Virus record (IMG/VR): IMGVR_UViG_3300012662_000005
Location: 1 to 34,879 of that record
Direction: 5' to 3' (one strand)
Source: a virus
Length of the DNA stretch: 34,879 nt
The notes under the pieces: generated by a model
Seen by the model: only the letters and a program-made list of their open reading frames with translations
The model's database searches: none
Told to the model about the DNA's origin: nothing
Position numbers and translations under genes: made by a program
Part shown: positions 1-34,879 of the stretch, in pieces
Layout: each line of letters opens with the position of its first letter
Numbering within the stretch: position 1 is the first letter of the stretch

Positions 1-80
1 AACCCGCACCGCCACGGGGCTGGAAATCGTAGAGTTGCCAGCAAAGGCCGAGCAGGGCGAGAATAGCGACCAAACCTATT
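1..80. repeat. 80-bp terminal direct repeat, identical to 34800..34879 (assembly overlap of a circular or circularly permuted genome)
   Basis: Base-by-base comparison: aacccgcaccgccacggggctggaaatcgtagagttgcc...caaacctatt occurs at both ends of the window. Confidence 0.95.
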
Positions 81-118
81 CTGCGTCTTTTCGTTTAACA
101 TACCAACAAAGGGCATAA
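2..118 (+). CDS. 3' end of the wrap-around CDS that starts at 34471 (head-tail joining / tail terminator position)
   Basis: The frame of the 34471 ORF continues through the duplicated 80 bp and reaches TAA at 116..118. The joined ORF is 447 nt (148 aa) and ends 5 nt before the major tail gene. Confidence 0.65.
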   Translation, partial: TRTATGLEIVELPAKAEQGENSDQTYSASFRLTYQQRA

Positions 119-122
119 AAAC

Positions 123-614
123 ATGGTAGCACAGAAAAGAGAAAGCATACTGCATTTTGCCAACACTGCCGCATCTGACGGTGCTGCAACATACGCAGCA
201 ATGAACATCGGCTTTAATTCAGCGGACGAATCCCTGAACGCCGAAACTAGCGACAAACAATATATCGGCCAATCCGCCGCAACAACCGTTGTGAACCGCG
301 TGATGCCGAATATCGCCTACAACATGAACATTGAAAAAGATGACGATGTTGTAAAAATCTTTTACGATTGCCATAAATTGCACACCACGGACAAAACGAT
401 TGAAATCGTCCACGTGTTCACATTTGAAACGGCAACTGAAAACGGATTCCCAGCAATCAAGCGCACCTATACAATCCAACCAGAAACTGGCGCATTTGCG
501 GGCGATGGCGGGTCTGAAATTGAACTGACTGGTAATTTGGCGCAAGTTCCAAATTCCGAGGTTCAGGGCTACTTTGACACGACAACCAAGACGTTCAAGG
601 CAGACGGCGAATAA
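123..614 (+). CDS. major tail protein (candidate)
   Basis: 163-aa ORF immediately upstream of the chaperone-position pair and the tape measure. Size and position are typical of siphovirus major tail proteins. No motif-level proof. Confidence 0.6.
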   Translation: MVAQKRESILHFANTAASDGAATYAAMNIGFNSADESLNAETSDKQYIGQSAATTVVNRVMPNIAYNMNIEKDDDVVKIFYDCHKLHTTDKTIEIVHVFTFETATENGFPAIKRTYTIQPETGAFAGDGGSEIELTGNLAQVPNSEVQGYFDTTTKTFKADGE

Positions 615-637
615 TTGATTGAAAAGGAGCAACCGAA

Positions 638-1024
638 ATGATTTTCAATTTATTCGGACGCAAAGCAGAATTTGTCCCGACTGATTTCTTTGTCCCCGTG
701 GAATGCGGGGGCAAGAAATTCAAGATAAATGTCGGCGACCTGCAATGTTATAAGAAAACGCAAGCGGCACTGGCTGAAATTCAGCAGATGCAGGCAAATT
801 TGGCAACCATTGACCCAAAAACAGGGTATGATGAATTGCTGGAAAAATTGACGGCATGCATTGATGCGTTTTTGGGATATGCTGGCGCAACGAAAGACGC
901 GCTGGGGGACAAAGCCAACAATTTTTATAATTGCTATGAATTTGTCCTGTATTTGAATGCAAAGATGACCGCAGCGCGATTTGATTTAACAAAACGCAAG
1001 GCGGCGCAATATGCAAAGAAATAA
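638..1024 (+). CDS. tail assembly chaperone (gpG position)
   Basis: 128-aa ORF with an AAGGAG SD 7 nt upstream, lying between the major tail and tape measure genes. Confidence 0.55.
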   Translation: MIFNLFGRKAEFVPTDFFVPVECGGKKFKINVGDLQCYKKTQAALAEIQQMQANLATIDPKTGYDELLEKLTACIDAFLGYAGATKDALGDKANNFYNCYEFVLYLNAKMTAARFDLTKRKAAQYAKK

Positions 1025-1637
1025 TTACCCCAGTTCAGTCCTGATAAACGAAAGACGCTATCCAATCCGCACTGATTTTGCGGATTGGATTTCTATTTTG
1101 CAAATCGCGGACGACCCGACATTGACAGAATCCGAAAAACTAATCATGCAGATGCAGATTGCATTTCCAAAGATTCCTGCCGACATCCGCGCCGCCGCCG
1201 AGCAAATGCACCAATTCATAGCCGCTGGCGCAAGCGAAAAGCGCGCTGGTGGCAATAAACGCGTTGTGGATTTCGTGCAAGATTGGCAATACATACTTGC
1301 TGCGTTTCAGCAACAATACGGGCTTGACCTTTCCCCCGTCCCGCGCTGGAAATTCTGGGCGCGCCCCATGCATTGGTGGAAATTTATGCAATTATTCCGC
1401 GGGCTGACCGAGGAAACGCTGATTGTTAAAATTATGGGCTGGCGTAGCATCAATCTTGCCAAGATAAAAGACAAAGAATTACGCAAGAAATATGCGGACT
1501 TAAAGCGCGCGTATGCCCTTGCACCTGCTGGCATGGCGGGGCAAAAAGAATACACGCAACAAGAATTGCTTGAAATAGCAAACAAAAAATTGATAGAGTT
1601 AAAACAGGCGAAAGCAAAACAGCAAGCGGAGGGCTAA
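1011..1637 (+). CDS. tail assembly protein (Gp15-like / gpT position)
   Basis: 208-aa ORF overlapping the previous gene by 14 nt and ending 1 nt before the tape measure gene. Has its own ATG. Resembles the Phage_Gp15-type proteins found at this position (recalled, not searched). Confidence 0.5.
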   Translation: MQRNNYPSSVLINERRYPIRTDFADWISILQIADDPTLTESEKLIMQMQIAFPKIPADIRAAAEQMHQFIAAGASEKRAGGNKRVVDFVQDWQYILAAFQQQYGLDLSPVPRWKFWARPMHWWKFMQLFRGLTEETLIVKIMGWRSINLAKIKDKELRKKYADLKRAYALAPAGMAGQKEYTQQELLEIANKKLIELKQAKAKQQAEG

Positions 1638-1638
1638 A

Positions 1639-4194
1639 ATGGCAGATAATGGCAATGTTATCATTAAAATACTTGCTGATTCATCAGATTTTGAACGCGA
1701 CCTTGCGCGCCTGAAAAAGGGGCTTGTTGCGCTGGGCGCGGCGGCATCCGCATTTGCGGTATCAGCAATCCGCAGCGGGTCATCAATAGAATTTGAACTG
1801 ACCAAGGCATCGCTGGCGGCGGGCGATACTGTAAAGAATATCAAGGCGGGCGTTGGCGTTTTTGCTGATTTCAAAAAAGCGGCGATTGATGCGACCAAGG
1901 GGACAATGTTCACCAGCAACGAGGCAGCGCAAGCATTGACCGCGCTGGCAAAGGCAGGTCTGGACGCAAGCACCGCAATAGATACCCTGCCAAGCGTATT
2001 AAACATGGCGCAGGCGGGCGAAATTGATTTGGGGACAGCCGCCGAATCGCTGGTCAACATTATGTCTGCGCTGGGGCTTGGCGTTGATGGCGCAAAGGTT
2101 GCGATTGACCAGATGGCGAAAGCGGCGGACGCGACCACGTCTGACATGGCTGATTTGATCCAAGGCATGCTGCGCATTGGCGCGATGGGTAAAAATGCCG
2201 CGGGCGGCACAAAAGAATTATCGGGTGCGCTGGCAATCTTGCGCCAAAACGGTATTGAGGCAGCGCAAGCAGGAACAGCCCTGCGCAATATTTATACACG
2301 CCTGCTGGGCGGCAATAAACAGGCCACGGAGGGGTTTAAGGCGTTGGGGGTATCAACCCGCGATACGTCTGGCAATTTGCGCCCCTTGGTTGATATTATG
2401 GCTGATTTGAATAATGCGCTTGCGGGCTTGTCGCCTGACCAACGCGAATTACAAATCACGCAAATATTTGATGTGTTCAACGCCACTGCGGCGCGTAATT
2501 TAATGGAAAACGTGGACGCATTGCGCGCGCTGGATTCCGAACTAGACAATGCGGCAGGGTCTGCGGCGCGCGTATCTGAAACCTTGGGCGAAACGTTCCG
2601 CGGCAAATTGCAACAGTTGAACAAAGCGTATAAGGATTTGGGCGATACCTTGTTTGGCGAGGCGAACCCCGCCATGAAAGACGCCGTCGGCGCGCTTGCT
2701 GATTTCTTAAATGAATTTTCGCAATCGCAGCAGGTAAAGAATTTCGGCAGCGCAATATCTGATTTGGTCGCCAGTTTATCTGAAATGGGGCAAAAGGTGC
2801 TGCCGACCGTTGTATCGCTGACAAGCACACTTGCATCTGGTGTATCATTTGCTGCGCGCAATATAACTGCACTGACCAGCGCATTCATTGCGTATAAAGT
2901 TGCGACCTTGGCAGCAACCGCCGCAAGTAAAAGTTTTTGGGCGTCATTAAAGGCGGGGTTGATTTCCACAGGATGGGGCGCGTTGTTTGTTGCGCTGGGC
3001 TTTGCAATCCAAGCAATCATTGATAATTTTGATGTGCTTTCAATCCGCGTGCAGCAGGCGTGGATCTGGATCAAAAAACTATTCGCGGGGTCTGAAACAT
3101 CGGCTGCGCTGGACAAGAAACTGGCGGATTTGGACAAACGTTTATTGGAAATTCGCAAAAATTCAACAATCAAAATTGATATTTCGCCGAAAGTCCAAAG
3201 TGGCAAAAACCCGTATAAAGACATTAAAGAATTGCGCACGCAGATTAAAGGTTTTGAGGACGACGTCAAAGGTGCTAAATCTGCCTATGCTGAATTGTAT
3301 GATGCATTGATGCGCGGTGAAAAAGTTGACCTTGCTGAATTAAAGGCGCGCCAGCAATCTTTGCAGTGGTTAGAAAATTCGCTTGCAACCGCCAAGGCGT
3401 GGGCGGCTGAAATGGAACAAATCAACCAATCCGCAAGCATTGGGGGAATGGGCGCAGGCGGGCAATTTCCAACGCAACAGACAACAGATATTGAGGGCGA
3501 GAATACCATAGGGTCTGACGCGTGGCAGCAGGCGTGGGAAAAGCGTCACGCCGCGTGGGAGGAGGATAATACGTTGGCGCAGCGCAACATGCGCATTGCT
3601 GGCGAATTGGAGGATTCTTGGTCATCTGCAATGATTGCAATCGGTCAATCGGTTGAGGACGGATTCGCGGCTGTTGTGTCGGGCGAGGGCGGCATCAATG
3701 TCGCATTGCAAGGCATCGTTGATAACATGGCTGAAACAATGTCCCAGATGGGCGATGTTCTTATAAAAGAGGGAACTATGCTGCAACTGGCAGAATTGGC
3801 CCTTGACCCGCCTACAATGATTGCAGCAGGTATTGCAGCCAAAGCATTGGCTGGTGTTATGCGCGGCATGATTGCGCGCAATAAAGCGGGCAAATATGCG
3901 CAGGGTGGAATTGTCGGCGGCACGTCTTGGCAGGGCGACAATGTCCCCGCAATGGTCAACTCTGGCGAATTGATTCTGAACCGCGCCCAGCAGGACAATT
4001 TGGCAAAGCAACTGACCAGCGCACCGATGGTCAATGTGCAGGTTATAAATAACGCAGGGGCTGATGTATCTGTCCAGCAAGGCAGCAGCGCAAGCGAAAT
4101 TTTGGTAATGATAGACAACCGCATTGATAACTATGTTGCCAGCGCACGCGGCGGGCGCGCAATAAAGGCAGCAGCAGCCAACAAGGGGTATTGA
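1639..4194 (+). CDS. tail tape measure protein
   Basis: 851-aa Ala/Gly-rich ORF with an N-terminal TP901-type core (TSNEAAQALTALAKAGL...), a central hydrophobic segment and coiled-coil stretches. Canonical position; SD GGAGGG upstream. Confidence 0.9.
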   Translation: MADNGNVIIKILADSSDFERDLARLKKGLVALGAAASAFAVSAIRSGSSIEFELTKASLAAGDTVKNIKAGVGVFADFKKAAIDATKGTMFTSNEAAQALTALAKAGLDASTAIDTLPSVLNMAQAGEIDLGTAAESLVNIMSALGLGVDGAKVAIDQMAKAADATTSDMADLIQGMLRIGAMGKNAAGGTKELSGALAILRQNGIEAAQAGTALRNIYTRLLGGNKQATEGFKALGVSTRDTSGNLRPLVDIMADLNNALAGLSPDQRELQITQIFDVFNATAARNLMENVDALRALDSELDNAAGSAARVSETLGETFRGKLQQLNKAYKDLGDTLFGEANPAMKDAVGALADFLNEFSQSQQVKNFGSAISDLVASLSEMGQKVLPTVVSLTSTLASGVSFAARNITALTSAFIAYKVATLAATAASKSFWASLKAGLISTGWGALFVALGFAIQAIIDNFDVLSIRVQQAWIWIKKLFAGSETSAALDKKLADLDKRLLEIRKNSTIKIDISPKVQSGKNPYKDIKELRTQIKGFEDDVKGAKSAYAELYDALMRGEKVDLAELKARQQSLQWLENSLATAKAWAAEMEQINQSASIGGMGAGGQFPTQQTTDIEGENTIGSDAWQQAWEKRHAAWEEDNTLAQRNMRIAGELEDSWSSAMIAIGQSVEDGFAAVVSGEGGINVALQGIVDNMAETMSQMGDVLIKEGTMLQLAELALDPPTMIAAGIAAKALAGVMRGMIARNKAGKYAQGGIVGGTSWQGDNVPAMVNSGELILNRAQQDNLAKQLTSAPMVNVQVINNAGADVSVQQGSSASEILVMIDNRIDNYVASARGGRAIKAAAANKGY

Positions 4195-4195
4195 C

Positions 4196-4594
4196 ATGGC
4201 AAAAGTATCATCGTATGCCGACTGGCCATTTCCAAACGAACGTTTTTTAATGCCATTCTCCGAACAATCGCGCGCGCAAATCGCGATTGATGAAAACGAT
4301 GTCGGCACGCCAAACGTCCGCCTGCGCAGCACGCGCCCGCGCAGATTCATAACGATGCAATTCAATATCAATCAGGGCGATTGGGCGCAATTTGAACAAT
4401 GGCGCAAATTCACAATTTTGCAAGGGGTGCTGCCGTTTAATATTCCAGACCCGCAAAACTATTTCCCTGCTGATGCGAATACATGGCTGCCAGTTCGCTT
4501 TGCGCTGGATCAGATGGACGGCGCATGCTGGTCTGACATGCAATATAGCGTTTTGCAGGGCTATACAATGACCGCAATATTTGAGGTGCTGTGA
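4196..4594 (+). CDS. minor tail protein (lambda gpM position)
   Basis: 132-aa ORF starting 1 nt after the tape measure stop; first gene of an M-L-K-I/J-like array. Confidence 0.5.
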   Translation: MAKVSSYADWPFPNERFLMPFSEQSRAQIAIDENDVGTPNVRLRSTRPRRFITMQFNINQGDWAQFEQWRKFTILQGVLPFNIPDPQNYFPADANTWLPVRFALDQMDGACWSDMQYSVLQGYTMTAIFEVL

Positions 4595-5058
4595 TGAATT
4601 TGCTGGAACAATTCAAAAAGGGAATCTTGCCGCTGCTGGTATCAATTAAATGCGGCGATGAAACCTTGTATTTTTGCAACGCAGGCGAGGATATAGAATA
4701 CGGGGGGCATACTTACAAGAACTTTCCGTTTTCTTTTCAACGCCCGCAAATGGGCGATGATGCCGATGGCAGCGCGAATCTGACAATATCTGCGGTTGAT
4801 ATGTCAATCATTAAAATGATTCGGGCGCAGGAATCCACTGGCGAATTGCCAACGCTGAATTTTGACGCAATATACGTTGATTCTGACGCATCTGGCGGGC
4901 GCGAAATAACATACTTGGAGGGCTACCAGTTCACCCTGCAATCGGCGGGCTGGAACGCTGTATCGTGCAACTTTAATCTGAATCTGAATATACCATTGCA
5001 GCGTAAATTCCCGCGCATCGTATTCAATTCACAGAATAACCCAGGGGGAACAATATGA
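4591..5058 (+). CDS. minor tail protein (lambda gpL-like / DUF1833-like)
   Basis: 155-aa ORF with a GTG/ATG start overlapping the previous stop (GTGATG). Synteny between the M-like and K-like genes. Confidence 0.5.
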   Translation: MMNLLEQFKKGILPLLVSIKCGDETLYFCNAGEDIEYGGHTYKNFPFSFQRPQMGDDADGSANLTISAVDMSIIKMIRAQESTGELPTLNFDAIYVDSDASGGREITYLEGYQFTLQSAGWNAVSCNFNLNLNIPLQRKFPRIVFNSQNNPGGTI

Positions 5059-5408
5059 TTGACATAAAGCCGCTGATGGGCAAACAGTATGATGAGTTCA
5101 AGTATTCCTGCTGGGATTTTTGCCGCGACGTTTATCGCATCAATAATTTGGGAAAATTGCCAGCGTTTTCAAACATTGATAAGCACGGGCATTTGCGGGG
5201 GGCGCGGGGCATTCCTGAGGCACTGAAACAATTCAAGCAATGCGATTATAAAGCGGGTGCGCTGGCGTTGCTGCGCGTTGATAACGTACCCCTGCACATC
5301 GGCGTTTGCTGCGGCGGGCGCGCCATTGCCCACCTTGACGCAGACCGCGGGGTTGTGATAGAATTTGTGCAAGACCTAGATATTGAGGGATACTATGAAA
5401 TCAATTAA
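5055..5408 (+). CDS. NlpC/P60-family tail tip protein (lambda gpK-like)
   Basis: 117 aa. Candidate catalytic Cys in YSCWDFCRDVY and His in PLHIGVC...AIAHL. ATGA overlap with the previous gene; position between the L-like and J-like genes. Confidence 0.6.
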   Translation: MIDIKPLMGKQYDEFKYSCWDFCRDVYRINNLGKLPAFSNIDKHGHLRGARGIPEALKQFKQCDYKAGALALLRVDNVPLHIGVCCGGRAIAHLDADRGVVIEFVQDLDIEGYYEIN

Positions 5409-8400
5409 AATTTCTTACGGCCGCCACCCTTTTGATGAATTTCCCACCGAATTGACCGCCAAAGCCGAAACCCTTGGCGATTTGGTTCATGCTTGCGATA
5501 AAAATATCAAGCATGCGCTAGTTTTGGTTGGCGATGATTGCTTTAAGTATCCGCAATGCGCAGACGTCCCCGCTGATTGCCAAGAATGCCGCGTTTTGGC
5601 TGTGCCAGCGGGCAATAAAAAGATTTGGCGCAATATATGGCAGGGTGCGCTGGCGATTGCAGCGGCTGCGACCGCCCCTATTTGGGCCCCGTTTGCAACG
5701 GTTGTTGCAACCGCGCTGTATGCCTATGGTGCATTTAAGGTTTTGCAAGGCAGCATTCAACTGGCATATTATAAACCGCTGGGGCAGCAGGGCGCATATC
5801 AGGGGGGGTATTCCATCACTGGCGGCAGCAATTCGCAGGCGCAGGGCAACCCGATGCCGTTTATTTTGGGTAAATTCCGCGTTTATCCAAGCGTTGTGGG
5901 CAATTATTACACGACCCTTACAAACAATACTGGGCATGGGAAACAATTCGCCACGGCGGCGTTTTGCTTGGGGCAAAGCAACCTGAAAATCCAGAACATC
6001 AGAATCGGCAGCAACATTCTGTCTTACAATGAATCGGGCAACTACGGCAGCGTCACGATTGACGGCGCATTTGATGCGGCATGCGAACTGACAAACGGCA
6101 CGACCAGCACGATGTATAACGTCAAAATGTATGAACAGAATATCGGTGCAGAATGCGAACAGCAGACGATTCAATACGGGGAGAAATACAAAGCCCGCAT
6201 TGACTTTTTGAATGCGCAAAATGCCGCTTTGGAAAAACAGATAAAAGACCTTGATTTTTTAATTGCCGCGGCAGTCATGAATCATCATAATGCGCTGGCA
6301 GACAAATACAGAAAGCAGAAAGCCGACCTGCAAGCGCAGATTGCCGCCAACAATGCCGAAATTGCGGATTTGGAAAAAAAGCAGGACGAGGATGGAATCG
6401 TTGGAAACTACAAGAATACGCAGACAACCGCAGCAAACGCCGATGCTTTCACCGTGATTTTTGGTTTCCAAGGGCTGGGCCGCTATAATGACGAAAACAA
6501 AAAGAAAGAGGCAAGCCGCAACGTCTATATTATTTACCGCCCCGCTGAATCTGGCAAAGCATGGACGGTTGCATTGCACCGCGTATTTTCGGAGGCGCAG
6601 CCAGATAAAGCCCTGACGTATTACCAAACCGTCAATTTATCGGGCGAGGAAAAATCAGAAAATCCAAGCGGCAAATGGGAGGTCGCGGTTATCCCTATTG
6701 ATTCCGTCAGTAGCGAGGGCAATAAGGTCAACAAATTATACTGGCAGTCCCTGCAAACGCGCGTATCTGATGCAGTAATCCGCGTTCGCGAATTGCCAGA
6801 ATTGTCGCTGATGACCCTGCGCATTCAAGCCGATGCGAATACGCAAGGCAACCTGCAACAAATCAGCGCAGAATGCCAAAGCATCTGTCCAATTTGGAAC
6901 GGGGTTGATTGGAATACAAGCGAGCCAACCAGCAACCCTGCCGCGTTGTTCCGGTTTGTTTGCAGCAAGTTCTTCGAAAACGGATTTGACGAAAATTCAC
7001 TGGACAATGACGCAATCACCGAATTGTATGATTGGTGCTTGACCAATGATTATGAATGCAACGCAGCGATTGATTCGCAAGAACCCCTGATTGATATTTT
7101 GAATAAAATCCTGCAATGTGCGCAGGCGAAAGTGGTCATCAAAGGCGGCAAATTGAGCATTTGGCATGATACGGCGCAAGATAACCCCGTGGCATTACTC
7201 ACCCCGAAAAATTCAAGCGGATTTGAGGCGACAAAAGCCCTGAACAATAAAGTCAATGCGGTGCGGATTTCTTGGCACGATCCAGATGCGGACTACAAAG
7301 AAACGACAAGCGAGGTTTATTTGCATGGCGAATCAGCATCAGCCGATGACAATATTCAGGACGTGGAAATGTTCGGGCTGACCAATCATGACCAAGTATT
7401 CAGATTGGGGCGGTATCTGATTGCTTGCGTGCGCCTGCGCCCCGAAACATACAAACTGAAAGTTGGCATTGAACATTACAATTTGCCATTTGGCGCGCGC
7501 GTTTTGGTTGCATCTGATGTTCTGGCGGTATCAGATGCCTGCGGGCGCACAATCGGCACAGGAACGGACACGCTGGGCAAATATTGCGTTATTGACGAAA
7601 TAATCGCTGCGCAAACAAGCGTTGAAAATCCAAACACAAACCCTTACTATATGCGGGTGCAAAATGTGAATACGGGCGCACTGGAATTGCGCGAAATTTA
7701 CCGCCCCGCCGAGGCGACCAATCGCATCAGATTCAAAGATGAAAGTGCAGAAATACCGCCAATCGGGTCAATCTATGCGGTGGGCGAATTGGAGACGCTG
7801 GATTGCATTATTATTGGTAAAGAAATCGCAGACGATGACACTTGCCAACTGACGCTTGCCGCATACGATGAAAACATCTATAATGCGGTCAATGCTGAAA
7901 TTCCGCCTTACAATCCAAAAATTACGCAAGGGGAAAGCACCGCGGGCGGCATTACGTTTATCACTGACCCTGCTGTATCTGGCGAAAACGATTTTGTGAA
8001 TCAAAAGAATTTTGGGGGCGTATTCTTTGACTTTGGAATCTATTCAGTGCTTGGCGATGAATTTAAGAATCAGGGCACGCTTGGATCATTTGCGCAGCAG
8101 AAAGTAATCGGCACATTGCAGCCGCGCTGGAACGTCGACCGCGAAATTACCATCAACTGGTTGCATTTGACGTCCGCTCAATCGCTGGCATTCTATACTG
8201 ATAATCTGCTGTATAACAATCACACATTGTCATTTGCGCTGGCTAACGTATCGGGCGTGGGGCTGATTTGCAGATACGATGATACCGAAAACAATAACCG
8301 TTTGTATTTTGAAAAATTGGCTAACGGCAAAATGCATTTTGACTTTGACGACGTTGTGCATGAATTTGACTATGACTGGGATGGCGAACATCTGATAACA

Positions 8401-8880
8401 TTTACCCGCGACCCGATTTTGGGCGTTATGACCCTGTGGGTTGACCAGCATCAGATATTTTCGCAAAATTATTTGGATGTCCGCGATGTGCTGGAATCCG
8501 AAGACGAATCGGCAGTTTTGGAGGGCGAGGACGGCGATGATATTTTGACCAGCGAAAAGAGATACGTTGAACCTGTGGGTGGCGTGCGACGCGATGTTAA
8601 AATTGAATTTATGCTGGACGGCATCGTTGGCGACATTGCCACAATCCGCATTTGGAATTTGGGCTTTTACCAAGACGCGGTTAACAAATTGTATGAAAAC
8701 GATTCAATCGCATTTGGCATCAGCACATTGGCTGATTATCGCGGCGAATTTGAGGTTGAACCTGAAATTGTAAAACTTGGCGACACTTTCAAATATTTGG
8801 GCGAAACAACATCGCAATTCATTCAGAATGAAACATACTGGTTGACCGAGGGCGGCTGGGTGTTGTATAAAATAATTTAG
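5395..8880 (+). CDS. central tail fibre / host specificity protein (gpI-like N-terminus fused to a gpJ-like body, C-terminal LamG-like domain)
   Basis: 1161 aa from ATG 5395 (GAGGGA SD 5 nt upstream); the track start 5383 is a TTG. The N-terminal ~150 aa end in a VPAGNKK plus Ala-rich hydrophobic segment, as in lambda gpI. Large J-sized body. The C-terminus (LSFALANVSG...LYFEKLANGKMHFDF...LWVDQ) looks concanavalin/LamG-like. Confidence 0.75.
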   Translation: MKSIKISYGRHPFDEFPTELTAKAETLGDLVHACDKNIKHALVLVGDDCFKYPQCADVPADCQECRVLAVPAGNKKIWRNIWQGALAIAAAATAPIWAPFATVVATALYAYGAFKVLQGSIQLAYYKPLGQQGAYQGGYSITGGSNSQAQGNPMPFILGKFRVYPSVVGNYYTTLTNNTGHGKQFATAAFCLGQSNLKIQNIRIGSNILSYNESGNYGSVTIDGAFDAACELTNGTTSTMYNVKMYEQNIGAECEQQTIQYGEKYKARIDFLNAQNAALEKQIKDLDFLIAAAVMNHHNALADKYRKQKADLQAQIAANNAEIADLEKKQDEDGIVGNYKNTQTTAANADAFTVIFGFQGLGRYNDENKKKEASRNVYIIYRPAESGKAWTVALHRVFSEAQPDKALTYYQTVNLSGEEKSENPSGKWEVAVIPIDSVSSEGNKVNKLYWQSLQTRVSDAVIRVRELPELSLMTLRIQADANTQGNLQQISAECQSICPIWNGVDWNTSEPTSNPAALFRFVCSKFFENGFDENSLDNDAITELYDWCLTNDYECNAAIDSQEPLIDILNKILQCAQAKVVIKGGKLSIWHDTAQDNPVALLTPKNSSGFEATKALNNKVNAVRISWHDPDADYKETTSEVYLHGESASADDNIQDVEMFGLTNHDQVFRLGRYLIACVRLRPETYKLKVGIEHYNLPFGARVLVASDVLAVSDACGRTIGTGTDTLGKYCVIDEIIAAQTSVENPNTNPYYMRVQNVNTGALELREIYRPAEATNRIRFKDESAEIPPIGSIYAVGELETLDCIIIGKEIADDDTCQLTLAAYDENIYNAVNAEIPPYNPKITQGESTAGGITFITDPAVSGENDFVNQKNFGGVFFDFGIYSVLGDEFKNQGTLGSFAQQKVIGTLQPRWNVDREITINWLHLTSAQSLAFYTDNLLYNNHTLSFALANVSGVGLICRYDDTENNNRLYFEKLANGKMHFDFDDVVHEFDYDWDGEHLITFTRDPILGVMTLWVDQHQIFSQNYLDVRDVLESEDESAVLEGEDGDDILTSEKRYVEPVGGVRRDVKIEFMLDGIVGDIATIRIWNLGFYQDAVNKLYENDSIAFGISTLADYRGEFEVEPEIVKLGDTFKYLGETTSQFIQNETYWLTEGGWVLYKII

Positions 8881-8894
8881 AAAGGGGGCGGCGC

Positions 8895-10475
8895 ATGTCT
8901 TTTAATCCTGATAATTATGATTTGAAAAAACTGTCTGAATATCCAGCAAAGAATTTTAACCGCAGTTTATCGGAAAATGCTTTTTTCCCAGCAGTTGACC
9001 TTGATGAATTAGGTGCGTTGGCGAATTATAAAATTTCCCTGCAAGAATTGCTGGAATTTATCGTCCACACGGGCGATTACACAAACGTTATAGATTACCG
9101 CCCGACACCATATTACACCGCCACAGGGCTGAATTTAACAATAAAAGCGGGCTGGCGTATGGATTGCCCAAACGGCTTTGAATCAACAGGTGAGTATAAA
9201 AATAGCGAAATTCGGATTGATTCAGACCGTGCAATAGACATGTCGCAATATGGCAGCGGCATTTGGATCTTGTTCGTCACCGCATCTGATACGTTCGTTT
9301 TGCCGAAAGCACAGTTGATTACGCGCCCGAACCGCACAGTTGAAACATCGCCGCTGACGGGCACAATTTGCTATGAAACAGACACAAACACATGGTGGCG
9401 TTATGCTGGCACGGCTTGGAATCAAATCATCGGCATGCCGCTGATTAAAGCGAAAATCGCCGACAGCACTATGACCGTATCGCTGTCAAATTCATTGATG
9501 CGCAACCGCTTGAATTTGGAATACTTGCTGATTCAGGCAGGAATCAACATACCTGAAACGCGTGGGCCATTTGAACGCGTTATGTCCAACGTAAAAAAAT
9601 CGGGCGCGGATTTGCTGTATTACATACCAGCGCACACGCAGGTTGATTTGGCAAACTATCCCGACACGCTGGATTTCTTAAAAACCGCTTACGGGCGCGC
9701 TGCGGCGGCGGGCCCGATTGAAACATCAACCTATGGGGCTTTTTATCGCGACCCAGAAACGGGACTTGATTTTGCAACGCCGACCGTCTATTCGCGAGCG
9801 TATTCAAATACTGGCATTTGCCCATTCATTGGGATACCTGCCGATTCTGGATGGGCGGACGGCGCAACGCAGATTTGGACGCCTAAAACCTCGCACGGCG
9901 ATTTGATTATGAAAAAAGACCCGACAGATTCTGATATGAAATGGGCGCGGGTGTATGCGGACGGCTGGGTTGAACAAGGCGGATACGAAACAGCCCCAAC
10001 AAGTGTGTCAGAAGATAGTCGCCCCGTCACCCTAACGATTGAAATGGCTGACGCAAACTATCATGTTCAGCGCACACAGCATGGCGGAACTAGCAACACA
10101 ACGGCATTTTCATGGCAATGGATATCGGACAAACGAAACACATCAGCTGCAAATACCACATCAACATTGTATATCAGCATAGCAAACACCAGTTTTTGCC
10201 AAGGGGTATTCTGGGAGGTTCGCGGCAAGGCATCGGATGCCACGCTGGCAAAGATTCCAAACGCCGAAACTTTTAACGAATATTATCTGATAGGAAACGT
10301 GGTATCAAATATCCCTGCCGATTTGGCGGGTCAACTGGCAACAATTCTGAACGCCTATAATCAGATTGTCCAGCAGGGCGCGGACTTTTTCAGCGTCCAA
10401 GCAACCGATGCCACAGACGCGTTGGCGAAATCAATCGCCAACCCGACAAAATTCGTTTATGTCGCCGATCCATAA
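8895..10475 (+). CDS. tail fibre / receptor-binding protein candidate
   Basis: 526-aa ORF with SD AAGGGGG, directly downstream of the J-like gene. No recognisable catalytic motif. Confidence 0.45.
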   Translation: MSFNPDNYDLKKLSEYPAKNFNRSLSENAFFPAVDLDELGALANYKISLQELLEFIVHTGDYTNVIDYRPTPYYTATGLNLTIKAGWRMDCPNGFESTGEYKNSEIRIDSDRAIDMSQYGSGIWILFVTASDTFVLPKAQLITRPNRTVETSPLTGTICYETDTNTWWRYAGTAWNQIIGMPLIKAKIADSTMTVSLSNSLMRNRLNLEYLLIQAGINIPETRGPFERVMSNVKKSGADLLYYIPAHTQVDLANYPDTLDFLKTAYGRAAAAGPIETSTYGAFYRDPETGLDFATPTVYSRAYSNTGICPFIGIPADSGWADGATQIWTPKTSHGDLIMKKDPTDSDMKWARVYADGWVEQGGYETAPTSVSEDSRPVTLTIEMADANYHVQRTQHGGTSNTTAFSWQWISDKRNTSAANTTSTLYISIANTSFCQGVFWEVRGKASDATLAKIPNAETFNEYYLIGNVVSNIPADLAGQLATILNAYNQIVQQGADFFSVQATDATDALAKSIANPTKFVYVADP

Positions 10476-10485
10476 GGGGGAATGA

Positions 10486-11421
10486 ATGAGCATTTACACT
10501 TTTAAGAAACGCTGGGCAGGCGGCGGACGGCTGAAAAAAAACGGTAAGACGGTGCGCGAAATTTGGACAAACGGACAGCGCATTTATACTGGATGGGACA
10601 AGCCCGCGGATTTGACCGAGGGCGCAACTGTGCTTGAAATTTCGGGCGCGAATAACGCCGTTTGGCAATGCGACCAATCTGGATTTTATCGGTTCTATTG
10701 CGCCAGCAGCGCAGGTGGAAATTCCACGAAAGCACAAGGCGGTGCAGGGGCTGTTATTCAATATGATTTGTGGATTGAACAAGGCGATTTGATTTATGCT
10801 TGGGCTGGATCAGGCGCAACATCTGGTGCGCTGGCTGAAACCAATCTGAAAGGCGGAACGGGGCAAGCAAATTATACTGGCAATCTGCCGTCTGATTATA
10901 ATTTCTGGCTTGGTGGCGGCGGGCGCAATGGCTATTCTGCCAATGATTCGGGGTCGGGTGGCGGCGGTGCTGGCGGTGCTGGCGGGCACGGCGCAAATGC
11001 AGCGGGCTATGGGGTTGATGGCGGTGCTGGCGCGGGCATTATCGTTTATAAAGACAGCGGCACGGAGGTATCAAAAGACACATTCGTTGAACACGGGCTT
11101 TATGCTGTTTTGTGCGCAGGCGGCGGCGGGGCTGGTTGCGATAACGGCACGCCAAGACGTGGCGGCGCATCGGGCGGGGCTGGATCTGCTGGCGGTGCTA
11201 ATGCACAGGGCGCAGGCGGCACAAACGAGGGATTTTTCACAGCCGATGGCTTGGTTGCGGGCACAAATGCGGACATGTCGGGCAACTACGGCATCACGGG
11301 CAAACCTGCGATTGGTAATTTGATAGAAAATGTCGGCGATGGCACGTTTAATGTTCTGACTAATCAAACGGGCAGTAATTCGTCCACAACGGGGCGGTGC
11401 TTTATCAAACGGTTGCTGTAA
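10486..11421 (+). CDS. glycine-rich tail fibre-associated protein
   Basis: 311 aa with long GGxGG/GAGG runs (GSGGGGAGGAGGHGANAAGYGVDGGAGAG) typical of phage glycine-rich fibre proteins. Last gene before a strong terminator. Confidence 0.6.
   Translation: MSIYTFKKRWAGGGRLKKNGKTVREIWTNGQRIYTGWDKPADLTEGATVLEISGANNAVWQCDQSGFYRFYCASSAGGNSTKAQGGAGAVIQYDLWIEQGDLIYAWAGSGATSGALAETNLKGGTGQANYTGNLPSDYNFWLGGGGRNGYSANDSGSGGGGAGGAGGHGANAAGYGVDGGAGAGIIVYKDSGTEVSKDTFVEHGLYAVLCAGGGGAGCDNGTPRRGGASGGAGSAGGANAQGAGGTNEGFFTADGLVAGTNADMSGNYGITGKPAIGNLIENVGDGTFNVLTNQTGSNSSTTGRCFIKRLL
10605..10636. repeat. left copy of a perfect 32-bp inverted repeat (partner 16313..16344)
   Basis: cgcggatttgaccgagggcgcaactgtgcttg is the exact reverse complement of 16313..16344. 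Flanking bases mismatch on both sides. Confidence 0.95.
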
Positions 11422-11446
11422 AGGTATTTGCCCGCAAAAATATTTT

Positions 11447-11470
11447 CGGGGCACAGTGCCCCGTTTTTTG
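11447..11470 (+). terminator. rho-independent terminator ending the tail operon
   Basis: cggggca-cag-tgccccg (7-bp GC-rich stem, 3-nt loop) followed by TTTTTT. Confidence 0.75.
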
Positions 11471-11483
11471 GCTTTTCCAGTTA

Positions 11484-11498
11484 TTTCCATTTTGGAAA
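11484..11498. promoter_or_regulatory. 15-bp palindrome TTTCCATTTTGGAAA (operator candidate, copy 1)
   Basis: 6-bp arms TTTCCA/TGGAAA around TTT. Identical copies at 11556..11570 and 30248..30262. Confidence 0.5.
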
Positions 11499-11520
11499 CA
11501 TGTCAGTTTTTAACGCATTT

Positions 11521-11549
11521 TTGCGATATGTTAAAAAAACAAATATTTT
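11521..11549 (+). promoter_or_regulatory. candidate early promoter (TTGCGA-N17-TATTTT)
   Basis: Sigma70-like hexamers between the two palindrome copies. Copy 2 would cover the predicted transcription start. Confidence 0.4.
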
Positions 11550-11555
11550 TAACAT

Positions 11556-11570
11556 TTTCCATTTTGGAAA
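11556..11570. promoter_or_regulatory. 15-bp palindrome TTTCCATTTTGGAAA (operator candidate, copy 2)
   Basis: Exact repeat of 11484..11498, 72 bp centre to centre. Confidence 0.5.
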
Positions 11571-11626
11571 TAGTTGCTTGCATTTTTATTTTTTTGCTGC
11601 ACAATACATGGCGAAAGGGGGAACAA

Positions 11627-12406
11627 ATGAAAGTTCAATTTACAGACCGTCAATATCAGTTGATTCAGACGTTGCCTGCGGCAGAACGGGGTGCAGTTCT
11701 TGCCGCTTTTTTTGATTTCAAATTTAATCAAGAAAATCAAGTTGCACTTGAAAAACTTGAAAAAAATCAACAAGCGGTTTTTCTGAAAATGCTTGCCAGA
11801 AACTGGGGCGGGGCGCGCGAAAAAAGCGGGCGCAAGCCGCGGAAATCTGGGAAAGTGCAAAAAAAGAACATTGCCGAAAATGAAAATCAAGATAATCAAG
11901 AAAATCAAGTTGCACTTGAAAAACTTGAAAAAAATCAGTCGCGCGTAGTGGATAATAATATATTAAATATAAATAATATAAATATATCCCCAGAAAAGAA
12001 AATAGAAAAACATACCCTTACGGGTATGCAAAAAGAAAAAGAAAAAAATCCGCGCACAAAATGGGATTTGGCGATGGCTGAATGGAATCGGATTGCGGGG
12101 CTTTATCGGCGGCCAAAAGTCCGCGCAATCACCCCGCAGATGCAAACCGCTATTCTTGCCAGATGCGCTGATAACAAAATCCGCATTGGGGAATTTTTTG
12201 CGATTTGCGAAAAAGCCCTGATGCGCGACCCTGCCTTGCGGAACGGCACGGACAAATGGGGCGGCGCAGATTTGATTTATTTCACGCGCCCTGCAAATTT
12301 CACGCGCGCATTGCAGGCCGCAGATAATCCAGACATGAAATTCAGCCGCGGGGACGAAACAGCCGCGGTGCTGGCGGATTTTATCAAAGGGGGCGACAAT
12401 GAGTAA
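11627..12406 (+). CDS. putative replication organiser/initiator (lambda O-like layout; DUF6291-like N-terminus)
   Basis: ATG 11627 is preceded by GGGGGAACAA; the track start 11456 lies in promoter/operator DNA. N-terminus FTDRQYQLIQTLPAAERGAVLAAFFDF. The low-complexity linker is encoded by iteron-like and AT-rich DNA. Function is inferred. Confidence 0.55.
   Translation: MKVQFTDRQYQLIQTLPAAERGAVLAAFFDFKFNQENQVALEKLEKNQQAVFLKMLARNWGGAREKSGRKPRKSGKVQKKNIAENENQDNQENQVALEKLEKNQSRVVDNNILNINNINISPEKKIEKHTLTGMQKEKEKNPRTKWDLAMAEWNRIAGLYRRPKVRAITPQMQTAILARCADNKIRIGEFFAICEKALMRDPALRNGTDKWGGADLIYFTRPANFTRALQAADNPDMKFSRGDETAAVLADFIKGGDNE
11726..11769 (+). repeat. 44-bp perfect direct repeat, copy 1 (iteron cluster)
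   Basis: aatcaagaaaatcaagttgcacttgaaaaacttgaaaaaaatca. Contains AATCAAG x2 and the palindrome CAAGTTGCACTTG. Confidence 0.95.
11894..11937 (+). repeat. 44-bp perfect direct repeat, copy 2 (iteron cluster)
   Basis: Identical to 11726..11769 and offset by 168 bp (in frame). An extra AATCAAG lies at 11885. Confidence 0.95.
11952..11987. other. 36-nt A/T-only tract (candidate DNA unwinding element)
   Basis: ataataatatattaaatataaataatataaatatat lies immediately after the second iteron cluster and inside the CDS. Confidence 0.5.
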
Positions 12407-13091
12407 ATTTATTCAGGGTGATTGTCTGCTGGCGATGCAGGATTTGCCAGACAAAAGCGTTGATTTATTGCTGACCGACCCGCCTTATCTATTCGCCAAG
12501 GGCGGTATGAAAAGCAAACTGAACGCAGGCGTGCGCGCTGCCGACAGCAAAGTTATCACGGAAATGTCGGATTTTGGCGAATCGGAAATCAACGCGTTTT
12601 TGGATTTAGCAAGCGCAAAATTAAAGCGCGCCAACATGTTCATATTCGCAAGCCGCCTGCAAGTGCCGATGTATCTGAATTGGGCAATAAAGCACCGCAA
12701 AAATTACGATATTTTGGTCTGGGACAAATGCAACGAGGGCATAATCAATTACGGGTTTTATAACCCCGCCGTGGAATATATCATCAGGATTTACCAAGAC
12801 GGGTTGTTCAAGGTTGACGATTTGGCGGCATACCAGAAAGTCCAGCGCATTCGCCCCCCCCGCAAAAAGGTTCATCCAGCGCAAAAGCCCGTGGAATTGC
12901 TGCAACGCCTGATAAAGGTATCAACGCGCGCAGGGGACACAATTCTTGATTGCTTTGCGGGGGCTGGATCAACCGCCGTTGCTGCCGAATCGCTGGGGCG
13001 TCAATTTATTGCGATTGAACGCGACCCAAAATTCGCAGAAATCGCGCAAAAGCGGATTGCTGACGCGCGCACATGGGGCGCAGATGAATAA
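12399..13091 (+). CDS. DNA methyltransferase, beta-class N6A/N4C (MTase 1)
   Basis: DPPY motif (LLLTDPPYLF) at the N-terminus, then HPAQKP and the SAM-binding motif ILDCFAGAGST toward the C-terminus. SD GGGGGCGACA. Confidence 0.85.
   Translation: MSKFIQGDCLLAMQDLPDKSVDLLLTDPPYLFAKGGMKSKLNAGVRAADSKVITEMSDFGESEINAFLDLASAKLKRANMFIFASRLQVPMYLNWAIKHRKNYDILVWDKCNEGIINYGFYNPAVEYIIRIYQDGLFKVDDLAAYQKVQRIRPPRKKVHPAQKPVELLQRLIKVSTRAGDTILDCFAGAGSTAVAAESLGRQFIAIERDPKFAEIAQKRIADARTWGADE
12854..12861. repeat. C8 homopolymer inside MTase 1
   Basis: cgc ccc ccc cgc encoding RPPR, upstream of the SAM-binding motif. Confidence 0.95.
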
Positions 13092-13096
13092 ATTGG

Positions 13097-13124
13097 TTGC
13101 AATTTGCAAAAACAATGATATTTT
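13097..13124 (+). promoter_or_regulatory. candidate promoter TTGCAA-N16-TATTTT
   Basis: Hexamers in the 70-bp gap upstream of 13162. Same -35 hexamer and spacing as the four conserved cassettes. Confidence 0.35.
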
Positions 13125-13161
13125 TAACGAGAGCGCAAAACTTTAACGAAAGGGGGAACAA

Positions 13162-13710
13162 ATGATAACAAAAACTGAATGGGCTGCTGCTGTCTTGTAT
13201 TGCAAATCGCTTGCGGGCTTGCGCGATGCGCCAAGCAAAGAATACTTGGAGGCATTGTATGGCGAAATCAAGGGGCTATTCACAAAAGCGGAAATTGAAC
13301 AGGCGGCGCGGCAAATTGCCGTGAACGAGGATTTGTTCGGGCAATTCCCGCCAATCAAACTGTGGCTGCAATATTGCCCAGCGTATCAGCAATCGCAAGC
13401 ATCGGCATATTCTGACCGCGCTGGCTTTATGGATCTGTTGCAGGAATGGGCGACATGCGACCAATTCACATTTAAGGTCATTGAATCCGATTTGACAAAA
13501 GAAATCGCCCGCGCAGGCGGCGACCTTGGCAAAAAAGCCCTTGCGTGCGCTGGCTATTCGCTTGCGGGCTTGCGTCTATATGGGAAAAGTGAACCCGCAC
13601 TTTGCGGGGCATTGCGGGCAATATCGGCGCAATGGGACAGATTGGCGAAAAAGATTTCTGATAAAATTTTAATTGATGCGAAAAAAGTTGTTGCAATCCC
13701 CGAAAAATAA
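13162..13710 (+). CDS. hypothetical protein
   Basis: 182-aa ORF with an exact GGGGGAACAAATG start context. The 3' end encodes KKVVA from the embedded promoter sequence. Confidence 0.7.
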   Translation: MITKTEWAAAVLYCKSLAGLRDAPSKEYLEALYGEIKGLFTKAEIEQAARQIAVNEDLFGQFPPIKLWLQYCPAYQQSQASAYSDRAGFMDLLQEWATCDQFTFKVIESDLTKEIARAGGDLGKKALACAGYSLAGLRLYGKSEPALCGALRAISAQWDRLAKKISDKILIDAKKVVAIPEK

Positions 13711-13718
13711 TTTATAAT
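13691..13718 (+). promoter_or_regulatory. conserved early promoter cassette P1 (TTGCAA-N16-TATAAT)
   Basis: aaaaaagttgTTGCAA...tTATAATtaaaacacagataaa...ctgggggaacaaATG. Near-identical to the copy at 18638. Confidence 0.6.
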
Positions 13719-13751
13719 TAAAACACAGATAAATAAAAACTGGGGGAACAA

Positions 13752-13985
13752 ATGATTACGAAATCTGAACAAATCCGCACAGCCCTGCTTGCTGGCGAGG
13801 GCAAGAAAGCGATTTCAATCGCCGCGAAATTCTGGGACAAAAGCCCCAGAACCGAGGCGTGCAAATTGGCGCAATCGGCGATTTTATCGCCCGCATTCAT
13901 GCGCCAACTGGGGAAAGACCCAGATAAACTGATTGCAGACGCAATCACAGTTTTATCACAAGAATTTGTAGGGGGAACAAAATGA
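13752..13985 (+). CDS. hypothetical protein
   Basis: 77-aa ORF with an exact GGGGGAACAAATG context and an ATGA overlap with the next gene. Confidence 0.7.
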   Translation: MITKSEQIRTALLAGEGKKAISIAAKFWDKSPRTEACKLAQSAILSPAFMRQLGKDPDKLIADAITVLSQEFVGGTK

Positions 13986-14320
13986 ACGAATCAGTAAAAT
14001 CAATCGCGGATTGGCATGCCAAAACATTTCCAGATGCAACCCTTGCGGGACAAAACGACAAATTCATTGCTGAAATGCGTGAATGGGAGGCAAGCGGCAA
14101 GGGCGATGTGCTGGAACTTGCAGATATGTTCATTGTCGCGGCGGGCATGTCAAGGTTTTCAACAATGGCCGCGATGCTGGCGTTTGGTGTTGTTTTTGCC
14201 GAACGTAAAAATCATTTCAGCAAACACGACCTGCAAATGGCGATTGACCGCAAGATGAAAATCAACCGCGCCCGCAAATGGGATTTTGCAGATGGCAAAT
14301 ATCAACACAAGGGGGAATAA
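13982..14320 (+). CDS. MazG-like nucleotide pyrophosphohydrolase (candidate)
   Basis: 112 aa, all-alpha, with an acidic EMREWE...LELADMFIV pattern resembling MazG/NTP-PPase metal-binding helices. Confidence 0.5.
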   Translation: MNESVKSIADWHAKTFPDATLAGQNDKFIAEMREWEASGKGDVLELADMFIVAAGMSRFSTMAAMLAFGVVFAERKNHFSKHDLQMAIDRKMKINRARKWDFADGKYQHKGE

Positions 14321-14321
14321 G

Positions 14322-14477
14322 ATGCCGCAAAATTTTGAAATCTTGCCCTGCCCGTATTGCAAAAAGCGGCAGATATTCAGAATGGTGCGCCAGAATGTTT
14401 TGCGCTGCGCCAGATGCGGGCAATACTTATCTTTTCCAACACACATTGAATTTAAGGGGGCTGCAAATGACAACTGA
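14322..14477 (+). CDS. small zinc-ribbon protein
   Basis: 51 aa from ATG 14322 (GGGGGAATAAG upstream). CPYC...CARC pairs. Confidence 0.6.
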   Translation: MPQNFEILPCPYCKKRQIFRMVRQNVLRCARCGQYLSFPTHIEFKGAANDN

Positions 14478-14946
14478 TGAAATTGAACGCAATAAAAGTT
14501 TAGTCGGCTGCGTATGCCGTTTATGGAACGATTCCAAAGATAAAGCCGAAATCTTGATTTTGGAAAAATATTGCCACGCGCGCCTGCGCCCGTTTGGGGC
14601 GATGGGCTATTGGTGGGCGAATTGCGAAATTGTCCCAGACGATGAATTACAACAATCGCCATATCACCCTTACAGCGCACCGCAATTCTTGACATATGGC
14701 GAAATTATAGAACTGCAAGGGCTGCTGTCGTTTGCGCTGGCCCGCTGGGGCGATTCGCTGAACGAATGGGGCGCGCACTGCTTGAATAAGGCAAAAGCCG
14801 AATTGTCGCGCTTGCAATGCGCCGCGCCGCATGATGTCTTTGCGGGCGATTTCGTGGGCATGATAACGCCATGCCATTTTGCCAATCATTGCGATGCAAC
14901 CGCGCCCACGCGCCTGATTCCAACAAAGCAAGGGGGCTATAAATGA
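14467..14946 (+). CDS. hypothetical protein
   Basis: 159 aa from ATG 14467 (GGGGGCTGCAA upstream). The longer track ORF (14278) overlaps two other genes. Confidence 0.65.
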   Translation: MTTDEIERNKSLVGCVCRLWNDSKDKAEILILEKYCHARLRPFGAMGYWWANCEIVPDDELQQSPYHPYSAPQFLTYGEIIELQGLLSFALARWGDSLNEWGAHCLNKAKAELSRLQCAAPHDVFAGDFVGMITPCHFANHCDATAPTRLIPTKQGGYK

Positions 14947-15116
14947 TTTCAGACGACCAACTGATGGTAAAGGTTGAATTTCTTGTCCCCGCATCGGTAA
15001 TGTCCGATGATGCGGTGCGCGATGTGCTGTATGACCAAATTGGGGCTTTCAACCTTTACGCGTTAAAAATTAAAAAAACAACCGTTAAACAAGAAATGCA
15101 AGCATGGAGGAAATGA
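14943..15116 (+). CDS. hypothetical small protein (57 aa; below the track cutoff)
   Basis: ATG 14943 after GGGGGCTATAA. ATGA overlap upstream; stop overlaps the start of the HD gene. Confidence 0.5.
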   Translation: MISDDQLMVKVEFLVPASVMSDDAVRDVLYDQIGAFNLYALKIKKTTVKQEMQAWRK

Positions 15117-15751
15117 TGGGCGTATTTGATTATGTTCGCAGGGAACAGCCAGCGGCGCAGCCGCAGGCGCAACAGAATACCGAATCGGGGGCTGATGTAT
15201 TCAGCCGCGAATTGGTGCTGATAGACAATGCCGATTTGCGGGAGGCGGTTCAGTGTGCGCTGGAACATGCGCCGTCTTATTTTTGGGAAATGCCAGCGTC
15301 CAGCACGGGCAAATATCACCCCGCCTATACATTGGGCGCGGGCGGCCTTGTGCGCCATACCAAGGCGGCGGTGCGGATTGCTGACGCGCTGTTGCGCCTT
15401 GAAATGTATGCGCCCCTTGCTGCGCGCAAAGACGAAATAATCGCCGCCCTGATTCTGCATGATAGCGTTAAAAAGGGTGCATCTGGCGGGCAATACACAA
15501 CGATTGAACACCCGCTGGCAGCCGCGGATCATTTCCAGCGCATCGCGCAGGGGCTGGAATACAGGGGCGACATTGAATTTATTTGCGGGCTAATCCGCGC
15601 GCACATGGGGCAATGGAACAAAGATTTTGACGGGAACGATGTCCTGCCAAAACCGATTACGCCGCATCAACAATTTGTTCATTTGTGCGATTATTTGGCA
15701 TCGCGAAAATTTATCACGATAACGGAGGATTCAGGCGCACCCCTGAAATAA
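15113..15751 (+). CDS. HD-domain metal-dependent phosphohydrolase
   Basis: GGAGG SD then ATG 15113/15116. Motifs SSTGKYHP, GGLVRHT, ALILHDSVKK and CDYLASR are typical of phage HD hydrolases. Confidence 0.7.
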   Translation: MMGVFDYVRREQPAAQPQAQQNTESGADVFSRELVLIDNADLREAVQCALEHAPSYFWEMPASSTGKYHPAYTLGAGGLVRHTKAAVRIADALLRLEMYAPLAARKDEIIAALILHDSVKKGASGGQYTTIEHPLAAADHFQRIAQGLEYRGDIEFICGLIRAHMGQWNKDFDGNDVLPKPITPHQQFVHLCDYLASRKFITITEDSGAPLK

Positions 15752-15757
15752 CCGCAG

Positions 15758-15790
15758 AAATCAGGCAAAAACACCGCCTGATTTTTTTTG
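15758..15790 (+). terminator. rho-independent terminator
   Basis: aaatcaggc-aaaaacacc-gcctgattt (9-bp stem) followed by a T run. Confidence 0.75.
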
Positions 15791-15810
15791 CAATTTTTTT
15801 AATTTTTTTC

Positions 15811-15839
15811 TTGCAATCGGTTTTGTTTTAATTTATAAT
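15811..15839 (+). promoter_or_regulatory. conserved early promoter cassette P2 (TTGCAA-N17-TATAAT)
   Basis: aatttttttcTTGCAAtcgg...aattTATAATtaaatcataga. Near-identical to the minus-strand copy at 29468..29495. Confidence 0.6.
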
Positions 15840-15882
15840 TAAATCATAGATAAAAGAACAAAACCAAATGGGGGAACAAAAA

Positions 15883-16185
15883 ATGACATTAAACGAATTT
15901 GCAGAAATGGTGCAAGGCAAGGTTTGGATTAAAGGCGACAAGATTCGTATTTATTTCCAATCTGATAAGACCGCAAAAGCATATCTGGATTATGACGAGG
16001 ATTTGGGCGACAAATTTGAAACGGGAATTGAGGGTGCGAATCTGCGCGTATTCAGCGATTGCCAGTCGCAAAGCCGCCTTTGGAATGTAAATCGTGCAAA
16101 GCAAATCAAGTTTGAAATCATGCAGCGCATCGCCGCCATCACTGGGGACGAAATCTGCGACAAATGGGAGGACGTAATATTATGA
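15883..16185 (+). CDS. hypothetical protein
   Basis: 100 aa from ATG 15883 (GGGGGAACAAAAA upstream). The track start 15868 lies inside the SD. Confidence 0.7.
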   Translation: MTLNEFAEMVQGKVWIKGDKIRIYFQSDKTAKAYLDYDEDLGDKFETGIEGANLRVFSDCQSQSRLWNVNRAKQIKFEIMQRIAAITGDEICDKWEDVIL

Positions 16186-16373
16186 GAACAATAATCGCAT
16201 TGATTGCCATTGCTGGGGGCGTAATTGCCCCAGCGCAGGCGAAAGATTGCTGCCGCTGCAATGCTTGCCAGTGCCAAAGATACGAACCATCGTATAGCCG
16301 TTATTCCAGCGACAAGCACAGTTGCGCCCTCGGTCAAATCCGCGCCTATAATTACCGCCACGGGCTGAATTAA
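16182..16373 (+). CDS. small secreted cysteine-rich peptide
   Basis: 63 aa, ATGA-coupled. Signal peptide MRTIIALIAIAGGVIAPAQA|KD. The mature part begins KDCCRCNACQCQ. Contains the right copy of the 32-bp inverted repeat. Confidence 0.6.
   Translation: MRTIIALIAIAGGVIAPAQAKDCCRCNACQCQRYEPSYSRYSSDKHSCALGQIRAYNYRHGLN
16313..16344. repeat. right copy of the perfect 32-bp inverted repeat (partner 10605..10636)
   Basis: caagcacagttgcgccctcggtcaaatccgcg is the reverse complement of 10605..10636. Confidence 0.95.
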
Positions 16374-16391
16374 ATAGCAAGGGGGGAACAA

Positions 16392-16766
16392 ATGAAAGTG
16401 CGCTATATACTTTTTGACGATGTCCTGCGCAGCGATATAACAGCCCTGCATGACCGCGAAAAGCAAGCCGCGTTTTTGGACAAGCGGGGGATTGAATATC
16501 GGCATTTTGAACTGGTCACGCGCTACACCTATGATGATACCCGCCACGAAAAATATCATTGCGGCCATATCATGATGTACAACTGGGATTTTTGCCCCTA
16601 TTGCGGCGATGAAATAACATCAGGGTTCAGCGTGGCGGACGACAGCATTTCGGCGATAAAAGAATATTTCGCGAAACGCTGCGGGCGACCGATGCGCGCG
16701 GAGGAGGATGCAAAGATTACAAGTTCGGTTTGGATTAAAGTATGGGGGACTGACGATGCTAAATAA
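16392..16766 (+). CDS. hypothetical protein with a CxxC/HCGH zinc-binding candidate
   Basis: 124 aa with an exact GGGGGAACAAATG context. HCGH...CPYCGDE. Confidence 0.7.
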   Translation: MKVRYILFDDVLRSDITALHDREKQAAFLDKRGIEYRHFELVTRYTYDDTRHEKYHCGHIMMYNWDFCPYCGDEITSGFSVADDSISAIKEYFAKRCGRPMRAEEDAKITSSVWIKVWGTDDAK

Positions 16767-17169
16767 ATCGCTTGCAGATTGCGCCGCAATCATCATGACC
16801 GATGGCGACATCGTAAGTTATCATAGCCCGCTGGCAATCATCATTTATGATTATTATGCGCTGGTCAACGGCATTGAACGCCCCGCGGCGAAAGCCCGCA
16901 AGCAACGGGCGGTTGTGTCTGCGCTGGGGAAAGACCCGCGATTTGAGGTGGTATTCATGGCGGGCTGTAATCGTCCGAATTTTGTAATAAAAGGTTGCAA
17001 TGCAAAAAATTTAATCTATAATCAAAGCATGCAAGCATTGCATTTCTGGGTCTTGCCCTATGGGCGAGAATCTGCCGAGGCGTTTGTCGGACTTTGGGCC
17101 AGCGTATGCGAATCAAACCGACTTTTATTTGGGGGCGGCATAATTCCTACATTCTTTTTCTTTTTTTAA
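16756..17169 (+). CDS. hypothetical protein
   Basis: 137 aa from ATG 16756 (GGGGGACTGACG upstream), overlapping the previous stop. Ends in a poly-Phe tail encoded by a T-rich run. Confidence 0.55.
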   Translation: MLNKSLADCAAIIMTDGDIVSYHSPLAIIIYDYYALVNGIERPAAKARKQRAVVSALGKDPRFEVVFMAGCNRPNFVIKGCNAKNLIYNQSMQALHFWVLPYGRESAEAFVGLWASVCESNRLLFGGGIIPTFFFFF

Positions 17170-17330
17170 CCGCCGTCCCCGCCAAGATTCGCGCAGGCGA
17201 CTCAGACGCAATAGGGACATCCATCGGGGGGGATGGCGCGAATAACCCCCGAGCCAACTGGGGGCAAATCGGTTAAATCCACATTTCCTGAATCAGCCCC
17301 CGCCTAAAAACAATAAGAAAGGGGGAACAC

Positions 17331-17627
17331 ATGGACAAAAAGCCAATCAATGAACAGATTGTGGAGGCAATGGCACAGATTATGGCATTGGAGGACACCG
17401 CAGCGGAAACGCGTGCGGAAATTGCCCGCCGCAAAGCAGAAATCCGCGCCAAAATAAAAGAAATGGGCTTTGATACCAAAGCATTCAATAAGGTCATGCA
17501 ATCATTCAGAATCTTGTCATCGCCGCAACGCAAAGCGGAATGGCTGCAACTGCAATCCGAAATTGCCAAGATTCAGGTTGCCTTGCAGCAGCCAACATTA
17601 TTTGACGCCGTGCAGGGCTTAAAATAG
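17331..17627 (+). CDS. GapR-like (DUF2312/UPF0335-like) DNA-binding protein candidate
   Basis: 98-aa coiled-coil protein. KEMGFDTKAFNKVMQSFR...QRKAEWLQLQ resembles the GapR core GNGFDVKVLKKVVRIRK...RQEE. GGGGGAACAC upstream. Confidence 0.5.
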   Translation: MDKKPINEQIVEAMAQIMALEDTAAETRAEIARRKAEIRAKIKEMGFDTKAFNKVMQSFRILSSPQRKAEWLQLQSEIAKIQVALQQPTLFDAVQGLK

Positions 17628-17636
17628 GGGCGCGCC

Positions 17637-18143
17637 ATGCTGAAAAGAAAAACGCCTTTGAAAGCCAAAAAGCCCTTGCAGCGTCGAACCCCGCTGCGGG
17701 CAAAAGGCATTGCGCGCGCAGGAGCTGGCAGATTGACCAAACGTGCCGTCCGCACTTGGGCGCAATCGCCAAATGGCAAAGCATATTGCGCGCAATATAA
17801 GATTTGGTGCAGCAAGGTTGACGATTTGCAGGAGGCGGCATGCGGGCGCAAATTCTGCGTTGCTTGCTTTGCGCGAACAGGGCAACGGAAATTTGGCCCA
17901 ACGGTGCGTCATCACTGGATTTACCCGCGCAGCGAGGCAAGACAATACAGATTTGAACCAATCAACGGTGCGAACATTTGCCCTTACTGCCATTATCTGG
18001 CGCACAAGAATGGCAAGATTTCATTCAATGAAATGCGCCTGCTGATTGCCAAGGGCATGACTGCGCTGGGAATCTTGACCAAAGAACAAATACTGGCGGT
18101 CTATGACAAGCGTCAGCCGTCCAGCATCGCAAAGGGGGAATAA
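17637..18143 (+). CDS. HNH-type nuclease (NinG/DUF1364-like candidate)
   Basis: 168 aa. Basic repeat N-terminus KRKTPLKAKKPLQRRTPLRAK, then VRHHW...N...CPYCHYLAH. Confidence 0.5.
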   Translation: MLKRKTPLKAKKPLQRRTPLRAKGIARAGAGRLTKRAVRTWAQSPNGKAYCAQYKIWCSKVDDLQEAACGRKFCVACFARTGQRKFGPTVRHHWIYPRSEARQYRFEPINGANICPYCHYLAHKNGKISFNEMRLLIAKGMTALGILTKEQILAVYDKRQPSSIAKGE

Positions 18144-18410
18144 ATGGCAAAGATAAGAACAAAAGACCGCAAGTTCAATAAAGCGTTTGCATCGCGCTAT
18201 GGTGCTTTTTCGCTGCGGGCAAAACAACTTGCCATTGCGTGCGGGGTATCGTATCAGGCGGCGTATTACTGGCTGAACGGAAACAATAGCATCAGTTTAT
18301 CGCGATTCTTGCAATTCTGCAACAGCGCGAAACTGAATCCATCGCAAGAAATATCCGCACTGTATAAACAATGGCGGTCAATCAACAAAGAAACAGGAAC
18401 GGAGGCATAA
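18144..18410 (+). CDS. XRE/Cro-like helix-turn-helix regulator
   Basis: 88 aa. RAKQLAIACGVSYQAAYYWLNGNNSISLSRFLQFCNSAKLNP fits the HTH_3 pattern. GGGGGAATAA upstream. Confidence 0.65.
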   Translation: MAKIRTKDRKFNKAFASRYGAFSLRAKQLAIACGVSYQAAYYWLNGNNSISLSRFLQFCNSAKLNPSQEISALYKQWRSINKETGTEA

Positions 18411-18411
18411 A

Positions 18412-18657
18412 ATGGCTGAAAAGAAAAAAGGCGGACAATATCAGGGCTATGCGACCAATATCAGATTAAAAGATTGGGCGGTGGTGCTGTGCAAAACGGA
18501 TTACGCGGAGGAGGCGAACCCGAAAATTTTGGAAAAGATTATCGGCGATTCGCTGGAATTATATTTCAGGGTGAAAGGGTGCGCGCCCGATGTGCAAACA
18601 AAAATTGCGCTGGCAATCGCCGCCGATAAAAAAGTTGTTGCAAATTATAAAAAATAA
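18412..18657 (+). CDS. hypothetical protein
   Basis: 81-aa ORF with a GGAGG SD. The 3' end encodes KKVVA from the embedded promoter P3. Confidence 0.65.
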   Translation: MAEKKKGGQYQGYATNIRLKDWAVVLCKTDYAEEANPKILEKIIGDSLELYFRVKGCAPDVQTKIALAIAADKKVVANYKK

Positions 18658-18665
18658 CTTATAAT
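18638..18665 (+). promoter_or_regulatory. conserved early promoter cassette P3 (TTGCAA-N16-TATAAT)
   Basis: aaaaaagttgTTGCAA...tTATAATtaaagcacagagaaa...ctgggggaacaaATG. Confidence 0.6.
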
Positions 18666-18701
18666 TAAAGCACAGAGAAACAAAAAAAACTGGGGGAACA
18701 A

Positions 18702-19367
18702 ATGAAAGCAATAACTGATAACGCGCGGGAAATCTGGGCCGCCTTGCAGAATTTGCAAGACGAGGTCGCGCCCGTTGCAAAAGACGCGAACAACCCACAT
18801 TTTGCCAGCAAATATGCAACGCTGGAAAAGGTTATAGAATCGCTGCGCGAACCTTGCAAGAAAAGCAAGGTTGCGTATCAGCAATGGGCTGATGGTCTGG
18901 AAATCCACACAAGGGTATTCATGACAACCGATCCAACTGATTACATTGAACAGGTTTTGGAAATGGTGCTTGATGCCAATCCGCAGCGCATGGGGTCAGC
19001 GATAACATATTACCGCCGCTATTCGCTGGGATTGATATTCAACCTGCGATTTGCTGATGATGATGGCAATGCCGCCGCTGGATTGCCAGAAAGGGCGCAA
19101 AATCGCCCGCAGGTGCGCGATAATGCCCCGCGCCAAGCAACCAGCGCGCCAAAGCAACAAAATGCGCCTGCGCGCGTAAAAAAGGTGATGGGCGAATTTA
19201 ATTTCAAGCAGATGATCCAAGAATTGAAATCATGCAAGCGCAGCGCGGACATGAATCCGATTGCGAAAAAATGGGCAAACGCCTTTGATATGACGCCCGC
19301 CCAGAAAGACGCAGCGACAGATGCATACAAGCACCGCTTTAATTATTTGAAACAAATAAACCGATAA
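18702..19367 (+). CDS. erf: ERF-family single-strand annealing recombinase
   Basis: 221 aa. NPHFASKYATLEKV and GSAITYYRRYSLGLIFNLRFADDDGN match the P22 Erf core (GATSSYARKYCLNGLFGIDD). Confidence 0.8.
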   Translation: MKAITDNAREIWAALQNLQDEVAPVAKDANNPHFASKYATLEKVIESLREPCKKSKVAYQQWADGLEIHTRVFMTTDPTDYIEQVLEMVLDANPQRMGSAITYYRRYSLGLIFNLRFADDDGNAAAGLPERAQNRPQVRDNAPRQATSAPKQQNAPARVKKVMGEFNFKQMIQELKSCKRSADMNPIAKKWANAFDMTPAQKDAATDAYKHRFNYLKQINR

Positions 19368-19377
19368 GGGGGGGACA

Positions 19378-19635
19378 ATGGCAACAATGGCAAACTTTTC
19401 ATTTACAAAATCCGATTGCTACACATTATGCGACATCATAGAGTTCATTTTGGGCGATGAATTGATGGTGCAGCGATTCTGCGCAGATAATGCCCACACG
19501 CCCGCGGGCGTCCGCAAGCAACTGATGCGGTGGTATAAAGCCGCCGACAGGGCATGCGCTGTCAATCAGCATTTTGCTGAAACAGCGCAAGAACAGGACG
19601 TGCTGGCGGCGCGGATCATAATAAAGCAGGATTGA
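19378..19635 (+). CDS. hypothetical protein
   Basis: 85-aa ORF with GGGGGGGACA upstream. Confidence 0.65.
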   Translation: MATMANFSFTKSDCYTLCDIIEFILGDELMVQRFCADNAHTPAGVRKQLMRWYKAADRACAVNQHFAETAQEQDVLAARIIIKQD

Positions 19636-19643
19636 AATAGACC

Positions 19644-19760
19644 ATGGGGGTGAAAGGCACGTGGCTGAGTAAAAGGTGTAAATCTTGTCGCGGCAAGTAT
19701 CAGCCAGAACGTTTGCGCTGGCATTTTTTGACGCAAACAAATAAAGGAGCAAAAAAATGA
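19644..19760 (+). CDS. possible 38-aa CxxC mini-protein
   Basis: ATG 19644. The stop overlaps the next start (ATGA). No SD, so weak. Confidence 0.25.
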   Translation: MGVKGTWLSKRCKSCRGKYQPERLRWHFLTQTNKGAKK

Positions 19761-20281
19761 AAAAACAAAAATATCAGGAAACCCCGTATTGTTGGCAGCA
19801 AGGGAAAAATACCCCAGCTGCTGCCTACGACATTTATTTCATCACAAATAGCGGTTTTGCTTATTCAGGATACTATTCCAAAGACGAAAAGGCATACATC
19901 CGCGCTGGCGATTGGCGACAGTTTTCGCCCAGCGAAATAAAAACTTGGGCATCTTTGCTAAACGTAAGAAACAGCGCATCAACCGTAGTGCCATTTTCGG
20001 GCGAAAATGACCGAAAAATCTCGCGCCTGATGAATAGATTGAATAAAGCGCGCGCGGAAATTGCCCGCCTGAAAAGATCCAAACCTGACGATTTATTCAC
20101 GCCAGTGCCGACAATGGAGGAAATGTCGCCGATTGAACAGATTACCACATACTCATCAGTGGTAATAGATACAGGCGGCCAAAAATATCAAGTTTTAACA
20201 AAAGATACGGCGGTGCGAATCATTAAAGCCCTGAACGCCGTTATTGATGTTGTCAATAAGTTTAAGAAAAAGTGCGAATAA
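19757..20281 (+). CDS. hypothetical protein
   Basis: 174-aa ORF with an AAGGAG SD. Contains LFTPVPTMEEM, a motif shared with the portal. Confidence 0.7.
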   Translation: MKKQKYQETPYCWQQGKNTPAAAYDIYFITNSGFAYSGYYSKDEKAYIRAGDWRQFSPSEIKTWASLLNVRNSASTVVPFSGENDRKISRLMNRLNKARAEIARLKRSKPDDLFTPVPTMEEMSPIEQITTYSSVVIDTGGQKYQVLTKDTAVRIIKALNAVIDVVNKFKKKCE

Positions 20282-20294
20282 GTTGAAAATAATT

Positions 20295-20355
20295 CCCCGT
20301 CCCGCGGAAATCTGGGGCGGGGCAGTTGTAAATAAGTTCTTTACAACTGAATTTT
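20295..20355 (+). terminator. tandem hairpins (terminator region)
   Basis: ccccgtccc-N10-ggggcgggg (9 bp including one G.U), then gttgtaaa-taagttc-tttacaac (8 bp perfect), followed by tgaatttt. Confidence 0.6.
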
Positions 20356-20375
20356 AAGTTTAATGTGAGTCAATT

Positions 20376-21026
20376 ATGGAACAATTTATAAATAAAATCA
20401 TAAACGCGGATTGTATGGACATCTTGCGCCAGTTGCCCGACAAAAGCATTGATTTGGTTTTGACCGACCCGCCCTATGGAATAGATTACGGCGGCCAATT
20501 AAAGGGCAAAGGCGATGGGCGGGGGGGGGCAGACAAGTTCGGCTGGCGCGGCTGGGAAACGCCCGAATGGGACAAAGAACGCCCCTGTAAAGCAATTTTT
20601 GACGAAATCTTGCGGGTATCCAAAAATCAGATTATCTGGGGTGGAAATTATTTCGCTGACATGTTGCCCGCAAGCAAATGTTGGTTGGTCTGGGACAAAA
20701 TGCAACGCAAATTTACCGCTGCGGACGGCGAATTGGCATGGACGTCATTTGATAAATCGGTGCGGATTTTTGATTATTCACGCGCCGCCGCCCTGCAAGA
20801 CGGTAAAATTCACCCGACACAAAAGCCGTTGAAATTGATAGAATGGTGTCTATTAAATAGCAAAGAAAACGACCTAATTCTTGATTGTTTCAGCGGTTCG
20901 GGGACAACGGCGGTTGCATGCCACAATCTGCACAGGCGGTTTATCTGTGTGGAAAAAGACCCGAAATATTGGCAGCAAAGTTGTGAACGGTTGGAACAGG
21001 CAAAACGGCAAACGGTGCTTTTTTGA
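20376..21026 (+). CDS. DNA methyltransferase, beta-class N6A/N4C (MTase 2)
   Basis: LVLTDPPYGIDY, HPTQKP and ILDCFSGSGTT. Paralogous to MTase 1, including DNA-level similarity around the DPPY motif. Confidence 0.85.
   Translation: MEQFINKIINADCMDILRQLPDKSIDLVLTDPPYGIDYGGQLKGKGDGRGGADKFGWRGWETPEWDKERPCKAIFDEILRVSKNQIIWGGNYFADMLPASKCWLVWDKMQRKFTAADGELAWTSFDKSVRIFDYSRAAALQDGKIHPTQKPLKLIEWCLLNSKENDLILDCFSGSGTTAVACHNLHRRFICVEKDPKYWQQSCERLEQAKRQTVLF
20521..20529. repeat. G9 homopolymer inside MTase 2
   Basis: ggg cgg ggg ggg gca encoding GRGGA, just after the DPPY motif. Confidence 0.95.
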
Positions 21027-21241
21027 TTGCGCTGGTGGAATCACTGGATTACCCCGCAACTATTATCATCGCACAATGCGATTCAGACCGCCCAGCAATG
21101 GCGTTTGAATGCTTGGGGATTTCGCGGGCGGGCTGGCCAAATACAATTTGCGCGCGGCGATGCTTTCATGCAAAACTGGGCTCGCCTGTGGCTTTGAAAA
21201 AACAAAAAGGGGAAAATAATGAAAAAAGAAACAGCATTTGA
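21023..21241 (+). CDS. doubtful ORF (TTG start, 72 aa)
   Basis: Only ORF covering the 190-nt gap after MTase 2. No SD, and it overlaps both neighbours. Confidence 0.25.
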   Translation: MIALVESLDYPATIIIAQCDSDRPAMAFECLGISRAGWPNTICARRCFHAKLGSPVALKKQKGENNEKRNSI

Positions 21242-21434
21242 TATTTACCGCGATGCGTTCCAGTTTTGGGAAAAAGCCAGTTGGTTCAGCGTTGCAGCGC
21301 AATTCATAACACTTGTGCTTGGATTTTATAAACTGTGGTATGTGGCATTGGCAATTTGGGCGGTCTGCACCGTGATGTGCGTGCGCTATATTATCTTGCT
21401 GATGCGTGAAATTCGCAAAGGGGGCAAGCAATGA
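21219..21434 (+). CDS. small membrane protein (2 predicted TM helices)
   Basis: 71 aa with SD AAAGGGGA. Hydrophobic stretches WFSVAAQFITLVLGFY and VALAIWAVCTVMCVRYIILL. Confidence 0.65.
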   Translation: MKKETAFDIYRDAFQFWEKASWFSVAAQFITLVLGFYKLWYVALAIWAVCTVMCVRYIILLMREIRKGGKQ

Positions 21435-21574
21435 ACCCGATGCAAAGATTTATGGACGCTGATGCGGCGTGCAAAAAGCAATCGCTGCGCTGCAAATGCG
21501 GATTTCACATTTGGCAGTGGCGGTGGCTGCGATTCGGCTATTTTTGCGCATATTGCGGGAAACGCAAAAAATAA
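21431..21574 (+). CDS. 47-aa basic zinc-ribbon-like protein (below the track cutoff)
   Basis: ATGA-coupled to the previous gene. CKC...CAYCGKRKK. Last gene before the late control region. Confidence 0.5.
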   Translation: MNPMQRFMDADAACKKQSLRCKCGFHIWQWRWLRFGYFCAYCGKRKK

Positions 21575-21577
21575 TGC

Positions 21578-21607
21578 TTGACCGATTCGGTTAAAATCCG
21601 CTATAAT
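21578..21607 (+). promoter_or_regulatory. near-consensus promoter A (TTGACC-N18-TATAAT)
   Basis: Read directly from the sequence. No ORF follows it. Confidence 0.6.
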
Positions 21608-21653
21608 CTGAAACGGAAAGCAACGATTTTTTCATTGACTTTTCTCTCTTGGT

Positions 21654-21703
21654 CCGCGGCGCGTTTTGTTTCCCCAGAATAATATCGCCCGCGGGTTTTA
21701 TTT
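21654..21703 (+). terminator. terminator/attenuator-like hairpin
   Basis: ccgcggcg ... cgcccgcgg (8 bp with a 1-nt bulge, 24-nt loop) followed by GTTTTATTT. Confidence 0.4.
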
Positions 21704-21730
21704 GACAAACGCCAACAAATCACGCATAAT
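21702..21730 (+). promoter_or_regulatory. near-consensus promoter B (TTGACA-N17-CATAAT)
   Basis: Read directly from the sequence, ~30 nt upstream of a terminator hairpin. Confidence 0.55.
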
Positions 21731-21759
21731 AATAATACACATCTCCTATTGTTGTGGCA

Positions 21760-21796
21760 GCCCCGTCCGACTTTATCTCTCTCGCGGGGCTTTTTT
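21760..21796 (+). terminator. rho-independent terminator
   Basis: gccccg-N19-cggggc followed by TTTTTT. Confidence 0.65.
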
Positions 21797-21865
21797 GTGA
21801 CTTATTCAAAAAAACGAATTGTCTTAAAAGTATGCAATTTGCGCCGAGCAAATGGCTATTTTTGC

Positions 21866-21895
21866 TTGACAGCCCAGCGCAGACGGTGGTATTTT
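21866..21895 (+). promoter_or_regulatory. promoter C (TTGACA-N18-TATTTT with an upstream TGg extended -10)
   Basis: Read directly from the sequence, ~215 nt upstream of the ParB-MTase start. Confidence 0.55.
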
Positions 21896-21917
21896 CAGAT
21901 TGAAAGGGAAAACAGGT

Positions 21918-22112
21918 TTGCGCAGCAATCAGGAAATCTTGGCAATATTGCAAAAATCAAGGCAGTTGTCGGCATTCGCGAAATTTTGCGGAATGTCGCG
22001 CGATGGGGTAAAAAGGCGATTAAATAGGCAATCGCCCGCTGGCAAATGCCTACTTTTTTGGCAATACCTGCTTTTTTTGGACAACCGCGCGGAAATAAAG
22101 GGGATAAAATGA
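21918..22112 (+). CDS. candidate TTG-initiated small HTH protein (64 aa; 70 aa from TTG 21900)
   Basis: AAAGGGA SD-like element then TTG. QEILAILQKSRQLSAFAKFCGMSRDGVKRRLN looks like a helix-turn-helix. The stop overlaps ATG 22109 as ATGA. No ATG start, and the C-terminal half is odd. Confidence 0.3.
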   Translation: MRSNQEILAILQKSRQLSAFAKFCGMSRDGVKRRLNRQSPAGKCLLFWQYLLFLDNRAEIKGIK

Positions 22113-23461
22113 GTGAAATTGATATAAAGTTTGACAAGCGCAATTACCGCCAGCATGGCGCGCGCAACAAAAAACTGATAAACAAATCGTTGCGTGATTG
22201 CGGTGCGGCTCGTTCAATCGTCATTGATGCCGATAATTCCATAATTGCGGGCAATGGCGTTTATGCCGAGTGGACAAATCTGCATGGCGACCGCCCGCCA
22301 ATTCGCGTTATTGAAACCGATGGGCGCGAAATGGTCGTCGTAAAGCGCACAGATATTGCCGCTGATTCAAAAGAACGGCAGCAGTTGGCAGTCATGGACA
22401 ACAGCACATCGGATTTATCAGAATTTGATTACGAATTGATGCAGCAGGATATGGACGATGCGACCTTGGAGGATTACGGTATTGATATGAATCCAGCCGT
22501 TGATAAATCCCCTGTGAAAGAATTGCCGCGGGGCAATCTGGCGGATGATTTCCTGATAATGCCCGCCAGCATCCTGAATACACGCGATGCAAAGTGGCAG
22601 GCCAGAAAGCGCGCTTGGAATGATTTGATTGGGGACGAGGGCGAAAGCCGCACTGGCACGTTAGGTTTTTCTGAATTGATTACGTCCAAATACGGCAAGC
22701 GCGGTTTGTCAAATGTCAGTATTTTGGATGCAACATTGGCCGAAATAATCAACAAATGGTTTCTGCCAACGGAAATTCCAGCAGGTGAAAAATTAAAAAC
22801 CTGCGACCCATTTGCGGGCGATTCGGTCTTTGGATATGTGAGTGGTTATCTGGGGGCAGAATTTACAGGGATTGAATTGCGGCAAGAGCAAGCGGATTTG
22901 AATAATATGCGCGGCGAACCTGTCGGGGCGCATTATATCTGCGATGATGGACAGAATATAGCGCAGCACCTGCCGAAAGAATCGCAAGATTTGGTCTTTT
23001 CTTGCCCGCCATACTTTGATTTGGAAAAATATTCAGATGATCCCAAGGACGCAAGCAATCAGAAAGATTACGAACAGTTCATGGAAATATTATCAAATGC
23101 GCTATCGGGGGCTTGCCGCTGCTTAAAAAATAATCGCTTTGCAGTAATTGTTATGAGTAATGTGCGCAATCATACCAACGGCGGCTATTACGATATTTGC
23201 GGCGACATTTGCCGCATCATGCAGGGCGCAGGCATGATATTATACAACGAATTTATTCTTGTAAATTCCATTGGCACGGGCGCAATGCGCACAAGGGGCA
23301 ACATGAAAACCCGAAAGAATGTTCGCTGCCACCAAGAAGTGCTTGTGTTTTATAAAGGCGAAAATCCGCAGCGCGATATTCCAAAAGAATTTGGCAAGAT
23401 TGCGCTGGCAGAAATAAATGAAAGCGAGGGGGGGGCAGATGCAGGCCAAGATGTGGAATAA
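22109..23461 (+). CDS. ParB-like nuclease domain fused to a DNA methyltransferase (MTase 3)
   Basis: 450 aa from ATG 22109 (AAGGGGA SD). The N-terminus NKKLINKSLRDCGAARSIVIDADNSIIAGNG is ParB/Srx-like. The C-terminus has motif I CDPFAGDSVFG followed by motif IV FSCPPYFDLEKYSDD. Confidence 0.85.
   Translation: MSEIDIKFDKRNYRQHGARNKKLINKSLRDCGAARSIVIDADNSIIAGNGVYAEWTNLHGDRPPIRVIETDGREMVVVKRTDIAADSKERQQLAVMDNSTSDLSEFDYELMQQDMDDATLEDYGIDMNPAVDKSPVKELPRGNLADDFLIMPASILNTRDAKWQARKRAWNDLIGDEGESRTGTLGFSELITSKYGKRGLSNVSILDATLAEIINKWFLPTEIPAGEKLKTCDPFAGDSVFGYVSGYLGAEFTGIELRQEQADLNNMRGEPVGAHYICDDGQNIAQHLPKESQDLVFSCPPYFDLEKYSDDPKDASNQKDYEQFMEILSNALSGACRCLKNNRFAVIVMSNVRNHTNGGYYDICGDICRIMQGAGMILYNEFILVNSIGTGAMRTRGNMKTRKNVRCHQEVLVFYKGENPQRDIPKEFGKIALAEINESEGGADAGQDVE
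23428..23435. repeat. G8 homopolymer at the MTase 3 / AdoMetDC junction (also the SD of the next gene)
   Basis: gag ggg ggg gca, 26 nt before the MTase stop and 3 nt before ATG 23439. Confidence 0.95.
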
Positions 23462-23744
23462 AAGATTTTGGATTGAAATATCTGATGAAAGATTTCTGCG
23501 CTGGGAATACGAAAAGTTGCTGCGCGATGCAGGGTTTAAGATAATATCGCTGCAAGAGCAGCAATTCCAGCCCTATGGCTATACAGCACTGTTTTTGCTT
23601 GCTGAATCGCATTTTGCTATTCATACATTCCCAGAATGCGGAAAAGCATATTGCGAATTGTCAAGTTGTGTTAAAAAGTATTTCAATAGGTTTATTAAAT
23701 TGGCAAAAGAAAGAAATTTGGAGGGCTATGATGAAATTAAATAA
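23439..23744 (+). CDS. speD: S-adenosylmethionine decarboxylase proenzyme, class 1b (pyruvoyl-dependent)
   Basis: 101 aa. FQPYGYTALFLLAESHFAIHTFPECGKAYCELSSC aligns with B. subtilis/T. maritima F.P.GVSGVV.ISESHLTIH.PE.GY...D..TCG. E|S cleavage site, His and Cys are all present. Confidence 0.8.
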   Translation: MQAKMWNKRFWIEISDERFLRWEYEKLLRDAGFKIISLQEQQFQPYGYTALFLLAESHFAIHTFPECGKAYCELSSCVKKYFNRFIKLAKERNLEGYDEIK

Positions 23745-24021
23745 AATCAAAGGTTATATTGCGCCGACAGACGAACGGTTTCTGTGCGCAGAATTTGAAA
23801 ACATTATGCGGCTGGCATGCGGTAAAATCATTGCGGCTGACAAAAGCCGTTTATCGCCTTATGGCGCGCAGGTTGGCTATGTCTGCAAATCTGCATCGTT
23901 GCTTTTTGAATCGCATCCAGAGAACGGCGAAACTTACGTTTCGTTTGTTGCAACGAATAAATCGGCATTGCGGGCTTTCAGGCGGCTGGCGCGGCTGGCG
24001 AATCTGATGCCAGTTGCATAA
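23731..24021 (+). CDS. degenerate AdoMetDC-like paralogue
   Basis: 96 aa with a GGAGGG SD and a 14-nt overlap with the previous gene. LSPYGAQVGYVCKSASLLFESHPENGETYVSF keeps PYG and ESH..PE but lacks the xxIHT segment and the downstream Cys. Confidence 0.6.
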   Translation: MKLNKIKGYIAPTDERFLCAEFENIMRLACGKIIAADKSRLSPYGAQVGYVCKSASLLFESHPENGETYVSFVATNKSALRAFRRLARLANLMPVA

Positions 24022-24142
24022 AAAAATCGGGGGCGTTTTTGGTGTAAAAAATCGCGCTGAATTGCCCCTATTAAAAAAGGCGTGATGTGCGGGTTGGCGC
24101 AAGCGCGCGCCCGCAAACCGCCAAGAGTTCGGAGGTTGAATT

Positions 24143-24454
24143 TTGCTGCAAATTTCTGAAATTTATCGGGCATTGGAACGCCGCGGACGAATAACAGAGT
24201 TTAGCCGCGATTATATGCATTGCGACCCCCGCACACTTAAAAAGTGGTGCTGCAATCCGCGATATTTTGATTTGGTCAACGCGTGCTTTCAACGGTTCGC
24301 CGCTGATTATTTTGTGAAAGTAAAAAAGAAACGCAAGCCGACGGGTCGCCCGATTCAGAAAGGCAACCTTGGGGCAAGCCCCGCAATCCGCGCTATGATT
24401 CAAGATGTGATGTCGCGCGATGGCGATTTCTGGGGGGGTGGCAATGGCGATTAA
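24143..24454 (+). CDS. hypothetical protein upstream of terS (TTG start)
   Basis: 103 aa. GGAGG SD 7 nt before TTG 24143. Overlaps the terS start by 11 nt. Confidence 0.5.
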   Translation: MLQISEIYRALERRGRITEFSRDYMHCDPRTLKKWCCNPRYFDLVNACFQRFAADYFVKVKKKRKPTGRPIQKGNLGASPAIRAMIQDVMSRDGDFWGGGNGD

Positions 24455-24920
24455 ATGGAAAACATCAGCCGCCTATATCATAGCGTGCGCCACTGAATAT
24501 TATGAACAGAAACTAGATTTGCTGCGCGCTGGCAAATTGTCCCTGCCGATTTGGCAAGAAATGTGTCTGCTAAACAACATTGACACCCTTGCCAGTTATC
24601 AACTGGCGCGAACCGACAAACGCGTGCGTGCAATCGGGCTTGCAATCCATAATTTGCAAGAGGTCGTCCTGATGAAAATGCTGACCAGCGGGCGCGTGTC
24701 GCCGACTGGCATCGCGGTATTTTTGAAAGCGCAGCACGGCTGGCGCGAGGGCAACGAGGCAGACCAATTTGGCAACAATGCCAAGGCGCAGTCCGTAAAT
24801 GATTTCTTGTATAATGTGGGGCAGATGCTGCAAACGCCCGCCCCGACCCGCGTCAATCCATTTGATGCGGACAAGGCAACAGACCGCGCCAAATTGACGG
24901 CGCAAACAAACAAGGGCTGA
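24444..24920 (+). CDS. terS: terminase small subunit
   Basis: 158 aa from ATG 24444 (a G7 run upstream). GIAVFLKAQHGWREGNE matches the iF.LKn.fGW.d TerS signature. Directly upstream of terL. Confidence 0.65.
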   Translation: MAIKWKTSAAYIIACATEYYEQKLDLLRAGKLSLPIWQEMCLLNNIDTLASYQLARTDKRVRAIGLAIHNLQEVVLMKMLTSGRVSPTGIAVFLKAQHGWREGNEADQFGNNAKAQSVNDFLYNVGQMLQTPAPTRVNPFDADKATDRAKLTAQTNKG

Positions 24921-26266
24921 TGATGCAAAATATGTATTCCAATTTTAACGCGAAACAAGTGGAATATTTGCGGAAAGCGTGCGCCCCTGAATGCTGGCTT
25001 GCGTGCGCCGAGGGGGGAAAGCGTGCCAGCAAAAACTTATTGCAGATATTCGCGTGGTGCTTGTATCTGGAAAATTGCCCCGACCGCCTGCATGCAGCAG
25101 CCGCGCCGACAATATCAGCCGCGCAAATCAACATCTGGGACAGCAACGGATTTGGGATTGAAAACTTTTTCGCGGGGCGATGCCAGACAGGGGCATACAA
25201 AGAAAAGCCCTGCTTGCGCCTGCAAACGCGCACTGGCGAAAAGATTATACTTGCGCTGGGCGGTGCAAAGGCGGGGGACGAGAAACTGTTCCGCGGGTTT
25301 TCGTTTGGGTCTGTGATGATAACGGAAGCCCCGAAATGCACGCAACAATTCGTGAATGAACTGATTGACCGAACTATTGCCAGCCGACAACGCAAGGTTT
25401 TCATTGATTTGAACCCCGAGGCACCGCGCCACTGGATTTATTCGGAATTTCTGAACCGCCACGAAAAGAACCAGCGCAAAGACCCGCATTATGGGTATGT
25501 CTGGGAACATTTCACCCTATATGACAACACCAGTTTATCTGATGAACAGATTGCGCGCGTGATATCAACATACGATGCTGATTCCCTGTGGTTTTTGCGG
25601 GAGATTCTGGGTTTGCGGGCAAATGCCGAGGGCAGCATATTCAAGCAGGTGGCGGCGCGCCCTGACGCATTTATCAGCCACGCCCTGATGCCAGTGGAAA
25701 AGGCGAACTGTTTTAATCTGGGAATTGACTGGGGGGGCAATAATTCCAAGACAACCGCGGTGCTGTCTGGCATATTTAATAATTGGAAAGACGTCCAGAT
25801 TGTCGCCGCCATGCGCCTGAAAGACGAATCGCCGAATCTGGATATTGACGCAATCAATGAATACATCTATACGTTCCTGATGTTGATAAAGCGCGAATAC
25901 CCCGATATAAAAATCACCGCCATTTGGGCTGATAACGAGAATCAGATTGCGTTAAAATCCCTGCGGTCGTATCTGGCGCGCAAGGGCTACCCCGCAATCG
26001 TCCGCGGGTGCGAAAAAGCCCCGATTCTGGATCGCATCAAGATTAAAACAACGCTGCTGAATCGCGGACGGTATTCGTTCCTGATGCCGCTGGCGCAAAA
26101 TGCGCTGGATTCAACTTGTGAGCAACTATGGAATCCAAAGAAAGACGATGAACGTCTGGATGATGGCACTTGCGATATTGATACAGCGGACGCCGAGGAA
26201 TACAGTTGGACACCGTTCATGAAATATCTGCGCGCTGCGCTGGATTCTGCAACAACAAGGGCTTGA
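24920..26266 (+). CDS. terL: terminase large subunit
   Basis: 448 aa. Walker-A-like AEGGKRASKN, DLNPEAP, a nuclease-domain GIDWGGNNSKTTAV, IWADNENQ and a C-terminal acidic DTADAEEY. Start overlaps the terS stop. Confidence 0.85.
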   Translation: MMQNMYSNFNAKQVEYLRKACAPECWLACAEGGKRASKNLLQIFAWCLYLENCPDRLHAAAAPTISAAQINIWDSNGFGIENFFAGRCQTGAYKEKPCLRLQTRTGEKIILALGGAKAGDEKLFRGFSFGSVMITEAPKCTQQFVNELIDRTIASRQRKVFIDLNPEAPRHWIYSEFLNRHEKNQRKDPHYGYVWEHFTLYDNTSLSDEQIARVISTYDADSLWFLREILGLRANAEGSIFKQVAARPDAFISHALMPVEKANCFNLGIDWGGNNSKTTAVLSGIFNNWKDVQIVAAMRLKDESPNLDIDAINEYIYTFLMLIKREYPDIKITAIWADNENQIALKSLRSYLARKGYPAIVRGCEKAPILDRIKIKTTLLNRGRYSFLMPLAQNALDSTCEQLWNPKKDDERLDDGTCDIDTADAEEYSWTPFMKYLRAALDSATTRA

Positions 26267-26315
26267 CTTATGCGCCGCAAGCGCGTTATTATTTTAATTG
26301 ATAAAGGGGGCTGGA

Positions 26316-27878
26316 ATGGCAAAAAACCTGCAAACGCTGCTAAAAGAACGGCTGAACATCACAATATCTGGCGAGTTTATGAATTATCTGGGATTGATTG
26401 CGCAGTATAAAGCGTGGTATGCGGGCTTTGTCCCTAAATTCCATGAATACCGTGAGGGCCCGAAAAAGACAAAGCGCACGATGGCGCAAATGCGCATGGG
26501 TAAGACGGTCGCCGAAACTTGGGCATCGCTGGTCTTAAATGAAAATTCAGAGTTTAATTTCACGGGCACGGGGGCTGAGGAAGTGCGCCGCCTGATAATT
26601 GGCGACAAAGACACCCAGCGCGGTGGCATTTTTGGGGCATCGCGCCTGTGGGCAGACCTGAATAAATGGTCTGAAAAAATATTCGGCTACGCTGGCAGCG
26701 GAATTTTGGTTGCCTATATTGAAAACGCCGACGCCTTTGATATTCGCACGCCTGAGGAAATCGCAGCAGGCGCGCGCCCTGTTTATCATTTGCGGGCAAA
26801 CGACAGCACCCAGATTAAAGTTAAATTTGCGCCCGCCGACCAGATTTTGCCAATCACATACACCGATGATGGCTTGGACGAGGTGGCGATTGTCGGGCAA
26901 AAGATGTGGCGCGGCAAAAATTACATTCATTTGGAATTACACCAGCACAGCCCGTTATTATCAGAGGACGGGCAGCCGCAATACCGAATTTCCAACATTT
27001 TCGTCAGCAAAGATATACGCACAAATGAGTTGACAATTCAGGACGGCTTGTGCGGGGAAATGGGGCTTGTGGAATCGCTGGATATTCCAGCAAAGATGTT
27101 TTCAGACATCTGGAACACCGCAAAACCCAACAATTTATACCCCGACCTGCCGTTCGCCATGCCGATGATTGCGCAGGCATGCGACCAGTTGGCAGAGTGC
27201 GATTTGGCGTTTAATAATTTCAATGTGGATACACGTCTTGGTAAAAAGCGGGTATTTATTCAGCAGGATTTTATTGCCACGAAAATCAACGAACAAGACG
27301 GCGTTAAATCATTTATTGCAACTGAGGGCGATGAATTATTCACGCCAGTGCCAACATTTGATGAAATGGACAAACAGTTCATTAAAGAATACAACCCGTC
27401 ATTGCGCACCGAGGAAAACAAACTTGCAATCAATAGCGCGCTGTCCCTGCTGTCGTTTAAGTGCGGGCTGGGGCGCAATTATTACAAACTGGACGAGGAT
27501 GAACAGCATGTGACCGCCACTGCGGTGAAAGCAAGCCACAGCGATTTGCAATTCAATGTTCAACGCCAGCGCACAATCGTGATTGAAGTATGGACTGAAT
27601 TTTGCCGCCAACTGGTAAAAATTGCGCGGGAAATCAAGCAAACGAAATTTGGCGAGTTGCCAGATCCAGACGCGTTTGAAACGACCGTGAAATTTGACGA
27701 TGGCGCGCTGCGCGACCCCGAGGCGGAACGCCAGCGTGATTTGCAGGAAGTTGCAGCGGGCATCATGACCAAAGCCGAATATCGCGTCAAGTGGTATAAT
27801 GAAACTGTTGACGAGGCGACCAAGGCCTTGGAAACGATTCCACAGCCGACCTTGGCTGATTTATATGGGGGTATGTAA
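26316..27878 (+). CDS. portal protein (SPP1 gp6-like)
   Basis: 520 aa from ATG 26316 (AAAGGGGG SD). Size and position are right, and the N-terminus YKAWYAGFVPKFHEY is typical of SPP1-type portals. Confidence 0.85.
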   Translation: MAKNLQTLLKERLNITISGEFMNYLGLIAQYKAWYAGFVPKFHEYREGPKKTKRTMAQMRMGKTVAETWASLVLNENSEFNFTGTGAEEVRRLIIGDKDTQRGGIFGASRLWADLNKWSEKIFGYAGSGILVAYIENADAFDIRTPEEIAAGARPVYHLRANDSTQIKVKFAPADQILPITYTDDGLDEVAIVGQKMWRGKNYIHLELHQHSPLLSEDGQPQYRISNIFVSKDIRTNELTIQDGLCGEMGLVESLDIPAKMFSDIWNTAKPNNLYPDLPFAMPMIAQACDQLAECDLAFNNFNVDTRLGKKRVFIQQDFIATKINEQDGVKSFIATEGDELFTPVPTFDEMDKQFIKEYNPSLRTEENKLAINSALSLLSFKCGLGRNYYKLDEDEQHVTATAVKASHSDLQFNVQRQRTIVIEVWTEFCRQLVKIAREIKQTKFGELPDPDAFETTVKFDDGALRDPEAERQRDLQEVAAGIMTKAEYRVKWYNETVDEATKALETIPQPTLADLYGGM

Positions 27879-28966
27879 TGTTGTCGCCGCGCTTTCTTGC
27901 GCGCGCCCCTGAACCGATTGTCGCGCTATATGCCCAGTTGGAAACCGAGATTTTGCTGGATATGGTCGCCCGAATCGGCAATGTGGCCAGCGCAAAAGAA
28001 ATAAATCCAAAGCGGGTTTATTGGGACGAATTGTCGGCATTTAATAAAGCGACCGCGAGCCGCATTGCCCAGCATCTTAAAATCAGCACGCCCGAACTGA
28101 TAAAAACCGTCAATGATGCGGTCTTGCATTCGTTGCGTCAAGACGACCGCATTTATCAGGCAATGGCGCAATCAGGCGCGCTGCCGAAATATGTCGCGCT
28201 GCGCAATTCGGCGGTGCTGGATCAGACGATGCAGCCAACCGTGCAGATTTTGGCGCGGGATTTTGCCGCCCGCATTGCCCAGACGCAAGCCGCCGCCAGC
28301 GCGCTTTTAATGCAAAACATTTCGCAGGTTATCACCGCCAAAGAACAGGCGTATTTTGATTTTCCCCGCTATATGTCCAAAACAATCAGGAAACTGGGGC
28401 ATTTGGGCATTACTGTCGTTGAAACTGATGGGCGCGCAATGTCCATGGAGGCATTCACCCGCCGCGAAATCATTACTGGCATCAACACCGCCGCCGCTGC
28501 CGCATCAATAGATAGGGCGCAGGAGGTGGGAAACGACCTTGTGGCCACCAGCCAGCATTACGGGGCGCGCCCTGAACATGCGCTGTGGCAGGGCAAGGTG
28601 TTCAGTTTATCGGGGACTAATCCGAAATACCCCGATTTCAAAGCAGGCACTGGCTATGGGACAATTACGGGACTGTGCGGCATAAATTGCAGGCATTCGT
28701 TCTATCCGTATTTCGCGGGGTATTCCACCAAAGAACCTGCGCTGGATGATGCCCGCAACGCCAAGATGTATGAATTGGAACAGATGCAACGAAATAATGA
28801 ACGCAATATTCGCACTTGGAAAAGAATCAACCAGATGGAAAACGCGCAGAAACTGGACAGCACATATTCTGCTGGCAAGGTTCGCGAATGGCAGGCCCGA
28901 AACCGCGATTTAATCGCAAGCGAGCCATGGCTGTCGCGCGATTACAGCCGCGAACAAATCGGGTGA
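27878..28966 (+). CDS. head morphogenesis / minor capsid protein (SPP1 gp7 / Mu F-like)
   Basis: 362 aa with a TAATG overlap with the portal gene. ARPEHALWQGKVFSL...CGINCRHSFYPY matches the gp7-family C-terminal motif. Confidence 0.8.
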   Translation: MLSPRFLARAPEPIVALYAQLETEILLDMVARIGNVASAKEINPKRVYWDELSAFNKATASRIAQHLKISTPELIKTVNDAVLHSLRQDDRIYQAMAQSGALPKYVALRNSAVLDQTMQPTVQILARDFAARIAQTQAAASALLMQNISQVITAKEQAYFDFPRYMSKTIRKLGHLGITVVETDGRAMSMEAFTRREIITGINTAAAAASIDRAQEVGNDLVATSQHYGARPEHALWQGKVFSLSGTNPKYPDFKAGTGYGTITGLCGINCRHSFYPYFAGYSTKEPALDDARNAKMYELEQMQRNNERNIRTWKRINQMENAQKLDSTYSAGKVREWQARNRDLIASEPWLSRDYSREQIG

Positions 28967-29209
28967 TTATTGTAAATCGGCGCGTTTTTGCCAATCATAC
29001 AAATCGTCCATTTTATCCATGGCTTTTTGCAAGCGCGCTTTGCGCTGGCGGTTTATCTGCGCCAATTTGGCACATTGCAAGACGCCCCGCAAACTGGTAT
29101 ATTCGCGGCGGTATGCCCTGCACCGCTTTATCTGGGATTCCAGCGCATCGCAATATTCGGCAAGTTGCGAATCCGATAAGGTTCTTATAAAAGCAAGCAT
29201 TGCAGTCAT
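28967..29209 (-). CDS. hypothetical basic helical protein (minus-strand cassette, gene 2)
   Basis: 80 aa from the second ATG (GGGGGATGTA-ATG; TAATG overlap with gene 1). Its stop abuts the stop of the convergent gp7-like gene with a 0-nt gap. Confidence 0.6.
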   Translation of the reverse strand: MTAMLAFIRTLSDSQLAEYCDALESQIKRCRAYRREYTSLRGVLQCAKLAQINRQRKARLQKAMDKMDDLYDWQKRADLQ

Positions 29210-29436
29210 TACATCCCCCATTTTTCAGCACAATTTGAATCAGCCGCGCATGCATCGGGCCACAAATAGCCCCGTTCCTCGTATGTATAGCACAGCCCGT
29301 TATAATCATATCGGCAATTATGCGCCGCCTCGTATTGCATTGCTTGGCGGTTGCTGCCAATAATCAGCCCCGCAATAACGGCGACCACCGCGCCCGACAT
29401 TGCGATTGATGCAAAGATTGATTTAATTTGATTCAT
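29209..29436 (-). CDS. small membrane-anchored Cys-containing protein (minus-strand cassette, gene 1)
   Basis: 75 aa with a GGGGGAACAC-ATG context. The N-terminal TM IFASIAMSGAVVAVIAGLIIG is followed by a 4-Cys domain. Confidence 0.65.
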   Translation of the reverse strand: MNQIKSIFASIAMSGAVVAVIAGLIIGSNRQAMQYEAAHNCRYDYNGLCYTYEERGYLWPDACAADSNCAEKWGM

Positions 29437-29467
29437 GTGTTCCCCCTTTCTTTTTTGTTATGATTTA

Positions 29468-29495
29468 ATTATAAATTTAAAAAAATAAATTGCAA
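29468..29495 (-). promoter_or_regulatory. conserved early promoter cassette P4 (minus strand, TTGCAA-N16-TATAAT)
   Basis: The reverse complement reads aatttttttcTTGCAAttta...aattTATAATtaaatcataacaaaaaagaaagggggaacacATG, nearly identical to P2. Confidence 0.6.
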
Positions 29496-29577
29496 GAAAA
29501 AAATTACTTGCTTTTTCGCGGGCATAGCGAGTATCTTAAAAACAAGGGATAGATTCCTAGGCAAAGGGGGCTGAATT

Positions 29578-29796
29578 ATGGGTCAAGAACAGAATAAAGC
29601 ATCGTATGATTGGTCGCATCTGCATATTCCAACAGCCGTTGTCTGGGGCATTTTAATCTCGCTGGCTGGCTATATGATAAACCTGAACACCCGCGTTGCC
29701 GTGCTGGAATCAAGCAACATTCAAATTGAGCAAAAGATTACAGACATGGCAATTAAAATTGATAAGATTTATGACAAGATTGCGTTTAACAAATGA
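29578..29796 (+). CDS. small membrane protein (N-terminal TM plus coiled coil; holin/antiholin or i-spanin-like)
   Basis: 72 aa with SD AAAGGGGG. TM AVVWGILISLAGYMI, then a heptad-like region. Confidence 0.6.
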   Translation: MGQEQNKASYDWSHLHIPTAVVWGILISLAGYMINLNTRVAVLESSNIQIEQKITDMAIKIDKIYDKIAFNK

Positions 29797-30083
29797 AACT
29801 AAACTGGGATTTTTTGAAAGACAGCAAGGGCGAATTGAATTTCGGGCGCGTAATCCCCGCTTGCTTATTTCTGCTGAACATCATTGCGCTGGTCGCGACC
29901 GCGTTATTCACGCAAATATTTACTGGTGAAATGAATTGCTGGCAGGCGGTGATCCATTGCAGCGGATTCATCACGGGCGTTGCGGTCTATCTGATAGAGA
30001 TTGTCTGGCGCGAACGCATCGCCCTGAAAGTTAAAATCGGGGGCAAGCAGATTGAAATCGGCGGGGGCAAAGCAAATGAATAA
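29793..30083 (+). CDS. holin candidate (2 TM helices)
   Basis: 96 aa, ATGA-coupled. Two hydrophobic helices and a charged C-terminus. Confidence 0.6.
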   Translation: MKLNWDFLKDSKGELNFGRVIPACLFLLNIIALVATALFTQIFTGEMNCWQAVIHCSGFITGVAVYLIEIVWRERIALKVKIGGKQIEIGGGKANE

Positions 30084-30441
30084 AGCAATCGTCTTATTTG
30101 CAATTTTTCTGGCTGGCTGCGCTGGCAAGGGCGCGACCGATGCGCAGATTGACGCCGCAATCGCTGGCGCGGATTCCCTGCAAGAATCCATCGCCGACCT
30201 TGGGAAACAGATAGACAAGGCGTGCGGGGGCGCGTATTCCTCGCGTTTTTCCATTTTGGAAAATCAGGCAAAAGCCCTGCGCGTGCAAATTCAATCCATT
30301 GCGCCCGCCGCAAAGGCGGACATCGCCCGCTGGAAATCGCAAAGCGAAAAGCGGGGCATCATCATTTTGGGGCTATTGACCGCGTTGGTCGCCCTTGGCT
30401 ATGTGTGCGCGAAAAAAACAGGATTGCGATTCCTGCGCTGA
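30076..30441 (+). CDS. lipoprotein with C-terminal TM helix (unimolecular spanin architecture)
   Basis: 121 aa from ATG 30076. Lipobox LFAIFLAGC|AG, a helical middle region, and a C-terminal TM GIIILGLLTALVALGYV followed by KK. Confidence 0.55.
   Translation: MNKAIVLFAIFLAGCAGKGATDAQIDAAIAGADSLQESIADLGKQIDKACGGAYSSRFSILENQAKALRVQIQSIAPAAKADIARWKSQSEKRGIIILGLLTALVALGYVCAKKTGLRFLR
30248..30262. promoter_or_regulatory. 15-bp palindrome TTTCCATTTTGGAAA (copy 3, inside the spanin-like CDS)
   Basis: Exact match to 11484..11498 and 11556..11570. Confidence 0.4.
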
Positions 30442-30802
30442 TATTTGCTGCTTATCTGGCCTGCCAATCTTGAACCGCAAAGATTGGACGCGGGAACATT
30501 ACGCGCCAAAATCACGCGTTCCCTACTATATCGCCCAGAATCCCTACAATATCCGTCCTGCGCTGGCAATAATCAACCACATCAAGGGTAATCTGTTCCC
30601 TTGCGAATGGCAGGATGCGCGCCTGCGCTTGTGCTATCGGGCGTTGCAGAATTACCACTTAAAGCCCGCATGGCGACAGCAAGTCCGCGCAGCAATTACA
30701 AATTATGAATCAGTCCCTGCATCAGATCCATGCGCGGATTGCATTTGCCGATTTTATCGCAAATATTGCCCCCAGAATTTGGGGCTTGACAGGGGTCGTT
30801 AA
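30401..30802 (+). CDS. HNH endonuclease
   Basis: 133 aa from ATG 30401. C..C..CC, then TREHYAPKS, then N...AIINHIKGN, an HNH-like pattern. Confidence 0.6.
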   Translation: MCARKKQDCDSCADICCLSGLPILNRKDWTREHYAPKSRVPYYIAQNPYNIRPALAIINHIKGNLFPCEWQDARLRLCYRALQNYHLKPAWRQQVRAAITNYESVPASDPCADCICRFYRKYCPQNLGLDRGR

Positions 30803-30919
30803 ATCCGAGTATGATTATATTGTCTTGGGGAGGACGCTTAAAATTTCCATTGCCGCGCGGGGCATAAAAGCCGCATAACCGCCCAGCAGGGGCTATATCT
30901 GCAAAATAGGAGCAACAAA

Positions 30920-31492
30920 ATGACCGTTCAAGAATTACTGGACAAAATCTTTGATGGCAAAGAAACAATGAATAAAGCCGATGTATCGGCAGCGATTGAA
31001 TCATCTGGCGCAAAGTTGGCTGATTTGACCGAGGGCAAATACATCAGCGTTGATAAGCATGCCGCAGAATTGCGCGACAAAGAAACCGCGTTAAAATCCG
31101 ATTACGAGGCGAAATTGGCGGGCAAGGACGCAGAATTAAAGCGGTTTGATGGGATTGACCCAGATGCCGCCCGCAAAGCACCTGAACAGATTGCCGAATT
31201 GCAAAAGCAGTCCGCAATCCGTGAATCATTGCTGGTTCACCGCGTGCGCGACATCACATCGGCGATGCCGAACATTGATGTCAATAAAGTTGTTTTCAAT
31301 GCCGAAACAAAGGCATTTGACGGCTTGGATGACCAGATTGATGCTTTGGCAAAAAATAAACCGTTCTTGTTTGATAATGGTCAGCCCGCTGGCACGAAAT
31401 CATCGGGAACAAAATCAGGAACTGGCAACCCGCCTGCTGATGGCATTGACGAAACCGCAATGCGTAAAGCGATGGGTCTTGCCGCAAAATAA
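30920..31492 (+). CDS. scaffolding protein (GP20-like)
   Basis: 190-aa helical, acidic/Lys-rich ORF with an AGGAG SD, immediately upstream of the major capsid gene. Confidence 0.7.
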   Translation: MTVQELLDKIFDGKETMNKADVSAAIESSGAKLADLTEGKYISVDKHAAELRDKETALKSDYEAKLAGKDAELKRFDGIDPDAARKAPEQIAELQKQSAIRESLLVHRVRDITSAMPNIDVNKVVFNAETKAFDGLDDQIDALAKNKPFLFDNGQPAGTKSSGTKSGTGNPPADGIDETAMRKAMGLAAK

Positions 31493-31504
31493 AAAGGCGA
31501 AAAA

Positions 31505-32398
31505 ATGGCTAACAGCATTACATTGACCGATAAATTTATTGCCGCTTTGGACGAAGTTTATACGACCGAATCCAAGACCGCCCGTTTGGAAACATCAGGC
31601 GTTCTGGTGCGCAGCACCGATGATGGCAAGACGTGGAAAATCGGCAAATTGACCTTGCAGGGCGCAGGCACATACAGTCGCGCAAACGGATTCCCGAAAG
31701 GCAATGTCGTTTTAACATGGGAATCATTCACTTTTGAAAACGACCGCGGTCGCACTTTTAGCGTTGACGCGATGGACGACCAAGAGGCGTTGAATCTGGT
31801 TGTTGCAAACGTTCTGTCTACTTTTTTACGCGAAAAAATCGTGCCTGAAATGGACGCAGTCCGTTTTGCAAAATATTATACAAACGCGGGCATCAAGACC
31901 GAGGAAACAATCTCAACAGCCGCCGCCGCAAAAGCCGCGTTGTCCCGCGACTTGCAGGCACAGGTTGACAAAGACGTTCCAGCAGAAGGTAAGGTTATTT
32001 TCTGCTCGCCAGCATTCTATGGCTTGCTGCGCGACTCTGTCGGCCGCACCACATTCAACGGCGATGGTTCAATCAACCAGCGCATCAACGATTGGGATGG
32101 CAACGCAGTTGTTCAAGTCCCGTCATCGCGCTTTAACACAAGCGTGACCCTGAAAGACGGCACAACGTCTGGTCAGGAGGAAGGCGGCTACACAGCGGCG
32201 GGCAAGACAATCAATTACATGATTATTGATCCGCGCGCTGTCGTTCAGATTACAAAGCATCAGGCGATTCGTTCGTTCTCGCCAGATGTCAACCAAGAAG
32301 CGGATGCGTGGAAAATTGACTACCGCGTATATCACGATGCTTGGGTTCTGGACAACAAAAAGAACGGCATCGCGGCATCAGCACCTGCTGCTGACTAA
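31505..32398 (+). CDS. major capsid protein
   Basis: 297 aa directly after the scaffold gene and followed by a strong terminator. The N-terminus MANSITLTDKFIAALDEVY is typical of SPP1-like capsid proteins. Confidence 0.85.
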   Translation: MANSITLTDKFIAALDEVYTTESKTARLETSGVLVRSTDDGKTWKIGKLTLQGAGTYSRANGFPKGNVVLTWESFTFENDRGRTFSVDAMDDQEALNLVVANVLSTFLREKIVPEMDAVRFAKYYTNAGIKTEETISTAAAAKAALSRDLQAQVDKDVPAEGKVIFCSPAFYGLLRDSVGRTTFNGDGSINQRINDWDGNAVVQVPSSRFNTSVTLKDGTTSGQEEGGYTAAGKTINYMIIDPRAVVQITKHQAIRSFSPDVNQEADAWKIDYRVYHDAWVLDNKKNGIAASAPAAD

Positions 32399-32404
32399 TC
32401 CGCG

Positions 32405-32434
32405 CTGGGCGGGCGAAAACCCGCCCAGATTTTG
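32405..32434 (+). terminator. rho-independent terminator after the capsid gene
   Basis: ctgggcggg-cgaaaa-cccgcccag (9-bp perfect stem) followed by ATTTTGATTT. Confidence 0.8.
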
Positions 32435-32454
32435 ATTTATTAAAGGGGACAATT

Positions 32455-32631
32455 ATGAATCATACAGATATTTACAAAGACGGGATAACCCGCACAGTTT
32501 CCAATGCCGAATTGTCCGATTGGACGCGGCGCGGCTGGAAAGTCGTTGCCAAGAAAAACGGCAAAGGTGGAAAAGGCGGCAAAGACGGCAAAGGTGCGCC
32601 TGATGCACCTGATAATTCTGACGCTGAATAA
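32455..32631 (+). CDS. 58-aa protein with a Lys/Gly-rich tail (below the track cutoff)
   Basis: AAAGGGGA SD then ATG 32455. The C-terminus is KKNGKGGKGGKDGKGAPDAPDNSDAE. Confidence 0.5.
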   Translation: MNHTDIYKDGITRTVSNAELSDWTRRGWKVVAKKNGKGGKGGKDGKGAPDAPDNSDAE

Positions 32632-32635
32632 TTCC

Positions 32636-32671
32636 AATCCCCGCAAATCGGGTTGCTCCTTTGCGGGGATT
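32636..32671 (+). other. 12-bp perfect stem hairpin
   Basis: aatccccgcaaa-N12-tttgcggggatt. No clear T tract follows. Confidence 0.6.
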
Positions 32672-32691
32672 CTGCAAAGGGGCTTTTTGCT

Positions 32692-33075
32692 ATGACGACT
32701 TTATTGAATTTTGAAAAATACAACGAATTATATCCAAATTTCCCGATTGACCAAGATGAGTTCAGCGGGCTGTCGCAAGCCGCCGAGGATTCAATCGTTG
32801 CGCTGGTTGAAAACCGCCTTATTCTGGGCGTCTGGTGCGCGGATTTTGAGGCAGCATTATATGGCGACAATTCGCAACCTGATTTTGTTGCCGCAATGCA
32901 AAAGATTATCGGGCAGGAAATTCAGGTGCTTTATCAGGCAAACGGTCTGCATGCCACAACTGGCGGCGCGGATTCTGGCGCGCTGCAAAAGATTGACGGT
33001 GTGCCGTTCGGGCAATACACAATCAACGCCCTGATTGCGTTGCTGCGCAAAAACGGGTTCATGCGGAGGGCATAA
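32692..33075 (+). CDS. head-tail connector/adaptor protein (candidate)
   Basis: 127 aa from ATG 32692 (AAAGGGG SD). First gene after the capsid block. Confidence 0.55.
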   Translation: MTTLLNFEKYNELYPNFPIDQDEFSGLSQAAEDSIVALVENRLILGVWCADFEAALYGDNSQPDFVAAMQKIIGQEIQVLYQANGLHATTGGADSGALQKIDGVPFGQYTINALIALLRKNGFMRRA

Positions 33076-33500
33076 TGGCTACAAGTATGAAATCGGCATC
33101 GCCTGATTTGATTCCGCGCAGATTGCGCCCGTTTAACATGGCGTATTATGTTGCGCTGGGCGAAAATGACGACGGCGAATTGGAATATACGCGCGTTCTG
33201 GTGCGGCGCGTGCGCGTTGAAAAGCGGCGGGGCAACGCCCGCGGGCTTGACGGGCATGATGCGGCTGACCAAAATGTTATCACAATAGAGTTCCGCGATT
33301 GCAACATTGCAGAATTAAATTTGCCAAAATACGACAAAGATTTTCTGCTGATTTATAGCGATGGGCAGACGCCGCCCGATGAAAATTTGACGCCAGAATC
33401 GGCAAAGATTGCGGGGCTGATGCCTTGGTCGCCGAATCAGATTACGCCGAAATTCAATGTCGCGGGGCAACTGGTTCAGATGGAAATTCTGGCCAATTAA
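33075..33500 (+). CDS. head closure / minor capsid-type protein (candidate)
   Basis: 141 aa with a TAATG overlap and a GGAGGG SD. Assigned by synteny. Confidence 0.5.
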   Translation: MATSMKSASPDLIPRRLRPFNMAYYVALGENDDGELEYTRVLVRRVRVEKRRGNARGLDGHDAADQNVITIEFRDCNIAELNLPKYDKDFLLIYSDGQTPPDENLTPESAKIAGLMPWSPNQITPKFNVAGQLVQMEILAN

Positions 33501-33519
33501 AAAAGAAACGGAGGGCAAG

Positions 33520-34113
33520 ATGGACAGATTCAATCAATGTTTTGAATTTATCAAGAAAATGGAGGGGGGCTATAATTGCGTAAAAGGCGACACAGGCGGG
33601 CAAACAATTTTTGGCATCGCGCAGGCGTTCAATAGTGATTTGCTTGTCTGGGGCGAAATTTTGGGGCAATTCGGCGGGGAAATCCGCACTATGCTGAACC
33701 AAGGGAAAAGCATCAGCGGCAATAGCCCCCTTGCGCGCAAGATAACCGCTTGGGTTGCGGCGCGTCCCGACCTGATGTCTGAAATTAAAGCATGCTATTA
33801 TCACCGCTATTGGATTCCGTCTTGCGCATATTGCTTTGATGCGCCGATTGATATTCTGCTGATGGACGGGTATTTTAATATGGGCATTGGGGCAAAGAAA
33901 CTGATCCAAGAATGGGCAGGCGTTCCTGCTGATGGAATTATAGGGAAACAATCGCGCGCTGCGATTCGCGCATGCAAGAAAGACCCTGCCGAATTGATTA
34001 TGATGCGCTGGGAATATTATCAGACGCGACCAGCGTTTGCCCGATTCGGGCGCGGCTGGAAATCGCGCTTGATTGAATTGGCGAAATTCTGCAAAATATG
34101 GGTTGACCTATGA
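33520..34113 (+). CDS. GH108-family lysozyme with a PG_binding_3-like C-terminus (endolysin)
   Basis: 197 aa from ATG 33520 (GGAGGG SD). FEFIKKMEGGYNCVKGDTGGQTIFGI matches the GH108 signature EGGY..D.GG.T.fGI. Confidence 0.8.
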   Translation: MDRFNQCFEFIKKMEGGYNCVKGDTGGQTIFGIAQAFNSDLLVWGEILGQFGGEIRTMLNQGKSISGNSPLARKITAWVAARPDLMSEIKACYYHRYWIPSCAYCFDAPIDILLMDGYFNMGIGAKKLIQEWAGVPADGIIGKQSRAAIRACKKDPAELIMMRWEYYQTRPAFARFGRGWKSRLIELAKFCKIWVDL

Positions 34114-34460
34114 AAATAAAAGTTGATGTTGATTTGGGCGGTCTATTTTCGCTTGATGAAACAGTCCGCGAAAGGGCGCGACTGGCGCAGCGGCGGCTGG
34201 CATCTGCGGTCTTGCGCGATTCACAGCGATATATTCCGTTCAGAACTGGCATGCTGAAACGCAGCGGGGATATTATCAGCAATTCAACGATTGTGCGCTG
34301 GGCGACCAGATATGCCGAGGCGGTTTATAGAATGGCGCAAGCGCGCATCAAGCAGGTTAAAAATCCGCATGCGCATTCTGCGTGGTTCAAACACGCACAG
34401 AATCTGCACGGCGAACAATGGCGTAAATTGGTATCGGACACGATGCAAGGGAAAATTTAA
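34110..34460 (+). CDS. head-tail joining protein (HK97 gp10-like / minor capsid-type)
   Basis: 116 aa, ATGA-coupled. YIPFRTGMLKRSG...YAEAVY is typical of this family. Confidence 0.55.
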   Translation: MKIKVDVDLGGLFSLDETVRERARLAQRRLASAVLRDSQRYIPFRTGMLKRSGDIISNSTIVRWATRYAEAVYRMAQARIKQVKNPHAHSAWFKHAQNLHGEQWRKLVSDTMQGKI

Positions 34461-34470
34461 GGGGGCATGA

Positions 34471-34879
34471 ATGGCAGAAATTCAGGCGCAAAAACTGTTT
34501 TATGACTGGCTGAAAACGCAACTTGGGGGATTCAAGCAATGGACGGATTCGGGCTTGCTATACGAGGAAATCGCACAACGCCCGCCAACCCTTGCATATT
34601 CAGCAGAGCCAGCGTCAACCCGCCGCACCAAGTATATCGGCGCGCCTTACAAAATCGTTGACTTTATGTTTAGGATTGAGTATAAAATTAAAGGGGACAG
34701 CACAGCGGGACGCGCCCGCGGGACGCAGCCGCTGAATGCCCTTGCAGAGTTCTTTGATAGCATCACCGCTGATGATTTGGCGGCGATAAATATCGGGGAA
34801 ACCCGCACCGCCACGGGGCTGGAAATCGTAGAGTTGCCAGCAAAGGCCGAGCAGGGCGAGAATAGCGACCAAACCTATT
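34471..34879 (+). CDS. 5' part of the wrap-around CDS (tail terminator / tail-to-head joining position), continuing to 118
   Basis: AAGGGGG SD then ATG 34471. No stop before the end of the window. The frame continues across the 80-bp overlap to TAA 116..118. Confidence 0.65.
   Translation, partial: MAEIQAQKLFYDWLKTQLGGFKQWTDSGLLYEEIAQRPPTLAYSAEPASTRRTKYIGAPYKIVDFMFRIEYKIKGDSTAGRARGTQPLNALAEFFDSITADDLAAINIGETRTATGLEIVELPAKAEQGENSDQTY
34800..34879. repeat. 80-bp terminal direct repeat (identical to 1..80)
   Basis: See the first feature. Confidence 0.95.

What the first reader, a model, noticed from the sequence alone, without database searches (positions are those of the whole stretch)
10605..16344. 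Perfect 32-bp inverted repeat linking the glycine-rich tail-fibre gene to an early secreted-peptide gene 5.7 kb away
Seen in sequence: 10605..10636 (cgcggatttgaccgagggcgcaactgtgcttg, encoding ADLTEGATVL near the N-terminus of the fibre protein) is the exact reverse complement of 16313..16344 (encoding DKHSCALGQIR in the Cys-rich peptide). Flanking bases differ on both sides. A chance 32-mer match in 35 kb is negligible. Both genes are transcribed from the + strand, so their mRNAs are perfectly complementary over 32 nt. Inference: (a) RNA-RNA pairing between an early and a late transcript, giving temporal control or RNase III processing of fibre mRNA; (b) a substrate for recombinational inversion of the 5.7-kb segment; (c) a recombination scar. 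32 nt is also a typical CRISPR spacer length, but no CRISPR repeat flanks either copy.
Basis: partly seen in the sequence, partly recalled or inferred. Interest (0 to 1): 0.65.

Follow-up and report, generated by a model that had tools for sequence, protein, structure and literature searches.

The report
Mutation scar copied from tail gene
The perfect 32-base inverted repeat is real, but it is a recent one-off copying error: 21 bases of a small phage peptide gene were overwritten with an inverted copy of a tail-gene sequence 5.7 kb away, so it is not a conserved regulatory or switching device.

Summary
10605-10636 is the exact reverse complement of 16313-16344, with none expected by chance.

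Comparison with relatives shows what it is. The copy in the Gly-rich tail-module gene is identical in every relative, from about 90% to 100% nucleotide identity. The copy in the small secreted-peptide gene (16182-16373) occurs only in contigs 100.000% identical to the window.

The 99%-identical genome NODE_139 has no difference from the window across 4.8 kb (11991-16840) other than 12 positions inside 16318-16338. It and four more distant relatives carry a different allele, DKRSAIQKVRAYNY. That C-terminal motif is also conserved in a distant homologue (L019).

So the repeat is derived. One event replaced 18 nt with a 21-nt inverted copy of 10611-10631, bracketed by pre-existing 5-nt and 6-nt microhomologies. 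This is the signature of microhomology-mediated template switching (templated inverted insertion).

There is no invertase, reverse transcriptase, CRISPR repeat or spacer match. No analogous repeat exists in three relatives examined.

Antisense pairing of the two + strand mRNAs (computed -67.6 kcal/mol) and rare inversion are possible side effects, not evolved functions.

The parts
10486..11421 (+). Gly-rich 311-aa gene at the end of the tail module (putative fibre or tail-tip protein; function unverified). It holds the donor copy.
   Evidence: It follows the gpJ-like gene 5383-8880 (phrog_31) and gene 8895-10475. It has no family hit of its own. Homologues are P0001 (96%) and P0002 (57%).
10605..10636 (+). 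Donor arm of the 32-nt inverted repeat (codons A41-L50). It is identical in every relative that was read.
   Evidence: exact in L003, L008, L009, L010 and L014.
10611..10631 (+). The 21 nt actually copied (in reverse complement) into the small ORF.
   Evidence: Derived, as the complement of 16318-16338.
11447..11463 (+). Terminator-like hairpin plus T-run just after the Gly-rich gene, consistent with the end of the late/structural transcription unit.
   Evidence: 7-bp stem, 6 GC pairs, TTTTTT. This is a consensus scan only.
15811..15839 (+). Promoter-like site (TTGCAA-17-TATAAT) of the repeated early-type cassette, upstream of the operon that holds the small ORF.
   Evidence: (D10). This is a consensus scan only.
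15883..16185 (+). 100-aa gene immediately upstream. Its stop overlaps the small ORF start (ATGA).
16182..16373 (+). Small secreted-type peptide gene (63 aa; signal peptide ...APAQA|KD, Cys-rich). It is the recipient of the patch.
   Evidence: Among the ancestral-allele copies there are 5 synonymous and 0 non-synonymous differences. There is a homologue in L019.
16313..16344 (-). Derived arm of the 32-nt inverted repeat.
   Evidence: It is present only in contigs 100% identical to the window.
16318..16338 (.). Converted tract: 21 nt that replace the ancestral 18 nt GCAGCGCGATTCAGAAAG (KRSAIQKV to KHSCALGQI).
16313..16317 (.). Left 5-nt microhomology (CAAGC), already present in the ancestral allele.
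16339..16344 (.). Right 6-nt microhomology (TCCGCG), already present in the closest ancestral allele (NODE_139).
18702..19367 (+). Erf-like single-strand annealing protein. It is the phage's own recombination function and a possible helper of the event.
   Evidence: PF04404; phrog_2324, 1.9e-31. Its involvement is inference only.

Best explanation
The repeat is the footprint of one recent complex mutation in one phage lineage.

Shown: the ancestral small-peptide gene read ...GACAAGC-GCAGCGCGATTCAGAAAG-TCCGCGCC. In the window's lineage those 18 nt are replaced by 21 nt that are the exact reverse complement of 10611-10631 in the Gly-rich tail gene.

Inferred mechanism: during replication or break repair a growing DNA end ending in CAAGC left its template. 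It re-annealed by 5 nt of microhomology to GCTTG at 10632-10636, either on another genome copy or on its own upstream nascent strand. It copied 21 nt in the inverted direction. It then returned through the 6-nt microhomology TCCGCG/CGCGGA. This is template switching, also called a microhomology-mediated templated inverted insertion.

The 21 new nucleotides plus the 5 and 6 pre-existing ones make the 32-nt perfect inverted repeat. The patch happens to be in frame (+1 codon, no stop), so the peptide gene stays open. However, its most conserved motif is rewritten.

The repeat therefore has no evolved function. Complementarity between the two + strand mRNAs, and low-frequency homologous inversion that would break both genes, are at most by-products.
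For: 1. Polarity. The fibre copy is exact in all relatives: L003, L008, L009, L010 and L014. The small-ORF copy is found only in L004/L009, L012 and L007/L013. All of these are 100.000% identical to the window over every fetched stretch, up to 20 kb.

2. The alternative allele (protein P0003) is in NODE_139 (99% nucleotide identity), SRR29834460, NODE_1060 (about 95%), ERR10750265 and SRR19415684 (about 94.6%). Its motif YSRYSSDKRxAIxKVRAYNYRHG is kept in the distant homologue of L019, whose neighbouring gene is 64% identical.

3. Single event. Between 11991 and 16840 the window and NODE_139 differ only at 12 positions within 16318-16338.

4. Of 21 clusters of differences between the two genomes, only this one has an ectopic match, of 32 nt. 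The other clusters match 10-13 nt, and 298 of 300 random sites match 18 nt or less.

5. The microhomologies CAAGC and TCCGCG flank the tract in the ancestral allele. Only one other site in the genome has both, at a different spacing.

6. The ancestral 29-mer is otherwise not unusually similar to the donor site, which is not among the top 40 local alignments. No pre-existing functional pairing needs to be assumed.

7. No comparable repeat links the fibre gene and the early region in L002, L014 or L019.

8. The signature matches published descriptions. Template switches convert sequence into perfect inverted repeats, and the donor need not be close in linear sequence (PMC7954356). Short inverted templated insertions are flanked by microhomology (PMC8421209; PMC11724301).
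Against: The donor lies 5.7 kb away. Most catalogued template-switch mutations and MMB-TIs have donors within about 100 bp, although those searches were limited to that range.

The mechanism is inferred from the sequence signature alone. No intermediate, polymerase or recombinase was tested.

The three other assemblies carrying the repeat are 100% identical and may be re-assemblies of one sequencing run, so the derived allele may rest on a single library.

The in-frame, stop-free outcome and the persistence of the allele would also fit some selective value, which cannot be excluded.
Confidence: 0.85

Rival explanations
1. A newly born but already useful trans-antisense pair. The operon transcript from the 15811 promoter carries 32 nt perfectly complementary to the fibre mRNA. 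The duplex (possibly an RNase III substrate) would tune fibre expression or timing, and the allele would be kept by selection.
For: Both genes are on the + strand, in separate predicted transcription units. The computed duplex is -67.6 kcal/mol, against -31.5 for the ancestral allele. The patch is in frame and stop-free.
Against: It is absent from the 99% relative and from all more distant ones, while the fibre arm is unchanged. There is no analogous pairing in L002, L014 or L019. It destroys the conserved peptide motif. It is seen only in one clone, 100% identical. There is no Rfam family match and no expression data.
Confidence: 0.07
2. A programmed invertible segment, like the Mu G or P1 C segments. 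The inverted repeats would be crossover sites for a DNA invertase that flips 5.7 kb to switch tail-fibre variants.
For: The arm length (32 nt) resembles the 26-34-nt sites of Gin/Cin/Hin systems (from memory). One arm lies inside a tail-module gene.
Against: No serine or tyrosine recombinase was found in any Pfam scan or precomputed gene table. All genes between the arms are + strand early-type genes (methylase, HD-domain protein and others), not alternative fibre ends. After inversion, fibre residues 1-50 would be fused to the antisense of real genes (192-aa minus-strand ORF). The second arm is missing in the nearest relatives. The SPAdes and MEGAHIT contigs share one orientation.
Confidence: 0.02
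3. A sequencing-library or assembly artefact, for example inverted chimeras from amplification fixed into the consensus.
For: All repeat-bearing contigs are 100% identical and could come from one library. Inverted chimeras are a known amplification artefact (from memory).
Against: Three assemblers with different k values (55, 119, 31) agree. The Logan k=31 contig ends behave as expected for a true repeat of at least 31 nt. A clean 21-nt replacement that returns in frame to the original template, at about 16x consensus coverage, is not what random chimeric reads give.
Confidence: 0.04
4. A CRISPR-related element: a spacer-sized sequence captured by the phage, or a protospacer duplicated or replaced to evade host immunity.
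For: Its length of 32 nt equals a common spacer length.
Against: No direct repeats flank either copy. Neither the 32-mer nor the ancestral core occurs in 185,579 species genomes, JGI metagenomes or IMG/VR. The net change is a replacement (+3 nt), not an insertion with repeat duplication. No cas genes were found.
Confidence: 0.01

Closest known systems
Template-switch mutations (the quasipalindrome / 'four-point' model of Ripley and of Loytynoja & Goldman; PMC7954356, PMC8794818, PMC7202029)
   Same: A cluster of substitutions plus a small indel is explained by one event. That event copies the reverse complement of another sequence and creates a perfect inverted repeat. The switch and the return occur at short identities.
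   Different: The donor is 5.7 kb away rather than within the same hairpin or fork neighbourhood. The ancestral sequence was not a notable quasi-palindrome of the donor; only 5-nt and 6-nt microhomologies were present. It is observed in a natural phage population, not a reporter assay.
Microhomology-mediated templated insertions (MMB-TI / MMBIR; PMC8421209, PMC2621351) and distant templated inverted insertions at breaks (PMC11724301)
   Same: A short (at least 10 bp) inverted copy of a template, flanked by microhomology, replaces local sequence. Distant donors are documented in yeast.
   Different: Those systems are eukaryotic and tied to BIR or end-joining enzymes. Here the enzymes are unknown. 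The phage has an Erf-type annealing protein, and no break was demonstrated.
Phage invertible tail-fibre segments (Mu G/Gin, P1 C/Cin) and shufflons
   Same: Short inverted repeats, one of them inside a tail-module gene.
   Different: There is no invertase and no alternative fibre exons. The second arm is absent in near-identical relatives. Inversion would be destructive.
Phage antisense RNA controls (lambda OOP, P22 sar, P1 c4, P4 CI; from memory)
   Same: Complementarity between two phage transcripts could, in principle, affect expression.
   Different: Those elements are conserved dedicated RNAs with defined structure and targets. This is a 32-nt tract inside a coding sequence, confined to one clone, with no RNA family match.

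Membership tests
Template-switch / templated inverted insertion mutation | The derived sequence is an exact reverse-complement copy of another sequence in the same genome. | tested here: met
   32/32 complementary. 21 of these nucleotides are new relative to the ancestral allele.
Template-switch / templated inverted insertion mutation | The ancestral state lacks the copy, and the change appears as one mutation cluster in otherwise identical sequence. | tested here: met
   the only differences in 11991-16840 against NODE_139 are 12 positions in 16318-16338. The ancestral allele is found in 5 other lineages and in a distant homologue.
Template-switch / templated inverted insertion mutation | Microhomology at both switch points. 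| tested here: met
   CAAGC (5 nt) and TCCGCG (6 nt) are shared by the ancestral allele and the donor complement.
Template-switch / templated inverted insertion mutation | The donor is unchanged (copying, not reciprocal exchange). | tested here: met
   The fibre gene 32-mer is identical in genomes with and without the patch.
Template-switch / templated inverted insertion mutation | The donor is close to the insertion (within about 100 bp, or within the same fork), as in the catalogued short-range class. | tested here: not met
   The donor is 5,676 nt away. The literature states that proximity in linear sequence is not required, but the short-range catalogues do not cover this case.
Template-switch / templated inverted insertion mutation | Arises by polymerase strand switching during replication or repair. 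| not testable with these tools
   The mechanism is inferred from the signature only.
Invertase-driven invertible segment (Gin/Cin/Hin, shufflon) | A site-specific recombinase gene is next to or within the element. | tested here: not met
   No recombinase, resolvase or integrase Pfam hit or in the precomputed tables.
Invertase-driven invertible segment (Gin/Cin/Hin, shufflon) | The opposite-strand reading frame at the far arm gives an alternative C-terminus for the tail gene. | tested here: not met
   the minus-strand frame behind the far arm is antisense to two real + strand genes. It has no fibre-like sequence.
Invertase-driven invertible segment (Gin/Cin/Hin, shufflon) | Both arms are conserved in relatives, and both orientations are seen. 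| tested here: not met
   The far arm is absent in NODE_139, L006, L014, L015 and L016. Both read-through assemblies have the same orientation.
CRISPR array, mini-array or spacer | A spacer-sized unit flanked by direct repeats, or a match to a host array. | tested here: not met
   One search shows no flanking repeats. Searches found no match in genome contigs. Searches found none in viral or metagenome contigs.
Conserved trans-antisense regulatory RNA pair | Complementarity is conserved or co-varies among relatives. | tested here: not met
Conserved trans-antisense regulatory RNA pair | The two RNAs pair in vivo and this alters expression. | not testable with these tools
   Only the in-silico duplex energy is available.
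Diversity-generating retroelement | A reverse transcriptase plus a direct TR/VR pair differing at adenines. | tested here: not met
   No reverse transcriptase hit. The repeat is inverted and 100% identical.

The most novel reading that the evidence does not exclude
The event caught here could be the birth of a trans-acting antisense interaction. One template-switch mutation would have instantly created 32 nt of perfect complementarity between an early-operon transcript and the last gene of the late operon. The clone carrying it would persist because the new duplex (or the rewritten secreted peptide) is advantageous. That would be a natural example of how phage antisense regulators originate de novo from templated mutations.
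Probability: 0.06. Interest if true: 0.7.

Novelty: new member of a known kind. Interest (0 to 1): 0.25.

Why it matters
As a regulatory or switching device it does not hold up, so it should not be carried forward as a new phage control element.

Its modest value is as a very clean natural example of a long-range (5.7 kb) microhomology-mediated templated mutation in a phage. Both the ancestral and the derived alleles are available in otherwise identical sequence. It shows that perfect spacer-sized inverted repeats can arise in a single step, that such events can rewrite conserved coding motifs while staying in frame, and that scans should check relatives before inferring function.

It also warns that short-range template-switch catalogues (donor within about 100 bp) miss events of this type.

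Tried and rejected
1. Covariation. The reverse complement of the NODE_139 allele reads in the fibre frame as ADFLNRAAL. I therefore tested whether that genome's own fibre gene carries a matching sequence. It does not; its fibre 32-mer is identical to the window's.

2. Exact and degenerate searches for the 32-mer, the ancestral core and the conserved flanks all found nothing. I searched IMG/VR, GTDB species genomes and JGI metagenomes, and megablast against GenBank phages. No host, spacer or extra variants emerged.

3. The search for related loci in viral contigs with the fibre protein and the 124-aa protein returned no relatives.

4. A pre-existing quasi-palindrome. The ancestral 29-mer is not among the 40 best local matches to the donor region (the earlier semi-global scan was badly configured and is discarded). 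The event was therefore microhomology-guided, not driven by near-repeat homogenisation.

5. Other templated clusters. None of the 20 other difference clusters against NODE_139 has an ectopic template.

6. Rfam, tRNA, Pfam and PHROG scans gave no family for the fibre-like protein, the peptide or the region.

7. A literature look-up of the sample accessions gave nothing useful. Whether the three identical assemblies are independent samples remains unknown.
Full report
OBSERVATION

The repeat is real. 10605-10636 (+) and 16313-16344 are perfectly complementary over 32 nt, with unrelated flanks. Even allowing 3 mismatches there are only these two matches, against none in 100 shuffles. No other perfect inverted repeat in the window exceeds 18 nt.

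CONTEXT

The window is a circularly assembled phage genome of siphovirus-like layout; 1-80 equals 34800-34879. I infer a unique length of 34,799 bp.

- Almost all genes lie on the + strand.
- The first arm lies in codons 41-50 of a 311-aa Gly-rich protein (10486-11421). This gene closes the tail module, after a gpJ-like protein (5383-8880; phrog_31, 6e-60) and a 526-aa protein.
- The Gly-rich protein has no family hit of its own, so 'tail fibre' is a positional guess.
- A strong terminator-like hairpin follows at 11447-11463.
- The second arm lies in a small ORF that most likely starts at ATG 16182. This start has a GGGAGGA ribosome-binding site, and ATGA overlaps the stop of the upstream 100-aa gene. 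The ORF ends at 16373 and gives 63 aa with a signal-peptide-like N-terminus and a Cys-rich body.
- The small ORF sits in an operon behind one of several repeated TTGCAA-N16/17-TATAAT cassettes, at 15811-15839.

RELATIVES

Public phage records and IMG/VR hold nothing close. Exact-protein look-ups recovered a set of relatives. BLAST against the window sorts them as follows.

- ERZ27300210 k119_129235, ERZ808263 NODE_81 and two Logan contigs of SRR1747036 are 100.000% identical to the window over every fetched stretch (up to 20 kb).
- ERZ26859185 NODE_139 and SRR29834460_4935 are about 99% identical.
- ERZ15610143 NODE_1060 and ERR10750265_54725 are about 95% identical. The SRR19415684 contigs are about 90-95% identical.
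- L001/L002 and L017-L019 are distant (fibre 57% amino-acid identity; the 100-aa neighbour 64-70%).

KEY RESULT

The fibre arm is exact in every relative down to about 90% identity: L003, L008, L009, L010 and L014. The small-ORF arm exists only in the contigs that are 100% identical to the window.

NODE_139 and SRR29834460 are identical to the window for hundreds of bases on both sides. Inside the 32-mer, however, they read CAAGCGCA---GCGCGATTCAGAAAGTCCGCG.

A full alignment shows that between 11991 and 16840 the window and NODE_139 differ only at 12 positions, all within 16318-16338. I tested whether NODE_139's own fibre gene matches its own small-ORF variant, which would be covariation. It does not; its fibre gene carries the same 32-mer as the window.

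POLARITY

- The non-repeat allele encodes P0003 (62 aa...DKRSAIQKVRAYNYRHGLN). It occurs in five lineages spanning 94.6-99% identity.
- Among those copies the ORF shows five synonymous and no non-synonymous differences. This argues that it is a real gene under purifying selection.
- A distant homologue in L019 (50% identical peptide) keeps YSRYSSDKRPAIEKVRAYNYRHG.
- The P0003-type sequence is therefore ancestral. The window's KHSCALGQI is a derived overwrite of the best-conserved motif.
- The fibre segment aligns with its 57% homologue in the same place (KPADLTEGATVL against KPASPIVAETVL). The fibre copy is native and is the donor.

ANATOMY OF THE EVENT

- 18 ancestral nucleotides (GCAGCGCGATTCAGAAAG) were replaced by 21 nt (16318-16338). 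These are the reverse complement of 10611-10631.
- The flanking CAAGC (16313-16317) and TCCGCG (16339-16344) were already present. They match the donor's flanks, and this extends the identity to 32 nt.
- Only one other place in the genome has both microhomologies within 12-30 nt, at a different spacing.
- Apart from these ends, the ancestral 29-mer was not unusually similar to the donor site, which is not in the top 40 local alignments genome-wide.
- Of 21 clusters of differences between the window and NODE_139, only this one has an ectopic template. It matches 32 nt, against 10-13 nt for the other clusters. The background was 18 nt or less at 298 of 300 random sites; the other two hit this repeat and the 45-nt direct repeat.

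MECHANISM (INFERRED)

This is the signature of a template-switch, or microhomology-mediated templated inverted insertion. A nascent 3' end dissociates. It pairs by a few bases with another template, which may be another genome copy in the replicating pool or its own upstream nascent strand. It copies a short stretch in inverted orientation and then returns by a second microhomology.

The literature describes exactly this outcome:
- Conversion into perfect inverted repeats, with no requirement for linear proximity (PMC7954356).
- Inverted templated insertions of at least 10 bp flanked by microhomology, catalogued within 100 bp (PMC8421209).
- Distant templated and inverted insertions at breaks (PMC11724301).

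The phage's Erf-like annealing protein (18702-19367) might assist. However, 5-6 nt of flanking homology is, from general knowledge of recombineering, too short for classical annealing-mediated patch transfer. I therefore favour polymerase switching.

RIVALS

1. Evolved antisense control. The duplex would be very stable: -67.6 kcal/mol, against -31.5 for the ancestral allele. A side effect or newly gained function therefore cannot be excluded (about 6-7%).
2. Invertible segment. There is no recombinase gene and no alternative fibre exon on the opposite strand. The orientation is the same in the SPAdes and MEGAHIT contigs.
3. Artefact. Three assemblers agree. In the Logan k=31 assembly, contig _2763 ends at 16342 and the 29,119-nt contig _805 starts at 16315. 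By arithmetic, (34799-16315+1)+10634 = 29119, so _805 should end inside the fibre copy, as expected of a true repeat of at least 31 nt. That far end was not fetched. By contrast, the SRR19415684 fibre contig runs through the 32-mer unbroken, and that sample carries the ancestral allele.
4. CRISPR. There are no flanking repeats. Neither the 32-mer nor the ancestral core matches anything in 185,579 species genomes or in the metagenome and viral collections.

CAVEATS

- The repeat-bearing assemblies are identical and may come from one run, so the allele may be documented in only one sample.
- No expression or read-level data were available.
- The host is unknown.

VERDICT

The feature is a new instance of a known mutational process, unusual mainly for the 5.7-kb donor distance and for the clarity of its ancestral and derived alleles. 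Interest is low to moderate (0.25).

Noticed in passing
window 1-80 and 34800-34879: An exact 80-bp terminal direct repeat, which is a circular-assembly overlap. The unique length of 34,799 bp equals NODE_81 (34854-55) and k119_129235 (34918-119), so these are probably the same genome.
   Followed up: partly
window 13681-13769, 15811-15885, 18628-18719 (+); 29427-29500 (-): A repeated promoter/leader/ribosome-binding-site cassette (TTGCAA-N16/17-TATAAT ... GGGGGAACAAATG) heads several early-type operons. An inverted copy drives the only minus-strand unit. That unit holds two small genes, 29436-29209 (75 aa, transmembrane segment plus Cys) and 29221-28967 (84 aa).
   Followed up: partly
window 11725-11769 and 11893-11937: An exact 45-nt direct repeat, 168 nt apart, lies inside gene 11621-12406 and encodes NQENQVALEKLEKNQ twice. 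By contig-length arithmetic, Logan contig SRR1747036_2763 appears to break here too.
   Followed up: no
window 12399-13091, 20376-21026, 22046-23461: Three N6/N4 DNA methyltransferase genes occur in one 35-kb phage. The first two share 70-76% identical nucleotide stretches (repeats D7, D17), which suggests paralogy.
   Followed up: no
window 31019-31036: A 17/18-nt match to the fibre arm (GCTGATTTGACCGAGGGC) lies in the scaffolding-protein gene. It encodes the same peptide, ADLTEG, within KLADLTEGKY. This is probably coincidence of peptide and codon usage.
   Followed up: partly
window 19634-19742 and 21028-23415: Against the otherwise 99%-identical NODE_139, these stretches are strongly divergent (78 differing columns; 83% identity). 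This indicates mosaic module exchange around the third methylase.
   Followed up: no
L004 9575-9782, L012 3033-3240 versus L006 4218-4406: The gene calls stored for the public contigs skip the small ORF in repeat-bearing contigs. They call it (62 aa) in ancestral-allele contigs, so the derived peptide is absent from the protein database.
   Followed up: no
window 29578-30441: Two small membrane-type ORFs (72 and 96 aa) plus a 129-aa ORF with a lipobox-like LAGC look like a lysis cassette (holin/spanin-like). They sit between the head-morphogenesis and scaffold genes.
   Followed up: no
window 10880-10895: The fibre-like gene contains TGCCGTCTGAT, one base off the Neisseria DNA-uptake sequence GCCGTCTGAA (recalled from memory). 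This is a weak hint that the host may belong to the Neisseriaceae. The host was not identified by any search.
   Followed up: no

Follow-up and report, generated by a model that had tools for sequence, protein, structure and literature searches.

Two neighbouring phage genes, encoding a methyltransferase-fold protein with a ParB-like domain (B) and a small S-adenosylmethionine (SAM) decarboxylase (AdoMetDC; C), suggest a widespread and so far undescribed way of modifying phage DNA, in which decarboxylated SAM (dcSAM) would take the place of SAM. The genes lie in a viral DNA sequence of 34,879 nucleotides (IMG/VR record IMGVR_UViG_3300012662_000005, positions 1 to 34,879), the whole of which is referred to here as the window. 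A two-enzyme cassette, in which C would make dcSAM and B would modify DNA with it, is the best explanation of our data, and we assign it a probability of roughly 60%. The identities of the genes and their catalytic residues, their strict genomic coupling, the covariation of cofactor pocket residues and the exchange of the cassette between phages are direct observations; the comparison covered roughly 200 loci of this kind, drawn from GTDB genomes, IMG/VR and phage isolates.

Results

Four tightly coupled genes on the plus strand occupy 21900..24021: ORF A, the ParB-methyltransferase gene B, the AdoMetDC gene C and a dead AdoMetDC paralogue, D. The module is bordered by a conserved terminator and promoter on its 5' side and by the terminase genes on its 3' side. 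Upstream, a terminator-like hairpin (GCCCCG...CGGGGC) with a U-run at approximately 21757..21797 (plus strand, fold -16.5 kcal/mol, z -2.2) probably closes the preceding operon. It is also kept in the sister phage L033 and was missed by a simple terminator scan because its loop is long. The putative promoter at 21866..21895 (plus strand), already proposed in the original prediction, is sigma-70-like (TTGACA, 18 nt, TG, TATTTT; 10/12 consensus match), and its hexamers are identical in L033. ORF A (21900..22112, plus strand) encodes a small conserved protein of 70 aa if read from TTG 21900, although TTG 21918 (64 aa, behind AAAGGGA) is the more likely start. Its amino-acid sequence is nearly identical in L033 and L039 and conserved at the protein level in relatives, and it had no family match in Pfam, PHROG or NCBIfam, so that the HTH named in the original prediction is only putative.

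The gene junctions were borne out by the sequence exactly as first described, together with all coordinates. The stop codon of ORF A (TGA 22110-22112) overlaps the ATG of gene B at 22109 (ATGA). Gene B ends at 23459-23461, 23 nt into gene C, whose ATG at 23439 is preceded by GAGGGGGG. The stop codon of C (23742-23744) lies within a 14-nt overlap with D, which starts at ATG 23731 (or 23728) behind GGAGGG and ends at 24019-24021. A gap of 121 nt separates D from the next ORF, which begins at 24143. This intergenic region (24022..24142, plus strand), located between the module and the ORFs preceding terL, is structured (MFE -49.3 kcal/mol, z -2.8). The downstream 'terS' was assigned by position alone.

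Gene C (23439..23744, plus strand) encodes a mini class-1b AdoMetDC proenzyme of 101 aa, matching PF02675 (E 4e-14, 53.3 bits, cut-off 25) and, over its full length, phrog_27309 (E 5.6e-34), a mini type of 85-110 aa. The score against the NCBIfam equivalog TIGR03330 was 47.1 bits, below the cut-off of 75.65; C thus belongs to the family without qualifying as a curated equivalog. The core LLAE|SHFAIHTFPE...SSC, on which the original prediction of an intact AdoMetDC was based, is present. Glu56-Ser57 (23604..23609, plus strand) is the predicted self-cleavage and pyruvoyl site; together with His62 (23622-23624) and Cys77 (23667-23669) it aligns without gaps to S63, H68 and C83 of Thermotoga maritima AdoMetDC, for which structure 1tmi represents the non-processing S63A mutant. 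The alignment with the A. aeolicus enzyme is likewise gap-free. All partner decarboxylases keep the pattern ESH..H[T]xPE..(S/T)C with its conserved Ser, His and Cys. The closest tested relative of C, the decarboxylase of Croceibacter phage P2559S (47% identity), is a true AdoMetDC: it complements an E. coli speD deficiency and brings back spermidine synthesis (PMC9992855). By similarity to this homologue, SAM is the probable substrate of C; other phage AdoMetDC homologues are arginine or ornithine decarboxylases (PMC9992855, PMC10407285).

Gene D (23731..24021, plus strand) encodes a 96-aa protein related to C (30% identity over 91 aa, E 1e-14, gap-free in BLASTP) and to phrog_27309 (E 1.8e-5), while a Pfam search returned no match. 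Its structural model (pLDDT 95.5) resembles AdoMetDC with TM scores of 0.69-0.71 for 1vr7 and 2iii (0.71 for 2iii). The gap-free alignments show Glu-Ser replaced by Ser-Ala, His by Glu and Cys by Thr. Having lost the catalytic Ser, His and Cys, D is predicted to be an AdoMetDC-fold pseudoenzyme and no AdoMetDC, as the term degenerate paralogue had implied. It is under purifying selection and not decaying (pN/pS 0.13-0.41). Only four close copies and one relative at 43% were found anywhere, limiting D to one narrow phage lineage, and sister phages without C retain it. The emphasis first placed on tandem AdoMetDC genes was thus misplaced: the conserved unit is B plus C, and D is rare and persists without C. 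D may serve as an accessory, non-catalytic protein confined to this lineage. Catalytically dead AdoMetDC folds are also found in the trypanosomatid prozyme and the N-terminal domain of human spermine synthase, both among the structural matches of D (3c6k, TM 0.64; 5tvm); in contrast to these dead partners, D persists in phages lacking C.

Gene B (22109..23461, plus strand) encodes 450 aa, or 471 aa if the alternative start at 22046 is used. A ParB-like domain (aa ~1-130) is followed by a core (aa ~140-420) that has the amino-methyltransferase fold and a gamma-type order of motifs. The protein matches phrog_498 (E 2.6e-88) and PF01555 (E 1.4e-8, 35.4 bits, cut-off 26.7), the latter over profile positions 2-110 only. 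Of the proposed ParB-methyltransferase fusion, the methyltransferase part is borne out by motifs I and IV and the PF01555 match; for the putative ParB part, aa 5-125 match the ParB-like phrog_620 (E 4e-11), while PF02195 itself gave no Pfam match at E up to 1. In the ParB-like domain the family consensus G..R..A...LG reads AGNGVYAEW, with the conserved Arg of GxxR missing. Overall, the initial identifications of B, C and D proved right by profile matches, motifs and the C-D alignment. Among 2508 B homologues (protein clusters), many carry both PF02195 and PF01555. The model of B (pLDDT 81, core >90) shows a class I methyltransferase fold, its nearest folds being the tRNA and DNA N-methyltransferases TrmM, Trm11 and TTHA0409.

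Motif IV, the catalytic loop of amino-methyltransferases (S-C-P-P-Y-F-D-L-E, 23000..23026, plus strand), is invariant across the family. In FSCPPY (aa 297-302) Cys takes the D/N/S position of (D/N/S)PP(Y/F), and the motif aligns with TSPPY of TTHA0409 (2zie). Motif I (DPFAGDSVFG, aa 233-242, 22805..22834, plus strand) departs from the SAM-binding FxGxG(S/T)T: other residues stand in place of the second Gly and of the Ser/Thr pair, and an Asp and a Phe have come in. Family comparison places Asp238 (22820-22822) and Phe241 (22829-22831) where other members carry Gly and Arg/Lys and ordinary methyltransferases read GSGTT. In the model, strand 230-233 and helix 240-247 flank the motif I loop, with Asp238 two residues before helix A. 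Canonical motifs, DPPY and FxG(S/A)G(T/S)T, are seen in the two other methyltransferases of the window.

These features allowed us to weigh the possibility that B is a non-orthologous aminopropyltransferase working with C in a SpeD/SpeE-like pathway, whose product would be a polyamine or a modified protein or small molecule. Clustered SpeD-SpeE pairs are known from one phage and two eukaryotic viruses, the pocket of B is like that of spermidine synthase at the Asp, and the ParB domain is absent from part of the family (L101, 295 aa; L098, 307 aa). Nevertheless, we regard this explanation as highly improbable: B belongs to PF01555 and has the xPPY loop typical of nucleobase and amide-nitrogen enzymes, its nearest folds act on tRNA and DNA, a ParB-type DNA-binding domain is attached to most members, and SAM-type sisters annotated as DNA methylases occupy the same place before terS in many phages. 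B further has no spermidine-synthase N-terminal domain and no profile similarity to that family. DNA is the presumed target of B, going by its protein family and the fused domain.

Homologues of B are common (more than 588 in IMG/VR; 309 stretches in GTDB genomes). A B homologue lies directly upstream of C in 19 of the 20 retrieved IMG/VR loci containing C, the exception (L022) being a deletion remnant in which a ParB N-terminus is fused to the C-terminal part of the decarboxylase. Two cultured phages with GenBank records, Croceibacter phage P2559S and Pseudomonas phage ZRG1, carry the pair as well, so that the adjacency first noticed in the window is conserved in relatives. In most loci the two genes overlap by 3 to about 80 nt. 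We found no published account in the searchable literature that notes or explains this coupling.

Coupling follows the cofactor pocket of B. AdoMetDC-linked enzymes share the signature FAG-D-[ST]-x-[F/I/M/L]-G together with Leu206 and Arg268. When viral B proteins were clustered at 70% identity, an intact AdoMetDC gene adjoined all 42 of 42 clusters with Asp and a hydrophobic residue in motif I (D-hydrophobic), immediately downstream. Among other motif classes only 1/20 clusters had an AdoMetDC neighbour, that one being of the dead D type. GTDB genomes, an independent set, gave decarboxylase neighbours for 45/48 D-hydrophobic, 0/9 D-K, 0/19 G-R and 0/2 other loci. Overall, intact AdoMetDC was found downstream of none of about 50 enzymes with Gly and/or Arg/Lys at these positions. 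D-hydrophobic enzymes without an adjacent decarboxylase exist (L176, L168 and perhaps L171), which is compatible with their use of host dcSAM. Variants termed Gdel-F have neither Asp nor a basic residue and also lack the decarboxylase; a rule by which a basic residue binds the carboxylate is therefore incomplete.

The best discriminating columns were R268, L206, F241 and Y243, located in motif X, motif I and the adjacent helix. Position 206 in motif X (VSILD; 22724..22726, plus strand) is Leu in 72/73 AdoMetDC-linked enzymes versus Phe in 31/33 others, with the same trend in GTDB loci. Position 268, in the helix after strand beta-2 (22910..22912, plus strand), is Arg in 70/73 linked enzymes versus 0/33 others. 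In a neighbour-joining tree, the D-hydrophobic state was left independently at least four times, and each of these reversions lacks both the decarboxylase and Arg268. Comparison of the window with sister phage L032 captures such a change: both flanks are 93-99% identical while the methyltransferase core is only 47-63% identical, and L032 cleanly lacks gene C and has a core of the D-K type. The methyltransferase core and C are thus exchanged as one cassette.

These results bear directly on a more conventional explanation, in which B is an ordinary SAM-dependent methyltransferase protecting phage DNA, C is an auxiliary gene raising dcSAM and thereby host spermidine for DNA neutralisation during packaging, and the two share only their timing. 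The P2559S decarboxylase does support spermidine synthesis with E. coli SpeE, B and C lie just upstream of the terminase genes, and cyanophage speD genes without a methyltransferase partner are common; the D-hydrophobic enzymes without a decarboxylase named above also fit. We still judge this explanation quite improbable, as it does not account for residues 206, 238, 241 and 268 changing whenever the decarboxylase is absent or for the joint exchange of core and C, and since C-type decarboxylases are essentially never found without the methyltransferase, with which their genes overlap. In the terms of the original prediction, neither SAM depletion nor a packaging-related polyamine boost alone explains the covariation. 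Its third proposal, that the ParB-methyltransferase uses dcSAM, gains strong comparative support from pocket covariation, reversions and cassette exchange; as to the transferred group, the sequence is compatible with aminopropyl, as proposed there, and with methyl alike.

Discussion

We propose that C is a self-processing, pyruvoyl-dependent enzyme converting SAM to dcSAM, and that B is a DNA amino-methyltransferase-fold enzyme borne on a ParB-like DNA-binding domain, whose rebuilt cofactor pocket would accept dcSAM instead of SAM. Rebuilding would consist of the Asp inserted in the glycine-rich loop and replacement of the putatively carboxylate-pairing Arg/Lys by Phe, accompanied by the changes to Leu206 and Arg268. 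A precedent exists in spermidine synthase. The glycine loop of its motif I has an invariant Asp at the centre, which keeps out the carboxyl group of SAM and confers dcSAM specificity (PMC1282579), and the exchanges D103I and V106T (i, i+3) with Q79T turn the enzyme into a SAM-using methyltransferase (PMC3725402). Based on motif and secondary-structure register, Asp238 and Phe241 appear to match these i and i+3 positions, and E. coli SpeE shows the same motif I arrangement (GGGDGAMLREV). An hhalign comparison of B with E. coli SpeE was uninformative (probability 0.4%), and spermidine synthase is one among hundreds of Rossmann-fold matches of the B model.

B would modify phage DNA after replication, at the onset of late (packaging) gene expression, most likely at an exocyclic amino group as for (D/N/S)PPY-type enzymes. 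It would transfer either a 3-aminopropyl group, yielding a cationic hypermodified base, or a methyl group, with dcSAM acting as a phage-private cofactor. Motif IV and its surroundings are the same in both classes of B, and the acceptor site therefore gives no sign of a changed transferred group. We slightly favour aminopropyl transfer. In its full form, this would mean that many tailed phages and prophages of Bacteroidota, Bacillota, Proteobacteria and other phyla place 3-aminopropyl groups on adenine or cytosine amino groups after replication, using dcSAM from the partner decarboxylase, which we put forward only tentatively.

A special case of the dcSAM cassette combines methylation with host defence: C would drain SAM against type I/III restriction-modification or BREX while B methylates phage DNA from dcSAM. 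This is drawn from the same covariation, an unchanged acceptor motif is the simplest expectation if methylation is kept, and SAM degradation by phage enzymes is an established anti-restriction strategy (T3 SAM lyase). On the other hand, the two canonical methyltransferases of the same phage would need SAM, AdoMetDC turnover is perhaps too slow for emptying the SAM pool, and the spermidine synthase/putrescine methyltransferase precedent ties the Asp pocket to aminopropyl rather than methyl transfer. Also, we know of no natural methyltransferase using dcSAM. We consider this special case unlikely.

Several known systems resemble parts of the proposed dcSAM cassette. In Synechococcus phage S-B43, where DNA is carboxymethylated by CmoA-CmoX(-CmoY), phage CmoA makes carboxy-SAM for the neighbouring methyltransferase homologue CmoX, in which a single Arg sets cofactor choice (PMC12783734). 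As proposed for B-C, a phage-made SAM derivative feeds an adjacent methyltransferase homologue, few pocket residues set cofactor choice and ParB-domain proteins are often associated. The two differ in that carboxy-SAM is derived from prephenate while dcSAM would come from a pyruvoyl decarboxylase, as read from the genes, and in that CmoX is a C5-cytosine methyltransferase whereas B is an amino-methyltransferase-fold (xPPY) enzyme. SpeD and SpeE, including the viral clustered pairs (PMC9992855), likewise combine a decarboxylase gene with an adjoining Rossmann-fold dcSAM transferase, and SpeE appears to share with B the Asp in the motif I glycine loop and a hydrophobic residue at +3. Unlike SpeE, B shows no profile match, no N-terminal beta domain, an xPPY catalytic loop and a ParB-like fusion, and its expected acceptor is DNA instead of putrescine.

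ParB-N6/N4 DNA methyltransferase fusions of phages and plasmids (PF02195+PF01555) have the same architecture and family as B; a published survey of them does not mention a decarboxylase (PMC12704722). In Enterococcus, Listeria, Fusobacterium and mycobacterial phages, SAM-type relatives of B likewise sit immediately before the terminase genes. The subgroup containing B is set apart by its rebuilt cofactor pocket and obligatory decarboxylase partner. Cyanophage speD and the phage arginine/ornithine decarboxylase homologues belong to the same class 1b AdoMetDC family as C (PMC9992855, PMC10407285). These genes are stand-alone and interpreted as part of polyamine metabolism, in contrast to the mini type represented by C, which is bound to a methyltransferase gene.

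Since P2559S and ZRG1, which carry the cassette, are cultured phages, our prediction is directly testable. If B uses dcSAM, it would be the first known nucleic-acid-modifying enzyme with that cofactor, and the cassette would constitute either a new DNA hypermodification based on aminopropyl bases or a cofactor-orthogonal methylation system. Should aminopropyl transfer hold, B would be the first aminopropyltransferase acting on nucleic acids, and its product a cationic DNA hypermodification of a new class. The system would add a natural example of few pocket residues retuning cofactor choice in the SAM family, beside spermidine synthase/putrescine methyltransferase and CmoX, and would have consequences for phage engineering, sequencing signals and resistance to restriction. 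The 'speD' gene of many non-cyanobacterial phages would then be a cofactor supplier for DNA modification and not a polyamine auxiliary gene.

Results and discussion

The module consists of four genes on the plus strand: ORF A (21900 or 21918..22112), the ParB-fused methyltransferase homologue B (22109..23461), the AdoMet decarboxylase (AdoMetDC) homologue C (23439..23744) and the degenerate AdoMetDC paralogue D (23731..24021). They are joined in this order by overlaps of ATGA, 23 nt and 14 nt, junctions which had been proposed previously and every one of which matches the ORF map and the sequence. A Shine-Dalgarno sequence is present at every start, and for B an alternative start at 22046 is chosen by gene callers in two relatives. 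Upstream, on the same strand, lie a hairpin with a U-run (about 21757-21797) and a sigma-70-like site (TTGACA-18-TG-TATTTT, 21866-21895), each kept in a sister phage. The proposal that ORF A encodes an HTH regulator found no support in Pfam, PHROG and NCBIfam searches. Between D and the large terminase gene terL (24920..26266, PF03237) are a structured 121-nt spacer and two ORFs. The spacer (24022-24142), just upstream of these ORFs, folds strongly into GC-rich hairpins (-49.3 kcal/mol, z -2.8) and may have a role in regulation or packaging. The ORFs (24143-24454 and 24420-24920) are without Pfam, PHROG or NCBIfam match and are 100% identical in the sister phage L032; the end of the second overlaps terL via ATGA, and its position makes it a candidate small terminase gene. 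A near-identity DNA search of GenBank phages gave no match. The upstream early/middle region of the window encodes an HD-domain protein (15104-15751, PF01966, E 6e-5) and an ERF-family recombinase (18702-19367, PF04404, E 8e-18), while no tRNA genes were found in the window.

Profile searching placed C over threshold in PF02675 (E 4e-14), and its full length matches phrog_27309, a 96-residue phage family (E 5.6e-34); the mini decarboxylase family is already named in PHROGs. The solved enzymes of T. maritima and A. aeolicus align to C gap-free, with E56-S57, H62 and C77 corresponding to S63, H68 and C83 (PDB 1tmi is the S63A non-processing mutant). The nearest cultured-phage relative of C, gp67 of Croceibacter phage P2559S (47% identity), brings back spermidine in E. 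coli without speD, as reported by Li et al. (PMC9992855). This complementation result counts because other phage homologues are arginine or ornithine decarboxylases. All decarboxylases partnering B homologues carry ESH..H-T-x-P-E..(S/T)-C, and by sequence they divide into a mini and a classical 1b subtype.

Gene B has 2508 homologues, many with both PF02195 and PF01555. Its N-terminus matches ParB-like families in a PHROG search, the protein hits the phage methyltransferase family phrog_498 at E 2.6e-88, and the PF01555 match covers the motif IV half. The structural model is a class I methyltransferase (pLDDT 81, core >90); in fold it comes closest to TrmM, Trm11 and TTHA0409, all nucleic-acid N-methyltransferases. 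The motifs come in gamma-type order, I before IV. Motif IV is C-P-P-Y, and in motif I DPFAGDSVFG takes the place of the usual FxGxG(S/T)T. Two more beta-class N6/N4 DNA methyltransferases are encoded at 12399..13091 and 20376..21026; their motifs are canonical (TDPPY and FAGAGST/FSGSGTT), so that an altered cofactor loop is seen in B only among the three methyltransferase-fold enzymes of the phage. Spermidine synthase with decarboxylated SAM (dcSAM) also appeared in the Foldseek search of B, at rank 45 among hundreds of Rossmann methyltransferases, a non-specific match that was not used as evidence.

The adjacency of B and C is kept widely, as a neighbourhood survey revealed. A B homologue lies directly upstream in 19 of the 20 IMG/VR loci fetched with C, and the pairing recurs in P2559S, where the gene for gp66, a 452-aa methyltransferase-domain protein (44% identity between the gp66 and B cores), overlaps the decarboxylase gene. 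Pseudomonas phage ZRG1 has ParB-MTase, AdoMetDC, DUF1441 and terminase genes in that order. The one exception, L022, might be taken for a decarboxylase locus lacking the methyltransferase. In its single ORF (5788-6216), a ParB-like N-terminus (IKLNDANPRYITD...) continues in frame into the last two-thirds of a mini AdoMetDC, reading QPQGYT...ESHFAIHTWPE...SSC. This ORF is a cassette remnant in which one deletion took the methyltransferase core and the decarboxylase start together. The cassette is also present in L156 and L160, loci from Gracilibacteria (candidate-phyla-radiation genomes). L156 was left unscored, its genes being broken under table 11 ORF calling, presumably since this lineage has an alternative genetic code and reads UGA as sense.

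The B family is wider than these pairs. SAM-type relatives from Enterococcus, Listeria, Fusobacterium, Clostridium, mycobacterial and haloarchaeal viruses precede terminase genes with the decarboxylase absent, and their motif I is F-x-G-G-x-x-(R/K)-G, while all decarboxylase-linked enzymes have F-A-G-D-(S/T)-x-(F/I/M/L)-G. We fetched a further 80 viral loci by family alignment and scored all loci for motif class, set by loop residues 238 and 241, and for an AdoMetDC-like ORF. For viral and isolate sequences, with B clustered at 70% identity and only AdoMetDC genes next door counted, the decarboxylase adjoined 42/42 D-hydrophobic clusters, 1/6 D-K clusters (the one being a dead D-type gene), 0/11 G-R clusters and 0/3 clusters with Gly-deletion and other variants. 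An independent second set of 80 loci from GTDB genomes, comprising prophages across many phyla, gave 45/48 for D-hydrophobic, 0/9 for D-K, 0/19 for G-R and 0/2 for other enzymes; L176 of this set is a genuine exception, D-hydrophobic with no adjoining AdoMetDC. Such an association could in principle stem from a single inherited event. In a neighbour-joining tree, the G-R enzymes branch outside of a large clade that was ancestrally D-hydrophobic with decarboxylase, and within this clade the signature was lost in at least four lineages (L095, two Gly-deletion lineages and D-K groups 1 and 2), from each of which the decarboxylase is absent. A single-event origin was rejected in view of at least four separate reversions, together with the same pattern in the GTDB set.

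An unbiased column scan of the B-family alignment, comparing decarboxylase-linked with other members, yielded discriminating residues. The best were Arg268 (70/73 decarboxylase-linked vs 0/33 others), Leu206 in motif X (72/73, with Phe in 31/33 of the others), Phe241 and Tyr243. These four lie in motif X, in motif I and in the helix that follows, where the fold encloses the amino-acid end of SAM, and motif IV shows no difference between the classes.

A natural swap is found in the sister phages. L032 is 93-99% identical to the window over the promoter, ORF A and the ParB domain, drops to 47-63% over the methyltransferase core (about 22540-23170), wholly misses gene C and returns to at least 90% identity from D on. 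Its core belongs to the D-K class and has Phe206 and Asp268. Given this drop over the core and the missing C, these two parts behave as a single cassette that can be exchanged. Two further loci repeat the two arrangements, L039 that of the window and L040 that of L032.

The altered motif I of B can be compared with that of spermidine synthase, a Rossmann-fold relative of methyltransferases with an invariant Asp in the middle of the glycine loop, which leaves no space for the SAM carboxyl and thereby confers dcSAM specificity (Kozbial and Mushegian, PMC1282579). Substituting this residue (D103I), together with V106T three positions later and Q79T, makes spermidine synthase a putrescine methyltransferase that works with SAM, with Thr modelled as hydrogen-bonding the carboxylate (PMC3725402). 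In the model of B, Asp238 lies two residues ahead of helix A, as in GGGDGAMLREV of E. coli SpeE, and Phe241 is at i+3, where relatives without decarboxylase have Arg or Lys, which would pair naturally with a carboxylate. An hhalign comparison of the B-family profile with SpeE was uninformative, and the case for a putative equivalence of Asp238 to the spermidine-synthase Asp consequently consists of motif register and predicted secondary structure. On balance, we favour C as the supplier of the cofactor of B. By analogy, this logic of a neighbour-supplied cofactor has a proven phage precedent in CmoA-CmoX, where CmoX, a methyltransferase homologue encoded next to CmoA, uses the carboxy-SAM that CmoA makes and cofactor choice depends on one Arg (PMC12783734).

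The original prediction that B uses dcSAM is thus strengthened by pocket covariation and the cassette swap; aminopropyl, the transferred group that it names, is one of two that the sequence would allow. In the spermidine synthase/putrescine methyltransferase switch, pocket changes alone flip both cofactor and transferred group with the acceptor site constant, and an unchanged motif IV in B therefore fits either methyl or aminopropyl. We infer DNA as the target from the family, the fold neighbours and the ParB fusion; aminopropylated DNA as the product is a tentative proposal, somewhat less likely than not. Draining of SAM against host defences and a polyamine boost for packaging, the other two explanations put forward for the module, may yet hold but do not suffice alone.

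The previous emphasis on tandem decarboxylases did not hold, since D is lineage-specific and lies outside the conserved B-C unit. D aligns gap-free to C (30% identity, BLASTP E 1e-14) and its model has the AdoMetDC fold (TM 0.71), with all three catalytic positions lost. That D is a decayed duplicate of C was rejected, as pN/pS values of 0.13-0.41 indicate purifying selection and D is retained in sister phages both with and without C. Relatives are scarce: tblastn against phages gave no match, none were found in IMG/VR, a word-index search gave two matches and an exhaustive scan of 1.84 billion representatives one more (43%), its other three matches being repetitive unrelated proteins. D was thus seen in the lineage of the window phage and the 43% relative only. 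Dead AdoMetDC-fold partners are known from trypanosome prozyme and the N-terminal domain of human spermine synthase, and both are among the structural matches of D. The only link found between D and B or C is adjacency.

Other neighbours accompany the B family. Directly 3' of SAM-type members (G-R, D-K, Gly-deletion), though not of decarboxylase-linked ones, is a conserved 63-68 aa ORF (L025:4429-4620, L026:4439-4636, L034:1817-2017, L036:2813-3004, L038:4377-4568; also in L105, L107, L113 and L115) with the consensus ...EAK..I.P.I.E.N.R..EIAKKY..KPK..S...F(L/M)R. It gave no match in a family search and may serve these enzymes as a different small partner. Cluster B mycobacteriophages show another pairing: the gene for gp1, their G-R ParB-MTase, overlaps one of the PLP-dependent PALP family that is annotated 'carboxylate deaminase' (gp2 of Mycobacterium phage Vincenzo, L031:1406-2275, PF00291, E 2.5e-10), and Pseudanabaena phage Pam4 (H67) is listed alongside Vincenzo for this partner. 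A possible target of the protein is the amino-acid end, be it of SAM or of a transferred group. The truncated SAM-synthetase-like gene after a D-K type MTase (L036:3056-3850, 264 aa) adds a third type of SAM-related neighbour; it has PF00438 N-terminal and PF02773 C-terminal domains but nothing matching the central domain. Only its C-terminus persists as a 41-aa remnant at L038:4589-4714. In L085 (D-K type), a 386-aa ORF is inserted between the MTase gene (5-1477) and a terS-like gene, starting 16 nt ahead of the MTase stop.

In conclusion, the B-C pair is probably (about 0.6) a DNA-modification cassette of phages in which one gene provides an altered SAM cofactor for the methyltransferase homologue beside it. 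ParB-methyltransferase fusions are frequent in phages, where their role is unknown (PMC12704722), and phage AdoMetDC genes are known and have been read as polyamine genes (PMC9992855). In incompletely covered literature, we found no paper connecting the two gene types or proposing dcSAM-dependent nucleic-acid modification, and the chemistry may well be new. Aminopropyl transfer, if true, would yield a cationic base, which suits a gene heading the packaging operon, while a methyl group taken from dcSAM would agree with a strategy that deprives host defences of SAM and keeps a private donor. The cassette is widespread and the dcSAM prediction specific, and two cultured phages permit its direct test.
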